From Ignavibacteriota bacterium (GTDB lineage Bacteria > Bacteroidota > Ignavibacteria > SZUA-365), in contig JACRFB010000063.1 in the NCBI GenBank assembly GCA_016218045.1, positions 68,226 through 132,225 of the forward strand: DNA of 64,000 nucleotides, given 5' to 3'. A model generated the notes under the pieces. The model did not search any database, had not been told where the DNA came from, and saw only the letters and a list, made by a program, of their open reading frames with translations. The number at the start of each line of letters is the position of its first letter. The first letter of the stretch is position 1. A program made the translations under genes and the position numbers. Shown here one piece after another: positions 1 to 64,000 of the stretch.

Positions 1-1
1 T

Positions 2-1396
2 CCGCTGTTCAGCGAAAGGACGGCCGACCTCGACGACGTGGCCCAGCGCCTGCTCCGCGCGCTGCAGAAGAAACGTCTACACGCCAACATCGAGGGCAAA
101 CACGTTGTCATCGCCGACGTTCTTACACCCGCGGACACGGTGCTCTTTCTCCGCAATGACGTGCTCGGCTACGCGACAAATTTGGGAGGCATCACGTCCC
201 ACGCGGCTATTCTCGCCCGCTCGCTGAAAGTGCCCGCGGTGGTCGGAGCACACGACGCCACCGAGACCATCCGCACGGGCGATACGGTGATCCTCGATGG
301 TCAGCTCGGGCGCATTATCCTGCATCCCTCTCCCGAAACCATTGCGGAGTACCGCGGGAAAATCGATCGCATTCATGAGATCGAGACGCGGCTCGAAAAA
401 CTCGTGGGTCTGCCCTGCGTCACGCCCGATGGTCATAAGGTGGAACTTTCGGCGAACGCGGAATTTGTGAACGAGGTCGAATACGTTCTCGCGCAGGGAT
501 CGAAGGGGATCGGGCTGTACCGCACCGAGCATCTCTCGATTCTCGAAGGGGAATTTCCTTCCGAGCAGGAACAGTATGTCGCCTACAGCTCCATCGCACA
601 ATCGATGTACCCGCAGTCGGTGATCATCCGCACCTTCGATCTCGGCGGCGACAAATTCATGGTCCAAGCCCGCAAGGAGGATAATCCCTCGCTCGGCTGG
701 CGCGGCATTCGCGTGATGCTCGACAAGCCCGAAGAATTCCGCGCGCAGCTTCGCGCCATACTGCGCGCCTCCGTCACCGGCAACATCAAGATCATGTTTC
801 CGATGATCTCCGGGCTTGCCGAACTGCGGGAGGCGCGCGCGCACTTCGACGCGGCCAAGGCCGAGCTGCAGGCGCAGGGGTGTCCGTTCGACGATGCGAT
901 GGAAGTGGGCATCATGATCGAAGTGCCCTCGGCGGTGCTGCTGGCGGATGTATTTGCCCGCGCGGTCGATTTTTTCAGCATCGGCACAAACGATCTGGTT
1001 CAATATCTGCTGGCTGTGGACCGCAACAACGACCTCATCACGAACCTCTATCAGGAATTCCACCCATCCGTGATCCGCGCCATCAAACATGTGATCGACA
1101 CGGCGCACGCGCATGGCAAGTGGGTGGGGCTCTGCGGCGAGATGGGAGGGAATCCGCTCGGCACCATTCTGCTGCTCGGACTCGGACTCGACGAATTCAG
1201 CATGGTGCCGTCCATGATCCCGACGATCAAGGGCATCATTCGCGAGACGCGGTACGAGGATGCAAAAAATTTTGCCGAGGAAGTGCTGCGTTGCCATACA
1301 ACCGCCGAGACCAAACGCCTGCTTGCCTCCGCGTTCCGCGAGCGCTTCCCGCACCTCGCATCCATGTACATACTCAACGGCGCGATGAACACCTGA
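2..1396 (+). CDS. ptsI: Phosphoenolpyruvate-protein phosphotransferase (PTS Enzyme I), 5'-truncated by window edge
   Basis: The frame is open from position 2. Phospho-His motif GGITSHAAILARSLKVPAVVG. C-terminal LCGEMGGNP...LLGLGLDEFSMVPSMIPTIKGIIRETRYEDAK matches the Enzyme I catalytic Cys region and tail rather than PpsA. Confidence 0.7.
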   Translation, partial: PLFSERTADLDDVAQRLLRALQKKRLHANIEGKHVVIADVLTPADTVLFLRNDVLGYATNLGGITSHAAILARSLKVPAVVGAHDATETIRTGDTVILDGQLGRIILHPSPETIAEYRGKIDRIHEIETRLEKLVGLPCVTPDGHKVELSANAEFVNEVEYVLAQGSKGIGLYRTEHLSILEGEFPSEQEQYVAYSSIAQSMYPQSVIIRTFDLGGDKFMVQARKEDNPSLGWRGIRVMLDKPEEFRAQLRAILRASVTGNIKIMFPMISGLAELREARAHFDAAKAELQAQGCPFDDAMEVGIMIEVPSAVLLADVFARAVDFFSIGTNDLVQYLLAVDRNNDLITNLYQEFHPSVIRAIKHVIDTAHAHGKWVGLCGEMGGNPLGTILLLGLGLDEFSMVPSMIPTIKGIIRETRYEDAKNFAEEVLRCHTTAETKRLLASAFRERFPHLASMYILNGAMNT

Positions 1397-1441
1397 TATG
1401 CGGGAACACCGCGCGCACCTTCACTCAGCACACGGCCCACG

Positions 1442-2770
1442 ATGCAGGATCTTCTGACTCTCGACGATACACGCGCCACAGCGGCACTCGATGCAGCCGT
1501 CCTCGACACCGCCCGCGCCGCAGCACGCAGCGCGCTCGACACCTTGCGCACCCGCAATGGCGCCGGATCCGAATTCCTCGGGTGGCTGGATCTGCCCGTG
1601 CAGTCCGCCGCGGGCGTCGATGCCGTACGCGACGCCGCTGCACGGATACGCGGTGAATCGGACGCACTGATCGTCGTCGGCATCGGCGGTTCGTATCTTG
1701 GAGCGCGCGCCGTCATCGACGCCTGTTCGCCGCCACACACACAACACGATCTCGACGTGTACTACGCGGGGCACCATCTCGCGGGCAGCGATCTCGCCGC
1801 CCTGCTGCGCGCCTTGGAACATCGTTCCGTCAGCGTCAATGTGATTTCCAAATCCGGCACCACCACCGAACCCGCGCTGGCCTTCCGCGTGATCAAGAAT
1901 TGGATGGAACGGCGCTACGGGCGTGATGGCGCAGCGAAACGTATCGTCGCAACAACCGACTCCGCGCGCGGCGCCCTGCGCGGACTCGCGGATGCCGAGG
2001 GATATCGAAGCTTTATTATCCCCGACGACGTGGGCGGAAGATTTTCCGTGCTGACTCCCGTGGGATTGTTGCCCATTGCCGCAGCAGGCATCAACATCGA
2101 CGCGCTGCTGGCCGGCGCGCGCGCCTTTCACGCAACGGCTTTCAACGCGTCTTTCGAAACAAACATCGCGTTGCGGTATGCCGCCCTGCGCCGCGCCTTT
2201 GCCGCCACGGGGAAGAACATCGAAATTTTGGCCGGCTTCCATCCCTCTTTCCTCATGATCGCCGAATGGTGGAAACAACTGTTCGGTGAGAGTGAAGGAA
2301 AGGGAGGCGCGGGAATTTTTCCCGCCGCGGTCATGAATACCACCGATCTGCATTCGATGGGCCAGTATATTCAGGATGGCGAGCGACGGATGTTCGAGAC
2401 GTTCCTGCTTGCGGAATCGGACGGCGACGACCTTCTCGTGCCCGACACGGGAGACGAGACCGACGGTCTGCAATATCTGGCCGGACAACCGTTTTCGTGG
2501 ATCACGCTGCGCGCCTGGGAAGGAACGGCGCTTGCGCACGAAAGCGGTGGCACACCGAATCTGGCAATCCGTCTTCCATCGATCCGGCCGGACAGCATCG
2601 GCGCCCTCCTGTATTTCTTCGAGATCGCCGTGGCCATTTCGGGCTACGCGATGGGCGTCAATCCCTTCGATCAACCCGGTGTGGAAGACTACAAGCGCAA
2701 CATGTTCGCGCTTCTCGGCAAGCCCGGTTTCGAAGCCGAACGCGCAGCGCTACTGGCGCGAATGAAATAG
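1442..2770 (+). CDS. pgi: Glucose-6-phosphate isomerase (short bacterial/archaeal-type PGI, 442 aa)
   Basis: Motifs VVGIGGSYLGARAV and SKSGTTTEP. Length is consistent with PGI. Confidence 0.8.
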   Translation: MQDLLTLDDTRATAALDAAVLDTARAAARSALDTLRTRNGAGSEFLGWLDLPVQSAAGVDAVRDAAARIRGESDALIVVGIGGSYLGARAVIDACSPPHTQHDLDVYYAGHHLAGSDLAALLRALEHRSVSVNVISKSGTTTEPALAFRVIKNWMERRYGRDGAAKRIVATTDSARGALRGLADAEGYRSFIIPDDVGGRFSVLTPVGLLPIAAAGINIDALLAGARAFHATAFNASFETNIALRYAALRRAFAATGKNIEILAGFHPSFLMIAEWWKQLFGESEGKGGAGIFPAAVMNTTDLHSMGQYIQDGERRMFETFLLAESDGDDLLVPDTGDETDGLQYLAGQPFSWITLRAWEGTALAHESGGTPNLAIRLPSIRPDSIGALLYFFEIAVAISGYAMGVNPFDQPGVEDYKRNMFALLGKPGFEAERAALLARMK

Positions 2771-2902
2771 CGCGCTACTCCGCGGCGGACGGCGGCAGCA
2801 GCCCGCGCGTCACGGCGTGAGAATTCCGGTGGTGCAGACCTCGACCGCATCACTGCAACGCGGGCCCTCATCCGCGCTGATGCGCCGTGCGGAAATGTGG
2901 AG

Positions 2903-3340
2903 TCAGCCGGCGCGTGCGAGGCGGATATGATGATCCACCGACGCGCGGCCTCCGCCCGTCACGGCAAAGATGACGAGCAGGAACAGCATGAGAAGTGCAA
3001 GCCAGAGGTCGGATTGGTACGCGGAGAATTCGGGCCGCACGAGAAGTGCGTAACAGGCACCAAGCACGATGGGAAGCTGCGCGAGTGCGGCTATCCGTGT
3101 CAACAATCCCAACATAAGCAGGACGCTATGCGCGAGCTGAAAAATCACGACGTAATGCATGAACAGCACCGGAAGGAAACCGAAGCCGTTGTCGTGCAGG
3201 ATTCGCTGCATCGTGTCGCTGTCCAGCACAAAAGAAAGTCCCTTTGCGAGCAATACCGCGCCCGTCAGCATCCGCAAGTAATCCAGCCATTGCGGATGAT
3301 GAATATCCGCCCAACCCACAAGCGTATCGAACGGTTTCAT
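2903..3340 (-). CDS. DoxX family membrane protein
   Basis: 145 aa with 3-4 hydrophobic helices and a DoxX-like pattern (MKPFDTLVGW...LTGAVLLAKGLSF). Confidence 0.5.
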   Translation of the reverse strand: MKPFDTLVGWADIHHPQWLDYLRMLTGAVLLAKGLSFVLDSDTMQRILHDNGFGFLPVLFMHYVVIFQLAHSVLLMLGLLTRIAALAQLPIVLGACYALLVRPEFSAYQSDLWLALLMLFLLVIFAVTGGGRASVDHHIRLARAG

Positions 3341-3513
3341 GGTTCACCTCGAAGTGTGGTGATTCTGGGAAGTTTCCTCGCGAATATACTCGATTTTCTC
3401 CCGAAGCGACAGCCGACCCGCCGCAGCCATCATGCGACGGAACACGCGCGGGACTTGTACCCTCGTACGGGCGGCAGTACTTTTCGCGATGCATCACAGC
3501 ACATCGGACATCC

Positions 3514-4578
3514 ATGAATAACATCGATTACGCGGCGGCGCGCCGCATGTACGATCCCACCGATCAGCACGGAATACTCCGCGCATTTCCCGATCACATC
3601 ATCACGGGCACAGCCGCCGCCGACGCGGCGCAGCTCCCCACCATCGACCTCTCACATCTGCGTGGTGTCGCCATCGCGGGCATGGGCGGATCGGCCATCG
3701 GCGGGGATATTCTTCGCGGGCTCGCAGCGGAGGGTGTGCCGTATCCGATCCTCGTGCATCGGGGCTACAGCCTGCCCGCCTGTGTCGGCGCGAACTGGCT
3801 GGTGGTCGTGATGAGTTATTCGGGCGGGACGGAGGAATCACTCTCTGCGTACGATGCGGCCGTTCAGCGCGGCTGCACCATCCTCTGTATCACCTCGGGT
3901 GATGGATTCGCCGGGCGCGTCACTCGTGACGGACACGCCGTGATCCGCATTCCGGGTGGTCTGGCGCCGCGATTCGCGCTCGGGCATTTATTCTTCGCGC
4001 TTCTTCGCTGTGTCGAACGCCTCGGAATCGTTCCTGATATGACGCGAGAGCGCGACGAGACGATCGCCGTCGCACGCGCGGCAGTGGCGCGTTTTGCGGA
4101 CCCCGCTGCTCCGGGAAACACGGCCCTGTGGTACGCGGAGATGCTTCACGGCTCGCTGCCTGTGCTCTATGCGGGGCACACGATGCTGGAGCCCGTGCTG
4201 TTGCGCTGGCGCGGACAGATCGAGGAAAATGCGAAGATGCTCGCCTACGGTAACATGCTGCCGGAAATGAACCACAACGAGATCGTCGGGTGGGAAAAAA
4301 ATCCGGATCTGCTGCAACGCATTTCCGTGCTGGTGCTGCGCACGCCCGACGAGCATCCGCGCGTCGCGCTACGCTTCGAGGCCACACTCGGTCTGCTGCG
4401 TCCGCTCGCGGGTCGCATCGAACAGATCGCCGCAACGGCGTCGACACCGCTGGGCCGTGTTTTTGAGCTTGTCTGCCTCGGTGATTGGATCAGCTACTAT
4501 CTCGCCATCGGCGGCGGCATCGATCCGTTTCCGATCGAAAAAATATCGTCACTGAAAAACGCGCTCGCCTCGGCCTGA
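3514..4578 (+). CDS. SIS-domain bifunctional phosphoglucose/phosphomannose isomerase family protein
   Basis: Internal ATG at 3514 (MNNIDYAAARRMYDP) was used instead of the longer ORF at 3244, which overlaps DoxX. Two SIS-like segments AIAGMGGSAIGGDI and VVVMSYSGGTEESL...GCTILCITSG. Confidence 0.6.
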   Translation: MNNIDYAAARRMYDPTDQHGILRAFPDHIITGTAAADAAQLPTIDLSHLRGVAIAGMGGSAIGGDILRGLAAEGVPYPILVHRGYSLPACVGANWLVVVMSYSGGTEESLSAYDAAVQRGCTILCITSGDGFAGRVTRDGHAVIRIPGGLAPRFALGHLFFALLRCVERLGIVPDMTRERDETIAVARAAVARFADPAAPGNTALWYAEMLHGSLPVLYAGHTMLEPVLLRWRGQIEENAKMLAYGNMLPEMNHNEIVGWEKNPDLLQRISVLVLRTPDEHPRVALRFEATLGLLRPLAGRIEQIAATASTPLGRVFELVCLGDWISYYLAIGGGIDPFPIEKISSLKNALASA

Positions 4579-4584
4579 TCCGGC

Positions 4585-7443
4585 ATGTTCGCGCGGCACG
4601 GTATGCGATACAATTGCACACATACGGCACCCTGGAGGAGTTCCGCAGTACCGCTGTTGCTGTTGGTCGTCACAATGTGCGCTCCGGTTCTGCACGCGCA
4701 GTTCCTGCCCTTCGGCAGGAACAAGGTGGCATACACCGATTTTGACTGGCGGGTGCTGGCGACAGAACATTTCGACATCTACTACTACCCGGAGATGGAG
4801 GACCTCGCGCGGCGCGGCGCCACCTTCGCGGAAGCGAGTTTTGTCGAACTCGAGTCGCGGTTCAACTATTCGGTAATGCATCGCATTCCGCTGATTTTCT
4901 ACTCGTCGCACTTGCATTTCCAACAGACGAATATTTCGCCCGGGTTTATTCCCGAAGGTGTGGGCGGATTCTTCGAGTTCATCAAAGGCCGCGTGGTCAT
5001 TCCCTACACCGGCTCGCTCCACCAATTCCGCCATGTGATACAGCACGAACTCGTGCACGTGTTCATGCACAACAAGGTGTCGCAGGTGTTACGCGACCAC
5101 GGGGTGCCCGCGGAACGATACCCGCCGCTGTGGTTCGTGGAAGGACTGGCGGAATATTTCTCGACGCGCTGGGACAGCCAGGCCGAGATGCTGTTGCGCG
5201 ACGCGGTGCATTACGGCTACGTCGCGCCGCTGCGGTCGATCAATATGATCGCGGGATCCTTCCTGATGTACAAGGAGGGTCAGAACGCGCTCACCTTCAT
5301 CGCGGAGGAATACGGTGAGGAGTCGATCGTGCGCATCATCGAGAATGTGTGGAAGTCCGCCGACTTCCGCGACGTGCTGCACTGGAGCACCGGCGCGACG
5401 ATGGACGAGATCGACCGGGCCTGGTTGCGCTGGCTCCGCCGACGGCTGTATCCGCTCGCCGCGACCCGCGACCGCGCGTCCGACGTGGCGGAAGCGCTGG
5501 TCACGGAGGGTTTCGCGGCGAAGCCATTCTGGTACACGCGCGGCGACTCGAGTTACATCGTGTACATGGGCAACAATTCGGGCTACACGGGGGTGTACCG
5601 CGTTTCCACGCGCGGCGCCGAAGCGGAATTGCTGCTCGAAGGTGAGAAGAGCGGCGCCTTCGAGGCGTTTCATGCATATCAGACACGTATATCCGTTACT
5701 TCCGACGGACGTGTCGCCTTTGTGACCAAAAGCGGCGAGCGCGACGTGTTGCACGTGTTCGACATCGAGACGCGCACGCATCTCCGCTCGATGCAGATCG
5801 GCGCGCTTGTGACGCTCGGATCCCCCTCCTGGGCTCCCGACGGTCGGCGCCTGGTGTTGAGCGGAGCCGATGCTTCGGGCGAGTCGGATCTTTACATCGT
5901 CGACGTGGCGCGAGACGAGCTGCGTCCGCTCACACACGATCCGTATGACGACCGCGACCCTGCCTGGTCCCCAGACGGACTCTCGATCGCGTTCGTGTCG
6001 GACCGCGGTACTGGCGGCGCGCGCGGCGCCTTTCAGCTTTTTCTCACCGATACGACGGGACGCACCATCGAGTCGCTCGCGCAGGACAGCGGGAGTTACG
6101 CGGCACCCTCATGGTCGCCCGACGGCCGCTGGCTCCTGTGCACAAACGACCGCGAGGGTGTGCACGACGTGTACGCGCTGAAGCCGCACTCCGCGGGCGC
6201 GGCGCGCAGGACGCTGCGTCGCCTGACCTCCTTGCTCTCGTCGGCCTTTGATCCAATTTGGACAGGTGACGGTGACCTCGTCTTTTCCGCCTTCGACGCC
6301 TACCGCTTCTCGATCCGACGTCTCCGCGGCATCGCCGCGCGCATCGATAGCGCGGACGCTCTCGAGGTCGACATCGCCGGCGGCGGGGAAGAACCATGGT
6401 CGGTTCCGCAGTGGCGCGGCGATGCGGCGAGCGCATCCATCAAGTACGAGCGGGAGTATCAGCTCGACATCGCGCAGAGCCAGATCTCGACGGATCCGAT
6501 CTTCGGTACCGTAGGAGGCGCCGCGTTGAGCGTCAGCGACCTGTTCGGCAACGACAACTACTACTTCCTGATCTACAACACTGCGCAGACCAGCAGCGAA
6601 CTGCTCTCGAGTTTTAACATCGCGGTCTCGCGCATGTCGCTCGGAGCGCGTGCTCCTTACGCATACGGGATCTACAGTTTTTCCGGACGCCGCTACGACC
6701 TGCTCGATCCCGACGAGTACTTCATCGAACGCGCGTATGGCGCGTACGGGGCGCTCGCGTATCCGTTGACGGCATTTCAGCGCATCGAGGGCAGCGTGAG
6801 TCTGGGAAGTTCCGACAAGGAGGCGCTGTATGAGCTGCGGCAGCGCAAGGCACTGCTACTCACCAATTCGGTGTCGTACGTGAGCGACAACGCGCTCTAT
6901 TACATCACCGGACCCATCGACGGAAGCCGCTTCAACGCCACATTGTCCTTCACCACCGACGTGCAGTATTCGAACGTGAATTTCTTTTCCGTGATGGTGG
7001 ATTACCGGCGTTATCTGCGGCTTGGAGCGCGATCCGCACTCGCCACGCGCCTCGAGTTGCTGTACAACGACGGCCGCGAAGCACGGCGGTATTTTCTCGG
7101 AGGGAGCTGGGACCTGCGCGGCTGGCCGCGATGGTCGATACGCGGCAGCAAACGGTGGCTGACCAGTGTCGAACTCCGTTTCCCCGTGCTCGACCGTGTC
7201 GGTTTCGATTTTCCCTTCGGCGCGATCGACCTCGGCGTGTTACGCGGCGCGCTGTTCGCGGATGCCGGTAACGCGTGGGATGACGAATACACAGAGACAC
7301 TCGGGAGCATCGGCGCGGGACTGCGTTTCAATCTGTTCGGCGTGATTGTTTTCCGCTACGATTTCGGGAAGCGTATTGAACGAAATTTCCGGGCCCTGCA
7401 AAGCGGCACGTTTCAGCAGTTTTTCTTCGGGTGGGATTTCTGA
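4585..7443 (+). CDS. Multidomain outer-membrane protein: Glu-zincin-like peptidase domain + TolB-type WD40-like beta-propeller + Omp85/surface-antigen-like C-terminal barrel
   Basis: Signal peptide LLLLVVTMCAPVLHAQ. HEXXH (QHELVHVFMH) plus downstream EGLAEYF. Repeated PDGRRLVLSG / PAWSPDGLSIAFVSDR / PSWSPDGRWLLC TolB-type blades. C-terminus RYDFGKRIERNFRALQSGTFQQFFFGWDF ends in Phe like Omp85-family barrels. Confidence 0.55.
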   Translation: MFARHGMRYNCTHTAPWRSSAVPLLLLVVTMCAPVLHAQFLPFGRNKVAYTDFDWRVLATEHFDIYYYPEMEDLARRGATFAEASFVELESRFNYSVMHRIPLIFYSSHLHFQQTNISPGFIPEGVGGFFEFIKGRVVIPYTGSLHQFRHVIQHELVHVFMHNKVSQVLRDHGVPAERYPPLWFVEGLAEYFSTRWDSQAEMLLRDAVHYGYVAPLRSINMIAGSFLMYKEGQNALTFIAEEYGEESIVRIIENVWKSADFRDVLHWSTGATMDEIDRAWLRWLRRRLYPLAATRDRASDVAEALVTEGFAAKPFWYTRGDSSYIVYMGNNSGYTGVYRVSTRGAEAELLLEGEKSGAFEAFHAYQTRISVTSDGRVAFVTKSGERDVLHVFDIETRTHLRSMQIGALVTLGSPSWAPDGRRLVLSGADASGESDLYIVDVARDELRPLTHDPYDDRDPAWSPDGLSIAFVSDRGTGGARGAFQLFLTDTTGRTIESLAQDSGSYAAPSWSPDGRWLLCTNDREGVHDVYALKPHSAGAARRTLRRLTSLLSSAFDPIWTGDGDLVFSAFDAYRFSIRRLRGIAARIDSADALEVDIAGGGEEPWSVPQWRGDAASASIKYEREYQLDIAQSQISTDPIFGTVGGAALSVSDLFGNDNYYFLIYNTAQTSSELLSSFNIAVSRMSLGARAPYAYGIYSFSGRRYDLLDPDEYFIERAYGAYGALAYPLTAFQRIEGSVSLGSSDKEALYELRQRKALLLTNSVSYVSDNALYYITGPIDGSRFNATLSFTTDVQYSNVNFFSVMVDYRRYLRLGARSALATRLELLYNDGREARRYFLGGSWDLRGWPRWSIRGSKRWLTSVELRFPVLDRVGFDFPFGAIDLGVLRGALFADAGNAWDDEYTETLGSIGAGLRFNLFGVIVFRYDFGKRIERNFRALQSGTFQQFFFGWDF

Positions 7444-8570
7444 TGCGACGCCTGATGCTCGTGCTGCTTCTCACCGCCGGATGCGGATCACTCGAGGAAC
7501 TCGAGACCATCCCGTCGTGGACCACGGCGGAGTGGGGACAGAGCGGCGGAAACGCCTCGCGCACGGCGCGCACGGTGTCGGAGCTTCCGCGGTTGCTCGA
7601 CACACTGGCCGTGTTTCAGCTCGACGGTACACCGTCACCCGGATCGATGATGCTCGCGCAGGGCCTCGTGTTTATCCCCTGCGTGAATGGTGCCATCGAG
7701 GTGGTGGACCTCCGCGCGTTGCGCGCGCTCGGAACGCTCGATCTGACGGGCTGGATCAAGGGCACGCCCGCCCTGGCCGACAGCGTGTTGTACGTGCCGC
7801 TCGCAGCGGGCGGCGGGGAACTCGCGTGTGTGGACATCCCGCGCCGCTCGACACTCTGGCGCGTCGAGGCAGGACTGGTAGAAACCCCGCTGCTTCTGTA
7901 CGGGCGTGATGTCATCGGCTGTACGACAGATGGTGACGTGTTCCGACTTCGCGCGGATTCAACACAGGTGTGGCGCGTAAGCTCCACGAAAGGCATACTC
8001 GCGGCGCCCGCATCGGATGGCGACAGAGTCTTTGCGGGATACAGGGGAGGCATGCTGCGGGCTCTGTCGATACAGGACGGCCGCGAGATGTGGCAGGCCG
8101 CGATCGGCAGCACCATCGAGGCGCCTCCACTTGTTGCAGCCGATCTTGTACTCGCCGCCGGGCGCTCAGGGGATGTGGCGGCCTTCGACCGCAAAAACGG
8201 CACAGAGCGCTGGAGGCGTTCCGTCGTGTCACCCGTGTTCGCGGCGCTCGCGGCCGATACCTCGGCGGTGTACGTCGCCTCCGCCGACGGCATGCTGCAT
8301 GCCCTCGCACTTGTAGATGGACGGACAATGTGGACGGCGCAGGCGGGAGGCCTGGTCAGCGCCGGACTCGTGGTTTCAGGTAGCAGCATTGTGGCAGTGA
8401 CACAGCGCGGACGCATTTCCCTTCGGTCGCGACAGGATGGCACGGAGACGTGGGCGATGTCGATCGGTGGACGCGTGACCACGGCACCGCTTGTGTCGGA
8501 ATCGCGGCTGATAGTATGCACCGCCGATCGCACGGTGTTGGTGCTGGGTGCGAGGGGAGGGGAAAAATGA
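7443..8570 (+). CDS. PQQ-like beta-propeller repeat lipoprotein (BamB/YfgL-like)
   Basis: ATGA overlap with the upstream gene. Lipobox LLLTAGCGS. Repeated PQQ-type blades (VYVASADGMLHALALVDGRTMW, LVLAAGRSGDVAAFDRKNGTERW). Confidence 0.6.
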   Translation: MRRLMLVLLLTAGCGSLEELETIPSWTTAEWGQSGGNASRTARTVSELPRLLDTLAVFQLDGTPSPGSMMLAQGLVFIPCVNGAIEVVDLRALRALGTLDLTGWIKGTPALADSVLYVPLAAGGGELACVDIPRRSTLWRVEAGLVETPLLLYGRDVIGCTTDGDVFRLRADSTQVWRVSSTKGILAAPASDGDRVFAGYRGGMLRALSIQDGREMWQAAIGSTIEAPPLVAADLVLAAGRSGDVAAFDRKNGTERWRRSVVSPVFAALAADTSAVYVASADGMLHALALVDGRTMWTAQAGGLVSAGLVVSGSSIVAVTQRGRISLRSRQDGTETWAMSIGGRVTTAPLVSESRLIVCTADRTVLVLGARGGEK

Positions 8571-9328
8571 TAAAACGCCTCGCAATAAACTTGCTGATGC
8601 TGGCTGCGGTGTGCACGGCGCAGGGCCAGCAGGGCGATCCGTTGTCCCTGCGGTCGACAATCATAGAATCGGTGCCCGCGGGCGCGGAAGTGTGGCGCGC
8701 GGATTCACTGCTCGGTCAGACGCCGCTGCGGCTCACCGGACTGGAAAAGGACACGTTGCTCCTTTATTATCCCGGCCGGAGCATATGGCGCGCGAGACGC
8801 ACAGCCCTCCCGCCTCCGCGTCTCGACGCGCAGCAGGGAGTAAACCGCGTGGTGTTTGCGGAGCGGTACAGGGTGAGCACTGAGCCGCCGGATGCCGCGG
8901 TGTACTGCGGCGATTCCCTGCTCGGGCGCACGCCGCTCGAATTCGAGAACTGTGAAACGGCGGGGATCCGGGTCACAAAACCCGGCTACCGCGAACTGCG
9001 CGGCATCATACCGGGCGAGGATGGTTCGGCCCGCGTCATCCTCGATCCGCTCCCGGGAGCTGTCCCTCAGCCGCAGGTTCGGGACGCGGCCTCGTTCCGT
9101 TCCCCGGGCACCTCGGTGCTTGCGGCCGCGGGATTGGGGCTCGCTGCGGGTACGGCATCGGTCATTCTCAAACGCAGTGCCGACCGGCATTACGACGACT
9201 ACCGCCGCAGCGGCGACAATGCGGCGCTTCGCGCTACGCGGCGCGATGATTTGTGGGCCGGAATTTGCCTTGTAGCACTGGAGGCATCGGTCGGATATTT
9301 GGTCTTCCTTTTGTTCCACGACCGATAA
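8567..9328 (+). CDS. PEGA domain-containing protein
   Basis: Internal start MIKRLAINLLMLAAVCTAQG (signal peptide) overlaps the previous stop. Two PEGA-like segments (PAGAEVWRADSLLGQTPL; PPDAAVYCGDSLLGRTPL). C-terminal TM helices. Confidence 0.5.
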   Translation: MIKRLAINLLMLAAVCTAQGQQGDPLSLRSTIIESVPAGAEVWRADSLLGQTPLRLTGLEKDTLLLYYPGRSIWRARRTALPPPRLDAQQGVNRVVFAERYRVSTEPPDAAVYCGDSLLGRTPLEFENCETAGIRVTKPGYRELRGIIPGEDGSARVILDPLPGAVPQPQVRDAASFRSPGTSVLAAAGLGLAAGTASVILKRSADRHYDDYRRSGDNAALRATRRDDLWAGICLVALEASVGYLVFLLFHDR

Positions 9329-9433
9329 GGCGTATCTTTGCGCTTCGACGCACACCACAGCGAATTCAGCCTCAAGACCACGGAACGAGACGCTTTCGCT
9401 GTGTACCGCGTTGACCTCGCCCAAGGTACCCCC

Positions 9434-10261
9434 ATGTCAGAAAAGGTCGATCTCCACACCCACACCCACTATTCCGACGGCGTGCTTTCGCCGCGCGAAC
9501 TTGTGATGCGCGCCGCCGAGATGGGCATCGGCCTGCTCAGCATCACCGATCACGACAGCATCGACGCGCTGGAGGAAGCCGTCGAGGCGGGCAGGGAATT
9601 CAGTGTGGACGTCATCCCCGGTGTTGAACTCAGCGCGACTCTGGGTAACAAAGACATCCATATCCTGGGCTATCTCTTCGATCCCAAAAACCCGTATTTG
9701 CGCCAGACGCTCGATCTGTTCAAACGAGAACGTTTCAGCCGCGCGGCGCGGATCGTCAAAAAACTCAACCAGCTCGATCTCCCGCTGTCCTTCGACACCG
9801 TGCTCGAACGCGCGGGTCATGGCGCCATCGGCCGGCCGCATATCGCGGAGGCGCTTGTGGAGGAAGGCCTGACCGATACGTATTCACAGGCATTCGAAAC
9901 GCTTATCGGCGACTCCGGCCCCGCCTTCGAACCGAAGTACCGCATCTCACCCGAGGACGCGGTCGACATCATCGCGAATGCCGGCGGCGTCTCGATTCTC
10001 GCGCATCCCGGCTGGTACATCACCGAAGACGAACTTGTGCAGCTCATCCGCGCGGGGCTCGACGGCATCGAGACAGTACATCCCGCCCACGACGACGTCC
10101 GCCGCCGTTTCTACAGCGGCATCGCATCCACCTATTTCCTGCTCGAAAGCGGGGGATCGGACTTCCACGGCGGACGCCGCAACGATTACCAGAACTTCGG
10201 CAGTTTCACCATATCGCAAGACTATGTTCTCGCGATGAAACGCCGTCTCTTCATCCAATAG
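9434..10261 (+). CDS. PHP-domain metal-dependent phosphoesterase (TrpH/YciV-like)
   Basis: DLHTHTHYSDG...ITDHD PHP motifs. Start taken at MSEKVDLHTHT. Confidence 0.65.
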   Translation: MSEKVDLHTHTHYSDGVLSPRELVMRAAEMGIGLLSITDHDSIDALEEAVEAGREFSVDVIPGVELSATLGNKDIHILGYLFDPKNPYLRQTLDLFKRERFSRAARIVKKLNQLDLPLSFDTVLERAGHGAIGRPHIAEALVEEGLTDTYSQAFETLIGDSGPAFEPKYRISPEDAVDIIANAGGVSILAHPGWYITEDELVQLIRAGLDGIETVHPAHDDVRRRFYSGIASTYFLLESGGSDFHGGRRNDYQNFGSFTISQDYVLAMKRRLFIQ

Positions 10262-10276
10262 TCAGGAGTACAGGAC

Positions 10277-10756
10277 ATGAACGCACCGGTGCAGGGCGAC
10301 CTCCAGGCCGGATCCTCCCGATTCGCGATTGTCGCGAGCCGTTTCAACGACGTCATCACGCGCCGCCTGATAGAAGGCGCCACGGACTGCCTCCTGCGGC
10401 ACGGCGCCGATCCGTCGGCGATCGACACATACATCTGCCCGGGGTCCTTCGAAATTCCCCTGGTTGCATCTCGCATCGCCGCCACGAAAAAGCACGACGC
10501 AATCGTCTGTCTCGGCGCAGTGATCAAAGGAGACACGCCGCATAACGAGTATATCGCCGCGGAAGTGACAAAGGGCATCGCGCAGCTCATGCTGCAGCAT
10601 CAGCTCCCCATCTCGTTCGGTATCCTGACCACAAACACGCTCGAACAGGCGCTCGAACGCGCGGGACTCAAACACGGCAACAAGGGGTGGGAAGCCGCGC
10701 TCTCCGCTCTCGAAATGGTGAATCTTCTCGGTCAGATCGAACCCTCGGCAGCATGA
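10277..10756 (+). CDS. ribH: 6,7-dimethyl-8-ribityllumazine synthase
   Basis: RFAIVASRFNDVITRRLIEGA and 159 aa are typical of RibH. AGGAG RBS upstream. Confidence 0.85.
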   Translation: MNAPVQGDLQAGSSRFAIVASRFNDVITRRLIEGATDCLLRHGADPSAIDTYICPGSFEIPLVASRIAATKKHDAIVCLGAVIKGDTPHNEYIAAEVTKGIAQLMLQHQLPISFGILTTNTLEQALERAGLKHGNKGWEAALSALEMVNLLGQIEPSAA

Positions 10757-12996
10757 GTCACGTTTTCAGGACGCTGTTCCTGTTCCTTGCGGCCGGTACA
10801 GCACTCTTCGCACAGACCGGGTCGTGGAAGACCTACACCTCCATGCGGGAGGTGCGTGACCTTGCGGTCACCGGCCGCGACATTTGGGCGGCTACAGCGG
10901 GCGGCGTGTTCCGCTACGCGACGAGTGACGGCACATTCACATCATACACCAATGTTGAGGGACTCGCGTCGATCGATATCCGCGCGGTTGAAATCGATGC
11001 AAACGGCCGGATCATCGTCGGCGCGGCCACGGGTGCATTGAATATTCTCGAGCCCGGCGGCGGGTGGATTTCCGTGCTCGACATCGCACGCGCGACAGAC
11101 AAACCACAGCGGGGAATCAATGCCATCCGGACAAAGGAAGGCCGGATTTACATTGCCACCGACTTCGGTGTATCGGTGTACAATCCCGTGACACGCGAGT
11201 TCACGGAGACCTGGCAGAAATTCGGTGCCCTCCCCGCACAATCGAGCGTGAAGGACATATATTTTACCGGACAGTCGATCTGGATCGCGACAGCGGAAGG
11301 AATTGCACACGGTGATGCCGGAAGCGCGAACCTTCAGGATCCCTCGTCATGGACCTCGTACACTGCTGCCGACGGCCTCCCTTCGAAGGTCGTTTCTACC
11401 ATTGTGTCGTATGGCGGCACCATTGTTGTCGGGACGGACAAAGGGTGCGCGCGGCTTGAGTCCGGCTCGTGGCTTCCCGTCTATCTCGACGCGGGCGCAG
11501 TTCCGGTGCGCGAGATCATCACACGCGAGGACACGCTGTTTTTTATCACCGACGAGTATATGTACCGCGTGGAGGGGTCGGCTGTTCCACAACGCATCGG
11601 CCCTTCCTCCACCGATCCCCGTTATGGAAGAAACACCGTGTACACGCGGCTCGCGCTTATGGCCGGTGAAGCCGGTCCCCTGCTAGGATCGAGCAAGGGT
11701 GTGAGCCGTTACTCCACGGCAGGGTGGAGTTTTGTACAGCCGGACGGTCCGATTGCCAACCAGATTTCATCACTGGCCGTTGACGATTCCGGCGTAGTCT
11801 GGAGCGCGTCCCCGGGGAGCGGTGTGTCGGGATATAACGGCGTACAATGGCGCCAGTATTCCCCCTCCACAAATCCTCCGTTACCCGCTGAGGATCCGCG
11901 TGTTGTAGCGGCCGGACCGGATGGCTCGTTGCTCATCGGCACGTGGGGTTCCGGCGTGGTGCGTCGAAATGCCGACGGCACGCTGCACCGTTATGATCGC
12001 AACACACATCCCGAGTTTCCCGGAATTCCAGACAGTCCGGAATTCAGTCCCATCGGCGGGCTGATGACCGATACGAAGGGCAACATCTGGATGGTCCATC
12101 ATCGCGGTGCGAACGCGCGCATACTCAGTTGCCTGACCCGCGACGGCCGCTGGTACACCTATCGGAATCCCTACTACGACGACGCGTATGTGTACGGCCT
12201 CGGCATCGATCAGTTCGGCACGAAGTGGCTGTGGGGGGGATACAATTTTCTGGGCGTGATCACGTTTAACGAAAACGGCACGCTCGAATCCACCGGTGAC
12301 GACGTGTGGAAAAAAGTGGATCCCAACGCCTATCTCGCGGACAAGGTGCTTGTCGCCACAACCGACCGCCTCGGTGACGTGTGGATAGGAACGCCCCTCG
12401 GCCCGCGCACCGTGTACAATCCGTCGACACCCGAGCGGTCCTCGCGCACATGTTACAACACGCGGTGCAACCTCGAAGGTCTTGTCGTGAACTGCCTCGC
12501 CATCGATCCGGTCAACAACAAGTGGCTCGGTACAAACGCCGGTGTGTTTGTCCTGTCGTCGGACGGGAGCACCATCATCGAGCAGTATACGGTGGACAAC
12601 AGCCCGCTCATCGACAACGCTGTCAGGAGCATCGTTGTTCATCCCGCCACCGGCGACGCGTATTTCGGAACCAACAAGGGTATCTCCCGCCTTTCGACGC
12701 CGTTTGTACAGGCGGCAGCGACAGGGAAGGAACTCCGTGTGTCACCGAATCCCTTCCGTCCCGACATCGACGGCCAGGCGCGTATCGACGGACTCGCGGA
12801 GGGCTCCACCATGAAGATTCTCGCACCGTCCGGCTCGGTGGTGCGCGAGATCACGACACCGGGCGGTCGTATCGGATTCTGGGACGGAAAAGACGAGGAT
12901 GGTGAGTACGTCGCCTCCGGCGTGTATATCATCGCGGCCTACCAGGCCGACGGCTTGGAAACGCGGCTCGGGAAAATCCTGGTCGTAAGGCAGTAG
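10753..12996 (+). CDS. Two-component-regulator-propeller (Reg_prop)-type beta-propeller protein with T9SS C-terminal sorting domain
   Basis: ATGA overlap with ribH. Signal peptide FLFLAAGTALFAQ. Repeated W-containing propeller blades. C-terminus SPNPFRPD...GVYIIAAY...GKILVVRQ resembles Por_Secre_tail. Confidence 0.5.
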   Translation: MSHVFRTLFLFLAAGTALFAQTGSWKTYTSMREVRDLAVTGRDIWAATAGGVFRYATSDGTFTSYTNVEGLASIDIRAVEIDANGRIIVGAATGALNILEPGGGWISVLDIARATDKPQRGINAIRTKEGRIYIATDFGVSVYNPVTREFTETWQKFGALPAQSSVKDIYFTGQSIWIATAEGIAHGDAGSANLQDPSSWTSYTAADGLPSKVVSTIVSYGGTIVVGTDKGCARLESGSWLPVYLDAGAVPVREIITREDTLFFITDEYMYRVEGSAVPQRIGPSSTDPRYGRNTVYTRLALMAGEAGPLLGSSKGVSRYSTAGWSFVQPDGPIANQISSLAVDDSGVVWSASPGSGVSGYNGVQWRQYSPSTNPPLPAEDPRVVAAGPDGSLLIGTWGSGVVRRNADGTLHRYDRNTHPEFPGIPDSPEFSPIGGLMTDTKGNIWMVHHRGANARILSCLTRDGRWYTYRNPYYDDAYVYGLGIDQFGTKWLWGGYNFLGVITFNENGTLESTGDDVWKKVDPNAYLADKVLVATTDRLGDVWIGTPLGPRTVYNPSTPERSSRTCYNTRCNLEGLVVNCLAIDPVNNKWLGTNAGVFVLSSDGSTIIEQYTVDNSPLIDNAVRSIVVHPATGDAYFGTNKGISRLSTPFVQAAATGKELRVSPNPFRPDIDGQARIDGLAEGSTMKILAPSGSVVREITTPGGRIGFWDGKDEDGEYVASGVYIIAAYQADGLETRLGKILVVRQ

Positions 12997-13071
12997 GACG
13001 AGGCCAAAAAAAGAATCAGGGCGGGGCATTTTCATTATTCAGAGAAAACTCCGTACATTTCCAAGCTTGAT

Positions 13072-13785
13072 ATGCTTGGAAACCCAAATATCCCCTTCAT
13101 AATTGCCATCGACGGCCCCGCCGGATCGGGAAAAACGACCACGGCGCGTTTCCTTGCTGAACAGCTCGGATTCATCTACGTCGATACCGGGGCGATGTAC
13201 CGCGCAGTGGCCTTCGGCCTGCTTCAACGCGGTATCACGCTCGACGATGTCGGCGCGGTGTGCGCCGCCGTCGACGAACTCGATATCCGACTGGAACTCG
13301 GGGGAGACACGCAGCGAACATTGCTCAATGGGGTGGATATCGAGGATTCCATTCGATCGCAGGTGATGTCGAAGGCGGCCAGCGATGTCAGTGCCATACC
13401 GTGTGTGCGCGAGGCCATGGTCGCCCTGCAGCGGCACGCCGTCACAGGCGCAACCGGGGCGGTGCTCGAAGGTCGCGACATCGGCACCGTGGTTTTCCCC
13501 GATGCACCATGCAAGATCTACCTCATGGCTGACGTGGCCACACGCGCGCTGCGACGGAAATTGCAGCTCGAATCCAAGGGCATGGTGGTCGATATCGAGG
13601 TGCTATCACGCGAAATTGAAGAACGGGACCAGAACGACGCACAGCGCGACCATTCGCCACTCCGCAAATCTCCCGACGCAATCGAAGTGGAGACAACAAA
13701 CACGAGTATCGAGGAACAGGTTTCGATGATTCGGAGTTTAGTTGAGAAGAGATTGCGCAAATGGCGAGGAGAAGAGGACGCATGA
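13072..13785 (+). CDS. cmk: Cytidylate kinase
   Basis: IIAIDGPAGSGKTTTARFLAEQLGFIYVDTGAMYR P-loop/CMP-kinase motif. Confidence 0.85.
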   Translation: MLGNPNIPFIIAIDGPAGSGKTTTARFLAEQLGFIYVDTGAMYRAVAFGLLQRGITLDDVGAVCAAVDELDIRLELGGDTQRTLLNGVDIEDSIRSQVMSKAASDVSAIPCVREAMVALQRHAVTGATGAVLEGRDIGTVVFPDAPCKIYLMADVATRALRRKLQLESKGMVVDIEVLSREIEERDQNDAQRDHSPLRKSPDAIEVETTNTSIEEQVSMIRSLVEKRLRKWRGEEDA

Positions 13786-14732
13786 ATGTAAGCATCGATC
13801 CGACTGCCGGCTTCTGCTGGGGCGTGGTCCGCACCGTACAGGTGGCGGAGGAAGAACTCGCGCGCGGCCGCGCGCTCGTGTCGCTGGGCGATATCATTCA
13901 CAATCCGAAGGAAATCGAGCGCATGGAGCAACTCGGCATGCGCACGATTCATCACGGTCAGCTCGAGGAACTGCCGAAGGAGACGCAGATACTGATCCGC
14001 GCCCACGGCGAGCCGCCCTCGACATATCGCAGAGCCCGCGAACTCGGTCTCATGCTTGTCGACGCAACCTGCCCCGTCGTGACGAAGCTGCAGGAACGCA
14101 TCCGAAAGTATTACGACGACGGGTATCAGATCGTCATCTTCGGCAAAAAGGATCACGCAGAAGTCATCGGCTTGCGCGGGGTCTGCAACGACGAGTGCAT
14201 CGTGGTCAAATCCGTGGCCGAGGCCGAGGCGGGTGTCGACATTTCGCGCAAGACGGTACTGTTCAGTCAGACCACGATGGACAAGCCCACGTTTCAGGCG
14301 ATACGCGAGGTGCTTGAAACGCGGATACGCGAACTTGTTCTCGATTCAATGGAGAGCCTGGCCGCGGACTTCCATGCGAAGGACACCATCTGTGGGCAGG
14401 TTTCGGGCCGCGAAAACAAATTGCGCGAATACGCGCGAGCGAACGATATGATGATTTTTGTCGCGGGCAAAAAGAGTTCGAACGGGCGAGTGCTCTTCGA
14501 CATCTGCGCCGCCGCGAATCCCCGCACATATTTTATCGAGGACATCGACGAGATCGAACCCTCGTGGTTCGAAGGCGCGCAGAGCGTCGGCATCAGCGGG
14601 GCGACGAGCACACCGCAATGGCTGATGGCGATGGTGCGCGATGCCGTCGAAAACCTTGCCGCCGGCTTGCCGCGGCGCACACACGAGTCTCTGATTCACG
14701 AGCTGCCACTAATCAACCCCCCTCACAATTAA
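13782..14732 (+). CDS. ispH: 4-hydroxy-3-methylbut-2-enyl diphosphate reductase
   Basis: ATGA overlap with cmk. N-terminus MNVSIDPTAGFCWGV and the conserved Cys pattern match IspH/LytB. Confidence 0.85.
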   Translation: MNVSIDPTAGFCWGVVRTVQVAEEELARGRALVSLGDIIHNPKEIERMEQLGMRTIHHGQLEELPKETQILIRAHGEPPSTYRRARELGLMLVDATCPVVTKLQERIRKYYDDGYQIVIFGKKDHAEVIGLRGVCNDECIVVKSVAEAEAGVDISRKTVLFSQTTMDKPTFQAIREVLETRIRELVLDSMESLAADFHAKDTICGQVSGRENKLREYARANDMMIFVAGKKSSNGRVLFDICAAANPRTYFIEDIDEIEPSWFEGAQSVGISGATSTPQWLMAMVRDAVENLAAGLPRRTHESLIHELPLINPPHN

Positions 14733-14822
14733 CTGTAACTCACGCTTTCCCCGGGCACCAGGACCAGAAGGCAGCTCGCGTCCCCGGAACGGGTGAAAGA
14801 CATGTTCCACCAAGGAGTTTTA

Positions 14823-16604
14823 ATGTCACCAGAAGAAAGCCACACCGAAGATCCTGCAATGGCTGTCGTCGCTCAGGAGAACACCCGCCCGATGCATACG
14901 GTCGGAATTGTGATCGAGGACGAGGAGTACAACTCCCAGGAATTCGACACGCTGAAGATCATGTACGAGAACACCCTCAGCACGCTGAAGAAGGGTACGA
15001 TCATCTCGGGCAAGATCATTCAGATGAACAAGGACTACGCGATCATCGACATCGGATTCAAGTCCGAGGGCATGGTCTCGATCGACGAATTCACCAACGC
15101 GTCCGAACTCAAGATCGGCGATGTCGTGGAGGTGTTTCTCGAGTCCGTTGAAAACAAAGAAGGCAACATCACCCTCTCGCGCAAGCGCGCGGATTTCGTC
15201 CGCATCTGGGAGCGTATCCAGCATGCGTTCGATCACGAGGACATCCTGCAGGGCCGCTGCATCCGCCGTATCAAGGGCGGCATCGTGATGGATCTTATGG
15301 GCGTCGACGCGTTCCTTCCCGGCTCGCAGATCGACATCCGTCCCGTCCGTGATTTTGATGCGTACCTGGGCCGCACGCTCGATGTGCGCGTCGTGAAGAT
15401 CAACCAGCCGGCCGAGAACATCGTGGTCAGCCGCAAGGTGATCATCGAAGAGCAGATCGCAGGCCAGCGCAAGGCGATTCTCGACAGTCTCGAGAAAGGT
15501 CAGATTCTCGAAGGCACCGTCAAGGCTATCACCGATTTCGGTGTGTTCATCGATCTCGGCGGCGTCGACGGTCTTGTGCACATCACGGATCTTTCGTGGG
15601 GCCGCGTGAATCATCCGACGGAAATCGTGAAGCTCGACCAGACGGTCAACGTCGTCGTGCTCGATTTCGACGCGGAGAAGAAGCGCATTTCGCTCGGCAT
15701 GAAGCAGTTGATGCCGCACCCGTGGGAAAACATCGACACGAAGTACCCGGTCGGCACGAAGGTGCGCGGCAAGGTCGTGTCGCTCGCGGATTACGGCGCA
15801 TTCATCGAAATCGAAAAGGGCATCGAAGGCCTTATCCATATTTCCGAAATGAGCTGGACGCAGCACATCAAACATCCGTCGCAGGTTGTGTCGATGGGTC
15901 AGATGGTGGATGCGGTCATCCTCAATCTGGATGTGCAGGACAAGAAAATATCGCTCGGCATGAAGCAGCTCGAGCCGGATCCGTGGTCGAATCTGATCGC
16001 AAAATACCCGGTCGGTTCGCATCACTCCGGCACCGTGCGCAACCTCACCAACTTCGGCGTGTTTGTGGAACTCGAGCCCGGCGTTGACGGCCTCGTGCAC
16101 ATCTCCGATCTCTCATGGACGAAGAAGATCCGCCACCCGGGCGAGATCGTGAAGAAGGGCGAACGTCTCGACGTCGTGATTCTCGGCATCGACATCGATC
16201 AGCGCCGCATTTCTCTCGGTCACAAGCAGGTGCAGGAAAATCCGTGGGAAACGTTCGAGCAGATCTACGGCGTCGGCACCGAAGTCGAAGGCAAGATCTC
16301 GCGCCTTATCGAGAAGGGCGTCATCGTCGAACTTCCCTCGGGAGTGGACGGCTTTGTACCCTCCTCGCAGCTCGCGACGAAGGTTGTCCGCGACGTGCCC
16401 GCCTCCTTCAAGGAAGGCGACGCTCTGCCGCTTCGTATCATCGAGTTCGACAAGGAGAACAAGAAGATTGTGCTCTCCGTTGTGGAATACTTCAAGGGTC
16501 GTGACCAGGAACAGATCGACGCGTATCTTGCGTCGCATGGCCTGCTCAACGCCCCGGCGTCAGAGGCGACGGATCTCCGTCCCGACGAACTTCTGTTCGA
16601 TTGA
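14823..16604 (+). CDS. rpsA: 30S ribosomal protein S1
   Basis: Six tandem S1 domains. Start chosen at MSPEES, which is preceded by an AAGGAG RBS; the ORF track starts 30 nt earlier. Confidence 0.85.
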   Translation: MSPEESHTEDPAMAVVAQENTRPMHTVGIVIEDEEYNSQEFDTLKIMYENTLSTLKKGTIISGKIIQMNKDYAIIDIGFKSEGMVSIDEFTNASELKIGDVVEVFLESVENKEGNITLSRKRADFVRIWERIQHAFDHEDILQGRCIRRIKGGIVMDLMGVDAFLPGSQIDIRPVRDFDAYLGRTLDVRVVKINQPAENIVVSRKVIIEEQIAGQRKAILDSLEKGQILEGTVKAITDFGVFIDLGGVDGLVHITDLSWGRVNHPTEIVKLDQTVNVVVLDFDAEKKRISLGMKQLMPHPWENIDTKYPVGTKVRGKVVSLADYGAFIEIEKGIEGLIHISEMSWTQHIKHPSQVVSMGQMVDAVILNLDVQDKKISLGMKQLEPDPWSNLIAKYPVGSHHSGTVRNLTNFGVFVELEPGVDGLVHISDLSWTKKIRHPGEIVKKGERLDVVILGIDIDQRRISLGHKQVQENPWETFEQIYGVGTEVEGKISRLIEKGVIVELPSGVDGFVPSSQLATKVVRDVPASFKEGDALPLRIIEFDKENKKIVLSVVEYFKGRDQEQIDAYLASHGLLNAPASEATDLRPDELLFD

Positions 16605-16620
16605 CGCTTCCTATCCGTGC

Positions 16621-16657
16621 AAAAGGAGTTGGGCGCCCCCGCGTCCAACTCCTTTTT
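16621..16657 (+). terminator. Rho-independent terminator after rpsA
   Basis: Arms GGAGTTGG / CCAACTCC around a GC loop, followed by TTTTT. Confidence 0.6.
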
Positions 16658-16777
16658 GTACACACATGTGAATCCGCGGCCGGTGCCGGCGCGCACAAAG
16701 ATCACCATACGCCCCCTTTGGCGATAACCTGAATTCCTGCTCACAACCAACACACGCTGACGCATCGTTCATACATC

Positions 16778-18097
16778 ATGCCCACCGTCGCATTCCATAC
16801 ACTCGGCTGCAAGCTGAATTTTGCGGAGACGTCGACCGTCGGCCGGCAGTTCCGCGAGAAGGGCTACAGTGTGGTGGAGTTTGAGGAGACGGCGGATGTC
16901 ATTCTCATCAACACCTGCTCCGTCACCGAGAACGCCGACCGTGAGGCGCGCAAGCTCGTGCGTCAGGCGCGGAGGCGCTCGCCCGAGGCCTTTGTGATCG
17001 TGATGGGATGTTACGCACAGCTCAGACCCGAGCAGATCGCGGCGATCGACGGGGTGGATTTGATCCTCGGTTCGCAGGAAAAATTCCGCGTCTTCGACTA
17101 CGTGGAATCGTTCGATCATCACGGCGAGGCGCGCATCTGCGTCGGTGCGCTCGATGAGGAAGCCGCATTCGGTCCCGCTTACGCGGCCGACAGCGAGGGA
17201 CGCGCTCGCGCATTTCTCAAAGTGCAGGACGGCTGCGACTACTCCTGCGCCTTTTGTACAATCCCCATGGCCCGCGGCGCAAGCCGCAGCCAGTCTGTCG
17301 CGTCCACCGTGCAGCAGGCCCGCGACATCCTTGCGCGCGGCTTCCACGAGATTGTGCTGAGCGGCGTGAATGTGGGAGACTATGGCAGCAAGATCGGCAC
17401 GTCATTCGAACAGTTGCTCGCCGCATTGCTCGTGGTGGAAGGGGAGTACCGGATCCGCATCAGTTCGATCGAACCGAATCTGCTGACCGACAGCATCATC
17501 GAATTGACCGCGGCATCGGAAAGGATGTGCAGACATTTTCACATTCCGCTTCAGTCGGGCTCCGCCTCCGTGCTGCGCCTGATGCGGCGGCGGTACACGA
17601 AGGACCTCTATGCCGAACGGATCAGCACCGTACGGGACCGCATGCCGGATTGCGCGATCGGCATCGACGTGATCGTGGGGCATCCCGGGGAAACGGAGGC
17701 CGACTTCGAGGAGACCTACCGCTTCCTGGCGGATCTGCCCTTCAGCTACCTGCATGTGTTTTCGTATTCCGCGCGGCCCGGCACACATGCGCTGCAGATC
17801 GGCTCTCCCGTGCCGTCCGAAGAGCGCGCCCGCAGAAGCGCAATGCTGCGTATTCTGTCGGAAAAAAAGCGCCAGGCCTTTTACCGCGACAACCTCGGGA
17901 GTATCCGCCCCGTGCTCTTTGAACACACAAAAGACGGAATAACATCGGGATTTACCGACAATTATGTGCGTGTGGGTGTCGCCTCGGCTCCGGATGCGGA
18001 ACACCGCCTCATCGCGGTGCGGCTCGATGCACCGCAGGGCGCATATGTCGCCGGCAGCATCGTGGATGAGAAATACACCGAACCGCGCCAGTTGTAA
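16778..18097 (+). CDS. mtaB: tRNA methylthiotransferase, MtaB-like radical-SAM MTTase
   Basis: N-terminal VAFHTLGCKLNFAETS is MtaB-type rather than MiaB- or RimO-type. Radical-SAM CDYSCAFC motif. Confidence 0.65.
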   Translation: MPTVAFHTLGCKLNFAETSTVGRQFREKGYSVVEFEETADVILINTCSVTENADREARKLVRQARRRSPEAFVIVMGCYAQLRPEQIAAIDGVDLILGSQEKFRVFDYVESFDHHGEARICVGALDEEAAFGPAYAADSEGRARAFLKVQDGCDYSCAFCTIPMARGASRSQSVASTVQQARDILARGFHEIVLSGVNVGDYGSKIGTSFEQLLAALLVVEGEYRIRISSIEPNLLTDSIIELTAASERMCRHFHIPLQSGSASVLRLMRRRYTKDLYAERISTVRDRMPDCAIGIDVIVGHPGETEADFEETYRFLADLPFSYLHVFSYSARPGTHALQIGSPVPSEERARRSAMLRILSEKKRQAFYRDNLGSIRPVLFEHTKDGITSGFTDNYVRVGVASAPDAEHRLIAVRLDAPQGAYVAGSIVDEKYTEPRQL

Positions 18098-18126
18098 GAA
18101 AAACATTGCCATTTTCTCCTTCTTTC

Positions 18127-18157
18127 CGTATTTTTCATGGCTCTTGCAAAGAAGAGC
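18127..18157 (+). terminator. Rho-independent terminator after mtaB
   Basis: ATGGCTCTT-gcaaag-AAGAGCCAT followed by TTTTCTT. Confidence 0.55.
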
Positions 18158-18181
18158 CATTTTTCTTGACACACATACGGC

Positions 18182-19513
18182 ATGTTTGAAGCTCTCTCCG
18201 AAAAACTAGATCTCGCGCTCAAGCGCATTCGAGGCGAACACCGGCTCACCGAGGCGAACGTCGAGGAGTCGCTGCGCGAAGTGCGCCGCGCTCTGCTCGA
18301 CGCCGACGTCAACTTCCAGGTGGTGAAGGACTTCATCGAGGCGGTGAAGGACAAGGCGCTCGGCCAGGACGTGTTGAAAAGCCTGACCCCTGGTCAGCAG
18401 ATCGTCAAGATCATCAACGACGAATTGATCGCGTTGATGGGGGCCGACCGCACCGAACTCGCAATGGCGAAGTCGGGTCCGACCATCATCATGATCGCCG
18501 GCCTTCAGGGTTCGGGTAAAACGACCTTTGCGGCGAAACTCGCGCGGCATCTGAAGGAGAAGGGCCGACATCCGCTGCTGGTTGCGGCCGACGTGTACCG
18601 TCCCGCTGCCATCGGCCAGTTGAAGCTGCTCGCTGAGAGCATCGACGTACCCGTGTACTCGGGCGACGAGCGCACGCCGCTGCGCATCGCCGAGGAGTCC
18701 CTCGACCACGCGCGCAAAAATCTGCGCGACACGATCATCATCGACACCGCCGGCCGGCTCAGCATCGACGAAGTGATGATGCAGGAAGTCGCCGACATCA
18801 AGCGCTCGGTGAAACCGACCGAGATCCTGTTTGTTGTCGATTCGATGACAGGACAGGACGCGGTGAACACCGCGAAGGCCTTCCACGACCGTCTTCTTTT
18901 CGACGGTGTGGTTTTGACGAAGCTCGACGGCGACACACGCGGAGGCGCCGCGCTGTCGATACGCCGCGTGGTCGACACGCCGATCAAGTTCGTGAGCATC
19001 GGCGAAAAACTCGACGCCCTCGAGCCGTTTTATCCGGACCGCATGGCCTCACGCATACTCGGCATGGGCGACATTGTCACCCTTGCGGAGAAGGCGCAGG
19101 AGCAGTTCGACGAAGACGAGGCCGCGAAACTCGAACAGAAAATGCGCAAGAACCAGTTCACGCTGGAGGATTTCTACGCGCAGCTTCAGTCCCTGAAAAA
19201 AATGGGTCCGTTGACCTCGATTCTCGAGATGATCCCAGGCATGGGGAAGGCGCTCAAAGGCGTCGATGTCGACGACCGCGCCTTTACGCGCATCGAGGCG
19301 ATCATCCTGTCGATGACCCCCGAGGAGCGCCGGAAACCCGCGATTATCAATGGCAGCCGCCGCAAGCGCATCGCCGGTGGAAGCGGCACCACCATCCAGG
19401 ATGTCAACCGACTGCTGAAACAGTTCGAGGAAATGCAGAAGCTGATGAAGCGACTGACAAAGGGCGGCGCCCGCCAGTTTGCGCGCGGTCTCATGAATCA
19501 AAAATTTTCGTAA
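18182..19513 (+). CDS. ffh: Signal recognition particle protein Ffh
   Basis: GLQGSGKTTFAAKLA G-domain and a Met-rich M-domain. Confidence 0.9.
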   Translation: MFEALSEKLDLALKRIRGEHRLTEANVEESLREVRRALLDADVNFQVVKDFIEAVKDKALGQDVLKSLTPGQQIVKIINDELIALMGADRTELAMAKSGPTIIMIAGLQGSGKTTFAAKLARHLKEKGRHPLLVAADVYRPAAIGQLKLLAESIDVPVYSGDERTPLRIAEESLDHARKNLRDTIIIDTAGRLSIDEVMMQEVADIKRSVKPTEILFVVDSMTGQDAVNTAKAFHDRLLFDGVVLTKLDGDTRGGAALSIRRVVDTPIKFVSIGEKLDALEPFYPDRMASRILGMGDIVTLAEKAQEQFDEDEAAKLEQKMRKNQFTLEDFYAQLQSLKKMGPLTSILEMIPGMGKALKGVDVDDRAFTRIEAIILSMTPEERRKPAIINGSRRKRIAGGSGTTIQDVNRLLKQFEEMQKLMKRLTKGGARQFARGLMNQKFS

Positions 19514-19554
19514 TCGGATCTAATTATCTTCATTTATTTCGGAGGTTCAACCAC

Positions 19555-19965
19555 GTGGTAAAAATTCGTTTGCAGCGCAGGGGAAGGAAAAAACTTCCCG
19601 TGTTCAAAATCGTGGCGGCCGATTCGCGGTTCCCGCGTGACGGACGTTTCATCGAGGCCCTCGGCCATTACGAGCCCTTCCGCAGCCCGGCGTTTGTGTC
19701 GGTCGACGAGGAGCGCATCCAGTACTGGCTCGGCGTCGGCGCGCAGCCGACCGACACCGTCCGCAGCATTCTCAGCAGCCAGGGCGTGATGCTTCGCATC
19801 CATCTCCAGCGCAAGGGCAAGTCGCCCGAGGAAATCGCGACGGAAATGGCGGCATGGCGCCAGGCCAAAGAGCAGCGCGAGGCGGGCAAGGCGTCGAAGA
19901 AAGAGCGCCGCGCGCAGAAGAAGGCCGCTGCCGCAGCCGCACCCGAAAGCGCTCCCGCGGCGTAA
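19555..19965 (+). CDS. rpsP: 30S ribosomal protein S16 (with basic C-terminal extension)
   Basis: GTG start 9 nt after GGAGG. VKIRLQRRGRKKLPVFKIVAADSRFPRDGRFIEALGHYEP. Confidence 0.85.
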   Translation: MVKIRLQRRGRKKLPVFKIVAADSRFPRDGRFIEALGHYEPFRSPAFVSVDEERIQYWLGVGAQPTDTVRSILSSQGVMLRIHLQRKGKSPEEIATEMAAWRQAKEQREAGKASKKERRAQKKAAAAAAPESAPAA

Positions 19966-20051
19966 ACAGCTACCAGAAACGTATCTCGCAGCAGCTCGCG
20001 ACCGACCCGCCCCGCGGTCGGCCGCGCGTCTGTGCACACGCGGCTCGCAGC

Positions 20052-20573
20052 ATGGATCTCTGTCTCATCGGAAAGATCGTTGCAGTCCACGGCGTTGCCG
20101 GCGGACTGCGCGTTCAATCATACTCCGACCATCCCCGGCGTTTCACGACGCTGAAAAAGGTGTTGCTCGGATCGTCGGACGACTCCGTGTCGGAGAGGGC
20201 GGTGACGCGGAGCATCGACCGGGGAAAGGACGTGGTGCTCTTTCTCGAGGGCATCAACACACGCAACGATGCCGAGCGGCATATGGGCGAGAATCTTTTC
20301 ATCCCCGCGAACGAAATGCTGCCGCCGCCGGAGGGACGCATCTGGGTGCATGAACTTGTCGGTTGCGCCGTGGTAAGCACCGAAGGTGTGCCGCGCGGCG
20401 AAATCGTCGATGTGTTTCTGCGCCCCGCGCAGGATCTCTACCTCGTGCGCTTCGAGGGCCGCGAGGTGCTGCTGCCGGCCGTACCGGCCATCATCGAGTC
20501 GGTCGACACGGCCGCAAAACGCGTGACGGTGAACGATGTTCCGGGCCTGTTCGAGGACGCCGATGAGGATTGA
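20052..20573 (+). CDS. rimM: 16S rRNA processing protein RimM
   Basis: Internal start [28 protein letters not shown] is a typical RimM N-terminus. The upstream part of the ORF-track frame overlaps rpsP. Confidence 0.75.
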
Positions 20574-21258
20574 TATTCTCACCGGCTTCCCGTCGCTTTT
20601 TGTGGGTCCGCTCACGGAAAGCATTCTCAAGCGCGCGAGCGCAGCGGGCATCGTCGACATCGTGGTGCACGACCTGCGGAATTACGCGCACGATAAACAC
20701 CGCAGCATCGACGACTCTCCATACGGCGGCGGTGCCGGCATGGTGCTCAAACCCGAGCCCATCTTCGAATGTATGGATGCGCTACGCGCCGAGAGGACGT
20801 ATGACGAGGTGATACTCACCACCCCCGCGGGAGGCATGTACAGCCAGGCCGAAGCGAACGCGCTATCGATGACTGGCGCGATCGCCATCATCTGCGGACA
20901 TTACAAGGGTGTGGACGAGCGTGTGCGCGCGCAGCTCGTCACCAAGGAACTCTCGATCGGGGATTATGTGCTCACAGGCGGAGAGCTGGCCGCCATGGTG
21001 ATTGTGGATTCGGTGACACGACTCCTGCCGGGCGCCATCGGCGACGGAGAATCGATGTTGTCGGACTCGTTCATGGACGGTATTCTCGCGGCGCCGCAAT
21101 ACACACGGCCGCCCTCGTACCGCGGGCTCGATGTTCCCGAGCCGCTTCTCTCCGGCAATCATCGCGAGATCGCGCGCTGGCGCGAGGAGCAGGCCCAACG
21201 CCTGACGCGCGAACGCCGGCCGGATCTGCTCGGTGATTCCACATCCCCGCGCGGATGA
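20563..21258 (+). CDS. trmD: tRNA (guanine37-N1)-methyltransferase
   Basis: [17 protein letters not shown] plus the SPOUT knot region. 11-nt overlap with rimM. Confidence 0.85.
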
Positions 21259-21318
21259 ACTTCCAGAGTCGCAGGAATTTATTATCTTTGTACAGATTAG
21301 ACAGAAACAGGAGGCACA

Positions 21319-21657
21319 ATGAACAAAATCGATTTGCTTGAACAGTCGCTGATGAAGACGGATATACCGGCGTTTCATCCCGGCGATATCCTCAACGTCC
21401 ACGTCCGCGTCGTCGAAGGCGACAAGGAACGTATCCAGGAATATCAGGGCATCGTGATCGCGATCCGTGGCGAGGGCTTGAAAAAGACCTTCACCGTCCG
21501 CAAGATTTCCGACGGTGTCGGCGTCGAGCGTATCTTCCCGCTCCACTCGCCGTCGATCGCAAAGATCGTGAAAGTGCGCTCGGGCAACGTCCGTCGCGCG
21601 AAACTCTTCTATCTGCGCACGCTGGCCGCGAAGCAGGTCCGCGCAAAGACCACCTGA
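21319..21657 (+). CDS. rplS: 50S ribosomal protein L19
   Basis: [33 protein letters not shown]. Position after trmD is conserved. Confidence 0.9.
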
Positions 21658-21678
21658 CACTCATTGTCGCCAGGGATC

Positions 21679-21710
21679 GAGAGACATGCCACGGCATGTC
21701 TCTCGTTTTT
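21679..21710 (+). terminator. Rho-independent terminator after rplS
   Basis: Perfect 12-bp arms GAGAGACATGCC / GGCATGTCTCTC followed by GTTTTT. Confidence 0.6.
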
Positions 21711-21727
21711 CTGACGGAGCCATCGCG

Positions 21728-22531
21728 ATGATCGCAGCGACGCTTGATTCCTGGAACGGTCCTCTGTTGGACGCGCTTGCGCGTGAGATGTCGGGCGGAG
21801 CGCCCGCGATCGCCTGTGTACCAGCCGCGGATGCCGCATGGCAACTCCTCGAGCAGCAGGTGACAATGGGGCTCGTGCATCCGCTGGTGGCGGGTCGGAA
21901 CACCGCGGAGCTGTCGCTCATCGAGAGGGCTGGAATTTTTGCGGTGGGACCCACGGGTGATTCGCTGCTCGTTTTTAATCCCGGTCTGCGTGACTTCTCG
22001 AGCATCGGCGTGCGCGCGCTCGACGATCCCGACTCCATTCTTGCCTCGGTTGTACTGCGCGAAAAATTCGACATGAGTCCTGTGCTTCGCCAGTACGACG
22101 GCCCGATCGACGACGCGCTGCGCCTGTGCGACGCGGTGCTCGTGACGGGCAGCGACGCTGTGGCGCGCGCGGAAGGCCGCGCAACGATCGACATCGTGGA
22201 CGAGTGGTACGATTTCACCGAACTCCCGTTCCCACGCGCCGTGGCGGCCGCGTGGAATCATCTCGTTACTCAACCTGAGGCGGACGCGCTGGTCCGCGCC
22301 GCGGCAACGGCCGACAGGCAGTCGTTGGACCTGCTCGAAGGGCGGATGAAGGACCAGGCGCTCGGTGACCTGATGCACCTCGTGCCGGGTCACTATCGGT
22401 ACACACTCGACGAGGACGCCCTCGAGGGCATGACCGAGTTTCTCCGCCTGGCGTTTTTGCACGGACTCTCGCGCGACATACCCACATTCAAATTCTGGAG
22501 CGAGCTCGGGGAAGACGCGTCCGTGTCTTGA
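21728..22531 (+). CDS. MqnA/MqnD-family (futalosine-pathway chorismate dehydratase-like) periplasmic-binding-fold protein; tentative
   Basis: Weak pattern similarity (GLVHPLVAGRNTAELSLIE, VGPTGDSLLVFNP, DAVLVTGSDAVA) to MqnA family proteins. The ORF-track ATG at 21686 lies inside the rplS terminator hairpin, so the next in-frame ATG was used. Confidence 0.3.
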   Translation: MIAATLDSWNGPLLDALAREMSGGAPAIACVPAADAAWQLLEQQVTMGLVHPLVAGRNTAELSLIERAGIFAVGPTGDSLLVFNPGLRDFSSIGVRALDDPDSILASVVLREKFDMSPVLRQYDGPIDDALRLCDAVLVTGSDAVARAEGRATIDIVDEWYDFTELPFPRAVAAAWNHLVTQPEADALVRAAATADRQSLDLLEGRMKDQALGDLMHLVPGHYRYTLDEDALEGMTEFLRLAFLHGLSRDIPTFKFWSELGEDASVS

Positions 22532-22582
22532 TCATCGTGCCTGAATCCTCTAATTTGAAAAGATGATTCCGTCCGCACAGAA

Positions 22583-24292
22583 ATGATCGCCGCACTCACG
22601 ATAAAACACTTCGCACTCATCGAGGAACTCCGCATCGAACTGGGGCACGGACTCACCGTGATCACAGGGGAGACAGGCGCGGGGAAGTCCATCGTGGTGG
22701 ACGCACTCGGTCTGGCACTCGGAGAAAGAGCCGATGCCGATTCTGTGAGGGACGGCGCGGCAAAAGCCGTTATCGAAGCCGAATTTCACGCGGCCGATCT
22801 GCGCTGGCTCGAGGCAGATCTCGCAGCGCTCGGAGTTGAATGGCAGGATCCGCTGATACTGCGCCGCGAGGTGGCCGCGAAGGGAAGCAGCCGCTGTTTC
22901 ATCAACGACTCGCCGGTGACCGTCAGCCAGCTCAAAAGCGTCGGAGACCGCCTCGTCGACATACACGGACAGCACGAGCATCAATCCCTGCTTCGGCCCG
23001 AAGCCCATCTCACGCTGCTCGACGCGTTCGGCGGGCATGCGCCGCTGCTCGAGACCTATGAGGAGGCCTACTCCGCGCTGTCCTCCGCCGCAAAGGATCT
23101 GGAGAAGGCATATCGCGATCGCGAACGACTCGAGGAACGCCGCGCCGTGCTCGACATGCACCTGCGTGAAATCGGAGCGGTCGATCCTCAATCCGGCGAG
23201 GATGACGACATCGAACGCGAGTTGCGCATCGCCGAGCACGCGGAAAAAATCGCGACTCTTGGCAACAACATACTCGGCGTGCTCTTCGACGGCGAACAGA
23301 ACGCAACCGACCAACTCGGGCGCGCGCGGCGTGATCTTGCGGACCTGACCGGCATAGATCCCGCGCTCGCCTCCCTCGAGCACGAACTCTCCTCCGCCGC
23401 AGCGGGCATCGACGAGACGGTGCGCACACTGCGCACGTACACCGAGACGATCGACTTCAGTCCTGCCCGCTGTGAGGCGCTGCGCACACGGCTCGCGGAA
23501 CTGCTGTCACTCAAACGGAAATACCGTTGCACGCTGCCGGAATTGCTGGACAAACGCGACGAGTTGCGCCGCGAGCGTGACAGTCTCGAGAACATCGATG
23601 CGACGATCGAGACACTTCAAGCGCAGTTGCGCACGCAGCGCGCTGACGCATCGGAGAAGGCGGAGGCCCTGACCGCGGCGCGCACCCGCGCTGCGGGCAC
23701 ACTCGGCAAGGATGTCGCCCGCGCCCTCAAGGACCTGGGCATACAACGCGCACGTTTCGAGACGCGCATCGAACAACGCGCCGCCGATACGGAACCCTTT
23801 CTCGAGTACAACGGACGCCGCGTGCAGGCGCGTCCCGACGGCGCCGATGCCGCCGAATTCTATCTCTCCGCGAATGTCGGCGAGGATGTGCGCCCGCTCG
23901 CAAAGGTTGCGTCCGGCGGCGAAGTCTCCCGCATCATGCTCGCGATGAAGTCGCTTTTTGCAGGCCGATCGCCCGTGCCCGTCATGGTGTTCGACGAGAT
24001 CGACACGGGAGTCAGCGGCGCGGTGGCCCACAAGGTCGGCCGCGCGATGCACGACCTTGCGCGCCGTCACCAGATCCTCGCCATCACGCATCTGCCGCAA
24101 ATAGCGGCCGCAGGTGCCGGGCATCTAGTTGTCGAGAAGGTGGTGCACGGAGCGCGCACATCCACTCACGTGCGCCGGCTCGAGACGTCGGAGCGCGAAC
24201 ACGAAATCGCGCGCCTTATCAGCGGCGACCATGTCACCCCAGCGGCGGAGCGCACCGCGCGCGATCTGCTCGCGGATTTTCGAACCGGATAA
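22583..24292 (+). CDS. recN: DNA repair protein RecN
   Basis: N-terminal Walker A ITGETGAGKSIVVDALGLALGERAD, long coiled-coil, C-terminal signature/Walker B. Confidence 0.85.
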   Translation: MIAALTIKHFALIEELRIELGHGLTVITGETGAGKSIVVDALGLALGERADADSVRDGAAKAVIEAEFHAADLRWLEADLAALGVEWQDPLILRREVAAKGSSRCFINDSPVTVSQLKSVGDRLVDIHGQHEHQSLLRPEAHLTLLDAFGGHAPLLETYEEAYSALSSAAKDLEKAYRDRERLEERRAVLDMHLREIGAVDPQSGEDDDIERELRIAEHAEKIATLGNNILGVLFDGEQNATDQLGRARRDLADLTGIDPALASLEHELSSAAAGIDETVRTLRTYTETIDFSPARCEALRTRLAELLSLKRKYRCTLPELLDKRDELRRERDSLENIDATIETLQAQLRTQRADASEKAEALTAARTRAAGTLGKDVARALKDLGIQRARFETRIEQRAADTEPFLEYNGRRVQARPDGADAAEFYLSANVGEDVRPLAKVASGGEVSRIMLAMKSLFAGRSPVPVMVFDEIDTGVSGAVAHKVGRAMHDLARRHQILAITHLPQIAAAGAGHLVVEKVVHGARTSTHVRRLETSEREHEIARLISGDHVTPAAERTARDLLADFRTG

Positions 24293-24298
24293 CAGACC

Positions 24299-25699
24299 AT
24301 GCCCATCACCGTTTACAACACCCTCACACGGAAACTCGAATCCTTCAGACCCATGGTGGACGGTGAGGTGCGCATGTACACCTGCGGTCCCACCGTGTAC
24401 GACTACTTCCACATCGGCAATGCGCGCACCTTCGTGATGTCGGATGTCATCCGCAGGTATCTCCAGTACCGCGGGTATCATGTTACCTACGTGATGAACA
24501 TCACCGATATCGACGACCGCATCATCGCGCGGTCGATCGAGCGCTCGGTCGCCGCGTCGCAGGTGTCGGACGAGTATGCCGCGGCGTTTCTCGAGGATTG
24601 TGCCGCGATCGGCATACGACCAGCCGACGTGCATCCGCGCGCGACCGACAACGTCGGCGCGATCATCACTCACATACAGAGTCTTATCGACACGGGCTCG
24701 GCCTATGAATGCGAAGGAGACGTGTATTTCCGTGTCAGCGCGTTTCCCGGATACGGAAAATTAAGCGGCAAGAAACTCGAGGATCTCATAGCGGGAGCAC
24801 GGGTCGAGGCGGATACGCGCAAGGAAAATCCCGCCGATTTTGCGCTGTGGAAAACCGCGAAGCCGGGCGAACCCTGGTGGGATTCGCCTTGGGGCAAAGG
24901 GCGGCCCGGCTGGCACATCGAGTGTTCGGTGATGTCGATGCAGCATCTCGGTCCATCCTTCGACATCCACGCCGGTGGCAACGACCTGATCTTTCCGCAT
25001 CACGAAAACGAGATCGCTCAGAGCGAGGCATTGACCCATGTGCCGCTGGCGCACACATGGATTCACTTCGGCTTTCTGAACATCGACAACGAAAAGATGT
25101 CGAAGTCGCTCGGGAATTTCTTCACCACCCGCGAGATCCTGCAGAAGTACCCGGCCACGACCGTGCGTTTCTTCTATCTCCAGACGCAGTATCGCAGTCC
25201 GTTGAATTTCACGCAGGAGGGTCTCGACGCCGCGCGGACCGGCCTGGCCCGGCTCCACACCCTGTATGCGGCGCTGCGGAATGCGCCCGACGGCAGCGGC
25301 GAATGCGCCATCGGTCCCTACGAGGAACGTTTCATCGAAGCGGTCGACAACGATTTCAACACACCCGCGGGCCTCGCCGTCATCTTCGATTTTGCGCGCG
25401 AGGCGAACGCCGTGTTGCATGACGCCGAGGGCATGTCGCGCGAGGCGCAGCAGGCCTGCAGCGATTTCCTGACGCGAACAGCGGGGGATGTATTCGGCAT
25501 ACTGCCGAGCGACGACGTGACGGCCGACGGATCGGGAGACGTACACGGCCTCATGGAGCTTATCCTCGGCATCCGTGCGAAAGTGCGCGCCGAAAAACAA
25601 TGGGCCCTCGCCGATTACATCCGCGACGGCCTCAAGGAACTCGGCATCGTGGTGGAAGACGGCAAAGGAGGTAGCACATGGAAGAAGGAGACGCCATGA
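24299..25699 (+). CDS. cysS: Cysteine--tRNA ligase
   Basis: HIGNARTF (HIGH motif) and KMSKSLGN. Confidence 0.9.
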   Translation: MPITVYNTLTRKLESFRPMVDGEVRMYTCGPTVYDYFHIGNARTFVMSDVIRRYLQYRGYHVTYVMNITDIDDRIIARSIERSVAASQVSDEYAAAFLEDCAAIGIRPADVHPRATDNVGAIITHIQSLIDTGSAYECEGDVYFRVSAFPGYGKLSGKKLEDLIAGARVEADTRKENPADFALWKTAKPGEPWWDSPWGKGRPGWHIECSVMSMQHLGPSFDIHAGGNDLIFPHHENEIAQSEALTHVPLAHTWIHFGFLNIDNEKMSKSLGNFFTTREILQKYPATTVRFFYLQTQYRSPLNFTQEGLDAARTGLARLHTLYAALRNAPDGSGECAIGPYEERFIEAVDNDFNTPAGLAVIFDFAREANAVLHDAEGMSREAQQACSDFLTRTAGDVFGILPSDDVTADGSGDVHGLMELILGIRAKVRAEKQWALADYIRDGLKELGIVVEDGKGGSTWKKETP

Positions 25700-25718
25700 T
25701 ACATAGTCGCATTCCGCG

Positions 25719-26240
25719 ATGGGGGACAGCATGAGCGCACAGTTTCTTTGGGAGAATTATTTCCGGCCGCGCGAGAAGGACGACATATTCGCCCTTCTCA
25801 AACGCCTGCCCATCTTCGAGTCGCTGTCGCAGCGGCAGCTTCGACTGGTGGAACGGATCCTGCACCGCCGGAACTATCTGGAGGGAGAGAAGGTGTTTCA
25901 AGAGGGGGACAGCGGCTCCGCGATGTACATCATCGAAAGTGGGGAAGTGGTGATGCATGCTGGCAAGTCCGAACAGGAAATCGCGCGGTTGCACGACGGT
26001 GACTTTTTCGGTGAGATCAGCCTGCTTGTGGATCAACCGCGCAGCGCGACGGCGCGGACCGTCCGCGACACCAAACTCATCGCGTTCTCACAACCGGACC
26101 TGCTGTCGCTGCTCGAGACGCAGCCCCGGCTCGGCATCGTCGTCGTGATGCAGCTTGCGCGCATCCTCGCGGAACGTCTGCAGCACGCGACCGTCGACAA
26201 CCGCGTGTTGCACGACCGGCTCGCAGAGTTCGGGCAGTAG
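25719..26240 (+). CDS. Cyclic-nucleotide-binding domain protein (stand-alone cNMP-binding, no HTH)
   Basis: FFGEISLL...RSATART cNMP-binding signature. 173 aa, with no DNA-binding domain. Confidence 0.55.
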   Translation: MGDSMSAQFLWENYFRPREKDDIFALLKRLPIFESLSQRQLRLVERILHRRNYLEGEKVFQEGDSGSAMYIIESGEVVMHAGKSEQEIARLHDGDFFGEISLLVDQPRSATARTVRDTKLIAFSQPDLLSLLETQPRLGIVVVMQLARILAERLQHATVDNRVLHDRLAEFGQ

Positions 26241-26249
26241 GAGACCGCA

Positions 26250-27296
26250 GTGTCCGCAAACACGAAGGTCCTCGTCCTTCTCCTGCTCCTCGCCTTGGGG
26301 GCCGCGGTGATGTACACCGTGTTCACGATCGGCGCCATCGTGGCGCTCTTTCTGCTCTCGCTGCTTTTCGCCTTTATCTTGTCGCCCGCGGTGAGCTGGT
26401 GCGAGCGGCAGGGCATACCGCGCACACTGTCCGCTGTGGTGGTGTTTGTTCTCTTTTTTGGCGGTGTCACGACATTGCTGTACGTGCTGGCACCGTTTCT
26501 GTACGAGGAAGTCTCGCGTCTGCAGGAAATCATCACCGTGGGTCAGTTGCGCCGCGGCGTGCGCGACATGGAGGTGTTCCTCAGTCGTCAGCTCTCGGTC
26601 CTCGGCGTGCGCCGCCTGCATGTGGCGCCGAAGGTGGAGGAGTGGGTCGGCGTCCTGTTCGACAATCTCATCGGTATCGCATCGGGCGTGGTTGGCATCG
26701 TGCTGTTCCTCGTCATGATGCTGATATCCACCTTCTTTCTGCTCAAGGATTCGCGTTCGTTAAAACGCGTGTTTGTGGAACTCGTCCCGAACCGTTTTTT
26801 TGAAGTGACGCTGAATGTGCTGCACAAGATCGAGTGGTCACTGGGCGCGTATCTGCGCGGAATTCTGCTCGATGCGCTCGCCATCGGCGTCCTCACAACG
26901 TTTGCGCTCTGGCTCATCGACCTGCCATCCTTTTTCCTCGTGGGACTTATCGCGGCGGCGGCGAATCTCGTGCCGTATCTGGGTCCGCCCACCGCGGGAT
27001 GTATCGCGATGGTGATATCCGTCATGTCCCGTGGCGATTTCGAGCAGGTTCCCATCATCATTCTCGTGTTTTCACTGATACGTCTCATCGACGATGCCAT
27101 CGTGCAACCGCTCACGATATCCGCCAGCGTGCGGCTGCATCCGCTCATAATCATTTTCGCGCTCCTCATTGGCGGACAGTTGTTCGGCATCATCGGGATG
27201 CTGTTTGCGGTGCCCGCCGTCGGTGTGCTCAAGGTGTTCATGACCGAAGTGTACGCGGGGATGAACCGTTACAGGCCCTCGCATGAATCCCGATAA
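26250..27296 (+). CDS. AI-2E family transporter (PerM/YhhT-like, UPF0118)
   Basis: Eight predicted TM helices. Conserved VPYLGP segment (NLVPYLGPPTAG). Confidence 0.65.
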   Translation: MSANTKVLVLLLLLALGAAVMYTVFTIGAIVALFLLSLLFAFILSPAVSWCERQGIPRTLSAVVVFVLFFGGVTTLLYVLAPFLYEEVSRLQEIITVGQLRRGVRDMEVFLSRQLSVLGVRRLHVAPKVEEWVGVLFDNLIGIASGVVGIVLFLVMMLISTFFLLKDSRSLKRVFVELVPNRFFEVTLNVLHKIEWSLGAYLRGILLDALAIGVLTTFALWLIDLPSFFLVGLIAAAANLVPYLGPPTAGCIAMVISVMSRGDFEQVPIIILVFSLIRLIDDAIVQPLTISASVRLHPLIIIFALLIGGQLFGIIGMLFAVPAVGVLKVFMTEVYAGMNRYRPSHESR

Positions 27297-28740
27297 ATCC
27301 GGCACAGAGGAACAGGACGGTGCGGAAGCGCCGGTGAATTTTCAATACGGCGACATACTCGAGCTCGATGTGGATCGCGCCGCGTTCGAGGGGCGCGCCG
27401 TGGGGCGGGCTCACGGACTGGTGGTGTTCGTCGAGGGCGCGGTGCCCGGCGACAGGGTCAGGGCGCGTGTGTTCCGCGCGAAGAAGCAGTTTGTCGAAGC
27501 GCGGGCCGTCGAAATTCTGCGTCCCTCGCCCGAGCGTGTTGATCCGCGCTGCGCGCACTTTGGTGTGTGCGGCGGCTGCAGTTGGCAGCATATGCGTTAC
27601 GAGGCGCAAGCCGCATGGAAGCGCACACATGTCGCCGACGCATTCGAGCGCATAGGAGGATTTCAAAACTTGGATGTGCGCGCGACGCTCGAGGCGGAGG
27701 ACGTCTGGTACTACCGGAATAAGATGGAGTATTCCTTCGGGGAGAAGCGCTGGCTGCTCGCCGTCGACCGCGAGCAGGACACACCGTCGGAGCCGTTCGC
27801 CGTCGGCCTGCACGTGCCCGGGCGTTATGATAAAATTCTGCACATCGACGCGTGCCATCTGCAGTCGCCCGAGAGCAACAGCATCCTCGCGGCAACACGG
27901 TCCCACTATCGTGCGCACGGCATCCGCGCGTTTTCCACCGAGACACATTCGGGCGACCTGCGCCATCTCGTGATCCGCGAGGCGAAGAACACCGGACAGC
28001 GCATGGTGTTCCTCGTGACGTCGGGTGCGAACGAGGATCTCGCCGCCGAGCTGGCCCGTATCCTAGCCGCGCCGGAATTCGGTGTCACAACATTTGTGCA
28101 TGGCGTGACGAACAGAAAATCCTCGGTTGCCATCGCCGATCGCGAACAGGTGTATTTCGGGGACGGCCGCATCACGGAACGTCTCGGCGATTGCACCTAC
28201 TTCATTTCCCCGTCCTCGTTCTTCCAGAGCAACACGCGACAGGCCGAACGGCTCTACGCCTGCGCGGCGGACTTTGCCGACCTGCGTCCGGAAGACGACG
28301 TGTGGGATCTGTACTGCGGTGCGGGCACCATCAGTCTTTTCATCGCGCCGCGTGTGCGGTCGGTTCTTGGCGTGGAGATGAACGAGGCGGCCGTGCGCGA
28401 CGCTATCGACAATGCCGCGCGCAATGGCCGGCAGAACACACGTTTTATCGCGGCGGATCTGCGCGCCTTCATCCAGGATACCGGACGCGAGGCGGCGCCC
28501 GACGTCGTCATTCTCGATCCGCCGCGTTCGGGCCTGCATCCCGACGTCGCGGCGGCACTCGCGCGGCTCGACACCGAACGCCTCGTGTACGTGAGCTGCA
28601 ATCCGGCCACGGCAGCGCGCGATTGCGCCGTGCTGGCCGCGGGCGGCTACACGGTGGAGGCGATCGCGCCCGTCGACATGTTCCCCCACACGTACCACAT
28701 CGAGTGTGTCATCCGGCTTCGCAGAAAGACCGGCGCCTGA
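27283..28740 (+). CDS. rlmD: 23S rRNA (uracil-5-)-methyltransferase RlmD/RumA family (TRAM + 4Fe-4S + SAM MTase)
   Basis: TRAM N-terminus. Cys cluster CAHFGVCGGCSWQH. C-terminal MTase with catalytic VSCNP. Confidence 0.75.
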   Translation: MNPDKSGTEEQDGAEAPVNFQYGDILELDVDRAAFEGRAVGRAHGLVVFVEGAVPGDRVRARVFRAKKQFVEARAVEILRPSPERVDPRCAHFGVCGGCSWQHMRYEAQAAWKRTHVADAFERIGGFQNLDVRATLEAEDVWYYRNKMEYSFGEKRWLLAVDREQDTPSEPFAVGLHVPGRYDKILHIDACHLQSPESNSILAATRSHYRAHGIRAFSTETHSGDLRHLVIREAKNTGQRMVFLVTSGANEDLAAELARILAAPEFGVTTFVHGVTNRKSSVAIADREQVYFGDGRITERLGDCTYFISPSSFFQSNTRQAERLYACAADFADLRPEDDVWDLYCGAGTISLFIAPRVRSVLGVEMNEAAVRDAIDNAARNGRQNTRFIAADLRAFIQDTGREAAPDVVILDPPRSGLHPDVAAALARLDTERLVYVSCNPATAARDCAVLAAGGYTVEAIAPVDMFPHTYHIECVIRLRRKTGA

Positions 28741-30465
28741 TCACCGACCGTCGCGTTCCGCGGGACGGAATATTCGGACAGGTGGGTCAGTAATAGACAG
28801 ACTGTCGGTGACCCACGTGCCCTCGGGGTTTGCGCGCGGCGAACGCACGATGATGCGGCGTTCCTCGCGTGTGCCGGGAGGCGCGGGCGGGAAGCTGTGG
28901 TTGCGATGAATCTCGATGCTGGTGTCGAAACGGACGCCGGGCGGCAGCGGCGCCTCGGTCGATCCGTTCCACTGGAACTTGAAACCCGGAATTGCTTCGA
29001 GCGATTTCTCGACGAGCGAGTCGACATCCATGTCGATATTCACACTTCCGTTCCCGTCGTGCATCACACGTATCTGCATGCGACGGGAGGGCAGAGAGGC
29101 GTCGGGGCGTGGCGTCGCAGGAGGACGCGGGCTTCTGGCTCGCACCACCACACGTGTGTCCTGACGGGTGGTCGGCGTGCGGTCGATATAGAGCGTCAGT
29201 CCGTTTTCATCGGGTGTTGCAACAACGCCGCGGACAACCACATGCAGGTCTTGCTCGACCTCGCTCAACGATTCCTCGATCAGATGGAGACTCTTTTCGT
29301 ACTCGCGTCCCGTGGCGGCATACTCGCGCGCGCTGCGTTCGACGAACCGCGCCACATCCTCGCTGCGTGAGATGTTCGTCACACGCTGCAGCGTGACCGA
29401 GTTCTGCAGTTCGCGCGCGTATCTGCGGCGCACGTCCTCGAAACGTGTCGTGATCGAGGGGATGGGCTGCGGTGTCGCAAGCATCGTTTCGCGCAGACTG
29501 TCGAGATCCACCGTCAGCGGAACGAGTTCCACCGCGGCGTCACGGAGATACACGAACTGCTGCGGCTGCCCTTCGACGCGGATGCGGCTGTACAGCTCGG
29601 CCGGCGGCGGCGGCGGTACTGCCGCTGTTTCCTCGATACTGTACGCGGCATCCCGTGTGCGGAGGAAGCGATCGAGCCGGATGCGCTGCGCGGGTTCGAG
29701 GGACGAGGCCAGCGTGCCGAGTATCGTTGCATGGAGATGCGTCACGGACGGATCGATCGCCACATCACGTTCACGTCCCATGAGCACGACGGATTCGAGG
29801 CGCTGTTGCGCGAGCAGGAGCACGGAATCCATGATGCGCTGCTGCGTCGGAGTGGCGCGCACCTCGCGATACAGATCCTCGACCGTGATACGAGGCGACA
29901 TGGCGCGATCGTTCTTTCCGAGTTCGATACGGTAGGCGCGCGATGAATCCTGCTCGATGCGGAGCACGGAGGACTGCTGCTCGTCGAGCGGCAGCGTGCC
30001 GTACATTGCGAATTGCAGGACGCGGTCCTTGTCGGTCTTTTCGAACAGCGGCATTATCCATTCACCGCCCATGGTCTCCTGATACGCGAGCTGCACTTCC
30101 TCGCCTTTGCGCGAGAGATATCCGGCGATGGTATCGCGGTTCCAGTATGCCCATGCTCCGCCCGCCAGGACGAGCGCCAGGACGGCGACGGAAAATGCGG
30201 CCCGGAAACGGAGAGGAATGTCGGGGAAAAGTTCTGTGCCGCGTTCCTTCCGCACCTCGATGTTTTCGCGGAGACGAGGCCAGAAGGTCGGGTCTTCCAT
30301 AATGGCAGGCATGCGGCGCAGTATGAAGCCGGGATCATTCTGTTCCGGATCCGTGCCGGTGCCGATCGCTGATGCACCGGCAGTCCGCATCGTGTCGTCG
30401 TTTTCGGGAAGAGGACCGGATCCGCTTCGCGGAGTGTCGAGGTTCATGTCGTCACCGGGTTTCAT
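28741..30465 (-). CDS. Putative anti-sigma factor / large single-pass membrane protein co-transcribed with ECF sigma
   Basis: ATGA overlap with the upstream sigma gene. One TM helix (FSVAVLALVLAGGAWAYW) after about 90 cytoplasmic residues. About 450-aa extracytoplasmic region with no recognisable domain. Confidence 0.35.
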   Translation of the reverse strand: MKPGDDMNLDTPRSGSGPLPENDDTMRTAGASAIGTGTDPEQNDPGFILRRMPAIMEDPTFWPRLRENIEVRKERGTELFPDIPLRFRAAFSVAVLALVLAGGAWAYWNRDTIAGYLSRKGEEVQLAYQETMGGEWIMPLFEKTDKDRVLQFAMYGTLPLDEQQSSVLRIEQDSSRAYRIELGKNDRAMSPRITVEDLYREVRATPTQQRIMDSVLLLAQQRLESVVLMGRERDVAIDPSVTHLHATILGTLASSLEPAQRIRLDRFLRTRDAAYSIEETAAVPPPPPAELYSRIRVEGQPQQFVYLRDAAVELVPLTVDLDSLRETMLATPQPIPSITTRFEDVRRRYARELQNSVTLQRVTNISRSEDVARFVERSAREYAATGREYEKSLHLIEESLSEVEQDLHVVVRGVVATPDENGLTLYIDRTPTTRQDTRVVVRARSPRPPATPRPDASLPSRRMQIRVMHDGNGSVNIDMDVDSLVEKSLEAIPGFKFQWNGSTEAPLPPGVRFDTSIEIHRNHSFPPAPPGTREERRIIVRSPRANPEGTWVTDSLSITDPPVRIFRPAERDGR

Positions 30466-31148
30466 CGTGCCACCCCCGCAGCCCGCTCGCCGGCGGGAAC
30501 AAGATCGAGATCCGCCGCCGAAGGAAGCAGCACTTCACGCAGGAGTGCGCGACCACGGGCGATGCGCGATTTCACGGTGCCCAACTCGCACTGAAGCACT
30601 TCCGCCATCTCCTCGTAGTGCAGTCCGTCCACATCGCGGAGCACCAGCGCGATACGGAATTTTTCAGGCAGACGCGCGAGCGCCGCCTCGAGTATCTCGC
30701 GGTTGCCGGTGTCGGCCGGCGCAACGGAGGTGTGCCGCAGTAGCTCGCGGTCGTTTGTTTCGAGCAGGCCGTGCAGCGAAAAGAAACGGCGCATTTTTTT
30801 TCGACGCAGTTCGTCGCGGCAGCGGTTTACCGCTATGCGGTACAGCCATGTGTAAAGGGACGATTCGAATCGGAAGCCCCGCAGATTCTCGTAGGCCTTG
30901 ATGAAGACCTCCTGCGACACATCGTCCACTAGATCCCGATCCTGAAGAATATTCGCAGTCACGTTCCTGATCCGTTCTTTGTACCGTTCCACAATGACAC
31001 GGAATACCTCCTCGTCACCCGCCTGAAACATGGTAACAAGCGCATCGTCGGAAAGTCCGCCGATCGCTTCGCGCGCAGACGTCCGCTGCGGCGCAGAGTG
31101 AATGGAAGGAGTCTGTGTATCCACGTCGTTGGGCATTAGACGGATCAA
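30462..31148 (-). CDS. ECF (sigma-24/RpoE-like) RNA polymerase sigma factor
   Basis: Region 2 (FRVIVERYKERIRNVTANIL...DVSQEVFIKAYENLRGF) and region 4 (LVLRDVDGLHYEEMAEVLQCELGTVKSRIARGRALL). Confidence 0.75.
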   Translation of the reverse strand: MIRLMPNDVDTQTPSIHSAPQRTSAREAIGGLSDDALVTMFQAGDEEVFRVIVERYKERIRNVTANILQDRDLVDDVSQEVFIKAYENLRGFRFESSLYTWLYRIAVNRCRDELRRKKMRRFFSLHGLLETNDRELLRHTSVAPADTGNREILEAALARLPEKFRIALVLRDVDGLHYEEMAEVLQCELGTVKSRIARGRALLREVLLPSAADLDLVPAGERAAGVAR

Positions 31149-31242
31149 GTGGGTGTGTTGTTCCCGGGGAATCCTGGTACTACGGGACAGCCGGTAAAAA
31201 GTTCTGGAATCCGTGACTTCGTAATCTGCGAGAATGAGACGA

Positions 31243-31276
31243 AAAAGAAAAGGTCCGCAGAAGCGGACCTTTTTCG
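31243..31276 (-). terminator. Rho-independent terminator after the nfeD-SPFH operon (palindromic, possibly bidirectional)
   Basis: GGTCCGC-agaa-GCGGACC flanked by A/T tracts on both sides. Confidence 0.55.
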
Positions 31277-31291
31277 TTGAAAAACCGCTGT

Positions 31292-32218
31292 TTATTTCAC
31301 ACCCACATGCGAGAGCATTTCCTTGATGCCTCCAAGCGATCCCATGACACCGGACGCTTCATACGGCAGAAACACGACTTTCTGGGCACCATTTGCGATA
31401 TCCTTGAGCGACTCGAGGTATTTCATCGCGATGAGGTAGCTCGACGGATCACCGCCCACCGTCACTTTCAGCGATTCGGTGACGAGAGAAATTGCCTGCG
31501 CCTCGGCATTCGCGACACGCATACGCGCCTCTGCCTGACCCTCGGCCTGCAGGATGGCGGACTGCTTCTGCCCCTCGGCCGACACGATGGCCGACTGCTT
31601 CTCGCCCTCGGCACGAAGGATGGCCGACGACTTCTCGCCTTCGGCCTGCAGGATGGCGGCGCGGCGGTTCCGTTCGGCGGTCATCTGCTTTTCCATGGTG
31701 AGGCGGATATCTTCTGGCGGCAGAATGTTGCGCAGTTCGATGCGCATGACTTTGACGCCCCACTTGTCGGTGGCGCTGTCGAGGGATGCGCGGAGCTTGG
31801 TGTTGATCACTTCGCGGCCCGCGAGCGTGTGGTCGAGATCCATCTCGCCGATGACGGCGCGCAGGGCGCTGAGCGTGAGCTGCTGAATACCGCGTTGCAG
31901 TGTCGAAATTTCGTACACGGCTTTGACGGGATCGATGATCTGCCAGTACACGATGCAGTCCACTTCCATCGTCACGTTGTCGCGCGTGATCACCGGCTGC
32001 GGTTCGATGTCGGTGAGCTGTTCGCGAAGGTCGAGTGTCGCGCGCACGCTGTCGATGAAGGGCACGATGATGTTCAGACCGGAGATCGCGGTCTTGTGAT
32101 ATTTCCCGAGGCGCTCGATGATCTTGACCGAGGCCTGGCTGACCATCTTGATGCTGCTCAACGCCACGATGAAGGCGAAGAAGACAACAATCACGATGAT
32201 GACGGTGGCGGCTTCCAT
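31292..32218 (-). CDS. SPFH/band-7 (stomatin-like) protein
   Basis: Internal start MEAATVIIVIVVFF preceded by GGAGGA. SPFH domain. C-terminal AEGEKSSAILRAEGEKQSAIVSAEGQKQSAILQAEGQAEA repeats. Confidence 0.75.
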   Translation of the reverse strand: MEAATVIIVIVVFFAFIVALSSIKMVSQASVKIIERLGKYHKTAISGLNIIVPFIDSVRATLDLREQLTDIEPQPVITRDNVTMEVDCIVYWQIIDPVKAVYEISTLQRGIQQLTLSALRAVIGEMDLDHTLAGREVINTKLRASLDSATDKWGVKVMRIELRNILPPEDIRLTMEKQMTAERNRRAAILQAEGEKSSAILRAEGEKQSAIVSAEGQKQSAILQAEGQAEARMRVANAEAQAISLVTESLKVTVGGDPSSYLIAMKYLESLKDIANGAQKVVFLPYEASGVMGSLGGIKEMLSHVGVK

Positions 32219-32288
32219 GATTCCTCCGTGAGAAAATTCCGGGTTGCGAATGAGATGCGGGACGGGATAGGCGGGGAAGGGTGTGCGC

Positions 32289-32729
32289 TCACGTGCGCGC
32301 GACGATGAACTTTGCGCCGTCGAGACTCTGCACCGTGACGCGGGCCGAGACTTCGATGACGGAGCCGTCGGCGGAGCGGGCGGCCCAGTCCTGACCGTCA
32401 ACCAACACACGCCCGAGACTGTGTTCATTGTCGATGGTTTCGGTCACGATGCCCGCGCGCCCAAGCATGGCGTCGGCGTTGGTTTTCAGATCCGCGCCCG
32501 GCGAGGCGCGCATGAACACGTTTTTGAAGACCGTGCGCGAGAGGAAGACGAGCACGATGGACACGACCACAAAAACGAGGGTTTGAATCAGGGGATTGTG
32601 AACACCCGCGAGATCGAGCAGGCCTGCCAGTAGCGCGCCGACGCCAAACCATAACAGGACAAAGCCGGGTGTGACGATCTCGAGGATGAAGAACAGTACG
32701 GCGGCGGCGAACCACCAATAATACAGCAT
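32289..32729 (-). CDS. NfeD-family membrane protein (short form, OB-fold C-terminus)
   Basis: Internal start MLYYWWFAAAVLFFILEIVTPGFVLLWFGVGALLAG. NfeD typically precedes the SPFH gene. Confidence 0.6.
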   Translation of the reverse strand: MLYYWWFAAAVLFFILEIVTPGFVLLWFGVGALLAGLLDLAGVHNPLIQTLVFVVVSIVLVFLSRTVFKNVFMRASPGADLKTNADAMLGRAGIVTETIDNEHSLGRVLVDGQDWAARSADGSVIEVSARVTVQSLDGAKFIVART

Positions 32730-32866
32730 GGCGTATTCCGTATCGGTTGGAAAACAGTGGAGGATGCGGGAGTGTATTACCCGGCGCAAGTACGCATGAG
32801 AATCGCCGATAAAGTACTCGGATTCTCCCCAAGAGTCAACTGCGCGTCGAAATGTGTGTTGTTTTC

Positions 32867-33994
32867 TCAGCCGTGCGCGCGACGGAAGCGCCACACCGCC
32901 GCGCCGAACATACACACGCCGAACGCCGCGAGCGACGCCGTCTCCTTCCACAATTCCGCCGGGCCGCTGCCCTTGAGATAGATTTCACGCAGCACCGTCA
33001 GATAGTAGCGCACCGGGTTGGCGTAGGTGATCGTTTGAATCGCGTCGGGCATGTTAGCGATGGGGATAAAAAATCCCGACAGCAGCATGGCAAATATCAT
33101 GAAGAACCACGCGACGAACAGGGCCTGCTGCTGCGATTCGGCGACGGTGGAAATCAGGATGCCGAGACCGAGCGTCGTGAGGAGAAACAGGGCCGATTCG
33201 GCGAGCAGCAGCGGGATGCTTCCGGCGACACTGATGTCGAAGATCAGCCAGACAAACACCATCGCGAGAATAATCTCGAGAAAGCCGAGAATCGTGAAGG
33301 GGATGATCTTTCCCGCGATGAACTGATACGAGCGTATGGGTGTGACGAGCAACTGTTCCAGCGTGCCGATTTCCTTCTCGCGCACGATGCCCATGCTGGT
33401 GAGAAATACCGTGATGATGACGAGAATGATCGCCATGATGCCGGGAACGATATACACCTTGCTCTCGAGATTTGGATTATACCAATACCGCGCTTCGGGC
33501 TCCGCGCCGCGAATGGCGGCGCCGCGGCGCGCAAGCCCCGGATCCGCCTCGAGAAGTCGTGCCTGGAAATTGCGGGATATGTCGGCTGCGTATGCGAGCG
33601 CAATGCCCGCGGTGTTGCCGTCGAGTCCATCGACCATGAGCTGCAGCGCGGGGCTGCGTCCGCGCACCGCATCACGCTGGAAGCCCTCGGGGATCGAGAG
33701 GGCGAGCTGTGCCTCGCTGCGGTCCATATGTCCCGTCAGTGTGCTGCCGCCGCGCTGCTCGCGTCCCACGAGTTTGAAGTACCGCGTGTGCGCGAACGAC
33801 TCGATGAGTTGTCGGCTCATGGGTGTGTCGTCGGCGTCGTGAATCACGAGGCGCAGATCCACAACATCGGTGGTGACCGCGTTTCCAAGAATAAATATCT
33901 GGATCAGCGGCACAACAAAGAGCAGGCCCAGCATGACGCGGTCGCGCGCGATCTGGCGGAATTCCTTCTGGACGAGGTAGAGTATCTGCTGCAT
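32867..33994 (-). CDS. ABC-2 type transporter permease
   Basis: Six TM helices plus an N-terminal soluble loop. YbhR/YbhS-like arrangement. Confidence 0.7.
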   Translation of the reverse strand: MQQILYLVQKEFRQIARDRVMLGLLFVVPLIQIFILGNAVTTDVVDLRLVIHDADDTPMSRQLIESFAHTRYFKLVGREQRGGSTLTGHMDRSEAQLALSIPEGFQRDAVRGRSPALQLMVDGLDGNTAGIALAYAADISRNFQARLLEADPGLARRGAAIRGAEPEARYWYNPNLESKVYIVPGIMAIILVIITVFLTSMGIVREKEIGTLEQLLVTPIRSYQFIAGKIIPFTILGFLEIILAMVFVWLIFDISVAGSIPLLLAESALFLLTTLGLGILISTVAESQQQALFVAWFFMIFAMLLSGFFIPIANMPDAIQTITYANPVRYYLTVLREIYLKGSGPAELWKETASLAAFGVCMFGAAVWRFRRAHG

Positions 33995-34006
33995 GCCGTC
34001 GCGCCC

Positions 34007-35128
34007 CTAATCCAATGTCACCTTGAAACGTTTGATCGCAATGGCGAGAATACCAGCGCCTATGCCCGCGAGCGCGAGCGTTTCGGGTAGAATATCGGAA
34101 ATACCGACCCCTTTCAGCATAATACCGCGGATGATGACCAGATAGTACGTCGCGGGAAGCGCGCGCGACACAAGCTGCAGGGGCGCGGGCATGCTCGCGA
34201 TGGGGAAGAGGAAGCCGCTCATGAGAAAGGTCGGAAGTATCGTCGACATCACCGTCATAAGCATCGCTATCTGCTGCGATTTGGCGATGGTGGAAATGAG
34301 CAGGCCGAAACTGAGCGCGACAAAGATGTAGACGACGGACAGGACGAGGAGAAGAAGGGGACTGCCCACCACGGGTGTTCCGAACAGCGCCATGGCCGAG
34401 ACCACGATGAGAGCGCCGTTGGCCATACCGATGAGCACATAGGGCAGAACCTTCCCGATGATGATCTCGACCGGGTGTATGGGCGAGACGAGGATCTGCT
34501 CCATCGTGCCCGATTCCTTCTCTCGCGTGATGGTGATGGAGGTGAGCAGCGCGCTGGTCAGCATGAGGAGCAGGGCGATCAGTCCGGGCACAAAAAAGTG
34601 CGTGCTCTTCATGTCGGGATTGTAGAGGATTTTTGGTTCCACCGTTGCGAGCGACGCCTGCACGATGCCCTGCGATTGATTGAAGAGGCGAAATACGTTC
34701 GCCGCGTACGTGCCGACGTAGGTTCCGACATTCGAATCGGTCGCATCAACGAGCACCTGCACTTTGACGGACGGTCCTGTGCGCAGGGCCTGCGCGAAGT
34801 CGCGCGGAATGACCAGCACCATCTTTGCGTTGCGCGAGCGGAAGATCTCCTCCGCCGCGGACGCGGCACCCGCATACCCTGCAAAGTGAAAAAAGCCGTT
34901 GCGGCGGAACGCATCGATGAGCGCGCGGCTCTCGGGCGTGTGCGAATCGTCGACGACGGCAAAATCGATGTTACGCATGTCGAGCGTGATGCCGTAACCG
35001 TAGAGGGCGATCATCAGCACCGGCATCAGGAGCACTATCATCAACGAGCGGAAATCACGGAGTATGTGGATCAACTCCTTGCGCATGATCGCAACCAGGC
35101 GACGTGGCATTCCGCGCATCTCCGTCAC
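34007..35128 (-). CDS. ABC-2 type transporter permease (paralog)
   Basis: Same architecture as the neighbouring permease. 4-nt overlap with the upstream ATPase. Confidence 0.7.
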   Translation of the reverse strand: MTEMRGMPRRLVAIMRKELIHILRDFRSLMIVLLMPVLMIALYGYGITLDMRNIDFAVVDDSHTPESRALIDAFRRNGFFHFAGYAGAASAAEEIFRSRNAKMVLVIPRDFAQALRTGPSVKVQVLVDATDSNVGTYVGTYAANVFRLFNQSQGIVQASLATVEPKILYNPDMKSTHFFVPGLIALLLMLTSALLTSITITREKESGTMEQILVSPIHPVEIIIGKVLPYVLIGMANGALIVVSAMALFGTPVVGSPLLLLVLSVVYIFVALSFGLLISTIAKSQQIAMLMTVMSTILPTFLMSGFLFPIASMPAPLQLVSRALPATYYLVIIRGIMLKGVGISDILPETLALAGIGAGILAIAIKRFKVTLD

Positions 35129-35886
35129 CCCTCCCTCGAGGACTTGGCGCGCGCCGTCTCGTCGCGGACCAGCTTCATGAACACGTCCTGCATGCTGTCG
35201 AAGCCGTGCGCGCGCTTGAGTTCACCCGGAGTGCCGAGCGCGATGAGACGGCCGCCGTGCATGATGGAAAGCCGCGAGCAGTATTCGGCCTCGTCCATGT
35301 AGTGCGTCGTGACAAACACCGTGGTCCCCTTTGCGGCGAGTTCGTAAATGAGCCGCCAGAAATTGCGCCGCGAAATGGGATCGACGCCGCCGGTCGGTTC
35401 GTCGAGAAACAGGATGTGCGGATCATGCAGCAGCGCCGTGCCCAGGGCCAGGCGCTGCTTCCAGCCGAGAGGCAGGGAATTGGTCACACGGTCGGCATGT
35501 TCCTCAAGGCGAAGTTCCGCCAGCAGGGCCTCTGTCTTTACTCGCAGTTGTGCGCGTGTCAAACCGTACACGCCCCCGTAGAATTCGATGTTGTTTCTGA
35601 CCGTCAAATCTTCATAAAGCGAGAACTTCTGGCTCATGTATCCTATCGAGGCCTTTACACTCCGCGCTTCGCGCGCGATGTCGAAACCTCCGACACGCGC
35701 GGTACCTCCGCTCGGTTTGAGCAGTCCGCACAGCATCCGTATCACCGTGGTCTTGCCGGCGCCATTCGCACCGAGAAATCCGAACACCTCGCCGCGGTGC
35801 ACCCTGAGCGACACGGAATCCACGGCGCGGAACGCGCCGAAATCCTTTGTGAGCTCGCGCATATCGACAGCAACATCAGTCGTCAT
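35125..35886 (-). CDS. ABC transporter ATP-binding protein
   Basis: Walker A GANGAGKTT, signature LSGGMKQRL-like (LPLGWKQRLALG), Walker B ILFLDEPT. Start taken at MTTDVAVDMREL. Confidence 0.8.
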   Translation of the reverse strand: MTTDVAVDMRELTKDFGAFRAVDSVSLRVHRGEVFGFLGANGAGKTTVIRMLCGLLKPSGGTARVGGFDIAREARSVKASIGYMSQKFSLYEDLTVRNNIEFYGGVYGLTRAQLRVKTEALLAELRLEEHADRVTNSLPLGWKQRLALGTALLHDPHILFLDEPTGGVDPISRRNFWRLIYELAAKGTTVFVTTHYMDEAEYCSRLSIMHGGRLIALGTPGELKRAHGFDSMQDVFMKLVRDETARAKSSREG

Positions 35887-36823
35887 TGGGCGCCGTCTCG
35901 ATAAGGTGGATGAACACGTCCTCCAGCGTTGGCTCCGCGGGTTCAAGCGAGCCCTCACGCAGTTTCAGCGCGCGCTCGGCTGCCGCGCGGCCCGCTCCGT
36001 CGAGCGGCCGTTCCGTGGCCACGTGAACACGATCGCCGAAGCTGTGGACGGATCGTATGCCCGGACCTTCGCCATCGTCGAGTCTGATCAGCGACGAGAA
36101 CGCGTTTCCGTCTGCTCTTTCGCGTGGTGCGCTGTACATCGAGTACGGATACGATGAAATGATCTCGGCGGGTGCGCCCGAGGCGAGAATGCAGCCCTCG
36201 TTCATGATCGAGATGCGGTCGCAGAGCAGGGCTTCATCCATGTACGGCGTCGAGACTAGCACTGTGACACCGCGGTCGCGCATTGCGCGGAGAATGGACC
36301 ACAGCTCCTGCCGCGACACGGGATCGACGCCTGTTGTCGGCTCGTCAAGCACAAGCAACAGCGGATCGTGGATGAGGGCGCAGGACAGCGCGAGCTTCTG
36401 CTTCATGCCGCCGGACAGCCGCCCCGCCAGCCGCGTCGCGAATGGATCGAGCCGGCTGAAACGGTACAGTTCCTTTTTCTTCTCTGTCAACTCCGCCTGG
36501 GGTACGCCGAAGAGGTCCGCAAAAAAATCCAGATTCTGTTCCACCGAAAGATCGGGATAGAGGGAAAAGCGCTGTGGCATGTAGCCGATCTTCGAGCGTA
36601 TCTCGGTGCGGCCTGTGCGCGTTTCGTGGCCGAGCACGGTGACAGTGCCGGCATCCGGCGCAAGCAGCGTAGTGATGATGCGCATCGTCGTCGTCTTGCC
36701 CGCCCCGTCGGGTCCGATAAGTCCGAACAACTCCGCGGGACGAATCTCGAGCGAGACGTCGCGCACCGCTTCGGTTGCGCCGAAAGATTTCGACAAAGAT
36801 GATATGGAAACGGCAGGCGTCAC
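35876..36823 (-). CDS. ABC transporter ATP-binding protein (second NBD subunit)
   Basis: GPDGAGKTT, LSGGMKQKLAL, LLVLDEPT. Probable GTG start at 36823 forming a GTGA overlap with the hlyD-like stop. The ORF-track N-terminus overlaps the upstream gene. Confidence 0.65.
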   Translation of the reverse strand: MTPAVSISSLSKSFGATEAVRDVSLEIRPAELFGLIGPDGAGKTTTMRIITTLLAPDAGTVTVLGHETRTGRTEIRSKIGYMPQRFSLYPDLSVEQNLDFFADLFGVPQAELTEKKKELYRFSRLDPFATRLAGRLSGGMKQKLALSCALIHDPLLLVLDEPTTGVDPVSRQELWSILRAMRDRGVTVLVSTPYMDEALLCDRISIMNEGCILASGAPAEIISSYPYSMYSAPRERADGNAFSSLIRLDDGEGPGIRSVHSFGDRVHVATERPLDGAGRAAAERALKLREGSLEPAEPTLEDVFIHLIETAPNDD

Positions 36824-37707
36824 GGTATGTCGAGTGTCACGGTCAGAGGCATGCCGATCTTGATTTTTCCATCGGGATTGTCGAGCCGCACCTTCGCCGC
36901 AAACACGAGCGTGGTGCGGGTCTCCTCGGTGAGGATGGTCTTGGGTGTGAACTCGGCCTTGTCGGATATCCAGGTCACCGTGCCGTGCAGCGATACATCG
37001 GACGCGCTGTCGATGCGGATGGTCGCCTTCTGTCCGACGGACACCGACGCGAGATCGGTCTCTGCGATGTAGATGCGCGTCCACATACTGCGAAGATCGG
37101 CGATGTCGCAGATGGGTGTGCCGGGCATGGCGAGTTCGCCGGGATCCGCATATCGCACCAGGACACGGCCGTCGAGAGGCGCCACGATGGTCGCCTCGCC
37201 GATCTGCGTCTTCAGGAGGCCGACAGTGGAGGCCGTCTGCGCCTCCTTGCTACCGAGAGCGGCGTGTTGTTTCTGCAGGCTGCGGATTTGGGCATCGGAC
37301 CCGTCGAGCTGTGCGCGTGCGTCGTCGACGGATTGCCTCGTGGTCGCGTTGTCGCGCAGCAGCGCCTCGAGACGCTGCAGGCGCGTGTGCAGATTCTCAC
37401 GCGTGATGCGCGCCGCGGCGATCTGCGCGTCGAGGGCCGCGCGCTGATGCGCCAGTTCCTCGCGAACGGAGCCCGCCTGCGCCGCCTGCAGTTCAAGTTT
37501 GTCGACACGCACAGTGGCAAGGACGGAATCGGCGCGCACGTCGTCGCCGTCGTCGATCAGAACCGAGGTGATGGTGCCCGCCGTCTGTGCGCTTACACGT
37601 ACGATGCGCGCTTCGGCGGTGCCGGTGTACTCGAACGCGGAGTTCTCGCCGCCGCCGCATCCGGCCAGGACCGCGAGGACGAACAGGGAAGAGAGGAATG
37701 GGCGCAT
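36820..37707 (-). CDS. HlyD-family membrane fusion (periplasmic adaptor) protein
   Basis: Lipoprotein-like signal LAVLAGCGG. Coiled-coil region (QAGSVREELAHQRAALDAQIAAARI). C-terminal beta-domain. Confidence 0.7.
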   Translation of the reverse strand: MRPFLSSLFVLAVLAGCGGGENSAFEYTGTAEARIVRVSAQTAGTITSVLIDDGDDVRADSVLATVRVDKLELQAAQAGSVREELAHQRAALDAQIAAARITRENLHTRLQRLEALLRDNATTRQSVDDARAQLDGSDAQIRSLQKQHAALGSKEAQTASTVGLLKTQIGEATIVAPLDGRVLVRYADPGELAMPGTPICDIADLRSMWTRIYIAETDLASVSVGQKATIRIDSASDVSLHGTVTWISDKAEFTPKTILTEETRTTLVFAAKVRLDNPDGKIKIGMPLTVTLDIP

Positions 37708-37754
37708 GGGGAATGTTCTCACTGTGCGGGGAAAGGTGATGCGACGACGGGGTG

Positions 37755-39071
37755 TCATTGTGCGTCTCCGATTTCACGGCCGACGGCCTGTACGAGATCG
37801 ATCCGTTTCAGGAGATACTCGATGCGGGTTTGCGCGTGTTGCAGCAGAGAGCGTGTCAGCGCCGTTTCGGCGTCAAGCACGTCGGCGGGGATGGCTGTGC
37901 CTTCGCGCAGCCGCGCGCGGGCGATGTCGAGGCGCGTGCGCTCCTGCTGTATCTGCCGGTCCAGGAGGCCGATGGTCGCCGCGCGTGTGTCGAGATCGAG
38001 TAGGAGCGCGCGAATGCCGGTTTCGAGGCGGTTGCGCACCTGCTCCACACGAAGGGCCGAGGCACGCTCCTCGAGCTGCGCCTTTTCGATGGCGTGTTTA
38101 TCGGCGGACCAGGCCCAGAGATTCCATTCCATCTTCACACCGGCCGTGTAATAATCCATCCATTCGTTCCGGATCTGATCGACGCCCGGACGAGCGTAGT
38201 GCAGCGACGCGACAGCCGCAACGGTCGGGTACATCGACGACTCGGCCGCGGTGATCCCGAGTTCCGCCGAGCGCTGAGCCGACGCCGCGACCAGCAGGTC
38301 GGCGCGCGACGCGGCGGCCATCGCTATCAGGACTTCAGCGGAGGGGAGGGCGGAAGGTGGCGAAAGGTCTGTCGTGTCCACGCCGCCAATGTCGGTGGCG
38401 CCGGTGAGTTCCACGAGCGAGAGAAGTGCGGTGGCGCGCGCGTGGCGCGCCTGCGTGGCCTCGACATCGAGCTGCAGTATCCGTGTGGACACGAGCAATG
38501 TATCGAAGGCGAGACCCTGACCCTGCTCCGTCAGCGCGCGGCGGAGATGCAGCAGTTCCGCAAGCAGCGCGCGCTGTGACTCGAGGATGCCTGCAGCGTA
38601 TGTGGCCTGCACTGCCGCGTAGTAAAGGCGCGCCGCCGCACAGCGAGCGTCGAAGGCCGCGCCATCGGCCGCGGTCGCAGCGGCCGCGCTGTTTTCACGG
38701 GCGATGCGGTTGTGCGCATCCAGGCGGAATCCGGTGAAGAGCGGCGCGCTGAGGGTGACGGCTGCGTCGGCCACATTGCCGTCGCCGAAGGATATCGTTT
38801 TGACGGGCAGTGGAATGCCTGGAATCTGCAGATCGATTTTTCCGGTCTCGCTGATGCGTGTGTACGAAAACGAGGCGTCGAGGCGCGGCAGCCGCGAGGC
38901 CGAGGTCATGTCGGCCTGTGCGCGCGCCTTCTCGGCGCCGGCGCGGGCGATGCGCACCCCGTGCCCGTATTCCGCGGCCCGGCGCTGCATTTCATCGAGC
39001 GTGACAATGCGCGGCTGCGCCGCTGCAGTGAGCGACAGGAGACAACAGCAGAGGAGGAGTTTTCGAGTCAT
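37755..39071 (-). CDS. TolC-like outer-membrane efflux protein
   Basis: Internal start MTRKLLLCCCLLSLTAAAQP (signal peptide) forming an ATGA overlap with tetR. Two OEP repeats. Confidence 0.7.
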   Translation of the reverse strand: MTRKLLLCCCLLSLTAAAQPRIVTLDEMQRRAAEYGHGVRIARAGAEKARAQADMTSASRLPRLDASFSYTRISETGKIDLQIPGIPLPVKTISFGDGNVADAAVTLSAPLFTGFRLDAHNRIARENSAAAATAADGAAFDARCAAARLYYAAVQATYAAGILESQRALLAELLHLRRALTEQGQGLAFDTLLVSTRILQLDVEATQARHARATALLSLVELTGATDIGGVDTTDLSPPSALPSAEVLIAMAAASRADLLVAASAQRSAELGITAAESSMYPTVAAVASLHYARPGVDQIRNEWMDYYTAGVKMEWNLWAWSADKHAIEKAQLEERASALRVEQVRNRLETGIRALLLDLDTRAATIGLLDRQIQQERTRLDIARARLREGTAIPADVLDAETALTRSLLQHAQTRIEYLLKRIDLVQAVGREIGDAQ

Positions 39072-39712
39072 GCGTGTGTTCTCCGTGTCGACAATCCATG
39101 ATACACGAGGTCGAAAATGTGTTCGCGTCTGCGCGCAGCGAAGGCGGCAGGATCCCCGGCGATGTCGGGGGCGATGCTCTTGAGGAGCGGTATCGCGAGG
39201 TAGAAATAGACGCAGCTCCCGAGTACGGTAATGAGGGTCTGCATCGGATCCACTTTCCGGATTTCCCTGCGCCGGATGGCGCGCTCGACGGCCAGAAGAA
39301 ACGCGCGCGGAGGAAACGCCGGATCGTTCGCCACCCGCGCGAAGTGCACCGCCAGGTTCGTTGCGCCGGTCGACAGTTCGCGTGTCATGAAGCCGACCAG
39401 CGCGGGCGTGCGTTCCAGCATGTCCATGTAGGTGCAAATAAACGCGCGCAATTGCGACGCAAAATCCTTTTCTTTCGACAGGGACGCCGAGAGCACCATA
39501 AAATGTGTGCGCAGCATGTACGAGAATACCTCCTCGTACAGACGGTCCTTGGATCGGAAGTAATAATGCACCAGCGCCGGATTGATCCCCGCGCGCCGCG
39601 CTATGTCACGCATGCGCGCGCCGCTTTTTCCATGTTCCCCGAACACGTCGAGCGCCGCCAGGAAAATGGCGCTTTCGGTGTCGGAGTATTCGCGCTGGTC
39701 GATGCTGATCAT
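39068..39712 (-). CDS. TetR-family transcriptional regulator
   Basis: HTH RMRDIARRAGINPALVHYYFRSKDRLY. First gene of the efflux operon. Confidence 0.8.
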   Translation of the reverse strand: MISIDQREYSDTESAIFLAALDVFGEHGKSGARMRDIARRAGINPALVHYYFRSKDRLYEEVFSYMLRTHFMVLSASLSKEKDFASQLRAFICTYMDMLERTPALVGFMTRELSTGATNLAVHFARVANDPAFPPRAFLLAVERAIRRREIRKVDPMQTLITVLGSCVYFYLAIPLLKSIAPDIAGDPAAFAARRREHIFDLVYHGLSTRRTHA

Positions 39713-39785
39713 TGTATCTAAATGAAGTGTTTAATCATTTGTTTAAAACTTACGACATTCATGCGCGGAAGTCAAGAGCCGCCTA

Positions 39786-40319
39786 TCAGAATTCCGCGCG
39801 GTGTATCACCGGGGAACAGGAGGCACAGAATTCCGCGGGTTTGATGTCGATGTCCTCGACGTAGGTCGAGGCGTTCATGACGCAGGGTTCGTCGGCGCAG
39901 TGGCGCAGTCCGTAGGTGTGCCCGAGTTCGTGCAATGCCTCCTTGAATGAACGGCGGCGGAGCAGATGCGACGACGGCGCCAGACCGTAGAGATCGTTGC
40001 GCAGACGGAACGAGGAAAAAATGCAGGCGCGGGCGGCCAGTTGCGCCTGTCCGAAAATGTAGGTGAGCACGGGCAGAAAAAGATCGTGCGAGGTGACGCC
40101 GAGCAGTTTCGTCTTGCCGGGTGGAGCAGTGTCGAGCAGCATCTGCAGGATTCGTCCGCTGTGGTACTGCCTGCGCGAGGCGTCGTATGCCTCGCGGATG
40201 GGGACGGGCAATGCGCCGACCGTGACACGGGCCGCGAGCACCTGGCCCAGATCCGCGGCGAATTCGTCGAGAGACAGGTCGCGGTCGGCTTCGAGCGGGA
40301 TGAGCAGAATGTCCGTCAT
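39786..40319 (-). CDS. Archaemetzincin-family zinc metallopeptidase (M54)
   Basis: HELGHTYGLRHCADEPCVMN is the HEXXHXXGXXH-C-x4-C-x-M archaemetzincin signature. Confidence 0.65.
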   Translation of the reverse strand: MTDILLIPLEADRDLSLDEFAADLGQVLAARVTVGALPVPIREAYDASRRQYHSGRILQMLLDTAPPGKTKLLGVTSHDLFLPVLTYIFGQAQLAARACIFSSFRLRNDLYGLAPSSHLLRRRSFKEALHELGHTYGLRHCADEPCVMNASTYVEDIDIKPAEFCASCSPVIHRAEF

Positions 40320-40332
40320 TCCTTCGTCACCG

Positions 40333-41694
40333 CTATTCCGGCCGCTTCAGTCCGTACTTTTCGATCTTATTGTACAGTGTGACACGATCGATGGCCAGCC
40401 GCTCGGCGGAGCGGGTGATGTTCCAATTCATCTCCGAGAGCACCTGCACGATATGCCTGCGCTCCACATCCGCGAGACTCTCGCCGGCTGCGCCCGCGGC
40501 CCGCGTCGAGAGATGCATGGGCAGATCCTCCTCCTCGATGAAAGGCCGCGACGACACAACCATCGCGCGCTCAACCGCATTCTCGAGTTCACGCACATTG
40601 CCCGGCCACGCGTACGTCGTAAGCAAAGACATGGCGCCTTCGGAAAACTCCTTCGCGGTGCGATTCATCAGCCGCGCGTACTTGTGCACAAAATGTTCCG
40701 CCAGCATCGGTATGTCGCCCCTCCTCTCGCGCAGGGGCGGTATCGTGATCGCAAACACGTTGATGCGGTAGTACAGGTCCTCTCTGAACGTCCCGTCGCG
40801 CACGGCCGCCTCGAGGTCGGCATTGGTCGCACAGATGAGACGGAAATCCACGTGTATGGTCTGCTCGCCGCCCACGCGCTGGAACTGATGCGATTCGAGC
40901 ACGCGCAGCAGATCCACCTGGGTCTTGGGCGCAAGTGTGCCGATTTCGTCCAGGAACAGTGTTCCGCCATTTGCCATTTCGAATTTCCCTTTGCGTCTGT
41001 ACTGCGCGCCCGTGAACGATCCCTTTTCATGTCCGAAGAGTTCGCTCTCGAGCAGCGACTCCGACAGAGCGCCGCAGTTTACGGGGATGATGGGGAAGTA
41101 CTTCCGTGTGCTGTTCGCGTGTATTGCCCGCGCGATCAACTCCTTGCCCGTGCCGCTTTCGCCGCGTATCAGCACGGTCGATTTTGTCGGGGCCACGGTG
41201 CGGACGAGGTCGAATACCTTCACCATCTCCTCGCTCGCTCCGACGATGTCGTCGATATGATGCAGCGCGTCGACGGTCTGGCGGAGCTGCGCATTCTCTC
41301 GCGCGAGGCGTCGCTGCTGCGCCGCGTTGCGTACCATCGTCGAGAGCTCGTCGGGGTCGATCGGTTTGGTTACGTAATCGAAGGCGCCTGCCTTGAGGGC
41401 TCGGACGGCGGTGTCGACCGACGCGAACGCCGTGATGATGATGATGATGATGTCGGTATCGAATTCCCGGATGCGTTCCTGCAGCGCAAGGCCGTCCATG
41501 CCGGGCATCTTGATGTCCAGCAGCACGAGATCGATTCGTTCGCGCTGCAGGATGTCGAGGGCGGCGGCGGCGTTCTCGGCCGTGTGTACGCTGTAGCCGT
41601 CCTCGAGGAACCATTGTTCCAGGGATTCGCGGACGGACGCTTCGTCGTCAACGACGAGCAGGTGTATCGACGAAGTGGAGAGGGGATCGGTCAT
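40333..41694 (-). CDS. Sigma-54-dependent response regulator (NtrC family: REC + AAA+ + Fis-HTH)
   Basis: LLVVDDE...D(54-like) receiver. GESGTGKE Walker A. GAFTGA-like loop (EKGSFTGA). ESELFGHEKGSFTG. C-terminal HTH. ATGA overlap with the kinase gene. Confidence 0.85.
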   Translation of the reverse strand: MTDPLSTSSIHLLVVDDEASVRESLEQWFLEDGYSVHTAENAAAALDILQRERIDLVLLDIKMPGMDGLALQERIREFDTDIIIIIITAFASVDTAVRALKAGAFDYVTKPIDPDELSTMVRNAAQQRRLARENAQLRQTVDALHHIDDIVGASEEMVKVFDLVRTVAPTKSTVLIRGESGTGKELIARAIHANSTRKYFPIIPVNCGALSESLLESELFGHEKGSFTGAQYRRKGKFEMANGGTLFLDEIGTLAPKTQVDLLRVLESHQFQRVGGEQTIHVDFRLICATNADLEAAVRDGTFREDLYYRINVFAITIPPLRERRGDIPMLAEHFVHKYARLMNRTAKEFSEGAMSLLTTYAWPGNVRELENAVERAMVVSSRPFIEEEDLPMHLSTRAAGAAGESLADVERRHIVQVLSEMNWNITRSAERLAIDRVTLYNKIEKYGLKRPE

Positions 41695-43304
41695 GATGCC
41701 TGGTATTCTCTGTGTGTGTTTTCTGTGTCGCCTGAAACAGGAAGGGAGATGATGAAGGAACTGCCGTGTCCGGGCTCGCTCTGCACGGTGATGTCGCCGC
41801 CATGCTGTTTGACTATGCCGTACACGATCGAGAGGCCGAGGCCCGTGCCGAAGCCGCTTTCCTTCGTGGTGAAAAACGGTTCGAAGACGCGCTGCAGATC
41901 GGCGGCCGAGATGCCGATACCGGTGTCGGTGACGCGCAGCAGTGTGCGCCCTGCGTCGGTTGCGGCGTCCACGGTTAACGTGCCGCCGTCCGGCATGGCT
42001 TCGATCGCATTGATGAGCAGCGCGATGAGCACCTGCTGCAACTGCGACTCGTCGCAGTACGCGCGGACGGAAACGGGCGGCGGCTCGTAGCGCACCTCGA
42101 TCTGCTGCAGGTCGATCTGGTGCTGGACGAGGCGCAGCGAGCGCTCGATGAGCGTGTGCAGATTGCAGACCGCCCGCGACTGTGGATGCGCGCGCGCAAA
42201 AAACAGCAGGTTGCGGACGATGTCTCCGCAGCGCCGCGCCTCCTCTGCGATGATGTCGAGGTCGCTATTGATGCGCGCCAGCTTCTCTTGGTCCACAGTG
42301 TCGCGGAGCCGCTTGCGGCTCAATTTCGCAAGAGTCAGAATGCCCGAGAGCGGATTGTTCAACTCGTGTGCAATCATCGAGCTCAACTTGCCGAGCGACG
42401 CCATTTTTTCCATGTGTAGAACCTGCTCCTGCATCGACTGCAGTTCGCGCGTCTTCTGGTTCACCTTCTGCTCGAGTGTGTTCGACCAGTCGAGCAGCTC
42501 GTTGCGCGCGCCGTCCAAGTCAGCCGCCATACGGTTGAAGGCCTCGGCGAGACGCCCGATCTCGTCGGAACGCCGAGTCGTGATGCGGTGCCGCAGGTTT
42601 CCGGAGGCGATTTCGCGCGTGCCCGCGATCACTTGTTTCACCGGCCGATGCACGCCGACAAAGACAAAAATGGCGGAGACCGCGGCGACGGCGAGCAGGG
42701 TCACAACGGCCGAGGCGAGTTGCAGCAGTACACCGTCGTCGATGTGTTTGTCGGCGTATTCGAGACTCATCTGCACGTCGAGCACACCCAGCACCGTCTG
42801 TTCTTCGGAGTGGGCGTGACAGGCGGCATCCCAGCACCCGCGCTCGTTGCGTATCGGGTTGATGAAGCCAAGCACGCGATGACCCGACGGAGCGTAGTAC
42901 TTGCGCGCGTACTGATCGGAACTGGTCTTCACAAAATCGGAACCGCCGCCGTGGCACATGATGCAGGCGTCGGCCTTCACATCCACCACGTGCCCGATCT
43001 CAGAGAGCGAATCCGAATACTTGATCACCCCGCGCTTGTCGTAAATGCGAATGTGATCGATGCCGCGCAGGGATCCGAGATCCTGGATGATGGAACTCAG
43101 CTCCGACGAGTTGTTCTCCGACATACTTCGCCGCAGGGCCTGCTTGGTCATCTCGCTGGTGCGTTCCACCGCCTCCTGCACCGTCTGCTCGAGCGTTTCC
43201 CTCTGCGCGCGGATGCTGAATATCGTCGTCCCCAGCAGCACGACCGCGAGCGAGAGCACGAGAATCGTGACGATCTGAAGACTGAGCGAGCGGAAGATGT
43301 TCAT
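41691..43304 (-). CDS. Sensor histidine kinase with periplasmic domain carrying putative c-type heme-binding motifs
   Basis: TM1 - about 160-aa periplasmic segment with CIMCH (CXXCH) and CWDAACH (CX4CH) - TM2 - HAMP - HisKA (SMIAHELNNP) - HATPase (GTGLGLSIV). The start is approximate, because my hand translation around 43310-43325 disagreed with the ORF track by one base. Confidence 0.75.
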   Translation of the reverse strand: MNIFRSLSLQIVTILVLSLAVVLLGTTIFSIRAQRETLEQTVQEAVERTSEMTKQALRRSMSENNSSELSSIIQDLGSLRGIDHIRIYDKRGVIKYSDSLSEIGHVVDVKADACIMCHGGGSDFVKTSSDQYARKYYAPSGHRVLGFINPIRNERGCWDAACHAHSEEQTVLGVLDVQMSLEYADKHIDDGVLLQLASAVVTLLAVAAVSAIFVFVGVHRPVKQVIAGTREIASGNLRHRITTRRSDEIGRLAEAFNRMAADLDGARNELLDWSNTLEQKVNQKTRELQSMQEQVLHMEKMASLGKLSSMIAHELNNPLSGILTLAKLSRKRLRDTVDQEKLARINSDLDIIAEEARRCGDIVRNLLFFARAHPQSRAVCNLHTLIERSLRLVQHQIDLQQIEVRYEPPPVSVRAYCDESQLQQVLIALLINAIEAMPDGGTLTVDAATDAGRTLLRVTDTGIGISAADLQRVFEPFFTTKESGFGTGLGLSIVYGIVKQHGGDITVQSEPGHGSSFIISLPVSGDTENTHREYQAS

Positions 43305-43430
43305 CGGAGGTCCCGGAAGGGAACAAAGTGGGCGACACAAGCTACCAAATCTCGCGCATGTCCACAACGGCGGACGCGAATGGAAACGGGCCCGAAGGCC
43401 CGTATCCGATCATTACTGAGACCTCGCGGC

Positions 43431-44234
43431 CTACACCTCGGCGTCGGCCGAGCGCGGATACAACACGCCGCGGACAAGTTCCATGTACGCGGCCTCTCCG
43501 AAGGCCTCGTCGAGCGCCGACACTGTCTCGCCGCCGTCGTTGAGGCAGATGCCTCCGGGGGCGAGATGCGTTTCGAGACGGCGTGCTGCGCGGCGCATAA
43601 ACGTCGAGAGCACGGCCTCCTCCGCGATACGCGCGCGGGCCGGAGGTAGCATCGCCGGCCGCTCCGCGTCGTGTTTGGACGGAACGATACAAGCCAGCCA
43701 GCCGAGATCATAGGTGTTGGTGCGCAGGAACACGGGATCCTCACAGAGCTGCCTGTTCTGCCGGACCAGTGTTCCCGTGAGCGGCGACAACACGGGCAGC
43801 ACATTCGTGTGTGTGTAGATCCACGCGATCGGCCTGCCGCGTTCCACGGATTCGCTCATCGCGGGAAACACGATGCGGGCGGATGGCGGGAGCAACAGAG
43901 AGAAGGGATGGGTGATGCCCAGGTACGCGAGTTTGACGTCGTGGAAACGCGCCCAGGTATGGTCCGTCGAGTACGCCAATCCCTCGTGCAGATGCGAGGC
44001 GGTGAAGCCGCGGAGCAGCCGCACAATTGTTTCGTCGCAGGGGACAGGCAGGGGCACCTGCAGCGGCATATCCACTTCCGCGTCGGCCGCCGCGGGTCCC
44101 TGCTTGTCGTCCTTACGGAGCACGTGATCCAGCGGACATCGGTCGCAGTCAAATGCGCGGTCGCAGAGCTTGTAGGTGAGTATGCCCGCGTCCATCCAAA
44201 CGCATTTGCCCTCGGTATTCCTGGAGCCGCTCAT
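43431..44234 (-). CDS. Hypothetical protein with N-terminal Cys cluster and GcvH-like (hybrid-barrel) domain lacking the lipoyl-lysine
   Basis: C-x12-C-x5-C-x2-C near the N-terminus. HTWARFHDVKLAYLGITH...SPLTGTLV...YDLGWLACI parallels GcvH (HEW...GIT...SPVSG...PY..GW), but R replaces the ESVKA lysine. Confidence 0.4.
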   Translation of the reverse strand: MSGSRNTEGKCVWMDAGILTYKLCDRAFDCDRCPLDHVLRKDDKQGPAAADAEVDMPLQVPLPVPCDETIVRLLRGFTASHLHEGLAYSTDHTWARFHDVKLAYLGITHPFSLLLPPSARIVFPAMSESVERGRPIAWIYTHTNVLPVLSPLTGTLVRQNRQLCEDPVFLRTNTYDLGWLACIVPSKHDAERPAMLPPARARIAEEAVLSTFMRRAARRLETHLAPGGICLNDGGETVSALDEAFGEAAYMELVRGVLYPRSADAEV

Positions 44235-44282
44235 GTCTACTCCCGTGAGTCGTGTGAATCCAAGCGTGGTGAATAATAGCGG

Positions 44283-45497
44283 TCAGGAAACGGACACTTC
44301 GACCGTACCTTTCGGTGCTTCGCCTTTCACCGGACGGGCGGCCGAGAGGCGCACGGTCTGGTGTTTCTCCTCGTGCGAGATATCGGCGAAGATCGGGAGA
44401 TGTTTGACCGCGAAGCCGAACACCCAGAAACCGACTGTCACCACTGCAAGCGACACAAAAATCTCGCCGACGGAGGGGAAATACACGCCACCGTAATACG
44501 GTTCAATCGAAGTGAGCGCTACGTTGAGGCGGTTGGTGACAAAACCCAGCACCACCGACATGGCGCAGAGCGACAGGCCGAGACGCGTCTGCCCGAAGCC
44601 ACGGATGTTGAAGAGCACGATCGGCAGGACGAAGAACAGGGCGAGTTCCACGAGCAGCATGATTGTTTGCAGCGAGCCGTCGAGAAGCGCGAACTTGTTG
44701 CCGTGCACCATGTCGATCAAACGCATGGTTACGTACACAGTGGCGACACCGATCATTGCGCGGGCAAGGTCTCGCAGCAATGGCGTCTCGAGCGCCTTGT
44801 TAAAGACACGCGCGCTGAGGTACGACTCGACAATGGTCATCGCCAGGCCCACGGTGACGGCCGACACGAAGAAAAACACCGGCAGCATCGGCGAGTACCA
44901 GAAGGGATGCATTTTCTCGGGGATGATGAGATAGAGACTGCCAAGCGAGGACTGGTGCAGCATCGACAGGAGGATGCCCGCGACAACAAGCGGTATCGTG
45001 ATGGCCTTCATGATCTTGAGCAGGCGTGTCATCTTGAAGCGCTCGAGCACCACCGGACTGAATTCGAGGGCAAGCACCGTGGTGTAGAGCATCACACACC
45101 AGGCCACTTCGAACATGACCGAATGAGGATTCCACATGATGATCGCATGCCAGATCGACCAGGGACGTCCGAGGTCGAACATGAGACCCACGATCACGAG
45201 CAGATAACCGAGGAAGGCCGTCAGTACCGTCGGACGGACGATGGCCTTGAAGCGTTTCAGATTGAACACGTACACAATACCGCACAGAGTGAATCCGCCG
45301 GCGGCCAGACCCACTCCGGTGACAACATCGAAACCGATCCAGATGCCCCACGGTGCGGCATCGGAGAGATTGGTGGCCTTGCCGAGCCCGAAGGCAAAAC
45401 GCATGACGGCCGAGACGAGTCCGCCGAGCACAAAAAATGCGCCGAGGATCTTCCAGAAGGACAAGTGTTTTTTCAGGGATATCATGGACGACCTCAC
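44283..45497 (-). CDS. NrfD/PsrC-family polytopic membrane (quinone-interacting) subunit
   Basis: About 10 TM helices. NrfD-like motifs (SLYLIIPEKMHPFWYSP). 4-nt overlap with the upstream Fe-S gene. Confidence 0.75.
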   Translation of the reverse strand: MRSSMISLKKHLSFWKILGAFFVLGGLVSAVMRFAFGLGKATNLSDAAPWGIWIGFDVVTGVGLAAGGFTLCGIVYVFNLKRFKAIVRPTVLTAFLGYLLVIVGLMFDLGRPWSIWHAIIMWNPHSVMFEVAWCVMLYTTVLALEFSPVVLERFKMTRLLKIMKAITIPLVVAGILLSMLHQSSLGSLYLIIPEKMHPFWYSPMLPVFFFVSAVTVGLAMTIVESYLSARVFNKALETPLLRDLARAMIGVATVYVTMRLIDMVHGNKFALLDGSLQTIMLLVELALFFVLPIVLFNIRGFGQTRLGLSLCAMSVVLGFVTNRLNVALTSIEPYYGGVYFPSVGEIFVSLAVVTVGFWVFGFAVKHLPIFADISHEEKHQTVRLSAARPVKGEAPKGTVEVSVS

Positions 45498-46249
45498 TTC
45501 GTGCTGTTGTTATTGCGTTGGGATTCTTCGAACCGCTTCACTTCTTCGCGACGATGCGTGATCCAGTAGATCGCGGAGAAGGCCGCTCCCGCCGTCACAA
45601 CAACGTCGGGCAGTTTGGAAAGCACATTCCACGTTTTCTGCGGAAGCGCTTCGGATCCGATTTCGGTTTTGAATCCCAGTTTCTCGAAAGGCACGCTCGA
45701 GAGGAAGAGAACGGACATGCCGCCAATTTCCTTTTCGCCATAGATACGATGGACGTAGTTGTCCGGATTCTCGCTGATGCGGCGGTGCGCCTCGGCGAGC
45801 AATTCGTCGCGTTTCCCGAACAGCGTCGCGCCTGCGGGACACGCCTCGCTGCAGGCCGTCGGCTGTCCCTTCGACGTGCGTTCGTCGTAACACATGGTGC
45901 ATTTACGCACGCGGGGATTGTTGCTGCTCCACTCGTACTTCGGAATGTCGAACGGACAGGCGAGCATACAATAGCGGCAGCCGAGGCACTTCGAAGCGTC
46001 GTAGTTCACCGGGCCGGCCTTGGTCTTTTCGAGCGCACCGACGGGGCACACCGAGCCGCAGGCGGGCTCGTTGCAGTGGCGGCACATGCGGCGGACCCAG
46101 GTATCGCCGTATTGTTCGAGCGTCGTGAAATTCTTTTCGTTCAGATTGCGCGCCTCGATCTCGGGGAACCCGTGCGATTTCTGGCAGGCTGTACGGCATT
46201 CGCCGCAGCCCACGCACTGGGTGATGTCGATGAGAAGGGCATAGGACAT
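45494..46249 (-). CDS. NrfC/DmsB/HybA-like 4x[4Fe-4S] ferredoxin subunit, no Tat signal, C-terminal TM anchor
   Basis: Four Cys clusters (CVGCGECRTAC; CRHCNEPACGSVCP; CLGCRYCMLACP; CTMC...CSEACP). Starts directly at MSYALLIDITQC with no twin-arginine leader. Hydrophobic tail VVVTAGAAFSAIYWI. Confidence 0.75.
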   Translation of the reverse strand: MSYALLIDITQCVGCGECRTACQKSHGFPEIEARNLNEKNFTTLEQYGDTWVRRMCRHCNEPACGSVCPVGALEKTKAGPVNYDASKCLGCRYCMLACPFDIPKYEWSSNNPRVRKCTMCYDERTSKGQPTACSEACPAGATLFGKRDELLAEAHRRISENPDNYVHRIYGEKEIGGMSVLFLSSVPFEKLGFKTEIGSEALPQKTWNVLSKLPDVVVTAGAAFSAIYWITHRREEVKRFEESQRNNNSTK

Positions 46250-46356
46250 TGTACTATCCTTGAAATTGTGTGGGTGGTATCAGTCGTCGTGTGGTCAGGG
46301 GAATTGCGGACAGGGAAGAGTCCCGCGGCCGCTGAGCCGGGGCCTCCATCATTTCC

Positions 46357-47025
46357 TCAGCGGAGAAATTCCTGTTCGAAGGTGTGCAGAGCTTCAGTGT
46401 CGAGATGTTCGAGCGAACCGGCAACCGCGACGCCGCCGTCGAGCATGGTCTCGCCTGCAAACGCCGGCTGCATCGCCTTCGCATGGAGGAATTCGCGGAA
46501 ACGCGCCGCCTCATTCCTGATCCACGTCACAGCACTCTCGGCGATCGACATCACGGAGAGGTTTGCCGCGAGCTGATCCGGCGCCACCGAAAACAACCAG
46601 CCCTCATCATATGGATTCGCGTCGATGAGCGCAGGGTTGTCGATCACATCGCGGTTGATCGCGATCACGGTGCCCGAAACCGGGGCGACAAGAGACAAAG
46701 CACGTCCGCCGCGGGACAGTGTGATCACGGGATCTCCCTGATTCACCTTCTGGCCGATGAATGGCAGTGTAACGTTCTCGATTGTGCCGAGCGCCTTCTG
46801 AATAAAATCATCAACACCAACAACCACATCGTCGCCGCCGCTCATGCGCGCCCACGTGTGCGCAGGATGGAAAAATATACCCTTGGGCATACGGACCACA
46901 TCCGACGCCGCTCCCTGCGCCTTCAGGACGGGCGACATCAGCGGATACTTCTTGTGGCGGATCTGAATTACCAGATCGATCGTCAACAGGGTGACGACAA
47001 ACAGGATGACGAATAATGCTACCAT
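46357..47025 (-). CDS. Membrane-anchored GcvH-like (glycine-cleavage H-fold) protein, non-lipoylatable
   Basis: N-terminal TM (VALFVILFVVTLLTIDLVI). HTWARMSGGDDVVVGVDDF...APVSGTVIAINRDV...ANPYDEGWLFSV matches the GcvH fold, but the lipoyl-Lys position is Arg/Gly. Confidence 0.5.
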   Translation of the reverse strand: MVALFVILFVVTLLTIDLVIQIRHKKYPLMSPVLKAQGAASDVVRMPKGIFFHPAHTWARMSGGDDVVVGVDDFIQKALGTIENVTLPFIGQKVNQGDPVITLSRGGRALSLVAPVSGTVIAINRDVIDNPALIDANPYDEGWLFSVAPDQLAANLSVMSIAESAVTWIRNEAARFREFLHAKAMQPAFAGETMLDGGVAVAGSLEHLDTEALHTFEQEFLR

Positions 47026-47084
47026 GACTGTGCTCCTAGAGGGTGTGTAAGTGCGTGTGGTGAATTTCTCATCAGATAACTGTT

Positions 47085-47100
47085 GAAATCATCCGCAATA
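47085..47100 (-). promoter_or_regulatory. Candidate sigma-54 (-24/-12) promoter for the GcvH-like/NrfCD-like operon
   Basis: Minus-strand sequence TGGTGC-GCTTA-TTGCG follows the consensus TGGCAC-N5-TTGCW, with GG and GC 11 nt apart. About 60 nt upstream of the 47025 start, and next to a sigma-54 activator gene. Confidence 0.3.
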
Positions 47101-47242
47101 AGCGCACCAGACTCGTTTGTCTCTTTTTCCGCATTTTTCAACACTTTTTTCTTACATCCCGACCGTTGACAATTCAGCGACTGTTGGATAATTCATCGGG
47201 AATCCAAAGGGGATTTATAAACCGAATGAAAATATTCACATA

Positions 47243-47283
47243 TACAAAAAACGGTGCCGTTGAAATTATCAACGGCACCGTTG
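47243..47283 (-). terminator. Rho-independent terminator downstream of the methyltransferase gene, inside an AT-rich island
   Basis: Perfect 13-bp inverted repeat ACGGTGCCGTTGA / TCAACGGCACCGT with a 5-nt loop. An A-tract on the + strand gives a U-tract for the minus-strand transcript. Confidence 0.5.
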
Positions 47284-47300
47284 TGATATTCATCAGTACG

Positions 47301-47981
47301 TCAGGCGGATCTGAAGAGATAGAGGAACTTCCGGGGGAAGCGAACGGGCAGCAGACGAAGCACGGTGGTGAGTGGTCGCGTCAGAGCTAAGCGAGGGAAT
47401 AATGCCATGAGCCGGAAATGTGTGAGGTAGGGTCCCTCTACCGAACACGTGCCATCGGGCTGCATGGCCAGAATATCAGCCCAGGAATGATAGACCCAGG
47501 AGTCCGTTCGCGAGTGCCCGCCGGAAAGATCGCTGTCGCCGACGAAAGCGACGACACCACCCGGAGCGAGGAGCAACACCATTCGGCGTATATAGTCTCG
47601 CACGTTTTCAATATCACGTGTATTCATCACACTCATGCCCAGCGAGAAGATGCAGTCGAATCTCTCGTTTGTTTCAAACGACAGCGCATCGGCGGCGATG
47701 AAGCCGACCTGCGGGAAGCGTTGCTCCGCGATTGCGATTGCACGTGCACTGATGTCGATTCCCGTCACCGTGCAGCCCGCCTCGTGAAACAGGCCGGAGT
47801 AATACCCTGTGCCGCAGCCTACATCGAGAACCCGCGCACCGGCTTTCAAACCGCAGATACCCATGATGGAGCGAACCGCCCCCATTGAAACTGCTCGGGG
47901 ATAATAGGCGAATTCCGACGTGTTATAGAAATCGTCGTACTGCTCGCGAAGTCTGTCGGTATCTTTGCCGCCGCTGTTCAT
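47301..47981 (-). CDS. Class I SAM-dependent methyltransferase
   Basis: Motif I VLDVGCGTGYYS, post-I GIDIS, motif II/III region. Internal start MNSGGKD was used. Confidence 0.7.
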   Translation of the reverse strand: MNSGGKDTDRLREQYDDFYNTSEFAYYPRAVSMGAVRSIMGICGLKAGARVLDVGCGTGYYSGLFHEAGCTVTGIDISARAIAIAEQRFPQVGFIAADALSFETNERFDCIFSLGMSVMNTRDIENVRDYIRRMVLLLAPGGVVAFVGDSDLSGGHSRTDSWVYHSWADILAMQPDGTCSVEGPYLTHFRLMALFPRLALTRPLTTVLRLLPVRFPRKFLYLFRSA

Positions 47982-48139
47982 TCGTCGCGCGAAAAGTGAG
48001 TGGAAAGCCGGTTGTTTCCAAACGTGTGAAGTGGGATTTTGTAACACTTCGCGGTGCACGCCGGTATTAGGCCGATCCGTGCTGCCGTCCGCGCACGCCA
48101 TTCCGATACTCCCGCCTGTCTCATTCCCCGGGGTTTCCC

Positions 48140-51100
48140 ATGAGAACCATGTTCGACCGCATCATTCTTGCGTGCTGTATAACGCTCGCTCTCGCCGCCG
48201 CCTCGTTTGCGCAGAAGGGTGACGAGAAGAAAAAATCCGATGATCCCTTCTCGCAGGGTACCTTCACGGGATTGAAGTTCCGGGGCATCGGACCCGCTCT
48301 GACCTCGGGGCGTATCGTCGACTTTGCCGTGGATCCGGGCAACCGCGCGCGCTACTTTGTGGCTGTCGCATGCGGCGGCATCTGGCGCACCACAAACGCC
48401 GGCACGAGCTACGAACCGGTGTTTGACGGACAGATGTCGTTCTCGATCGGCTGTCTCGCCATCGATCCGAACAACCCGCACACAGTGTGGGCGGGCACGG
48501 GTGAAAACAACAGCCAGCGAAGTGTCTCCTACGGCGACGGTGTGTATCGCTCCGACGATGGCGGCAATACATGGAAATGTATGGGTCTGAAAAAATCGGA
48601 ACACATCGGAAAGATTGTCATCGATCCGACAAATTCCCTTGTGGTCTACGTCGCGGCGCAAGGTCCGCTGTGGGGGCCGGGCGGAGACCGCGGCCTCTAC
48701 AAAACAACGGACGGCGGCAAGACGTGGAACGCCGTGCTCACCATCAGCGAGAACACGGGCATGACGGATCTTGTCATGGATCCCCGCGATTCGAAGGTGC
48801 TGTATGCCGCCTCCTATCAGCGCCGCAGGCATGTGTGGACGCTTATCAACGGCGGTCCCGAAGCCAACATCTACCGCAGCACCGACGCAGGCGCAAGCTG
48901 GGACACGCTGCGCAGCGGCCTTCCCGACGGCGACAAGGGCAGGATCGGACTCGCGATCTCTCCGGTCAATCCCGATATCGTCTATGCAACCATCGAGGCG
49001 TCTGAAGGCAAGGGCGGTTTCTTCCGCAGCACTAACAGGGGCATGACCTGGGAGAAACGCAACGACTTCGTGTCGGATGCCGCGCAGTATTATCAGGAGC
49101 TCGTGTGTGATCCGAAGGATGCGGACCGCGTGTATTACCTGCACACGATTCTCATGGTCACCGACGACGGCGGCAAGAACTGGCGCGCACTCGGGAACCG
49201 CCACAGGCATGTCGACGATCATGCCATGTGGATCGATCCACGTGATCCCGCGTATTACCTCGTGGGCGGCGACGGCGGCATCTACGAAAGTTTCGATCGC
49301 GGTGCGACGTGGAAGTATGCACCGAATCTTCCCGTGACGCAGTTCTATCGCGTGGCGGTGGACAATGCCGAACCGTTCTATAACATATACGGCGGCACGC
49401 AGGACAACTTCAGTCTCGGCGGCGCGTCACGGACAAACAAATCCGACGGAATCATGAGCGAGGACTGGTTCCTCACCAATGGCGGCGACGGTTTTGAATC
49501 ACAGATCGATCCCACTAATCCCGACATCGTGTACGCGCAGTCGCAGTATGGCGGACTCGTCCGTTTCGACAAGCGCAGCGGCGAGCGTCTCGACATACAG
49601 CCGCAGCCGGCGCCGGGTGAAGAGCCGTATCGGTGGAACTGGGATTCGCCGCTGCTTATCAGTCCGCACAATCCCTCCCGGTTGTACTTCTGCGCGAACC
49701 GTGTGTTCCGCAGCGACGACCGCGGCGCGTCGTGGCGTGCGGTCAGTCCGGATCTCTCGCGGCGTTTAAATCGCGATTCACTCCCCGTGATGGGCCGCGT
49801 CTGGCCGCCGGAAGCCGTCGCCAAAAATGCGTCCACATCCTTCTACGGCAACATCGTTTCCTTTGCGGAATCGCCACTGAAGGAGGGCCTGCTGTTTGTG
49901 GGAACGGACGACGGACTGATCCAGATGAGCCCCGACGGTGGCGCTACCTGGAGGCGTGTCGAGAGCGTGACGGGCGTGCCCGACCTCGCGTACGTCTCGT
50001 GTGTGCTCGTGTCGCAACATACCGCGGGCCGCCTGTACGTATCGTTCGACAATCACAAGATGGCCGACTTCGCGCCCTACGTGTACAGCAGCAGCGACGA
50101 GGGCAGGACATGGAAGTCCATCACCTCGAATCTCCCCGCCAACGGCGCTGTCTACACCCTTGCCGAGGATCACGTCAATCCCAACCTGCTCTTTGCAGGC
50201 ACCGAGTTCGGCATCTTCTTCTCGAACGACGGCGGCGCGAAGTGGATACAGTTGAAGGGTGGAATGCCGCCCATCGCGATACGCGACATCGCGGTGCAGA
50301 AGCGGGAGAACGATCTCGTGCTCGCATCGTTCGGACGCGGCTTCTATGTGCTCGACGACTACTCCGCGCTGCGCACGGCCACGGCGGAACAGCTCGGCTC
50401 AGCCGCGGTGATCTTCCCTGTGCGTGATGCGCTGATGTACATTCCGAGCACGGCACGGTACAAGGGCTATCAGGGCGAAACGTTTTTCACCGCGCCCAAT
50501 CCGGATTTCGGCGCGGTGTTCACGTATTACGTGAAGGACGTCCCGAAGACACGCAAACAACTGCGAAAGGAGGCGGAGAAGGAGGCGGCAAAGAAGAACG
50601 TCGCCCCGCGGTATCCAAGCATCGACGAGTTGCGCGCAGAGGACGAGGAAAAACCCGCGCAGTTCATCTTCACCATCACCGACGCCGCGGGTGCGCCCGT
50701 ACGTCGTCTCTCGACCGCCGCATCAAAAGGCATACAGCGTATCAGTTGGGATTTGCGTTATCCGGATATCAGTCCCGTTCGCGACGTCTCGTCCGCCAAC
50801 AGGGGATCGGGCATGTTTGTCACGCCCGGCGAGTATGCGGTCTCGCTGTCGCTGCTGCACAACGGTCTCGAGACGCCGCTTGCGGGACCCGTCCGATTCA
50901 CCGCCCGCGTACTCAACAACACCACGCTCCCCGCCTCCGACAGGGCCGCGCTTGTGTCGTTCCAGAAGGACGTGGCCACACTGCAGGCCATTGTGCTCGC
51001 CGCCGACCGCTACGCCGGAGAGCTGGCGACACGCCTCGGTTACATCAAGGGTGCGCTTGAAACGGCGACCCGCGCCGACGCCGCGATGCGCGCGCAGCAC

Positions 51101-51424
51101 GGAGCAATGGACAGCACGCTGCGTGTGCTGCGCCGCGCGTTGAACGGTGATCCGGCGAAGTCGCGCCGCAACGTGATAGAAGCACCATCCATCGTCGGCC
51201 GCCTGCAGAACATGGTGTACAGCCAGTGGTCGTCCACCTCTGCGCCAACGGGATTGAACCAGCAGGAATACCGTCACGTGAGCGCCGAGCTGCGCACCGT
51301 CATGGAGACGCTACGGCGGCTGGCCGACCGCGATCTGCCCACGCTCGAGAGGCAGCTCGATACCATCGACGCGCCGTGGACACCCGGCCGCATGCCCGAC
51401 GTCGAAGCGATTCCAAAACGCTGA
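48140..51424 (+). CDS. Secreted sortilin/VPS10-like BNR(Asp-box)-repeat protein (GH74-like two-propeller architecture)
   Basis: Signal peptide ending AAASFAQ. At least 10 Asp-box motifs (SDDGGNTW, TTDGGKTW, STDAGASW, STNRGMTW, TDDGGKNW, SFDRGATW, SDDRGASW, SPDGGATW, SSDEGRTW, SNDGGAKW). Confidence 0.7.
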   Translation: MRTMFDRIILACCITLALAAASFAQKGDEKKKSDDPFSQGTFTGLKFRGIGPALTSGRIVDFAVDPGNRARYFVAVACGGIWRTTNAGTSYEPVFDGQMSFSIGCLAIDPNNPHTVWAGTGENNSQRSVSYGDGVYRSDDGGNTWKCMGLKKSEHIGKIVIDPTNSLVVYVAAQGPLWGPGGDRGLYKTTDGGKTWNAVLTISENTGMTDLVMDPRDSKVLYAASYQRRRHVWTLINGGPEANIYRSTDAGASWDTLRSGLPDGDKGRIGLAISPVNPDIVYATIEASEGKGGFFRSTNRGMTWEKRNDFVSDAAQYYQELVCDPKDADRVYYLHTILMVTDDGGKNWRALGNRHRHVDDHAMWIDPRDPAYYLVGGDGGIYESFDRGATWKYAPNLPVTQFYRVAVDNAEPFYNIYGGTQDNFSLGGASRTNKSDGIMSEDWFLTNGGDGFESQIDPTNPDIVYAQSQYGGLVRFDKRSGERLDIQPQPAPGEEPYRWNWDSPLLISPHNPSRLYFCANRVFRSDDRGASWRAVSPDLSRRLNRDSLPVMGRVWPPEAVAKNASTSFYGNIVSFAESPLKEGLLFVGTDDGLIQMSPDGGATWRRVESVTGVPDLAYVSCVLVSQHTAGRLYVSFDNHKMADFAPYVYSSSDEGRTWKSITSNLPANGAVYTLAEDHVNPNLLFAGTEFGIFFSNDGGAKWIQLKGGMPPIAIRDIAVQKRENDLVLASFGRGFYVLDDYSALRTATAEQLGSAAVIFPVRDALMYIPSTARYKGYQGETFFTAPNPDFGAVFTYYVKDVPKTRKQLRKEAEKEAAKKNVAPRYPSIDELRAEDEEKPAQFIFTITDAAGAPVRRLSTAASKGIQRISWDLRYPDISPVRDVSSANRGSGMFVTPGEYAVSLSLLHNGLETPLAGPVRFTARVLNNTTLPASDRAALVSFQKDVATLQAIVLAADRYAGELATRLGYIKGALETATRADAAMRAQHGAMDSTLRVLRRALNGDPAKSRRNVIEAPSIVGRLQNMVYSQWSSTSAPTGLNQQEYRHVSAELRTVMETLRRLADRDLPTLERQLDTIDAPWTPGRMPDVEAIPKR

Positions 51425-51522
51425 TACGCGCCGTACTCATTCATCGATTTCGTACATTTCATAACGCAATTCGAGATGGCCGCACGCGCGGCCCCTATCA
51501 CACCAGAAGCAGGAGCGACAGC

Positions 51523-52548
51523 ATGCCCGAAGCACAATGGAAGGATTTCGAGACACTCGAGAGTTACATCGCCAAGGAGCAGTCGCTACACCCGCAGAGC
51601 CGCGGCGTGTTCTCGAATCTGCTACGGCGCATCGGCCTCGCGTCGAAGGTGATCGTGTCGAAGGCGCAGCGTGCAGGACTGATGGGTGTGCTGGGCGCGC
51701 ATGGCAGCGTGAACGTGCAGGGCGAACAGCAGCAGAAGCTCGATGTCATCGCCAACGAAGTGCTGAAGGATACGTTCCGATGGATGGACTCCGTCTCGGG
51801 CATGGCTTCGGAGGAGGAGGACGATGTAATGCATCTGCCTCCGCGGCCGCATCACGAGAGCCGGTACATCGTGATGTTCGATCCCCTCGACGGATCCTCG
51901 AACATCGACGCCAATGTGTCGGTCGGTACCATCTTCTCGATACACCGCCGCATGAGCATCGACGGTGAACCCATGCTCGAAGACTATCTGCAGCCCGGCC
52001 ACAGCCAGGTTGCCGCCGGCTACATCATCTATGGTCCAAGCACCATGTTCGTGTACACCACGGGCCACGGCGTGCACGGCTTCACACTGGACCAGGTGAT
52101 CGGCGAGTATGTGCTGTCGCACGAGGACATTCGTATACCGGACGTCTGCAAATGTTTCTCGGCGAACGACAGCAACTATCACAATTGGGACGAACCCACA
52201 AAAAAATTCGCCGACCATGTGCGCTACAGCCGCGAAGGCCGTTACGCCAAGACGACGTCGCGTTACATCGGCTCGATGGTCGCCGATCTGCATCGCAATC
52301 TCCTGTACGGCGGCATTTTTATGTATCCAGCCGACGCCGATACACGCAAGGGCAAGCTTCGCCTGCTGTATGAGGCCGCACCCATGGCCATGATTTACGA
52401 ACAGGCCGGCGGCGCAGCCACAACGGGCGAGAAGCGCATACTGCAGATCGAACCCGAGGAGTTGCATCAGCGCGTCCCGCTGATCATCGGCAACACCACG
52501 GAAGTGGAATTGTACGAAAAAATGCTGCGCGGCGAGGCGGCGCGGTAA
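51523..52548 (+). CDS. fbp: Fructose-1,6-bisphosphatase class 1
   Basis: Internal start MPEAQWKDFETLESYI after an AGGAG RBS. FBPase motifs (DPLDGSSNID, GSMVADLHRNLLYGGIF). The ORF-track N-terminal 99 aa is overextension. Confidence 0.85.
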   Translation: MPEAQWKDFETLESYIAKEQSLHPQSRGVFSNLLRRIGLASKVIVSKAQRAGLMGVLGAHGSVNVQGEQQQKLDVIANEVLKDTFRWMDSVSGMASEEEDDVMHLPPRPHHESRYIVMFDPLDGSSNIDANVSVGTIFSIHRRMSIDGEPMLEDYLQPGHSQVAAGYIIYGPSTMFVYTTGHGVHGFTLDQVIGEYVLSHEDIRIPDVCKCFSANDSNYHNWDEPTKKFADHVRYSREGRYAKTTSRYIGSMVADLHRNLLYGGIFMYPADADTRKGKLRLLYEAAPMAMIYEQAGGAATTGEKRILQIEPEELHQRVPLIIGNTTEVELYEKMLRGEAAR

Positions 52549-52576
52549 AACATCCGTTCGTATCCCTGTATTTGAA

Positions 52577-52614
52577 GCGGGTTTGGCAATGCCGGACCCG
52601 CTTTTCCTTTTTTC
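52577..52614 (+). terminator. Rho-independent terminator after fbp
   Basis: GCGGGTTTGGCA-a-TGCCGGACCCGC hairpin (with G.T wobbles) followed by TTTTCCTTTTTT. Confidence 0.55.
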
Positions 52615-52686
52615 GCAACTTTCGACGGTGTTCATCCGTATCTTGTCGATTCCTCACCCCGCCTGAACAACTTCAAGGATGAATCC

Positions 52687-54573
52687 ATGAGAACGAGAGC
52701 CACCGTTGTTGTGCTGCTGCTGATCCTCGTCGCCGGCTGCGCGAAAAAAGAGGAGAAGGCCGCGATTATCCCGATGAGGGACTTCTTCAAGAATCCTGAA
52801 AAATCGTATTACCAGGTCTCGCCCGGCGGCGGCTGGCTCGCCTTCACCGCGCCGTACGAAGCGCGCATGAACCTGTTTGTGCAGGCGGTGGGATCGAAGG
52901 ACGCGAAGCGCGTCACGTCCGTCACCGATCGCGACATCTCGAGCTACTTCTGGAAGGGCGACGACCGCCTCTGCTACGTGAAGGATTTTGGTGGCGATGA
53001 AAACTTCCACCTCTTTGCAGTGGACCGCGAGGGTACCGAGACCAAGGACCTCACACCGTTCCCCGGTGTGCGTGTCGAAGTGATCGACGCGCTCGAGGAC
53101 CACGCCACCGACATGCTCATCTCGATGAACAAGCGGAATCCCCAGATATTCGACGCGTATCGTGTCAACACCGCGACGGGTGAGATCACTCTGGTGCAGG
53201 AGAACCCGGGCTCGGTCACGCAGTGGGTGACCGATCACACAGGCGCGCTGCGTGTGGCCATTGCCACCGACGGCGTCAACAGCAGTCTATTGTACCGCGA
53301 TGGCGCGACGGGTCCGTTCAAGACCGTGCTCACGACCAATTTCAAGGAATCCTTCACGCCGATGTTCTTCACCTTCGACAACAAGAACATCTACGCCGCC
53401 TCGAATCTGAACAGAGACAAAGTGGCGATCGTCGAGTACGATCTCGCGGCGAACAAGGAGATCCGCGTGCTGTACGAGAATCCCGAGTACGACGCCGAGG
53501 GCCTGGGGTTCTCGCGTCTGCGCAAGGTGCTAACCGAGATCACCTACACCACTTGGAAATCGGAGCGGAAGATCCTTGACGCGCACACGCAGGACGTGTA
53601 CGATGCCATCGCGAAGGAAGCGCCCGATATGCTCGTGTATCTGATTTCGAACGACAAGGCCGAGACGAAGTACACCGTGCGCACCGTCAGCGACCGTTCG
53701 CTCGGCGCCTTCTATCTGTACGATGCCACGGCGAAGACACTCACGAAGCTCTCTGATCGTGCGCCCTGGCTCGACGCCTCGCAGATGGCCGAAATGAAGC
53801 CCATCAAATACACCTCGCGCGACGGTCTCACCATACACGGGTACCTCACGCTGCCGAAGGGATCCGACGGAAAGAATCTCCCGGTCGTGGTGAATCCGCA
53901 CGGCGGTCCGTGGGCGCGCGACGTGTGGGGCTTCCGTCCCGAGGTGCAGTTCCTCGCGAACCGCGGCTATGCAGTGCTGCAGATGAACTTCCGCGGATCC
54001 ACCGGCTACGGCAAGGACTTCTGGATGAAGTCGTTCAAGCAGTGGGGCCGCACGATGCAGGACGACATCAGCGATGGCGTGAAATGGCTGACCGACGAAG
54101 GCATCGCCGATCCGAAACGCATCGCCATCTACGGCGGCAGCTACGGCGGCTACGCCACACTCGCGGGCATCACCATTACGCCCGATCTCTACGCCGCGGC
54201 CATCGATTACGTGGGCGTGTCGAACATGTTCACGTTCATGAACACTATTCCGCCATACTGGGAGCCGTACCGCAAGATGTTCTACGAGATGGTGGGCGAT
54301 CCGAAGGCCGACAGTCTCATGCTCGCGGAAGTGTCGCCGGTATTCCTCGTCGACAAGATCAAGACGCCGCTGCTCGTCGCACAGGGCGCCAAGGATCCCC
54401 GCGTCAACGTGGAGGAATCGAATCAGATCGTGAACGCGCTGAAGAAAAAGGGCGTGGACGTGCAGTATATCGTGAAGGACAACGAAGGGCACGGGTTCCG
54501 CAACGAGGAGAATCGTTTTGAGTTCTACGATGCCATGGAGAAATTCCTCGATAAACATCTGATGGTGAAGTAG
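52687..54573 (+). CDS. S9-family serine peptidase (prolyl oligopeptidase/dipeptidyl aminopeptidase-like) lipoprotein
   Basis: Lipobox LVAGCAKK. N-terminal beta-propeller. C-terminal alpha/beta hydrolase with GGSYGGY nucleophile elbow, catalytic D and H. Confidence 0.8.
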   Translation: MRTRATVVVLLLILVAGCAKKEEKAAIIPMRDFFKNPEKSYYQVSPGGGWLAFTAPYEARMNLFVQAVGSKDAKRVTSVTDRDISSYFWKGDDRLCYVKDFGGDENFHLFAVDREGTETKDLTPFPGVRVEVIDALEDHATDMLISMNKRNPQIFDAYRVNTATGEITLVQENPGSVTQWVTDHTGALRVAIATDGVNSSLLYRDGATGPFKTVLTTNFKESFTPMFFTFDNKNIYAASNLNRDKVAIVEYDLAANKEIRVLYENPEYDAEGLGFSRLRKVLTEITYTTWKSERKILDAHTQDVYDAIAKEAPDMLVYLISNDKAETKYTVRTVSDRSLGAFYLYDATAKTLTKLSDRAPWLDASQMAEMKPIKYTSRDGLTIHGYLTLPKGSDGKNLPVVVNPHGGPWARDVWGFRPEVQFLANRGYAVLQMNFRGSTGYGKDFWMKSFKQWGRTMQDDISDGVKWLTDEGIADPKRIAIYGGSYGGYATLAGITITPDLYAAAIDYVGVSNMFTFMNTIPPYWEPYRKMFYEMVGDPKADSLMLAEVSPVFLVDKIKTPLLVAQGAKDPRVNVEESNQIVNALKKKGVDVQYIVKDNEGHGFRNEENRFEFYDAMEKFLDKHLMVK

Positions 54574-54605
54574 CTAGTAGATGGTAGATAGTAGGTTCTG
54601 TGAGG

Positions 54606-54638
54606 CCATGCCGTCCGAGAGGGCGGCATGGTTTTTTT
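54606..54638 (+). terminator. Rho-independent terminator after the S9 peptidase gene
   Basis: CCATGCCG-tccgagagg-CGGCATGG followed by TTTTTTT. Confidence 0.6.
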
Positions 54639-54744
54639 ACGGGGGATTGTGTGTGCATGGATGAGGGTGTGCATTGCCCGGACGGGAGATGGGAACGTAT
54701 ATTCGGATAATGAAATCGTGAATAGTTCTTTCGCGGGGGTGTCC

Positions 54745-56460
54745 ATGCGTGGTCGTGCTGTGTGGTGCGGAGTGTGTGTGGGTGTCATGCTGCTGTGTGC
54801 AGGCGCGGTGCGGGCGCAGGACAGTTTCTTCGACCAGGCGTTGCGCGGGCCGCGCGGGGTGTGGTCCACAGGCATGGGACTGTCGGGCGTCGCGCGCGCG
54901 ACACCCGTGGTGGGCTTCTCGTACAATCCCGCGGCGTTTGCGCACGCGACACGGACCACTGCGACGCTGTTCCGCGCGCCGACATACTCGTGCTGCGATC
55001 CGATCGTGCTCCGCACAGCTTCGGTGGTGACTCCCATGCCGCTGCTTGGGGGTGTTATAGGATTGGAGGTACTTGACGACAACTTTGGAGAAGTGTATTT
55101 CGGCAGCGATGGGAACCTCGGCCTGTATGCCGACTCACGGATTATCGGCGTCGCCCTCGGATTCGGCACATCTCTCGGCGAAGACGTGGCGATAGGCGCG
55201 GCCTTCCGCGTGTTGGAAAACACCATAGAAGCTGATCGACAGGAAAGTGGCCTGCACAGCACTGCTCATCACATCGGAATGAGCATTGGGGTGCAGTACA
55301 ATCCCGACATCCTCGACAGACGGCTGCGGGCCGGTCTGGCGATCCTGGAAATGGGTCCGGAAATCGTGTACATCGACGAGGCGCAAGCGGACCCCGCGCC
55401 GACCTCGCTGCGTTTGGGTCTGGACGCGGAGCTTGTCGACGATGGCACCGTGTCGCTTCCGCTTACAGTGGAAGTGTCGAAGGGACTCATCAAGCGGGGG
55501 CACGAATATCGTGCACGTCCCTCCTGGGAGGCGCTGTTCAGCGACTGGAATGCGGTGCCGCGCGACATGGTGTTGCATCTCGGAATCGGATTCCTGTGGC
55601 GGCCACTCGCGCTCGGAAACGGGTGGACGTTCGCAACAGGCGTGGCCGTCGGCAATGCGAGTGTGGGACCGGAATATCCCACCCTCAATTTTCGCAACCA
55701 GTTCACAGCGTCGTACACCACTTCAGTAGAAAAAGACGGATACAGCGTGGAAGTGGGTGTGGCGACAAGCTGGCATCGATTGCCGATATACAATTACTCG
55801 GGGATAGAACCGCCCACGCTGCCGAACGACATGTTCGAGGCGACGGTGTCGGTGCCGTGGGCGCCGGGTGCCGCCACGATCGCCGCTGCTCCCGCCGTGG
55901 CGCTCGAGCACATCACACTATCCCTCGGCGCCGGTTTCCGCTCCTATAGCGGATGGGCCGCGCCCGCTGAGGGCATCGTGTATCGCGACGCGCTCGACCT
56001 GGAAGGCGACGCCTCCTTTGCGCTGTCGCCACACAGCGCCGTGGCCTTGACGCTGCAGCACACACGCGGCGACGTCGACGTAATGTTTCCGATGAACGAG
56101 ACAGATCCGCCCGTCGTGTACGACACGTACCGGCATCGCGGCTGGACCGTGCTTTCGTCGTATCGGCTGCATCCGCTCGAGCAGTTCCGCGCGCTCTTCA
56201 TCGGCGCGGGGGCCGGCATCGTCTACGACCAGCATGGCACCTCGAACCGGCTGCGCATGCTCGCTATGCGGAAGGCGCTGCATCCCGCCTTCGCCGTGGA
56301 GGCCGGTGTCGACTGGCCCGCGGCGGGACACCTTGTGCTCACTCCCCACGTGCGCTGGACACTCGTGCCCGGAAAAATCGAACACGGCGAACCACTGCGC
56401 CTCGGCGCGTATCACGCACTTTCTTTCGGTGTGCGTGTGGGATGGCGGGAGGGAGAGTAG
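54745..56460 (+). CDS. Hypothetical secreted/outer-membrane protein upstream of giant T9SS cargo gene
   Basis: Internal start MRGRAVWCGVCVGVMLLCAGAVRAQ (signal peptide). Alternating hydrophobic patterns suggest a beta-barrel. No catalytic motifs. Confidence 0.3.
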   Translation: MRGRAVWCGVCVGVMLLCAGAVRAQDSFFDQALRGPRGVWSTGMGLSGVARATPVVGFSYNPAAFAHATRTTATLFRAPTYSCCDPIVLRTASVVTPMPLLGGVIGLEVLDDNFGEVYFGSDGNLGLYADSRIIGVALGFGTSLGEDVAIGAAFRVLENTIEADRQESGLHSTAHHIGMSIGVQYNPDILDRRLRAGLAILEMGPEIVYIDEAQADPAPTSLRLGLDAELVDDGTVSLPLTVEVSKGLIKRGHEYRARPSWEALFSDWNAVPRDMVLHLGIGFLWRPLALGNGWTFATGVAVGNASVGPEYPTLNFRNQFTASYTTSVEKDGYSVEVGVATSWHRLPIYNYSGIEPPTLPNDMFEATVSVPWAPGAATIAAAPAVALEHITLSLGAGFRSYSGWAAPAEGIVYRDALDLEGDASFALSPHSAVALTLQHTRGDVDVMFPMNETDPPVVYDTYRHRGWTVLSSYRLHPLEQFRALFIGAGAGIVYDQHGTSNRLRMLAMRKALHPAFAVEAGVDWPAAGHLVLTPHVRWTLVPGKIEHGEPLRLGAYHALSFGVRVGWREGE

Positions 56461-56580
56461 GGAGTAGGGAGTGGGGAGTGGGGTAGAGGGGAAGAGTGGG
56501 AGACGGGTAGAGGGGGACAGCGGGAGAGTGGGAGAGCGGGACAGCGGGAGCAGGGATTGGCGGCGTGGTGATTTGCCAGT
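56461..56580 (+). repeat. G/A-rich low-complexity repeat block (GGGAG-type units, G-quadruplex-capable)
   Basis: gggagtagggagtggggagtggggtagaggggaag...cgggacagcgggagcaggg, more than 12 GGG runs in 120 nt. Contains the 14-mer cgggacagcgggag, which recurs inverted at 63434-63447. Confidence 0.6.
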
Positions 56581-56701
56581 CAATATTGGCATAAGGAGCA
56601 ATGACCACGAGTGTCAAGGTCTTGTGGATTTATTCCCGATCTGTTCCGACTGAAATCCGTATATTTCTCCACCGAAACATTTCGCTCCTCCAGGATTTCG
56701 T

Positions 56702-59700
56702 ATGGCATTGACGGGATCTGTTGGTACCATCTCACACGCACGCAGGCTGTACTGCACAGGTAAAAACAGCACTCACGCAGCGCTGATTGCCATTGTAACC
56801 TGGATGATGTTCCCCGGCGCTGCCGCCGGACAGGATGTGCTGCTTCGCCGCACGAGTCCGGACCCGTACTTCGAGGAGAACCGCGGTCAGATCATGGACG
56901 AACACGGAAAGACGCGCCGCGATGTGCTCTTCGCCCAGCGTGACGGCGGTGCTTCTTTGTACCTGACGCGCGGCGGCTTCGAGTATGTGTTCGCGCGCGT
57001 GGAAAATCCTGATGCACCTGTCAGCGAAGCCACGGGCAGAGCCATGAGTGACCGTGATTCTCACCCGGTGATAACCGCGTACCAACGCGTGGACATGCGC
57101 TTCCGCGATCCATCGCCCTCCGTTCGTGTGCGAGGGATTGAAGAAAAGGACTACCTGCTCCACTATTACACCGTGGGTGCCGGACCGGACGCGGAGACCG
57201 TGCGCACCTTCGCGGGTGTCGTGTACGAGAACGTGTACCGCGGCATCGATCTCGTCCTGCGCGCGGAGCCGCGCGGGATAAAATACCACTGGGTTGTGCA
57301 TCCAGGCGCGTCAGTCGGCGACATCCGTGTATTCTGGTCTGGAGCGGACCGGCTGCAGCAGGAGCCGGATGGGGGACTGCGTGTGATCAGCACACTCGGC
57401 GAACTGTCGGAGGCACCGCCCGTTGCCTGGCAGGACACACCGACGGGACGACGGCCCGTGCAGGTTTCATCTCGTGTGGTTGGAATGGACATACATCTCG
57501 ACTGCGGGGACTACGATGCTGAACGCAAACTCACCGTTGATCCGCGTGTTATCTGGGCGACCTATTACGGTGGTGATCTGATTGATCGAGCGTGCGCGGT
57601 TGATACCGATGCCGATGACAACGTGGTTGTAGTTGGCGAAACAACAAGTCTCGCGGCCATCAGTACACCGGGCACATTTCAGGCAGTTCACGCCGGTGCC
57701 TGGGACGGTTTTATGGCAAAGTTCGACAGTGCCGGGAATCGACTTTGGAGTACCTACGTCGGTGGCGCAGCATCCGATAATCTTGTCAGTGTGTCCTGCG
57801 ATGGAAGTGGCATCATGGCCGCTGGCTCCACAACGAGTGCGGGCATGGCGACGAGTGGTGTACATCAGACAACACTGGGGGGGATCGCCGACATACTGCT
57901 CCTTCGGTTTAGTGCTGCCGGTGTGCGCCTGTGGGCGACCTATTACGGAGGCCCCGGGGCCGAGAGCCCGAGAGCCGTATCGCCGGGAGGCGGCGGGCGG
58001 GTGCTTGTCTCCGCCAGAACAAACAGCGGCTCGGGCATAGAAATCGGTGGGAGCTGGGGTGGCTATTCGGGAGGCACCGACGGCGCTGTGGCGGTTTTCA
58101 ACGCCAGCGGTGCTTTGCTTTGGGGGCGCTACATCGGCGGTCCCGATGAGGATCAATGCCACGGCATCACAACAGACGGTGCGCGCATTTTTGTCGCCGG
58201 TTCCACCCGGAGCACCACGGGGCTCGCAACACCGGGCGCCTTTCTCACAACGCAGCAAGGCGACTGGGACATGTTCCTGGCGTGTGTCGCGTACAACGGG
58301 ACAATCGACTGGGCAACATATTACGGCGGATCCGGGCTCGAATCCGATATAGCCAGTGGCATCCGGTACACAGGCGGCAACCGGATCATCATCGGAGGAA
58401 AAACAACGAGCACCTCCGGTATGACCACAACCGGCGTATTTCAGGAGACGCATCAAGGCGGGAGCGCCGATGGATTTCTCGCCGCCTTCGACAGCGCAGG
58501 GCATCGACACTGGGGTACCTACATCGGGAGCGCAGGGTGGGAAAGCATCACCGGACTCGATGTCGACGCAGAAGGCGCCATCATGATCTTCGGTCAGGCC
58601 ACGGCCACTTCGAGTCTGGCGAACTTCAACAATGTGCATCAGTCCACCCTCGCCACAGATGGACTATTTGTCGGGCGTGTGGAGGGAGAGGGGACGGATC
58701 TGCGCTGGTGTACCTTTTACGGCGGCTCACAGACATGGCCGGAAATGTGGGGTGCCTCGAACGGGTGTGTCGATCTCCGGGGTAATGTGTACGTCTGCGG
58801 GACCACAAACAGCCAGACGCTCATCGCCTACGGCAACCCGCATCAAGGCGCATTTGGCGGCGGATCCAGCGACGGCTGTCTTGCGAAATTTCTTGGAGGG
58901 AAGAATCGCATTGTGACCAGAGACGGTGCGCCTACGTATTGTGAGGGGGATACTCTCATCGTGCACTACGACCTCGCCGGCGTGTATGGTGATCACAATA
59001 TGTTCCATGCGCAGTTGTCGGATTCGACCGGGAACTTCGGTGCGCCAGTCATCATCGGTTCGGTGAAATCATGGATGCAGGATTCCATCATTGCGGTGAT
59101 TCCCGTCGGCACTCCGGGTGGTAGTGCGTACCGCATCCGTGTCGTGTCGACGAATCCCAGACTCGCAGGAACCGAGACGAGGGCCTTCCGTATTGTTCCG
59201 CTCCCTGTTGCCATTGTTGCACCTGCGGGCACCGTGTCGATCTGCGAAGGGCAGAGCTTGATATTACGTGCTGACAGTGCGATGAATTGCACGTACGTGT
59301 GGGAAGAGCAGACACGCGGTATGGAGGGCGTGGGTCCATCGCTACTCGTCACACGCACGGGAAAGTATCGCGTGGTGGTGACGAACACAGGCGGCTGCCG
59401 TGCCTGGTCGCCGTGGACGGAGGTAGTCGCTTCACCGCGTCCGCTCGCGACTATCACACCGTGGGATGTGCAAGGAGTCTGTGAAGGGGACAGCGTCGTT
59501 CTGTCAGGACCCGACAGCACAGGGTACACATTTGAGTGGTCCACCGGCGAAACAACACGTGTGCTCCGGGTGAGCAAGCCGGGACTCTATCGCCTTGTGG
59601 TGCGGAATGCCGCGGGGTGTTCGGACACGTCGGCACCCGTGCGCGTTGTCGTGTATCCGTTGCCGGTGTTGTCGGTGGCGGGGCGCGGGCGTGCCTGTCA

Positions 59701-62700
59701 GTACACTGTGTGGTCGTACCGAGTGACGAAACCCGCCGGGACGTCGCTCGTGTGGACGGCCACGGGCGGGGCGGTGCTGCAGGCACAGGGCGACAGCGCG
59801 GTGGTGCAGTGGACGTTGCCGGGGATGCGCATGGTGCAGGTGACATGCCGTGTGGACTCGAGCGGCTGCACGTCGACGGCAACGCTGCCGGTGCAAGTGG
59901 ATGCATTCGTTCCACCCGCGATCGAGGCGGATCCGAAACACATCTGCCGCGGCAGCGAACTGCGGCTGAAGGTGCAGCGGGGCTACGCGCGTGTTGCATG
60001 GAACACAGGGGCGACGACGGACGAGATCGTTGTCCGCACCCCCGGCATGTACCGCGTGCGTGTGGAGACGTCGGACGGCTGCGCGGGCGAGGACTCGGTG
60101 CGCATCACGGTTGTCGATCCACCCAATGCACAGGCGCCAACCGACACGACGATCTGCGGCGAGTCGGAGGTGCTGCTTACGGGTGATGCACGTGACGGCA
60201 CACCGCCGTACGGCTACCGGTGGATCGGTGAGAATGTGACAGACGAGTACGCGCGCACGACCACGGCCCGTCCGTCAACGGCGGGGATCTATGTGCTGGA
60301 GGTGACGGACGCGAACGGTTGCACGGGGCGCGACACACTGCGTGTGCAGAAGCGTGCGGCGCCGCCGGTGGGGATCCGCGCGCTGGGTGCGCTGCGTTTC
60401 TGTCTGGGCGACAGCGTGACTCTGGAGGCGGATGCGGGCTTTGTGCGTTATGAGTGGAGCGACGGACAGCGGGGCCGTCGCGTCGTGATCCGCCGTGCGG
60501 GCATGTATCATGTGCTTGCCACGGATACGTCGGGCTGCACGGCGCGGTCGGATCCGCTCACGGTGGAGGTGAAGGCGATCGCCGTGAACATCACTGCTCT
60601 GGGCCCGTTGCGTTTCTGCGCGGGCGACAGCGTGGTGTTGCGCGTGGAGGGCGCGCCCGCGCGTGTGCGCTGGAACACGGGCGATAGTACACGATACCTC
60701 GTCGTCCGCAGCACGGGCACGTACTGGGCGCGGGGCTGGGACACGTTCGGCTGCGAGGGGGCCTCGCTGCCGCTGCAGGTGACAGTGAATCCGCTGCCAC
60801 GTGTTGCGATCGGCGGTCCGGCGAGTGTGTGCGCGGGCACAGTTGGCAGGCACTGGCTGCGCGAGGTGCGGGGATTGCGCGTACTCTGGCGCATCGAGAA
60901 CGGGACGCTGCTCACCGGCGAGAATGCGGACACGGTGGACGTGCGCTGGTCCGTCGCGGGGAACGGCCGCCTCGTGCTCACGTGTACGGACACAACAACG
61001 GGCTGCACGGACAGCACGATTGCACCCATCATCATAGGGACCTCGCTCACTCCCGTGATCGTCGGTCCAACGGCCATCTGCGCGGGCGACACGGCGGTGT
61101 TCGACGCGGGGGACGGGTACGCGTTCTACACGTGGCGTAACGAGGCGGACAGCATTGTCGGCACCAGATCACAACTCCGCGTTACAACCGCGGGCCGTTA
61201 CCGCGTGTTTGTGCGTGATGCGGGTACCTGCGAGGGGGATGCCTCGCACAGACTCATCGTTCATCCGAAGCCCGGTGTATCGATCGTCGGAGCCGCCTCG
61301 TTCTGCACGGGCGACAGTGTACTGCTCTCCGCATCGGGAACATTTATCCAGTATGTCTGGCGGAATGAATCGGATACTGTTGTCGGAAATACACCGACGT
61401 ACACCGTTCGGACACCAGGTCTGTACACACTCGCCGTGACAGACGGGAACGGGTGTACAGCCCGCTCCACGCCGCACGCAGTAAGCGAACTCGCACACCC
61501 CGTCGCGGCGATCGCGGGACCTACGAGCGCGTGCAGCGGAACGGTGCAGAGGTATGGAACACCGCCTGGGACGGGCGTCGCATATCGATGGAGCGTGCTG
61601 AATGGCACGACGCTGTCCGCCTCCGATGCGGACACGTTCACCGTGCGCTGGGACGCGCCCGGGACGGGTCGTGTCGTGCTCACTGTCACGAACGCTGCGT
61701 GCAGCGCAAGCGACACACTGGACTTGACGGTGGGATCCTCGCTCACACCTTCCATCGCGGGCAGATCACGTATCTGCGCGGGCGACTCGGCCCTGCTCGA
61801 TGCGGGCGCGGGCTACAGGAGTTACCTGTGGAGATTGCCGAACGGCGACAGCGCAGACACACGGTCGATCCGCATCGCGGCAACGGGTGTGTACACAGTG
61901 ACCGTGTACGACGAGGGCGGGTGTTCAGGATCGGCGCGGCATCTCCTGCGTGTGGATGTGCTCCCCGCACCCGCGATCGCGGGTCCACAGGAGATCTGCG
62001 CGGGCGACACGGCGGTGCTCGATGCCGGTGTGTTCGCAGGTGTGTACACCTGGCGTGACGCAATGGGGACCATGCTCGGCGTGCAGCGCACACTCGCCGT
62101 CACACAGACGGGAGTGTTCACAGTAACAGTCACCGACACGAACAGTTGCACGGGCTCGTCGCCACCGCACGCGCTTCTTGTGCATCCGCGTCCATCAAAA
62201 CCCGTCGTCACCCTCCGCGGCGACACCCTCGCCACCGTGGCGGGATACGCGTACCGCTGGTATCGCAACGACACACTCATCGCGGGCGCCGCATCCGACA
62301 CACACATCGCGGCCTCACCCGGCTGGTATCACGTGTCGATCACCGACACTCACGGCTGCACGAACGAGGCGGATCCCATCGAATACACCGGCGCGGCGCG
62401 TGTGGCCACGGCGCACATCATCCTTCCATTCCTCGAGGCAGCTCCCGGCGAGCGCGTCGAGATCCCGGTCGTGATCGCCGCCTCCACGCACCTCGATGCG
62501 GCGGACGTGCGCTCGTTCCGTGCCACACTGCGCTACCACGCCGGCGTGCTCGCACCGATGGGTTCCACGCCGCCAGGTGTGTTATCCGGTGCCGAACGTC
62601 TCATCCCGTTCACGGCCGATACCGCGTCCCGTCCGCTGTCGCCCGGGCCCGTGTGGCCGCCGGTGGCGACACTCGTGTTCCGCGCGACACTCGGATCCGT

Positions 62701-63091
62701 GTCACAGACGCCGCTGACACTTGAGGACATGAACTTCGGCGCGACCGACGTCCGCGTGACGGTGCAGCCGGGCGGCTTCCGGCTCCTCGTGTGCAGAGAG
62801 GGAGGGGAGCGGTTGTTCTCGGACAGCGGGCGGCTTTCTATCGGACAGAACAGTCCGAATCCATTCAACGCGCAGACGACGATCGAGTACGAGACCATCG
62901 AGAACGGTCCGGTGTTCCTCGCCGTGTACGATCTGCTCGGCCGCGAGACCGCCGTGCTTGTCGACGCGCCGCTTGTGCCCGGCCGGCGCCGCGTACTCTT
63001 CGACGCGCAGGCCCTTCCCTCCGGACAGTACATCGCCGTGCTCCGCAGCGGCAGCGGTGTGCGCACGATGCGGATGGTTGTTGCGAAGTGA
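56702..63091 (+). CDS. Giant (2129 aa) T9SS-secreted surface protein: N-terminal SBBP-type beta-propeller repeats + about 14 tandem Ig-like two-Cys repeats + Por_Secre_tail C-terminal domain
   Basis: YYGG...D.A..VD.D.DNVVVVGET.S...... repeats (SBBP, PF06739-like). About 80-aa repeats with a conserved C.GDS..L.A......Y.W......G.Y.V.VTD.NGC..S pattern. C-terminus GQNSPNPFNAQTTIEYE...GQYIAVLRSG...MRMVVAK. Confidence 0.7.
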   Translation: MALTGSVGTISHARRLYCTGKNSTHAALIAIVTWMMFPGAAAGQDVLLRRTSPDPYFEENRGQIMDEHGKTRRDVLFAQRDGGASLYLTRGGFEYVFARVENPDAPVSEATGRAMSDRDSHPVITAYQRVDMRFRDPSPSVRVRGIEEKDYLLHYYTVGAGPDAETVRTFAGVVYENVYRGIDLVLRAEPRGIKYHWVVHPGASVGDIRVFWSGADRLQQEPDGGLRVISTLGELSEAPPVAWQDTPTGRRPVQVSSRVVGMDIHLDCGDYDAERKLTVDPRVIWATYYGGDLIDRACAVDTDADDNVVVVGETTSLAAISTPGTFQAVHAGAWDGFMAKFDSAGNRLWSTYVGGAASDNLVSVSCDGSGIMAAGSTTSAGMATSGVHQTTLGGIADILLLRFSAAGVRLWATYYGGPGAESPRAVSPGGGGRVLVSARTNSGSGIEIGGSWGGYSGGTDGAVAVFNASGALLWGRYIGGPDEDQCHGITTDGARIFVAGSTRSTTGLATPGAFLTTQQGDWDMFLACVAYNGTIDWATYYGGSGLESDIASGIRYTGGNRIIIGGKTTSTSGMTTTGVFQETHQGGSADGFLAAFDSAGHRHWGTYIGSAGWESITGLDVDAEGAIMIFGQATATSSLANFNNVHQSTLATDGLFVGRVEGEGTDLRWCTFYGGSQTWPEMWGASNGCVDLRGNVYVCGTTNSQTLIAYGNPHQGAFGGGSSDGCLAKFLGGKNRIVTRDGAPTYCEGDTLIVHYDLAGVYGDHNMFHAQLSDSTGNFGAPVIIGSVKSWMQDSIIAVIPVGTPGGSAYRIRVVSTNPRLAGTETRAFRIVPLPVAIVAPAGTVSICEGQSLILRADSAMNCTYVWEEQTRGMEGVGPSLLVTRTGKYRVVVTNTGGCRAWSPWTEVVASPRPLATITPWDVQGVCEGDSVVLSGPDSTGYTFEWSTGETTRVLRVSKPGLYRLVVRNAAGCSDTSAPVRVVVYPLPVLSVAGRGRACQYTVWSYRVTKPAGTSLVWTATGGAVLQAQGDSAVVQWTLPGMRMVQVTCRVDSSGCTSTATLPVQVDAFVPPAIEADPKHICRGSELRLKVQRGYARVAWNTGATTDEIVVRTPGMYRVRVETSDGCAGEDSVRITVVDPPNAQAPTDTTICGESEVLLTGDARDGTPPYGYRWIGENVTDEYARTTTARPSTAGIYVLEVTDANGCTGRDTLRVQKRAAPPVGIRALGALRFCLGDSVTLEADAGFVRYEWSDGQRGRRVVIRRAGMYHVLATDTSGCTARSDPLTVEVKAIAVNITALGPLRFCAGDSVVLRVEGAPARVRWNTGDSTRYLVVRSTGTYWARGWDTFGCEGASLPLQVTVNPLPRVAIGGPASVCAGTVGRHWLREVRGLRVLWRIENGTLLTGENADTVDVRWSVAGNGRLVLTCTDTTTGCTDSTIAPIIIGTSLTPVIVGPTAICAGDTAVFDAGDGYAFYTWRNEADSIVGTRSQLRVTTAGRYRVFVRDAGTCEGDASHRLIVHPKPGVSIVGAASFCTGDSVLLSASGTFIQYVWRNESDTVVGNTPTYTVRTPGLYTLAVTDGNGCTARSTPHAVSELAHPVAAIAGPTSACSGTVQRYGTPPGTGVAYRWSVLNGTTLSASDADTFTVRWDAPGTGRVVLTVTNAACSASDTLDLTVGSSLTPSIAGRSRICAGDSALLDAGAGYRSYLWRLPNGDSADTRSIRIAATGVYTVTVYDEGGCSGSARHLLRVDVLPAPAIAGPQEICAGDTAVLDAGVFAGVYTWRDAMGTMLGVQRTLAVTQTGVFTVTVTDTNSCTGSSPPHALLVHPRPSKPVVTLRGDTLATVAGYAYRWYRNDTLIAGAASDTHIAASPGWYHVSITDTHGCTNEADPIEYTGAARVATAHIILPFLEAAPGERVEIPVVIAASTHLDAADVRSFRATLRYHAGVLAPMGSTPPGVLSGAERLIPFTADTASRPLSPGPVWPPVATLVFRATLGSVSQTPLTLEDMNFGATDVRVTVQPGGFRLLVCREGGERLFSDSGRLSIGQNSPNPFNAQTTIEYETIENGPVFLAVYDLLGRETAVLVDAPLVPGRRRVLFDAQALPSGQYIAVLRSGSGVRTMRMVVAK

Positions 63092-63108
63092 GGCGCGGGG
63101 AACGGCTT

Positions 63109-63212
63109 GACGATTGGACGATCAGATGATTAGACGATCAGACGATTGGACGATCAGACGATTAGACGATCAGACGATTGGACGATCAGACGATTGGACG
63201 ATCAGACCATCC
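63109..63212. repeat. Tandem 8-bp microsatellite (GACGATYR)x12, with a 16/32-bp higher-order periodicity
   Basis: gacgattg gacgatca gatgatta gacgatca gacgattg gacgatca gacgatta gacgatca gacgattg gacgatca gacgattg gacgatca, then a decaying copy gaccatcc. Confidence 0.85.
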
Positions 63213-63376
63213 GCTTCCTCCGGCGATCCAAGCCGCGTATGCGCGATGCGCGAGAAAACTCCGACAGGGCGACCGGCGGTCGCCCGACACCGCCGCGAAC
63301 CACGCATGCAACACCGCACAAAACAGATCAGTCACCCACGTCCGGAACGGGAGAGGGCCGGGGTGAGGGTGCGCGT

Positions 63377-63505
63377 CCCGCTCTCCCGTCGCGCTTCGAC
63401 TCCGCTCAGCGAGACACTATTTCGTTGTTCCGCTCCCGCTGTCCCGTCGCGCTTCGACAAGCTCAGCGAGACACAGGGTCGTGGTCCCGCTGTCCCGCTG
63501 TCCCG
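63377..63505. repeat. C-rich repeat block: two about 42-bp direct repeats plus (CCCGCTGT)n, inverse-complementary to the 56461-56580 G-rich block
   Basis: cccgtcgcgcttcgac-NN-gctcagcgagacac occurs twice. ctcccgctgtcccg at 63434-63447 is the exact reverse complement of 56539-56552. cccgctgtcccgctgtcccg at 63486-63505. Confidence 0.6.
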
Positions 63506-63531
63506 AGTTCCCGCTACACATCCGAACGAAA

Positions 63532-64000
63532 TCACTGCACGATGAATCGACGCAGGTAGCGCTCAGGTCGGTCACCATCAGGAAGGTCGATGGTGATGAG
63601 GAAGAGGCCCGGCGTGAGGTGATGGGTGGATAAATTGTGGAGACGGTGCTCGCCAGGCTCGAACTCGAGGTGGTTCTGTTGCATCACACGACCAAGCACG
63701 TCGGTCACGGTCACGAGCGCACGACACGCGTGCTGCGACGCGGGCAGGTACACGGGCAGAACACCATCACCGCCGTTTGCGTGCAGGGGATTCGGATAGA
63801 CGGATCCGATACTCAGACCTTCGGGTGTGACGGCATCGACGGACGTTGCCACATTGTATCCGCTTCCTGTCAGCGCGATAGAGACAACCGGCGTCAATTG
63901 ATCAAGCGTCAGGCGCAGGTAGGCCTGGCGCATGCCGTTATTGCGGGGAACAAAGGTGACAGGCACAATAATCGAATCGCCCGGCCGTAGTGTGACAGGC
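63532..64000 (-). CDS. C-terminal end (T9SS sorting domain) of a second secreted protein, convergent to the giant gene; 5' part outside window
   Basis: Open frame continues to the window edge. SVYPNPLHANGG...ALVTVTDVLGRVM...PGLFLITIDLP... is Por_Secre_tail-like. Confidence 0.5.
   Translation of the reverse strand, partial: PVTLRPGDSIIVPVTFVPRNNGMRQAYLRLTLDQLTPVVSIALTGSGYNVATSVDAVTPEGLSIGSVYPNPLHANGGDGVLPVYLPASQHACRALVTVTDVLGRVMQQNHLEFEPGEHRLHNLSTHHLTPGLFLITIDLPDGDRPERYLRRFIVQ

Follow-up and report, generated by a model that had tools for sequence, protein, structure and literature searches.

In the window (i.e., the whole 64,000-nt stretch of DNA from an Ignavibacteriota bacterium that was analyzed here), two proteins, designated A and B, adopt the fold of the glycine cleavage H-protein (GcvH) and, judging from alignments, are not lipoyl carriers, the modifiable lysine having been lost family-wide. 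Their genes bracket those of an HmcB/HybA-like Fe-S protein and an HmcC/HybB-like NrfD protein in a minus-strand operon with the order A, FeS, NrfD, B, histidine kinase, sigma-54 response regulator, and Peptidase_M54 (Table 1). Proteins of the A/B family probably serve a respiratory switch, in a regulatory or docking capacity, rather than acting as metabolic carriers. An earlier note, made from the sequence alone, had described the two GcvH-like proteins and the NrfCD-like pair between them, and all of these exist, both GcvH-like reading frames lying on the minus strand at the positions given there; the conserved C-terminal extension, the seven-gene cluster, and the wide distribution of Cys-type (B-like) proteins are new relative to it.

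Table 1. Features of the operon and its upstream border, in window coordinates
Feature	Position	Strand	Basis or remark
Intrinsic-terminator-like hairpin	47250..47282	-	14-bp stem, then T run
Candidate sigma-54 (-24/-12) promoter TGGTGCGCTTATTGCG	47094..47109	-	~70 nt upstream of A start
Protein A, 222 aa	46357..47025	-	ORF, Pfam GCV_H, AlphaFold model
HmcB/HybA-like NrfC-type protein, 251 aa	45494..46249	-	Pfam Fer4_11, NCBIfam
HmcC/HybB-like NrfD-family integral membrane protein, 404 aa	44283..45497	-	Pfam NrfD, NCBIfam
Protein B, 267 aa	43431..44234	-	ORF, Pfam GCV_H, AlphaFold model
Sensor histidine kinase	41691..43367	-	Domain matches, TM/charge analysis
Sigma-54-dependent response regulator (REC, AAA+ sigma-54 activator domain, Fis-type HTH)	40333..41694	-	Domain matches
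Peptidase_M54 (archaemetzincin-like), 177 aa	39786..40319	-	Pfam 74.7 bits

The hairpin ends the upstream methyltransferase gene and marks the 5' boundary of the operon. The true start of the kinase gene is probably the ATG at 43304.

Pfam GCV_H matched A with 78.7 bits (E, 4.6e-22) and B with 43.6 bits (E, 3.4e-11; gathering cutoff, 22.2 bits). The AlphaFold models (pLDDT, 83.3 for A and 83.8 for B) were matched by Foldseek to the solved H-proteins 1onl, 3ab9, and 3hgb with TM scores of 0.82 to 0.93 (A versus 1onl/3ab9, TM = 0.92 to 0.93 and rmsd = 1.4 to 1.6 Å; B, TM = 0.82 to 0.88 and rmsd of about 2.0 Å). An HlyD-type or other biotin-lipoyl adaptor was rejected as a competitor, with Biotin_lipoyl scoring 13.8 bits (cutoff, 22.1), all significant Foldseek matches being H-proteins, and biotinyl/lipoyl domains appearing only at E > 0.005. 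The N-terminal barrel-sandwich hybrid domain of RnfC/NqrA was also rejected for A (NQRA_N, 15 bits versus 25; RnfC_N, 13.1 bits versus 25.6). Comparison of A with B by BLASTP (27% identity; E, 8e-18) and of their profiles by hhalign (E, 1.8e-45 over 187 columns) indicates that they are paralogs, as had been proposed, and they share a module in which the GcvH domain is followed by a helical extension of ~70 residues with an invariant (D/T)GG.

The column of Escherichia coli K65 (precursor numbering), which holds Lys in all bona fide GcvH sequences of the same alignment, is occupied by Gly108 in A and Thr143 in B. The loss of the lipoyl-lysine suggested earlier is thus borne out, and the Arg/Gly named for this position is right for A but not for B, which has neither. 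Among 267 B-type relatives, the column contains G (70), D (42), E (34), S (28), N (20), and other residues, with Lys in only 7; most A-type relatives have Gly. The following position (+1) is R, K, or H, with no conserved Lys. Against the curated equivalog models TIGR00527 and NF002270 (cutoffs, 115.85 and 117 bits), A scored 73.4 and 85.6 bits and B scored 37.2 and 44.1 bits, i.e., below both cutoffs.

With GcvH (PF01597, TIGR00527), A and B thus have in common the fold and the H-x-W, P-x-S/T-G, N, and G-W landmarks, while they differ in the missing lysine, the sub-equivalog scores, the membrane helix or Cys4 module, and the GG extension. Their neighbors differ as well: genes for gcvT, gcvP, and lipoylation were found neither in the gene survey of the window nor as a recurrent neighbor family in 85 loci, and a sigma-54 two-component system, M54, and NrfCD are present instead. 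Other divergent H-protein folds outside glycine cleavage are GcvH-L (Streptococcus/Staphylococcus), chlamydial "not_gcvH" (TIGR03077), "GcvH_rel_desulf" (NF045810), and LbpA. The modifiable lysine, which A and B lack, is present in GcvH-L and LbpA, whose genes neighbor ligase, sirtuin, or macrodomain genes (GcvH-L) or sHdr genes (LbpA); against TIGR03077 and NF045810, A and B reached 20 to 51 bits (cutoffs, 144 to 150). The analogy to LbpA and sHdr drawn in the earlier note did not hold, given that the 85 loci contained no sHdr genes and no conserved lipoate-protein ligase neighbor and that LbpA proteins, unlike A and B, retain the lipoylatable lysine. Our search for a description of the lysine-less GcvH-like family yielded no paper or curated model, and public sources name both proteins GcvH. 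Hundreds of genomes label such proteins "glycine cleavage system protein H"; because these proteins lack the lysine needed to carry lipoate, it is an error to count them as GcvH in a metabolic reconstruction.

Protein A consists of an N-terminal membrane helix, a linker, the GcvH-fold domain (about residues 46 to 160), and the helical extension with its GG motif (D196-G197-G198). Residues 2 to 22 form a hydrophobic stretch (Kyte-Doolittle, 2.95) with RHKK after it; the AlphaFold model places a helix at residues 2 to 25. Positive-inside analysis and a receiver-domain (REC) fusion in a relative (see below) suggest that the GcvH-like domain lies on the cytoplasmic side. Of the two proteins, only A has a membrane tether, and the earlier mention of "membrane-tethered versions" was thus too broad. 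Protein B instead begins with the motif C11-x12-C24-x5-C30-x2-C33 (codons 44204-44136), followed by the GcvH-fold domain (about residues 84 to 190) and an extension containing L-N-D-G-G (residues 231 to 235). These four Cys residues are kept in 260 to 265 of the 267 relatives, the C-terminal GG is also nearly invariant, and Desulfobacterota Cys-type proteins carry 2 to 4 Cys4 modules. The Cys4 cluster proposed earlier therefore stands as a conserved motif, but as a metal site (either Fe-S or Zn) it is only putative. The N-terminal Cys module is modeled with low confidence (pLDDT, 55 to 62), a point that we count against our preferred explanation, and no solved relative of it was found among known structures. 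The added N- and C-terminal domains of A and B are absent from every solved H-protein.

The two proteins encoded between A and B belong to the broader NrfC and NrfD superfamilies by their Pfam matches. Their nearest NCBIfam models are HmcB (239 bits; cutoff, 420) and HybA (204 bits; cutoff, 263) for the Fe-S protein and HmcC (328.6 bits; cutoff, 550) and HybB (283.8 bits; cutoff, 450) for the NrfD protein. The former has four Fe-S cluster motifs and a hydrophobic helix at its C terminus but lacks a signal peptide, and the latter has about 10 TM helices with a K/R bias that puts its N terminus in the cytoplasm. They resemble HmcBC, NhcBC, and HybAB in their makeup, in which an NrfC-type protein with four clusters and a helix at its C terminus is combined with an NrfD-type protein of 10 TM segments, and they differ in the sub-equivalog scores, the signal-less Fe-S subunit, the two added GcvH-like proteins, and the lack of catalytic subunit and cytochrome genes in the window. 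In all Ignavibacteria and Bacteroidota-type loci, the Fe-S subunit is signal-less and no periplasmic cytochrome is encoded. Planctomycetota-type loci, in which A and B are also encoded, have a Tat signal on the Fe-S subunit and a following gene for a multiheme cytochrome (13 hemes), additions that recall Nhc and Hmc, and the predicted N-in orientation of NrfD is the same there. In relatives with this Tat signal, the Fe-S subunit is predicted to be periplasmic. The signal-less subunit of the window is counted, for reasons of membrane-complex geometry, against our preferred explanation.

The kinase has two TM helices on either side of a periplasmic domain that contains a single conserved CxxCH (CIMCH), and its HAMP, HisKA, and HATPase domains come after these; one periplasmic CxxCH is likewise retained by every membrane kinase of the related loci. 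The operon encodes an enhancer-binding protein (the response regulator) and is preceded by a candidate promoter: TGGTGCGCTTATTGCG has the correct GG-N10-GC spacing and 3 mismatches to TGGCACGN4TTGCW, and the corresponding site of L001, the closest relative, reads TGGTACGGGAATTGCG. Upstream of the leading GcvH-like genes of related loci, sigma-54-like sites occurred at 0.99 per kb versus a background of 0.05 (i.e., about 20-fold). The site of the window, with its 3 mismatches, falls below a scan that allowed at most 2. The M54 match lies well above its Pfam cutoff (24.4 bits). The protein has no signal peptide, its translation reads HELGHTYGLRHC...C..M...C..C, and the archaemetzincin motif, given as HExxHxxGxxH plus Cys4 in PMC3427221, is present as HELGHTYGLRHCADEPCVM...CASC. 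The earlier note had not linked the kinase, the sigma-54 regulator, or M54 to the GcvH-like pair.

Cys-type proteins were found in at least 391 species genomes from many phyla, and the seven-gene order is kept in Ignavibacteria, Bacteroidota, Acidobacteriota, Poribacteria, and Gammaproteobacteria MAGs. Of 39 loci for which the sequence extended 6 kb or more to either side, 36 had a linked sigma-54 regulator, 34 a kinase, 30 M54, 24 an A-type gene, and 22 NrfD. The A-type gene was present in 20 of the 22 NrfD-containing loci versus 1 of the 17 NrfD-less loci (Fisher P = 6e-8), whereas the Cys-type gene accompanies the kinase, sigma-54 regulator, and M54 even where NrfCD is missing. In Desulfobacterales and Syntrophobacteraceae, for example, B occurs without NrfCD and adjoins a histidine kinase, a sigma-54 response regulator, and Peptidase_M54; in Desulfobacterota, where neither A nor NrfCD is nearby, the Cys-type gene is the only nonregulatory gene between two sigma-54 systems and M54, often with its own sigma-54-like promoter. 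M54 is missing from Planctomycetota-type loci, and thus the protease is not obligatory. Stand-alone A-B pairs are present in L017 and L052, L054 contains an additional one, two GcvH-like ORFs are adjacent in a similar way in L053, and P0292 is a natural tandem fusion of two GcvH-plus-extension modules. Beside a cytochrome c7-FeS-NrfD-kinase cluster (L010), P0073 is a TM-REC-GcvH-like fusion, which argues that the GcvH-like module can be a phosphorylation-controlled kinase output and sits in the cytoplasm.

Our preferred reading, held tentatively and with somewhat less than even confidence, is that A and B, built on a non-lipoylated GcvH fold, act at the cytoplasmic side of the membrane as effectors or docking proteins within a redox-responsive sigma-54 two-component regulon. 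The kinase would sense the periplasmic redox state via its c-type heme and phosphorylate the sigma-54 response regulator, which would activate the promoter upstream of A; the products of the operon would be A, B, and an HmcBC-like module that interacts with quinone. Protein A would be held by its N-terminal helix beside the NrfD protein, with its GcvH-like domain facing the cytoplasm. Protein B would be a soluble Cys4 paralog, most likely paired with A through the shared module, and could act as a metal- or redox-sensing partner that reports on the system or modulates it, with the M54 peptidase as a likely processing or turnover partner. In favor of this reading are the shared module, the tandem fusion P0292, the stand-alone A-B pairs, the conserved seven-gene order and linkage counts, the A-type/NrfD correlation, the enrichment of sigma-54-like sites, the REC fusion P0073, and the periplasmic CxxCH of the kinases. 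The 3 mismatches in the sigma-54 site of the window and the lack of M54 in Planctomycetota-type loci speak against it, and the occurrence of B without A or NrfCD in Desulfobacterota suggests that its function may be unrelated to NrfCD. The docking role proposed earlier is plausible for A, whose type co-occurs with NrfD; B is not tied to NrfCD. Moreover, if the GcvH-like domains are cytoplasmic and the Tat-type Fe-S subunit is periplasmic, A and B could not both be simple docking partners of that subunit.

A wider proposal, possible but rather doubtful, is that these genes form an undescribed, widespread control module of anaerobic respiration, in which a de-lipoylated H-protein fold serves as a signaling/effector domain, the Cys4 form senses cytoplasmic redox or metal, the anchored paralog tethers it to the NrfCD quinone module, and a heme c kinase, a sigma-54 activator, and an archaemetzincin govern the whole. 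It is unlikely, in our view, that B (and likewise A) works on its own as an effector in stress or metal handling (e.g., as a putative metal/Fe-S buffer or an M54 substrate or partner), its expression being the output of the two-component system and its adjacency to NrfCD reflecting coregulation only. The Desulfobacterota arrangement, the near invariance of the Cys4 residues and the C-terminal GG, and the frequency of M54 would fit such an effector, but the A-type/NrfD correlation and the fixed order A-FeS-NrfD-B make a physical link more likely in those loci that have NrfCD. The membrane anchor of P0073, which is encoded next to an NrfCD cluster, also counts against this view.

We consider it distinctly unlikely that A and B are redox subunits of an NrfCD complex with a cytoplasmic Fe-S protein, an Fe-S cluster in B linking a cytoplasmic donor or acceptor to the quinone pool and A anchoring this arm. 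The C-x5-C-x2-C of B is comparable to the Cys spacings of Fe-S sensors and ligands, such as the FNR and Wbl motifs. The signal-less Fe-S subunits in loci without a periplasmic cytochrome and the tight linkage of A-type genes to NrfD also favor such an arrangement, as does the weak, subthreshold similarity of A and P0073 (24.8 bits versus a cutoff of 25 for NQRA_N) to the N-terminal barrel domains of NqrA and RnfC. Cytoplasm-facing NrfD-family complexes are known, e.g., SoeABC (PMC8076601). However, NrfD has the same orientation as in the Planctomycetota-type loci with their Tat-signal Fe-S subunit and 13-heme cytochrome, the charges around the C-terminal helix of the Fe-S protein resemble, on our own reading, those of periplasmic FdnH/HybA-type anchors, and many genomes have B with no NrfCD nearby. 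Furthermore, no electron transfer chain known to us relies on a GcvH-fold protein with just one Cys4 site. Finally, that A and B are ordinary or slightly divergent lipoyl carriers (GcvH/LbpA-like) modified on another lysine, as their database name implies, is extremely improbable, since the GCV_H match and a Lys directly after the lysine column in some A-type members are outweighed by the variable column itself, the low TIGR00527 scores, the neighbors, and the extra terminal domains.

The operon logic posited in our preferred reading has parallels. In the Psp system (PspF and PspA), the sigma-54 activator adjoins a sigma-54 operon, and the protein encoded first in this operon is a membrane-associated effector able to feed back on the activator; the logic is similar, but there is no sequence or fold relationship, and feedback in the window operon would be pure conjecture. 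The cbcBA operon of Geobacter sulfurreducens is sigma-54 dependent, controlled by BccR, and induced by low redox potential (bioRxiv 10.1101/2021.04.15.440034). It likewise combines a quinone-linked inner-membrane module, small uncharacterized proteins encoded first, a receiver protein, and an adjoining sigma-54 response regulator, but it has a diheme cytochrome b and a heme c protein instead of NrfCD, and M54 is not mentioned (bioRxiv 10.1101/2021.04.15.440034). The G. sulfurreducens proteins GSU0597 and GSU3489 are annotated only as hypothetical.

The A/B family would thus exemplify a swinging-arm carrier fold that was put to a new use after losing its cofactor, with modules added at both termini and, in one lineage, a fused receiver domain. 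Its linkage to the sigma-54 two-component system, archaemetzincin, and NrfCD offers a testable route into the regulation of electron transport branches in the anaerobes concerned (i.e., Ignavibacteria, Bacteroidota, Planctomycetota, and Desulfobacterota). To our knowledge, archaemetzincins of prokaryotes have no assigned function, and the proposed control module, if real, would provide the first physiological context for the bacterial ones. Among the 85 loci surveyed, an HdrD-like CCG protein was encoded in 7 Desulfobacterales loci only.

Proteins A and B, which are encoded by genes 2 kb apart on the minus strand, both exceeded the Pfam GCV_H gathering score, and their models built from family alignments (pLDDT, 83 to 84) superposed on H-protein crystal structures with TM-scores of 0.82 to 0.93 (rmsd, 1.4 to 2.0 A). 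The GcvH fold proposed in the earlier note is thus borne out for both proteins, and the different fold that would have told against it (e.g., an HlyD-type adaptor) did not arise; structural and Pfam comparisons yielded no competing fold, HlyD/biotin-lipoyl adaptors included. By sequence comparison, A and B are paralogues, as had been proposed (BLASTP, 27% identity, E = 8e-18; profile-profile comparison, E = 1.8e-45). We aligned them with Escherichia coli GcvH and with bona fide GcvH proteins of 126 to 135 residues from the same search. The lipoyl-lysine column contains Gly in A, Thr in B, and Lys in every true GcvH aligned. Among 267 B-type relatives, this column is occupied by G, D, E, S, N, and other residues (Lys in only 7), while A-type relatives carry mostly Gly, with R, K, or H at the next position. 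The alignment therefore upholds the loss of the lysine; as for the replacing residues, said earlier to be Arg or Gly, Gly is correct for A, but B has Thr.

The two proteins differ in their N-terminal modules. A starts with a strongly hydrophobic helix, with no positive charge before it and RHKK after it (Planctomycetota A-type proteins have a two-helix hairpin and then a basic stretch). A membrane anchor is thus retained for A, but the plural "membrane-tethered" of the earlier note is not, since only A is anchored. B carries a C-x12-C-x5-C-x2-C motif (Cys4) within C[VI]WMxAGxxx[YF]KLCDx4Cx2CxxD, and each of these four cysteines, already noticed in the one protein, is kept in 260 to 265 of the 267 relatives. 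No relative of this module was found by sequence in Pfam, NCBIfam, or PDB. It can be repeated: in Desulfobacterota, proteins of approximately 313 residues have two copies and those of approximately 443 residues have four. Beyond the H-protein domain, A and B have in common a C-terminal extension of approximately 70 residues, in which a loop bearing an invariant (D/T)GG joins a long helix to two short ones; this extension has no counterpart among solved H-proteins.

Features of the seven-gene run and of family proteins with variant architectures
Feature	Location	Strand	Length or description
Protein A	46357-47025	-	222 aa
Fe-S protein (NrfC-type)	45494-46249	-	251 aa
NrfD-family membrane protein	44283-45497	-	404 aa
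Protein B	43431-44234	-	267 aa
Histidine kinase	41691-43367	-	
Sigma-54-dependent response regulator	40333-41694	-	
Peptidase_M54 (M54)	39786-40319	-	
Terminator-like hairpin, very strong	47250-47282	-	14-bp stem, 8 G-C pairs, T run
P0073	L010:7745-8893		Membrane-anchored REC domain fused to GcvH-like module
P0292			413 aa; tandem duplication of TM-type module
P0080 (312 aa), P0116 (443 aa)	Desulfobacterota		Two or four Cys4 modules before one GcvH-like domain

Both genes belong to seven closely packed genes in one minus-strand run (47025 down to 39786), in which the gaps between B and the kinase, the kinase and the regulator, and the regulator and M54 (archaemetzincin-like) are 63, -4, and 13 nt, respectively. 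The hairpin ends the upstream class I methyltransferase gene (47301-48101). Approximately 70 nt 5' of the A start, TGGTGCGCTTATTGCG (47109-47094) matches a sigma-54 promoter in its GG-N10-GC spacing, with three mismatches to the consensus; a strict scan of the window (at most 2 mismatches) turned up none 5' of A. In the related loci, the density of sigma-54-like sites (at most 2 mismatches) is 0.99 per kb within 350 nt 5' of leading GcvH-like genes, against 0.05 per kb overall. Directly downstream of M54 lies an efflux cluster (32867-39712, minus strand; TetR, TolC-like [OEP], HlyD-like, and ABC/ABC-2 transporter genes), of which TetR and OEP are syntenic in one relative (L001).

The histidine kinase has two TM helices flanking a periplasmic domain, which contains CIMCH near residue 135 of the open reading frame (ORF). 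One periplasmic CxxCH is present at the same place in all of the approximately 50 membrane kinases of related loci. CxxCH is the general attachment motif of heme c, and its conservation in the periplasmic domain suggests that the kinase is a heme c sensor with the heme covalently bound. The annotated TTG start of the kinase probably lies 21 codons upstream of the true one, which is likely the ATG at 43304.

We called ORFs in 91 related loci and labeled them by the seven window proteins. The order A-FeS-NrfD-B-kinase-regulator-M54 recurs in Ignavibacteria, Bacteroidota, Acidobacteriota, Poribacteria, and Gammaproteobacteria. The Planctomycetota arrangement is B-A-FeS-NrfD-multiheme cytochrome, with kinase and regulator divergent and M54 absent. 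One locus from a hot-spring-type metagenome carries a Rieske/cytochrome b/multiheme cytochrome cluster (L002:2466-7531, minus strand) divergent from the A-FeS-NrfD-B operon. Linkage was counted in the 39 loci where 6 kb or more of sequence flanks the Cys-type (i.e., B-type) gene in both directions; this gene had as neighbors the sigma-54 regulator (36 loci), the kinase (34), M54 (30), an A-type gene (24), and NrfD (22). A-type genes were found in 20 of the 22 loci with NrfD versus 1 of the 17 without it (Fisher P = 6e-8), which suggests that A is a piece at the NrfCD module; the independent linkage of B to kinase, regulator, and M54 points to B as the core component of the regulatory unit. Single-linkage clustering of neighbors, used qualitatively only because it merged kinase, regulator, and GcvH-like genes and took in antisense ORFs, gave no other recurrent family in the related loci, and no lipoate ligase, gcvT, gcvP, or sHdr genes. 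The sHdr/LbpA context raised in the earlier note, and the co-occurrence of a ligase that it had proposed to check, thus found no counterpart among these neighbors.

The only informative domain fusions found in the family are REC, the repeated Cys4 modules, and one tandem duplication. P0073, whose gene comes after a cytochrome c7-FeS-NrfD-kinase-REC cluster without a sigma-54 activator, and P0240, from a Candidatus Eisenbacteria MAG, have the same TM-REC-GcvH-like architecture. Receiver domains act in the cytoplasm, and the GcvH-like module joined to them is accordingly predicted to be cytoplasmic. No signal sequence was found in B, the response regulator, or M54. The REC fusion shows that the GcvH-like module can be a phosphorelay output at the membrane, by an NrfCD-cytochrome cluster, and the tandem fusion in P0292, together with the free-standing A-B pairs, suggests that two modules work together.

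We tentatively favor a redox-responsive, two-component sigma-54 circuit that would induce an HmcBC-like module together with A and B. A periplasmic redox signal would act via the kinase and then the sigma-54 regulator, inducing the HmcBC-like quinone module and the two cytoplasmic GcvH-fold proteins. A would be anchored at the quinone module, and B, with its Cys4 redox or metal site, would pair with A and modulate or report on the system; M54 may be a processing or turnover enzyme. (Exposure of the C-terminal GG motif by M54 was considered and set aside, as co-occurrence was its sole basis.) Rather doubtful is the reading in which B works on its own in metal handling or stress, or as an M54 partner, and lies beside NrfCD through co-regulation only. 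Desulfobacterota have the Cys-type gene alone beside M54-regulator-kinase, often with a second pair (a PAS kinase and a PAS-sigma-54 activator); set against this are the A-NrfD linkage and the fixed order A-FeS-NrfD-B where NrfCD is present. One distant A-type gene is directly followed by kinase-regulator-M54 without NrfCD. In seven Desulfobacterales loci, a 762-aa HdrD-like protein (two Fer4 plus CCG; e.g., L064:6581-8869, minus strand) is encoded near the Cys-type gene.

The pair between A and B proved to be NrfCD-like, as first read, consisting of an NrfC-type protein with four clusters and an NrfD-type protein; HmcB/HybA and HmcC/HybB are nearest, and the two products fall within the NrfC and NrfD superfamilies and score under every equivalog cutoff. 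We compared Fe-S subunits from the window (45494-46249, minus strand), L008:9756-10739, L029, L056, L058, L063, and L068. The Planctomycetota-type subunit has a canonical Tat signal (SRRDFV) and is followed by a multiheme cytochrome; the subunit of the window, like that of every locus of the Ignavibacteria or Bacteroidota type, has no signal peptide. The NrfD proteins of the window and of one Planctomycetota locus have K/R-rich N-terminal and even-numbered loops alike, and thus appear to be oriented equally. The signal-less Fe-S subunit of the window may lie on either side of the membrane. We consider it unlikely that A and B transfer electrons as true subunits of a cytoplasm-facing Fe-S arm; the missing signal peptide and the A-NrfD linkage would suit it, and the Tat-bearing subunit and the Cys-type genes apart from NrfD would not.

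A and B have the fold of GcvH in common with it, but not its defining lysine, curated thresholds, or genomic partners, and annotation as GcvH or LbpA should therefore be avoided; the lysine column and the curated cutoffs make ordinary lipoyl carriers highly improbable, the shared fold notwithstanding. The closest functional analogy found is the cbcBA operon of Geobacter sulfurreducens (bioRxiv 10.1101/2021.04.15.440034), which is BccR controlled and sigma-54 dependent and has small uncharacterized first proteins and a receiver protein. GSU0597 and GSU3489 are annotated only as "hypothetical," and the analogy to the window rests on operon layout. Among the NrfD-family complexes covered by a review (PMC8076601), none has H-protein-like subunits; the literature searched shows no link of H-protein-like proteins to NrfD, sigma-54, Cbc, or archaemetzincin, and the Desulfovibrio vulgaris sigma-54 regulome paper does not mention one. 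The family and its gene module, made from known parts (the H-protein fold, an NrfCD module, a two-component system of the sigma-54 type, and a metzincin), are real and conserved, and apparently undescribed. With the B-type profile, a search of 1.84 billion representatives gave 680 clusters (50% identity) at E <= 1e-30. In 185,579 species-level genomes, the motif pattern led to 391 places with confirmed relatives; the 80 best loci belong to Ignavibacteria, Bacteroidota, Planctomycetota, Acidobacteriota, Poribacteria, Gammaproteobacteria, Desulfobacterales, and Syntrophobacteraceae. Public databases name the proteins "glycine cleavage system protein H" or "hypothetical."

The window as a whole is nearly identical to a MAG of Ignavibacteriota. 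Consistent with an origin in the Bacteroidota/Ignavibacteriota group, its plus strand (10687-12996, 54628-56460, and 56702-63091) encodes proteins related to type IX secretion, namely a PorZ-like propeller and one that weakly matches PorV, and a surface protein of 2129 aa in which DUF7948, PKD, and Ig-like domains are present. The coding statistics of a 574-aa ORF elsewhere in the window (28741-30465, minus strand) are good (GC3, 0.72), and Pfam gave no match for it at E <= 1e-4.

Follow-up and report, generated by a model that had tools for sequence, protein, structure and literature searches.

G-rich SSRs with units of 6–9 nt have been described in detail as the heptamers GGGAATC of Xanthomonas and GGGGA(C/T)T of Nostoc (Rehm et al., 2015; PMC4692102). 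[quoted passage not shown] They are transcribed and in vitro fold as quadruplexes; they show no link to surface genes or mobile elements, and no regulatory role was found for them (PMC4692102). A heptamer of another kind, TAACTGA, is found shortly before start codons in Beggiatoaceae, Cyanobacteria, and Bacteroidetes (MacGregor, 2015; PMC4679880). Here we analyzed a 64-kb window from an Ignavibacteriota MAG (the whole stretch of DNA under study, to which all our reading of the source genome is confined), in which a first-pass annotation had reported a giant gene exactly bracketed by inverted low-complexity blocks, G-rich upstream (block A) and C-rich downstream (block B). We consider it likely that the blocks are two separate members of a single family of 7–8-nt SSR arrays (unit GGGASAGY) that lie in non-coding sequence at gene 3′ ends, and that the giant gene stands between them only because it fills the space between two gene ends.

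On its left side the locus includes a peptidase S9 gene, whose stop (54571–54573) is overlapped by a plus-strand heptamer array, (AGTAGAT)3.7, at 54569–54594, identified with TRF and in the sequence; a textbook intrinsic terminator follows at about 54605–54638. Next on the plus strand comes a gene for a PorV/PorQ-like outer-membrane protein of 570 aa (54748–56460; Pfam PorV, 28.5 bits), which NCBI carries as a 557-aa protein (MBI5648580.1, locus tag HY962_16740; 100% identity to the NCBI version, P0014). Its score against NCBIfam PorV_fam, 70.9 bits, is under the cutoff of 90, and a scan of one-genome-per-species contigs with the protein found no relative. The giant gene (56702–63091, plus strand) codes for 2129 aa, in which Pfam recognizes DUF7948, SBBP beta-propeller repeats, CHU_C-type Ig, PKD, and a T9SS type A C-terminal sorting domain; against TIGR04183 it scores 42.8 bits, over the cutoff of 23. 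Its product is a secreted adhesin-like T9SS protein, and a homologue search with the last 450 aa gave a best match of only 41% identity. A convergent gene on the minus strand, cut by the end of the window and seen in translation as its 3′ part (63532–64000, stop at 63532–63534), has a weak T9SS C-terminal sorting-domain signal (TIGR04183, 19.8 bits, not reaching the cutoff of 23), and a homologue search found none for it. Neither Rfam, at gathering thresholds, nor a tRNA scan gave any match in the whole window.

Block A (56447–56555, plus strand) is an imperfect tandem array of 109 nt, for which TRF gave periods of 7, 8, 14, and 24. The G-rich low-complexity run reported at the upstream stop is indeed present, and it starts inside the ORF, 14 nt before its end, overlapping the stop of the PorV-like gene (56458–56460) and supplying its last four codons (R-E-G-E) together with the TAG. 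The units shift along the array, GAGTAGG 7-mers coming first and GGGASAGY 8-mers later, with GGGGAGT also present, and they are degenerate (74–81% unit matches in TRF). With 61% G and 6% C, the block includes the 78-nt stretch that has the strongest G>C skew in the window; its 16 G3+ tracts form one continuous motif, and the G4Hunter mean, a check the first-pass annotation had proposed, is 1.72 over 56437–56536. The end of block A is separated from the ATG of the giant gene by 146 nt, and this spacer contains a small plus-strand hairpin (56574–56591) of 7 bp here and 9 bp in the other haplotype of the species. Half of the eight haplotype differences in a 320-nt stretch fall inside this hairpin, and all four are pairing-compatible. 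A fold of 56440–56710 (z = −2.57) represents the purine tract pairing with the pyrimidine-rich spacer and was not built upon, and a small ORF at 56603–56711, with a Shine-Dalgarno-like AAGGAG seen by eye, was discarded because a 1-nt indel in relatives breaks its frame.

Past the stop of the giant gene (63091), the gene’s own trailing array, (GACGATTGGACGATCA)6.2 or equivalently (GACGATYR)12, whose octamer unit is unrelated to that of the blocks, begins after 17 nt (63109–63207, plus strand) and is followed by 170 nt of unique sequence. Block B (63375–63515, minus strand, from TRF and the sequence) then spans 284–424 nt past that stop, in good agreement with the distance of about 290 nt first reported, and ends 16 nt from the stop of the minus-strand gene. 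There are blocks on both sides of the giant gene, as claimed, but they do not bracket it exactly, with a 146-nt gap on the left, an extra array plus 170 nt on the right, and block B abutting its neighbor’s stop. Nor can block B be called a C-rich mirror of block A: its plus strand is 40% C and 26% G, against 61% G and 6% C, the minus strand being the G-rich side, and it reaches the top 0.4% of the window for C>G on the plus strand. Its octamers, GGGACAGC/GGGAGAGC, number only five or six and are interrupted by an unrelated 30-nt unit present twice (63388–63417 and 63446–63474) inside a 58-nt tandem duplication of 89% identity. The C-side repeat noted near 63486–63505 was recovered as (GTCCCGCT)2.8 at 63484–63505, a site also entered for the minus strand as (GGGACAGC)2.8. 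The minus strand of the block has eight G3+ tracts and one four-tract motif, GGGAACTCGGGACAGCGGGACAGCGGG, and its G4Hunter score falls under the threshold of 1.5. The idea that the blocks are quadruplex elements flanking the giant gene survives at the level of the motifs, with the 16 tracts of block A and the single four-tract motif of block B, but loses its tie to that gene, as each array trails the stop of a different one.

The 30-nt units of block B have no further copy in the window (≤3 mismatches) and zero matches in the JGI metagenomes; a REP-like reading of them was dropped because they fold no better than shuffles (z from +0.37 to −1.28), and the 3′ flank of the minus-strand gene, taken whole, likewise folds no better than shuffles (z = −0.16). 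A plus-strand G-tract motif, GGGAGAGGGCCGGGGTGAGGG (63349–63369), marks the left edge of the block, and ACGGGAGAG within this motif pairs with CTCTCCCGT in block B as a local hairpin. Farther toward the giant gene, a GC-rich hairpin, GGGCGACC-GGC-GGTCGCCC (63267–63285), is followed on the minus strand by UGUCGGAGUUUUCUC; it is possibly a weak terminator of the minus-strand gene, in which case block B would lie in the 3′ UTR of that gene. An ORF over this downstream spacer (63146–63559) was judged spurious, its translation being a low-complexity, Arg-rich product of the arrays.

Taken along the locus, four consecutive gene ends carry arrays, which start −4, −14, +17, and +16 nt from the end of the stop codon. 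Arrays of the GGGASAGY type number two in the 64-kb window and occupy adjacent intergenic regions. Both blocks are G-rich on the sense strand of the gene that they trail, the PorV-like gene (+) for block A and the convergent gene (−) for block B, and it is because of this convergent gene arrangement that they stand in opposite orientation and share, as an inverted match of 15 nt, two units. In this window two cases bear on the sense-after-stop orientation (chance 0.25), and a cross-phylum orientation test using crude longest-ORF gene calls gave 14 sense against 10 antisense arrays, which is not significant (p = 0.54). By eye, we recognized textbook hairpin-plus-T-run terminators at eight other free gene ends in the window and no textbook terminator close to the three array-bearing T9SS-related genes; in the interval from the PorV-like gene to the giant gene a terminator was not found.

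The exact inverted match is real, but it measures 15 nt and not 14, and its coordinates had been placed 1–2 nt off. Its left arm, CGGGACAGCGGGAGC, comprises two octamer units (56537–56551, plus strand) and its right arm lies at 63432–63446 on the minus strand. The first-pass annotation regarded a 14-nt match as unlikely by chance in 64 kb; this did not hold, as 35 distinct exact inverted matches in the window reach 14 nt or more, and 15 of these reach 15 nt or more. Counted as k-mer pairs, we observed 56 of 14 nt and 23 of 15 nt, versus 9–28 and 0–11, respectively, in five mononucleotide shuffles. When up to two mismatches were allowed, GGGASAGYGGGASAGY was found eight times in the window, seven of them in the two blocks, versus 0.55 expected, a number that none of 100 shuffles reached; the same kind of count for the shared 14-mer gave 11 matches versus 0.94 expected. 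The non-random part is the octamer unit common to both blocks, and not the length of the match.

Similar arrays are found far beyond this locus. In one-genome-per-species contigs, GGGASAGYGGGASAGYGGGA had at least 120 matches, versus about 17 expected from our own uniform-composition estimate, and the matches listed span Cyanobacteria, Gemmatimonadota, Acidobacteriota, Planctomycetota, Bacteroidota, Balneolales, Rhodothermia, Chloroflexota, Actinomycetota, and Myxococcota. Several genomes among the matches listed carry such arrays on two or more contigs, and another array (with a 5–9-nt period, or a 14/16-nt double) lies within 400 nt in 81 of the 121 arrays among them. GACGATYR arrays, with the unit that trails the giant gene itself, are equally widespread (at least 120 metagenome contigs). 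The neighbors of the arrays in other phyla are housekeeping genes (aminoacyl-tRNA synthetase, MazG, SDR, LptC), which ruled out a link of the arrays to T9SS cargo genes in other genomes, and a search of the literature for the octamer strings returned only irrelevant matches. According to the first-pass annotation, its proposals would be refuted if the motif proved widespread and unconnected with the giant gene; this is in essence what we found, across genomes rather than within the source genome.

The closest known class is that of the G-rich quadruplex-prone SSRs of Rehm et al. (2015), and the blocks are the same kind of element with another unit. Both have head-to-tail 7–8-nt units with a G3+ tract, a non-coding, stop-proximal position on the coding strand and inverted copies, and neither is tied to mobile elements or to one gene class; at least four G-tracts with loops of 1–7 nt are found in block A (16 tracts) and, as GGGAACTCGGGACAGCGGGACAGCGGG, on the minus strand of block B. 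The differences are that the unit here is mostly the octamer GGGASAGY, along with GAGTAGG and GGGGAGT, and not GGGNATC, that block A has 16 tracts compared with a preference for four units, that the units are degenerate, and that the host is an Ignavibacteriota MAG. Cyanobacterial STRR and TAACTGA repeats are also intergenic short-period arrays of many unit types, with different units side by side, but they differ in unit and period, and TAACTGA precedes starts while the arrays described here follow stops. Block B resembles REP/BIME elements in being intergenic, between convergent genes, and in having short repeated units, yet its 30-nt units neither fold as palindromes beyond shuffles nor occur in further copies. 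Unlike a slipped-strand contingency locus, block A is degenerate and constant in length, and it follows a stop, with the next start codon 146 nt away. That length is identical in seven related assemblies, with one G/A substitution, but since these assemblies are 96–99% identical nearby, its constancy says little either way. In this species slippage is indicated by the (AGTAGAT) array that trails the peptidase gene, in which two haplotypes are exactly one 7-nt unit apart.

If the blocks are ordinary members of an SSR family, as we favor, the arrays would have originated by replication slippage or local tandem duplication and later decayed by point mutation. Any effect would most likely be local, exerted by a G-rich tract, prone to quadruplex formation, in the 3′ UTR or the non-template DNA of the upstream gene, and the tract would act on 3′-end stability or read-through at genes without a nearby textbook terminator. 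It is rather unlikely, in our view, that the arrays are instead selected cis-elements working as strand-specific transcription insulators. In such a scheme the G-rich sense RNA would fold as a quadruplex and protect the 3′ end, and the C-rich complement, present only in transcripts entering antisense, would serve to load Rho and so halt convergent or antisense transcription. Several observations fit this: both G-rich arrays lie no more than 16 nt from a stop, on the sense strand, they include the skew maximum of the window (block A) and one of its most C>G-skewed regions (block B), three genes lack a nearby textbook terminator, a like strand and position bias is known for G-rich heptamers (PMC4692102), and identical octamer arrays recur across phyla. 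Nevertheless, the orientation bias is not significant across phyla, block B is only 40% C and broken by other sequence, and Rehm et al. found no regulatory role (PMC4692102). Moreover, GACGATYR and AGTAGAT arrays, which are not G-rich, occupy the same positions, which suggests a position effect of slippage and not a sequence-specific function.

The remaining explanations all give the giant gene a special status. We regard as very unlikely that the blocks are a functional pair belonging to this gene, which would pair over 6.9 kb in a co-transcript of the PorV-like and giant genes, or in the DNA, and thereby loop it out or regulate it. The inverted arms (34 nt at 82%, 20 nt at 90%, and 15 nt at 100% complementarity) and the lack of a terminator found between the two genes are congruent with pairing, as is the duplex score of block B, which at −113 kcal/mol pairs with block A better than any other site in the window. 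The case for the long-range stem proposed earlier is nonetheless weak, the margin being small: unrelated sites in the window reach −106 to −109 kcal/mol over a background of −72 ± 11, since a purine-rich strand that can form G-U pairs will anneal nearly everywhere. In addition, 15-nt exact inverted matches are common in the window, block B lies 284–424 nt past the stop, behind another array and next to its neighbor’s stop, and elsewhere the same arrays stand singly beside unrelated genes. It is even more improbable that the blocks are inverted-end remnants of a mobile or invertible 6.9-kb segment that brought in, or flips, the giant gene. Like the terminal inverted repeats of IS elements and transposons, related sequence does flank in inverted orientation one large, strain-variable surface-protein gene. 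However, the arms are low-complexity tandem arrays with no defined element ends or unique terminus, and block A overlaps the coding end of its neighbor. The bracketed segment shows no GC discontinuity and contains no transposase or recombinase. Nor did one turn up in relatives, where the genes called over the 10 kb preceding the PorV-like gene are those for ferredoxin, GcvH, a methyltransferase, BNR/sortilin, FBPase, and peptidase S9. The junction of PorV-like gene, block A, and giant gene has the same arrangement and orientation in all six related assemblies that span it, with the giant gene always after block A; at this upstream junction, which is the part that the comparison covers, neither an orientation variant nor a presence/absence variant of the giant gene was seen. 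Block B itself was not recovered from any relative. The insertion or inversion relic suggested by the first-pass annotation thus finds no backing, and a phase-variable segment would be expected in more than one orientation. Least probable of all is that block A acts as a quadruplex of the pilE type, which would diversify the giant surface protein by setting off recombination. This G-tract-rich element does lie 146 nt upstream of a gene with mosaic divergence between strains (patches of 60–76% identity in a 96–99% background), but the PorV-like gene, on the other side of block A, has diverged in the same mosaic fashion, a search of the rest of the 64 kb for silent donor copies of parts of the giant gene was negative (blastn and tblastn gave one 46-nt match, at chance level), and arrays of this class are found beside housekeeping genes.

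The apparent bracket can be read as two convergent gene ends with the same kind of repeat, and it does not argue that the gene is mobile, invertible, or under special regulation. More widely, the point to be drawn is a modest one; the arrays may be no more than slippage products. We think it quite doubtful, although worth stating, that the (GGGAGAGT)n and (GGGACAGC)n arrays at gene ends in at least 10 phyla, clustered with 7–8-nt arrays, form a convergently maintained, functional class of stop-proximal elements. If this were true, a quadruplex in the sense RNA together with an antisense Rho loading site could make a possible strand-specific insulator, replacing hairpin terminators at three consecutive T9SS-related genes. 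Stop-adjacent arrays of G-rich 7–8-nt units had been detailed before only for the heptamers of Xanthomonas and Nostoc, and they are now seen as octamers in Ignavibacteriota and in many other phyla.

The G-rich run reported by the first-pass annotation at the stop of the gene upstream of the giant gene is real, and TRF delimits it as an array at 56447-56555 (block A) with periods of 7, 8, 14, and 24. It reads GGGAGGGAGAGTA GGGAGTA GGGAGT GGGGAGT GGGGTAGA GGGGAAGAGT GGGAGAC GGGTAGA and continues with GGGGGACAGC GGGAGAGT GGGAGAGC GGGACAGC GGGAGCA GGG. With 61% G and 6% C, it has the strongest G>C skew of any 78-nt stretch in the window, and the G4 prediction proposed at that stage identified it as the longest G4Hunter-positive region. 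Its host gene (54748-56460, plus strand) codes for a PorV/PorQ-like outer-membrane protein, 100% identical over 557 aa to MBI5648580.1 (NCBI; locus tag HY962_16740), which is encoded on a contig of 143,698 nt. Block A begins within the PorV-like ORF, encoding its last four codons and stop. The protein ends in ...GVRVGW-REGE*, with REGE and TAG derived from the array (56446-56460). Such an ending suggests that the array overwrote an original stop, formerly located after a typical beta-barrel aromatic C-terminal residue.

The second array, block B (63375-63515), lies behind the convergent minus-strand gene (stop at 63532-63534; weak sorting-domain signal). On the minus strand it starts 16 nt past that stop, as TGA-16 nt-AGCGGGAA CTCGGGAC AGCGGGAC AGCGGGAC..., and holds five or six octamers. 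It also has a tandem duplication of 58 nt (copies 89% identical), built around a 30-nt unit unrelated to the octamers. Neither the window nor the JGI metagenomes yielded further copies of the 30-nt units, which fold no better than shuffles. Contrary to what had been proposed, block B is not a C-rich reverse complement of block A: its composition is 40% C and 26% G, and the unrelated unit interrupts it. The exact inverted match between the blocks is present, although it measures 15 nt rather than 14 (56537-56551/63432-63446), and there are longer imperfect arms (34 nt with 82% and 20 nt with 90% complementarity). The argument that such a match is unlikely by chance does not hold, as 35 distinct exact inverted matches in the window are 14 nt or longer and 15 are 15 nt or longer, and shuffled sequence gives k-mer pair counts of similar order. 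By contrast, GGGASAGYGGGASAGY, allowing up to two mismatches, occurs eight times in the window against 0.55 expected, seven of them inside the two blocks. The non-random signal is the common repeat unit, not the exact inverted match. Blocks A and B are tandem arrays that share one unit family; each lies beside a stop and is G-rich on the sense strand of that gene. They are mutually inverted because their host genes are convergent.

The giant gene (56702-63091, plus strand; 2129 aa with DUF7948, SBBP propeller repeats, CHU_C-type Ig, PKD, and a T9SS type A sorting domain), separated from its neighbors by spacers of 241 nt upstream and 440 nt downstream, has an array of its own with a different unit, (GACGATTGGACGATCA)6.2, which begins 17 nt beyond its stop and forms a (GACGATYR)n octamer array at 63109-63207. 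The peptidase S9 gene (52687-54573), the first of the right-hand 12 kb, carries (AGTAGAT)3.7 at 54569-54594, overlapping the stop and followed by a textbook terminator; this heptamer array places TAG in all three frames inside 25 nt. The peptidase, PorV-like, giant, and convergent genes are therefore four consecutive gene ends with stop-proximal 7-8-nt arrays, which we found at none of the ~40 other gene ends in the window. Judged by eye, eight of these others have ordinary hairpin-plus-T-run terminators, and the three T9SS-related genes have none nearby, except that a weak one may serve the minus-strand gene from the far side of block B (63267-63285). No terminator was detected between the PorV/PorQ-like gene and the T9SS cargo gene directly downstream. 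Pairs of an adhesin and a dedicated outer-membrane partner, such as SprB and SprF, are known from gliding Bacteroidota, and the pair at 54748-63091 recalls this arrangement. Across the whole window, which has a G+C content of 61% and comes from a metagenome-assembled genome ("Ignavibacteriae bacterium"), scans returned no tRNA genes and no Rfam families at gathering score. A spacer flanked by two minus-strand genes holds two 19-nt direct repeats, CGACCGTTGACAATTCAG and CGACTGTTGGATAATTCA (47160-47195), a possible operator-like site. A 33-nt-period tandem repeat (31539-31657; 3.6 copies, 80% matches) within the minus-strand ORF 31292-32428 probably gives its protein an 11-residue repeat.

The blocks had also been read as relics of an insertion or inversion of the bracketed DNA. 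The latter is a single adhesin-like ORF without transposase or recombinase domains, GC content is smooth over both junctions, and no transposase or recombinase gene was among those called in the upstream 10 kb of relatives. In the synteny comparison, which covers the upstream side (none of the seven related assemblies, from Logan, ENA, and NCBI GCA_041908345.1, extends as far as the giant gene's 3′ end), the order PorV-like gene, block A, giant gene was kept in all six assemblies spanning the junction, and across all seven block A varied by a single G/A substitution and not in length. Close relatives of the convergent neighbor or of the giant C-terminus were absent from the protein collection, and silent copies of giant-gene segments from the rest of the window. 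Features of mobile or invertible elements are absent from the locus. Regarding a long-range stem, block B is indeed the best RNA duplex partner of block A (-113 kcal/mol), but unrelated sites come close (-106 to -109 kcal/mol; background -72 ± 11). It is improbable, in our view, that the blocks act as strand-specific insulators, with Rho loading at their C-rich complement in antisense or convergent transcripts.

The related assemblies are 90-96% identical overall, most 100-nt windows reaching 96-99%, with divergent patches. In the peptidase heptamer array, the two haplotypes (the window and L007 versus L001, L002, and L004) are exactly one 7-nt unit apart, a length difference that reads as a slippage signature. 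Between block A and the giant gene, a small hairpin (56574-56591; 11825-11846 in L001) holds four of the eight haplotype differences of a 320-nt stretch, all four preserving or lengthening the pairing (7 bp, UGCCAGU/AUUGGCA, versus 9 bp, UUUGCUGGU/ACUGGCAAA, with G-U pairs used); it may represent a conserved RNA hairpin, or else a small patch of recombination. Mosaic divergence affects the PorV-like gene (54939-55238) and, in the giant gene, the N-terminal part with the SBBP propeller (57338-58754). In the comparison with L001-L007, identity falls in patches to 60-76% among strains otherwise 96-99% identical, and 57870-58754 gave no blastn alignment. This divergence suggests diversifying selection or recombination in surface-exposed parts.

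Scanning one genome per species for GGGASAGYGGGASAGYGGGA returned at least 120 matches, against ~17 expected by our estimate for uniform random sequence. Nearly all those listed are pure (GGGAGAGT)n, (GGGAGAGC)n, (GGGACAGC)n, or (GGGACAGT)n arrays, from Cyanobacteria, Gemmatimonadota, Acidobacteriota, Planctomycetota, Bacteroidota, Balneolales, Rubrivirga, Chloroflexota, Actinomycetota, Myxococcota, and others, several genomes having them on more than one contig. Among the matches listed, 81 of 121 arrays have a second array (5-9-nt period or 14/16-nt double) within 400 nt. In other phyla a near-complementary C-rich array often follows the G-rich one within ~50-100 nt, and the pairs (e.g., L036, L040, L043, L052, L092, L114, and L122) form extended imperfect hairpins; the partner of (GGGACAGC)n in Gemmatimonadales is (GACCCGCT)n. 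GACGATYR arrays, found on at least 120 metagenome contigs, likewise lie next to other arrays, often GGATATCG, GGCCATCG, or GGCGATCA (L128-L207). The genes beside the G-rich octamer arrays in Gemmatimonadales and Bacteroidales code for prolyl-tRNA synthetase, a class II aminoacyl-tRNA synthetase, a DUF5915 protein, MazG, a short-chain dehydrogenase, and LptC. Arrays like blocks A and B are thus common in other genomes, next to unrelated genes, and are not tied to surface proteins; the association with the giant gene is due to gene orientation. By crude longest-ORF calls, stop-adjacent arrays among the matches listed were G-rich on the sense strand in 14 cases and on the antisense in 10 (p = 0.54), and therefore a sense-after-stop rule is not established for these octamers.

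The closest known class is that of the G-rich heptamers of Xanthomonas (GGGAATC) and Nostoc (GGGGA(C/T)T), which are enriched in non-coding DNA, give rise to transcripts, and fold into quadruplexes in vitro, with no association with surface genes or mobile elements and no known function (Rehm et al., 2015; PMC4692102). Blocks A and B resemble them in architecture and placement but differ in unit sequence, in their mostly 8-nt period, and in host phylum. The cyanobacterial STRR and the TAACTGA heptamers, the latter known from Beggiatoaceae, Cyanobacteria, and Bacteroidetes (PMC4679880), are elements of this kind built from other units. The blocks are real and their explanation is ordinary. They would have arisen through replication slippage and local duplication and decayed since, and their common unit may reflect a preference across the genome, as in other genomes that have several copies. 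Any effect would be confined to the upstream gene's 3′ end, via a quadruplex-prone or purine-rich 3′ untranslated tract. Blocks A and B extend the known, poorly understood stop-proximal G-rich simple repeats to a new phylum and to an octamer unit.

Follow-up and report, generated by a model that had tools for sequence, protein, structure and literature searches.

A large Ignavibacteriota protein with an SBBP propeller, 14 Ig-like units and a type A T9SS sorting domain

Introduction

What does the longest gene in a 64-kb stretch of Ignavibacteriota DNA encode, and what might its product do at the cell surface? The stretch, which we call the window, comes from a metagenome-assembled genome. A first-pass annotation had singled out the gene at 56702-63091 as by far the largest in the window and had described its product as a T9SS-secreted surface protein with an SBBP propeller and 14 Ig-like repeats. 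The ORF (56702..63091, + strand, ATG start) has exactly these boundaries and codes for 2129 aa; the runner-up in the window codes for 1094 aa. Every element of the description was borne out when tested, the secreted or surface character at the level of architecture. The gene is a member of a widespread, already annotated family and is an ordinary find that comes with a few useful structural details. It leaves knowledge of T9SS cargo unchanged. We propose, with moderate confidence, that it encodes a T9SS-exported, probably cell-anchored, stalked binding protein.

Results

The protein consists of a signal-peptide-like N-terminus, DUF7948, an SBBP propeller, a 99-aa beta-domain, 14 Ig-like units, a cohesin-like domain and a type A T9SS C-terminal sorting domain (CTD), in that order (Table 1). 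An identical protein sequence is already deposited in NCBI (P0001). Read by eye, the N-terminus has a basic n-region (R14, R15, K21), a 17-residue hydrophobic stretch (AALIAIVTWMMFPGAAA) and an AAA-G site followed by G-Q-D. In homologues too, about 40 residues precede the conserved FxENxGQ start of DUF7948 (A3 consensus).

Table 1. Mapped features of the gene product and of two further genes in the window.
Feature	Residues (aa)	Position in window	Strand	Basis
Signal-peptide-like N-terminus	1-41	56702..56824	+	Read from translation
DUF7948 (PF25778), all-beta domain	57-281	56870..57544	+	Pfam, AF2
Seven-bladed SBBP beta-propeller	285-736	57554..58909	+	Blade starts, Pfam SBBP, AF2, Foldseek
Post-propeller beta-sandwich domain (99 aa)	737-835	58910..59206	+	Conservation, AF2
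14 Ig-like units	836-1900	59207..62401	+	Repeat alignment, Ig_7/PKD, GhpA matches
Divergent cohesin-like beta-sandwich (~140 aa)	1897-2036	62390..62809	+	Directly before sorting domain; profile A4
Type A T9SS C-terminal sorting domain	2052-2127	62855..63082	+	TIGR04183
PorZ, T9SS attachment-complex component		10687..12996	+	NF052228 equivalog
Upstream outer-membrane protein, PorV/PorQ-like N-terminal half plus ~300 extra residues		54745..56460	+	NF033709, PF19572

The N-terminal third had been assigned to propeller repeats. A seven-bladed propeller is indeed present, but this region also contains DUF7948, which the first reading had missed. The DUF7948 match scores 138.7 bits against a Pfam cut-off of 27 and covers positions 1-213 of the 214-position profile; the AF2 model of the domain is all-beta. 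A profile built from 15 homologues found no solved relative of DUF7948, its best match having an E-value of 0.7.

The propeller repeats had been recognized as SBBP-type, and Pfam agrees: against a cut-off of 20.5, SBBP (PF06739) reaches 22.1 bits with the full protein and 29.0 with a sub-piece. We counted seven blades of 62-67 aa, each initiated by W[ASGC][TR][YF][YVI]G, with W-x-T-Y-Y-G-G starts. An AF2 pLDDT of 84.6 supports the propeller fold, and values within the propeller are mostly above 90. The best five Foldseek matches were all to CylK (E 3e-21 to 9e-20), an enzyme and the one solved structure that the head matches strongly; further matches were to propeller oxygenases and sialidases (E ~1e-4). 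These matches raise the idea that the head is itself an enzyme and the protein a cell-surface catalyst, CylK-like and alkylating or of another propeller type. We judge this very improbable. The phmmer match to CylK (E ~1e-17) is confined to the blades, and the alignment (head aa 224-486 with CylK 279-638) is at the level of the repeats, in several shifted registers. In CylK, the active site sits where the propeller meets an N-terminal Ca-binding domain, whose Arg105 is required (PMC8916777). The CylK N-domain was unmatched in the alignment and has no counterpart here, and no catalytic family in Pfam or NCBIfam matched the protein. By analogy, a binding head is the role that we would assign to the DUF7948-propeller module.

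The Ig-like array would form the stalk that we propose. Its 14 units are 70-83 aa long and share 14-45% pairwise identity; W32, G52 and C64 occur in every unit and C13 in 13 of 14. An HMM built from the units finds all 14 back in the query protein. Profile matches bear out the earlier call of 14 Ig-like repeats, for which a failure to match any Ig-like or PKD profile had been named as the refuting result. Summed over the whole protein, Ig_7 scores 64 bits (cut-off 27.3). Singly, 9 of the 14 units match Ig_7 at E<=0.1, each under the cut-off, and unit 11 taken by itself exceeds the cut-offs of PKD (34.5 against 23.5) and PKD_6 (30.5 against 25). The units had also been described as divergent at the DNA level. 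Consistent with this, TRF found three two-copy micro-repeats and no other array within the gene, and the longest direct-repeat family measures 59 nt at 68-83% identity.

The solved structure that the array resembles is GhpA (9flp), which phmmer aligned over 13 stretches with E 1e-118. We modeled aa 1680-2129 with AF2 (pLDDT 88.7), and the best eight Foldseek matches of this model were all GhpA fragments.

The rest of the protein after the propeller had been described as an array of ~80-aa repeats. The 14 units fit that description, but they are flanked by the post-propeller domain and the cohesin-like domain. The post-propeller domain, also missed in the first reading, has no Pfam match. Of 120 homologues, 41 carry it in the same place, and its AF2 strands have a pLDDT of ~80-93. 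Its sole Cys, C747, lies in a C-x-G-D-T motif and is invariant across 36 aligned homologues (C703 of A3).

The distribution of cysteines suggests disulfide staples between successive domains. Both conserved Cys occur in units 1-13, and unit 14 has the second only. This gives 14 Cys of the first type (post-propeller domain and units 1-13) and 14 of the second (units 1-14). We derived the disulfide register from this sequence bookkeeping and from strand parity, not from model coordinates. Each disulfide would join the Cys that follows the first strand of one domain to the Cys that precedes the last strand of the domain after it, and such inter-domain bonds probably stiffen the stalk. In the cryo-EM structure of GhpA, disulfides join neighboring Ig-like domains (bioRxiv 10.1101/2024.01.29.577165). 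We examined 598 units in 120 homologues. Sixteen have the second Cys without the first, and every one of them closes its run (baseline 24%). Counting against a staple, 7 of the 14 units without the second Cys are internal to a run and not first. Unit 14, which resembles BiPBP_C, may instead simply be a different sub-type. The register provides a testable stiffening rule: the domain ahead of the array supplies a donor Cys, and the last unit has none.

The cohesin-like domain, which had been overlooked as well, is conserved just ahead of the sorting domain in 20 of 120 homologues. We searched the PDB with a profile of this domain (A4), and all seven matches were cohesins (best E 0.0036). Pfam Cohesin (PF00963) did not match the domain itself. 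Strong A4 matches in a library of 1.84 billion proteins were bona fide Pfam Cohesin proteins, with Cohesin scores of 338.9 (P0138), 164 (P0154), 143.6 (P0186) and 29 bits (P0121). The family comprises 2,509 cluster representatives and grades into bona fide Pfam Cohesin domains. A cassette of cohesin plus sorting domain is found in ~2,500 protein clusters, sometimes with 6-10 tandem cohesins.

The protein had been said to end in a canonical Por_Secre_tail. TIGR04183 supports this call with 42.8 bits against a cut-off of 23 (aa 2052-2127 of 2129); Por_Secre_tail itself (PF18962) scores 20.7 bits on the whole protein and 25.4 on the isolated tail, narrowly under its cut-off of 27. A C-terminus without T9SS motifs in an HMM search had been named as refuting the call; the TIGR04183 match is the opposite outcome. 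Across 17 homologues, the P-N-P, G and G-x-Y positions do not vary, and the AF2 model of the domain has seven strands. The type B sorting domain (CHU_C, PF13585/TIGR04131) did not match the protein in Pfam or NCBIfam.

The window also encodes PorZ, which matches NF052228 with 335.3 bits (cut-off 260) over positions 3-757 of 757 and PF21544 with 60.3 bits. PorU, SprA and PorK-N are absent within the 64-kb window. A published account (PMC8545088) describes PorZ as handing A-LPS to the PorU sortase, which anchors cargo. In F. johnsoniae, type A domains use a general PorV shuttle and lead to static anchoring or release, depending on the domain (PMC12618676). The protein could be exported by the T9SS and then released into the medium, where it would bind or scavenge in soluble form, and the sequence features that we examined do not separate the two fates. 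We consider release unlikely. A long disulfide-rich stalk with the sorting domain and the head at opposite ends makes best sense if tethered, PorZ, which serves anchoring, is present in the window, and GhpA, the closest structural relative, is cell-attached. We infer that the protein would be secreted and then anchored rather than released.

The gene neighbors are an S9 peptidase, a PorV/PorQ-like barrel and a convergent partial cargo gene. The upstream gene had been put forward as a candidate PorV-like partner. Its product, whose signal peptide begins at an internal Met, does resemble PorV/PorQ (PF19572, 28.5 bits, cut-off 27), but NF033709 reaches 70.7 bits against a cut-off of 90, and no relative was found within 6-8 kb of the homologous gene in 84 related loci. 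A partnership is not demonstrated by these data. Type A sorting domains can work without a dedicated shuttle gene nearby (PMC12618676).

The first-pass annotation had also offered a gliding-associated role. The protein would then be an SprB-type adhesin moved along the surface by the gliding machinery; in favor, it is large, has Ig-like repeats and is probable T9SS cargo, and a few relatives (P0085, P0097) are labeled 'gliding motility-associated-like protein' in their source records and carry CHU_C type B domains. SprB repeats (PF13573) and the type B domain were not matched in the protein, and no PorP/SprF-like or OmpA-like neighbor gene was matched. In F. johnsoniae, the type B domain of SprB routes cargo to the gliding track, whereas type A leads to static anchoring or release (PMC12618676). 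With SprB repeats, a type B domain and a PorP/SprF neighbor all missing, a gliding role is not supported, and we give it only the slightest chance.

The architecture is widely conserved. Related loci number at least 571 among species-representative genomes, which belong to Bacteroidota, Ignavibacteriota, Kapabacteria and Chlorobiota. Leaving aside the identical entry, the best homologues cover 72-88% of the query with 26-31% identity, so that identity to other proteins is only about 30%. The closest share the domain order with 12 Ig-like units in place of 14. Across the DUF7948-SBBP family, the number of Ig-like units ranges from 1 to 30.

Discussion

We propose the following route for the cell-anchored, stalked binding protein. 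The Sec pathway would carry it into the periplasm, where the T9SS translocon would recognize the type A CTD and pass it on to PorV, the shuttle. PorZ is encoded in the genome, so the sorting domain is probably removed and the new C-terminus probably fixed to anionic lipopolysaccharide at the surface. The cohesin-like domain would then lie nearest the membrane, and the 14 Ig-like domains would form a stalk of roughly 50-60 nm. DUF7948 and the seven-bladed propeller would form a head at the distal tip that binds a ligand. This orientation matches that of GhpA, which is also secreted by a T9SS and carries its N-terminal module distally (bioRxiv 10.1101/2024.01.29.577165). An adhesin or polymer-binding role is plausible.

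No solved structure matches better than grappling hook protein A, GhpA, of Aureispira sp. CCB-QB1 (PDB 9flp and related entries), whether in sequence (phmmer E 2e-112) or in fold (E 4e-17). Could copies of our protein also bundle through their Ig-like stems into a rigid multimeric fiber, with a ring of propellers at its tip that catches particles or cells? The units and the GhpA stem share one repeat family, both proteins run from an N-terminal head to a C-terminal T9SS domain, Cys-rich repeats fit the inter-domain disulfides of GhpA, and a cohesin-like base could serve protein-protein contacts. The two proteins also differ. GhpA has 5,898 aa, 52 repeats rather than 14, and an adhesin-like hook that is unrelated to our propeller head; the GhpA alignments cover the Ig region only. 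GhpA is a proven heptamer, and the PorP-/PorE-like genes that neighbor ghpA (ghpB/C) have no equivalent in the flanks here. Aureispira genomes hold separate DUF7948-SBBP genes besides GhpA (L020, L028, L036), which indicates that the two are distinct families, and Ig_7 repeats are common in many T9SS proteins. We regard a grappling-hook-like assembly as a long shot. It is equally speculative that the protein is a subunit of a new surface appendage in Ignavibacteriota, Kapabacteria and Chitinophagales, with a rigid, disulfide-stapled, possibly bundled stalk of GhpA-type Ig-like domains, a DUF7948-propeller tip and a cohesin-like dock at its base, that captures particles, polymers or cells. If so, grappling hooks would have relatives in a whole class of 'propeller-tipped' catching organelles, encoded by thousands of DUF7948-SBBP genes.

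Other known systems resemble single parts of the protein. CylK (PDB 7fh6, 7ron) has a seven-bladed propeller of the same repeat type, but it is a Friedel-Crafts alkylating biosynthetic enzyme and not T9SS cargo; an N-terminal Ca-binding beta-roll supplies its catalytic residue, whereas the unrelated DUF7948 precedes the propeller here. SprB and RemA of Flavobacterium johnsoniae are likewise very large, repeat-rich T9SS surface cargo, and RemA also has a type A domain. The SprB repeats, type B domain and cognate SprF of SprB and the lectin domain of RemA have no counterpart here. Cloacimonadota encode scaffoldin-like proteins with a cohesin plus a T9SS domain (PMC8542988). Our domain resembles these and cellulosomal-scaffoldin cohesins in that its family grades into Pfam Cohesin and that it directly precedes the sorting domain; unlike them, it is a single divergent copy that reaches no Pfam Cohesin score. 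The cassette may point to surface scaffolding in the FCB group, and these systems merit separate study.

The full-length match is to the DUF7948/SBBP T9SS proteins (PF25778, PF06739, Ig_7/PKD_6 and Por_Secre_tail), which have an identical domain order. These relatives are publicly annotated as 'SBBP repeat-containing protein' or 'T9SS type A sorting domain-containing protein', and we found no experiment on any family member in the literature. For this very widespread, unstudied DUF7948-SBBP family, the gene provides a complete domain map. The map adds two modules that have no Pfam match here, the post-propeller domain and the divergent cohesin before the sorting domain, and it links the family's stalk to GhpA, the sole solved structure of this repeat type.

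A large predicted T9SS surface protein with a known architecture

The ATG-started ORF at 56702-63091 (+) encodes 2,129 residues; the second-longest ORF in the window has 1,094 aa, roughly half as many. The G+C content of the window is ~61%, and this composition accounts for spurious ORFs of up to ~400 aa in other frames. The 2,129-residue frame and its strong family matches together indicate that the ORF did not arise by chance, and a full-length, 100%-identical protein (P0001 in our homologue searches) is already in a public database. Residues 1-41 resemble a Sec signal peptide as judged by eye, with R14, R15 and K21 followed by AALIAIVTWMMFPGAAA. The first-pass annotation described a large surface-protein gene with a propeller, Ig-like repeats and a sorting domain; that observation is real and its interpretation holds. 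The protein is a further case of a known, already annotated kind.

Features of the ORF product (aa) and other genes (window positions)
Feature	Position	Strand	Evidence
DUF7948	aa 57-281		138.7 bits (cut-off 27)
Propeller, 7 blades of 62-67 aa	aa 285-736		W-x-T-Y-Y-G-G at each blade start
Post-propeller beta-domain	aa 737-835		no Pfam match
Ig-like units, n=14, 70-83 aa each	aa 836-1900		pairwise identity 14-45%
Cohesin-like domain	aa 1897-2036		no Pfam match; short low-confidence linker after
Type A T9SS sorting domain	aa 2052-2127		TIGR04183 42.8 bits (cut-off 23)
PorZ, full-length equivalog	10687-12996	+	NF052228 335.3 bits (cut-off 260); 44 kb upstream of the gene
Convergent partial ORF, off window end	63535-64000	-	type A T9SS tail, 19.8 bits (cut-off 23)

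A SprB-like role in gliding was rejected from the domain content. The gliding-adhesin reading ranks last among the alternatives we considered and is disfavoured, as membership tests failed.

Sorting domain and T9SS context

The P-N-P, G and G-x-Y positions of the sorting domain are invariant across 17 homologues, and Pfam PF18962 scored 20.7-25.4 bits on it, below the cut-off of 27. Type A sorting domains use a general PorV shuttle, whereas type B domains need an adjacent cognate PorP/SprF (PMC12618676). The upstream gene at 54745-56460 (+), which encodes an outer-membrane protein, had been proposed as a partner. Its most likely start is an internal Met at 54745, with a signal peptide right after. 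The first half is indeed PorV/PorQ-like (NF033709, 70.7 bits, cut-off 90; PF19572, 28.5 bits, cut-off 27), but ~300 further residues lack a family match and give the protein about double the length of the 326-position PorV/PorQ profile. A tblastn search over 84 related loci returned zero matches to it, and the upstream genes at three homologous loci are unrelated. Given the sub-cut-off PorV/PorQ score and the unconserved neighbourhood, we rejected it as a dedicated partner.

The PorZ equivalog in the window supports the presence of a working T9SS and attachment complex. PorZ passes anionic LPS to the PorU sortase, which anchors cargo (PMC8545088). The most plausible alternative to anchoring is that the protein is released. 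The convergent ORF also contains a choice-of-anchor D domain fragment and probably encodes another T9SS cargo.

Two other genes in the window carry repeats. The 1,094-aa product of 48140-51424 (+) has BNR/Sortilin-Vps10 repeats (F510_1955 glycosylhydrolase, 169.5 bits, just short of the cut-off of 175), and no T9SS tail was detected in it. In the 952-aa product of 4585-7443 (+), PD40/TolB-like propeller repeats are fused to an Omp85-type barrel.

A cohesin-like domain before the sorting domain

We compared the domain preceding the sorting domain, which occupies this place in 20 of 120 homologues, with known folds using a profile of 15 sequences (A4). All seven of its PDB matches were cohesins (best E 0.0036), and 4 of the 15 members touched Pfam Cohesin, at E>=0.01. 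By these profile comparisons, the domain is a divergent cohesin-like one. Searching 1.84 billion cluster representatives with A4 yielded 2,509 proteins at E<=1e-3, 1,251 of them at E<=1e-10. Among the best 150 of these 2,509 matches, the domain ended ~90-100 residues from the C-terminus in the great majority, and the exceptions were mainly multi-copy proteins. True Pfam Cohesin arrays were found in three matched proteins, P0138 (338.9 bits, 10 copies), P0154 (164 bits, 6 copies) and P0186 (143.6 bits, 3 copies); in a fourth, P0121, the Cohesin cut-off was cleared within the A4-matched stretch.

The cassette with a cohesin-like domain ~90-100 aa before the C-terminus spans these 2,509 clusters, with protein lengths of 219-2,713 aa (P0121-P0266). 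Some of these proteins are scaffoldin-like, with 6-10 tandem cohesins and a T9SS tail. In Cloacimonadota, the combination of tandem cohesins and a T9SS domain has been reported for scaffoldin-like proteins (PMC8542988).

The DUF7948-propeller head

The SBBP blades reported for the N-terminal region by the first-pass annotation are present and score above the Pfam SBBP cut-off, but the DUF7948 domain had been overlooked. The DUF7948 profile found no solved relative among PDB sequences. An AF2 model of aa 45-838, made with 35 homologues, was all-beta with a mean pLDDT of 84.6 and propeller blocks mostly above 90. The post-propeller domain is kept at exactly the same position in 41 of the 120 homologues.

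Foldseek matched the head strongly to five entries only, all of CylK, a propeller alkylating enzyme (E 3e-21 to 9e-20); generic propeller enzymes followed at E ~1e-4. Sequence similarity to CylK was limited to the blades, in several shifted registers. The catalytic interface of CylK requires Arg105, supplied by an N-terminal Ca-binding domain (PMC8916777) that has no counterpart in the gene under study. CylK-like catalysis was rejected, as the likeness is at the level of blades and the domain giving the catalytic Arg is missing. An enzymatic head, third in plausibility among the alternatives, failed its membership tests and is disfavoured.

Distribution of the family

The DUF7948-SBBP head is very common, with at least 571 confirmed loci in species-representative genomes. 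It occurs in Chitinophagales (Taibaiella, Flavipsychrobacter), Flavobacteriales, Saprospiraceae including Aureispira, and Cytophagales, and also in Ignavibacteriota, Kapabacteria and Chlorobiota. The closest relatives are only ~30% identical to the protein but have its whole architecture, with 12 Ig units. Across the family the number of Ig units ranges from 1 to 30, and about a dozen of the best 120 matches end in a type B (CHU_C) tail instead of type A. A search of the available literature library for studied DUF7948 or SBBP T9SS proteins found none.

Some family members lie on contigs labelled Hyphomicrobiales, Ectothiorhodospiraceae, Chromatiales or Akkermansia (loci L013, L039, L040, L052, L067 and L073), and one lies within a eukaryotic protein set (P0011). 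The family is otherwise strictly confined to the FCB group, and the contigs labelled outside it therefore look mis-binned or contaminating.

Repeats in flanking DNA

Inverted tandem arrays with an 8-nt period bracket the gene at 56447-56555 and 63370-63515. The upstream array reads GGGAGAGC/GGGACAGC on the + strand, and the complement, TCCCGCTG, lies downstream. Their best arm pair is 34 nt long with 82% complementarity and a separation of 6.9 kb. Allowing <=1 mismatch, the window contains 9 copies of the motif GGGACAGCGGGA (0.49 expected), of which 7 flank the gene. Arrays with a 7-8-nt period were found at 5 of 84 related loci in no fixed position; a gene-specific element was therefore rejected, and the arrays may be generic to intergenic DNA in these genomes. 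Matching the arrays to Rfam gave no hit, and scans for Rfam families, sigma-70 promoters and terminators around the gene found nothing.

Three further repeats were recorded. A tandem GACGATTGGACGATCA (x6.2, 8-nt sub-period, 92% matches) at 63109-63207 starts 18 nt past the stop codon and may likewise be a generic feature. At 63376-63491, in non-coding DNA that separates the gene from the convergent ORF, TCCCGCTNTCCCGTCGCGCTTCGAC...GCTCAGCGAGACAC occurs twice with 57-58-nt spacing (repeat families D15 and D17). At 31539-31657, a 33-nt unit is repeated in tandem (x3.6, 80% matches, score 154) within overlapping long ORFs on both strands.

An Ig-like array with a predicted inter-domain staple

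Nine of the 14 units matched Ig_7 ("Ig-like domain, CHU_C associated") individually at E<=0.1, and the Ig_7 total over the protein was 64 bits. Unit 11 alone cleared the PKD and PKD_6 cut-offs, and unit 14 weakly resembled Ig_7 and BiPBP_C. Searched singly, units 3, 4 and 8 matched no Ig-like or PKD profile: unit 3 gave no match whatever, and units 4 and 8 gave marginal matches to other families only (E >0.1). The repeats had been called divergent at the DNA level, and we confirmed this: the longest direct-repeat family is 59 nt with 68-83% identity, and TRF found no real tandem array inside the gene. Units 8-9-10 share 41%, 45% and 36% identity with units 11-12-13, which looks like an old triplet duplication.

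The cysteines follow a regular pattern. The first Cys of a unit lies in C-x-G-D-S/T and the second in G-C ~51 residues on. Units 1-13 have both and unit 14 has the second only, and the post-propeller domain carries a single first-type Cys, C747, that is invariant across 36 homologues. The totals are 14 first-type and 14 second-type cysteines, shifted by one domain. We examined position in the run for 598 units from 120 homologues. Units with the second Cys and without the first were last in their run in 16 of 16 cases (baseline 24%); those without the second were first in just 7 of 14. Co-loss of the two Cys gave phi 0.04, with too few units lacking a Cys for a correlation; position in the run was the informative measure. 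In an AF2 model of aa 1680-2129, the two Cys of unit 13 have five strands between them, so that in a seven-strand Ig topology they would lie at opposite domain ends. We infer that the first Cys of domain i would bond the second Cys of domain i+1, stapling consecutive domains.

D-[ST]-[AILVMT], the O-glycosylation sequon of Bacteroidota, occurs 29 times in the protein (23 in the array), a three-fold enrichment over shuffles (8.8 +/- 2.9). Eight copies belong to the conserved first-Cys motif, so the excess may reflect mere structural conservation.

Model and comparison with GhpA

The best-supported reading of the sequence is a T9SS type A cargo whose secretion, attachment to the cell, disulfide staples and ligand binding are inferred. 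The protein would leave the cell via the T9SS, and its C-terminus would probably anchor it, with the cohesin-like module near the membrane. The 14 Ig-like domains, stapled by disulfides, would form a stalk reaching outward by an estimated ~50-60 nm, assuming ~4 nm per domain, and would present the DUF7948-propeller head at its tip as the ligand-binding end. The added value over existing annotation is slight and lies in the relation of the stalk to GhpA, the proposed rule of stapling and the cassette of cohesin and sorting domain.

GhpA, the grappling hook protein of Aureispira, is the best solved relative of the array by a wide margin. phmmer matched it at E 2e-112 with the whole protein and 1e-118 when only the array was searched; the alignments cover 12-13 stretches of the GhpA stem. 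The top eight Foldseek matches of the AF2 model of aa 1680-2129 (pLDDT 88.7) were eight GhpA cryo-EM fragments (E 4e-17 to 4e-12). GhpA is a T9SS substrate with a distal N-terminal adhesin-like hook and 52 Ig-like repeats; its rigid stem consists of seven copies, and PorP/PorE-like genes adjoin it (bioRxiv 10.1101/2024.01.29.577165). A bundled appendage of this kind is the second most plausible alternative to the anchored stalk. GhpA also carries inter-domain disulfides (bioRxiv 10.1101/2024.01.29.577165), and the staple predicted for the anchored stalk agrees with them.
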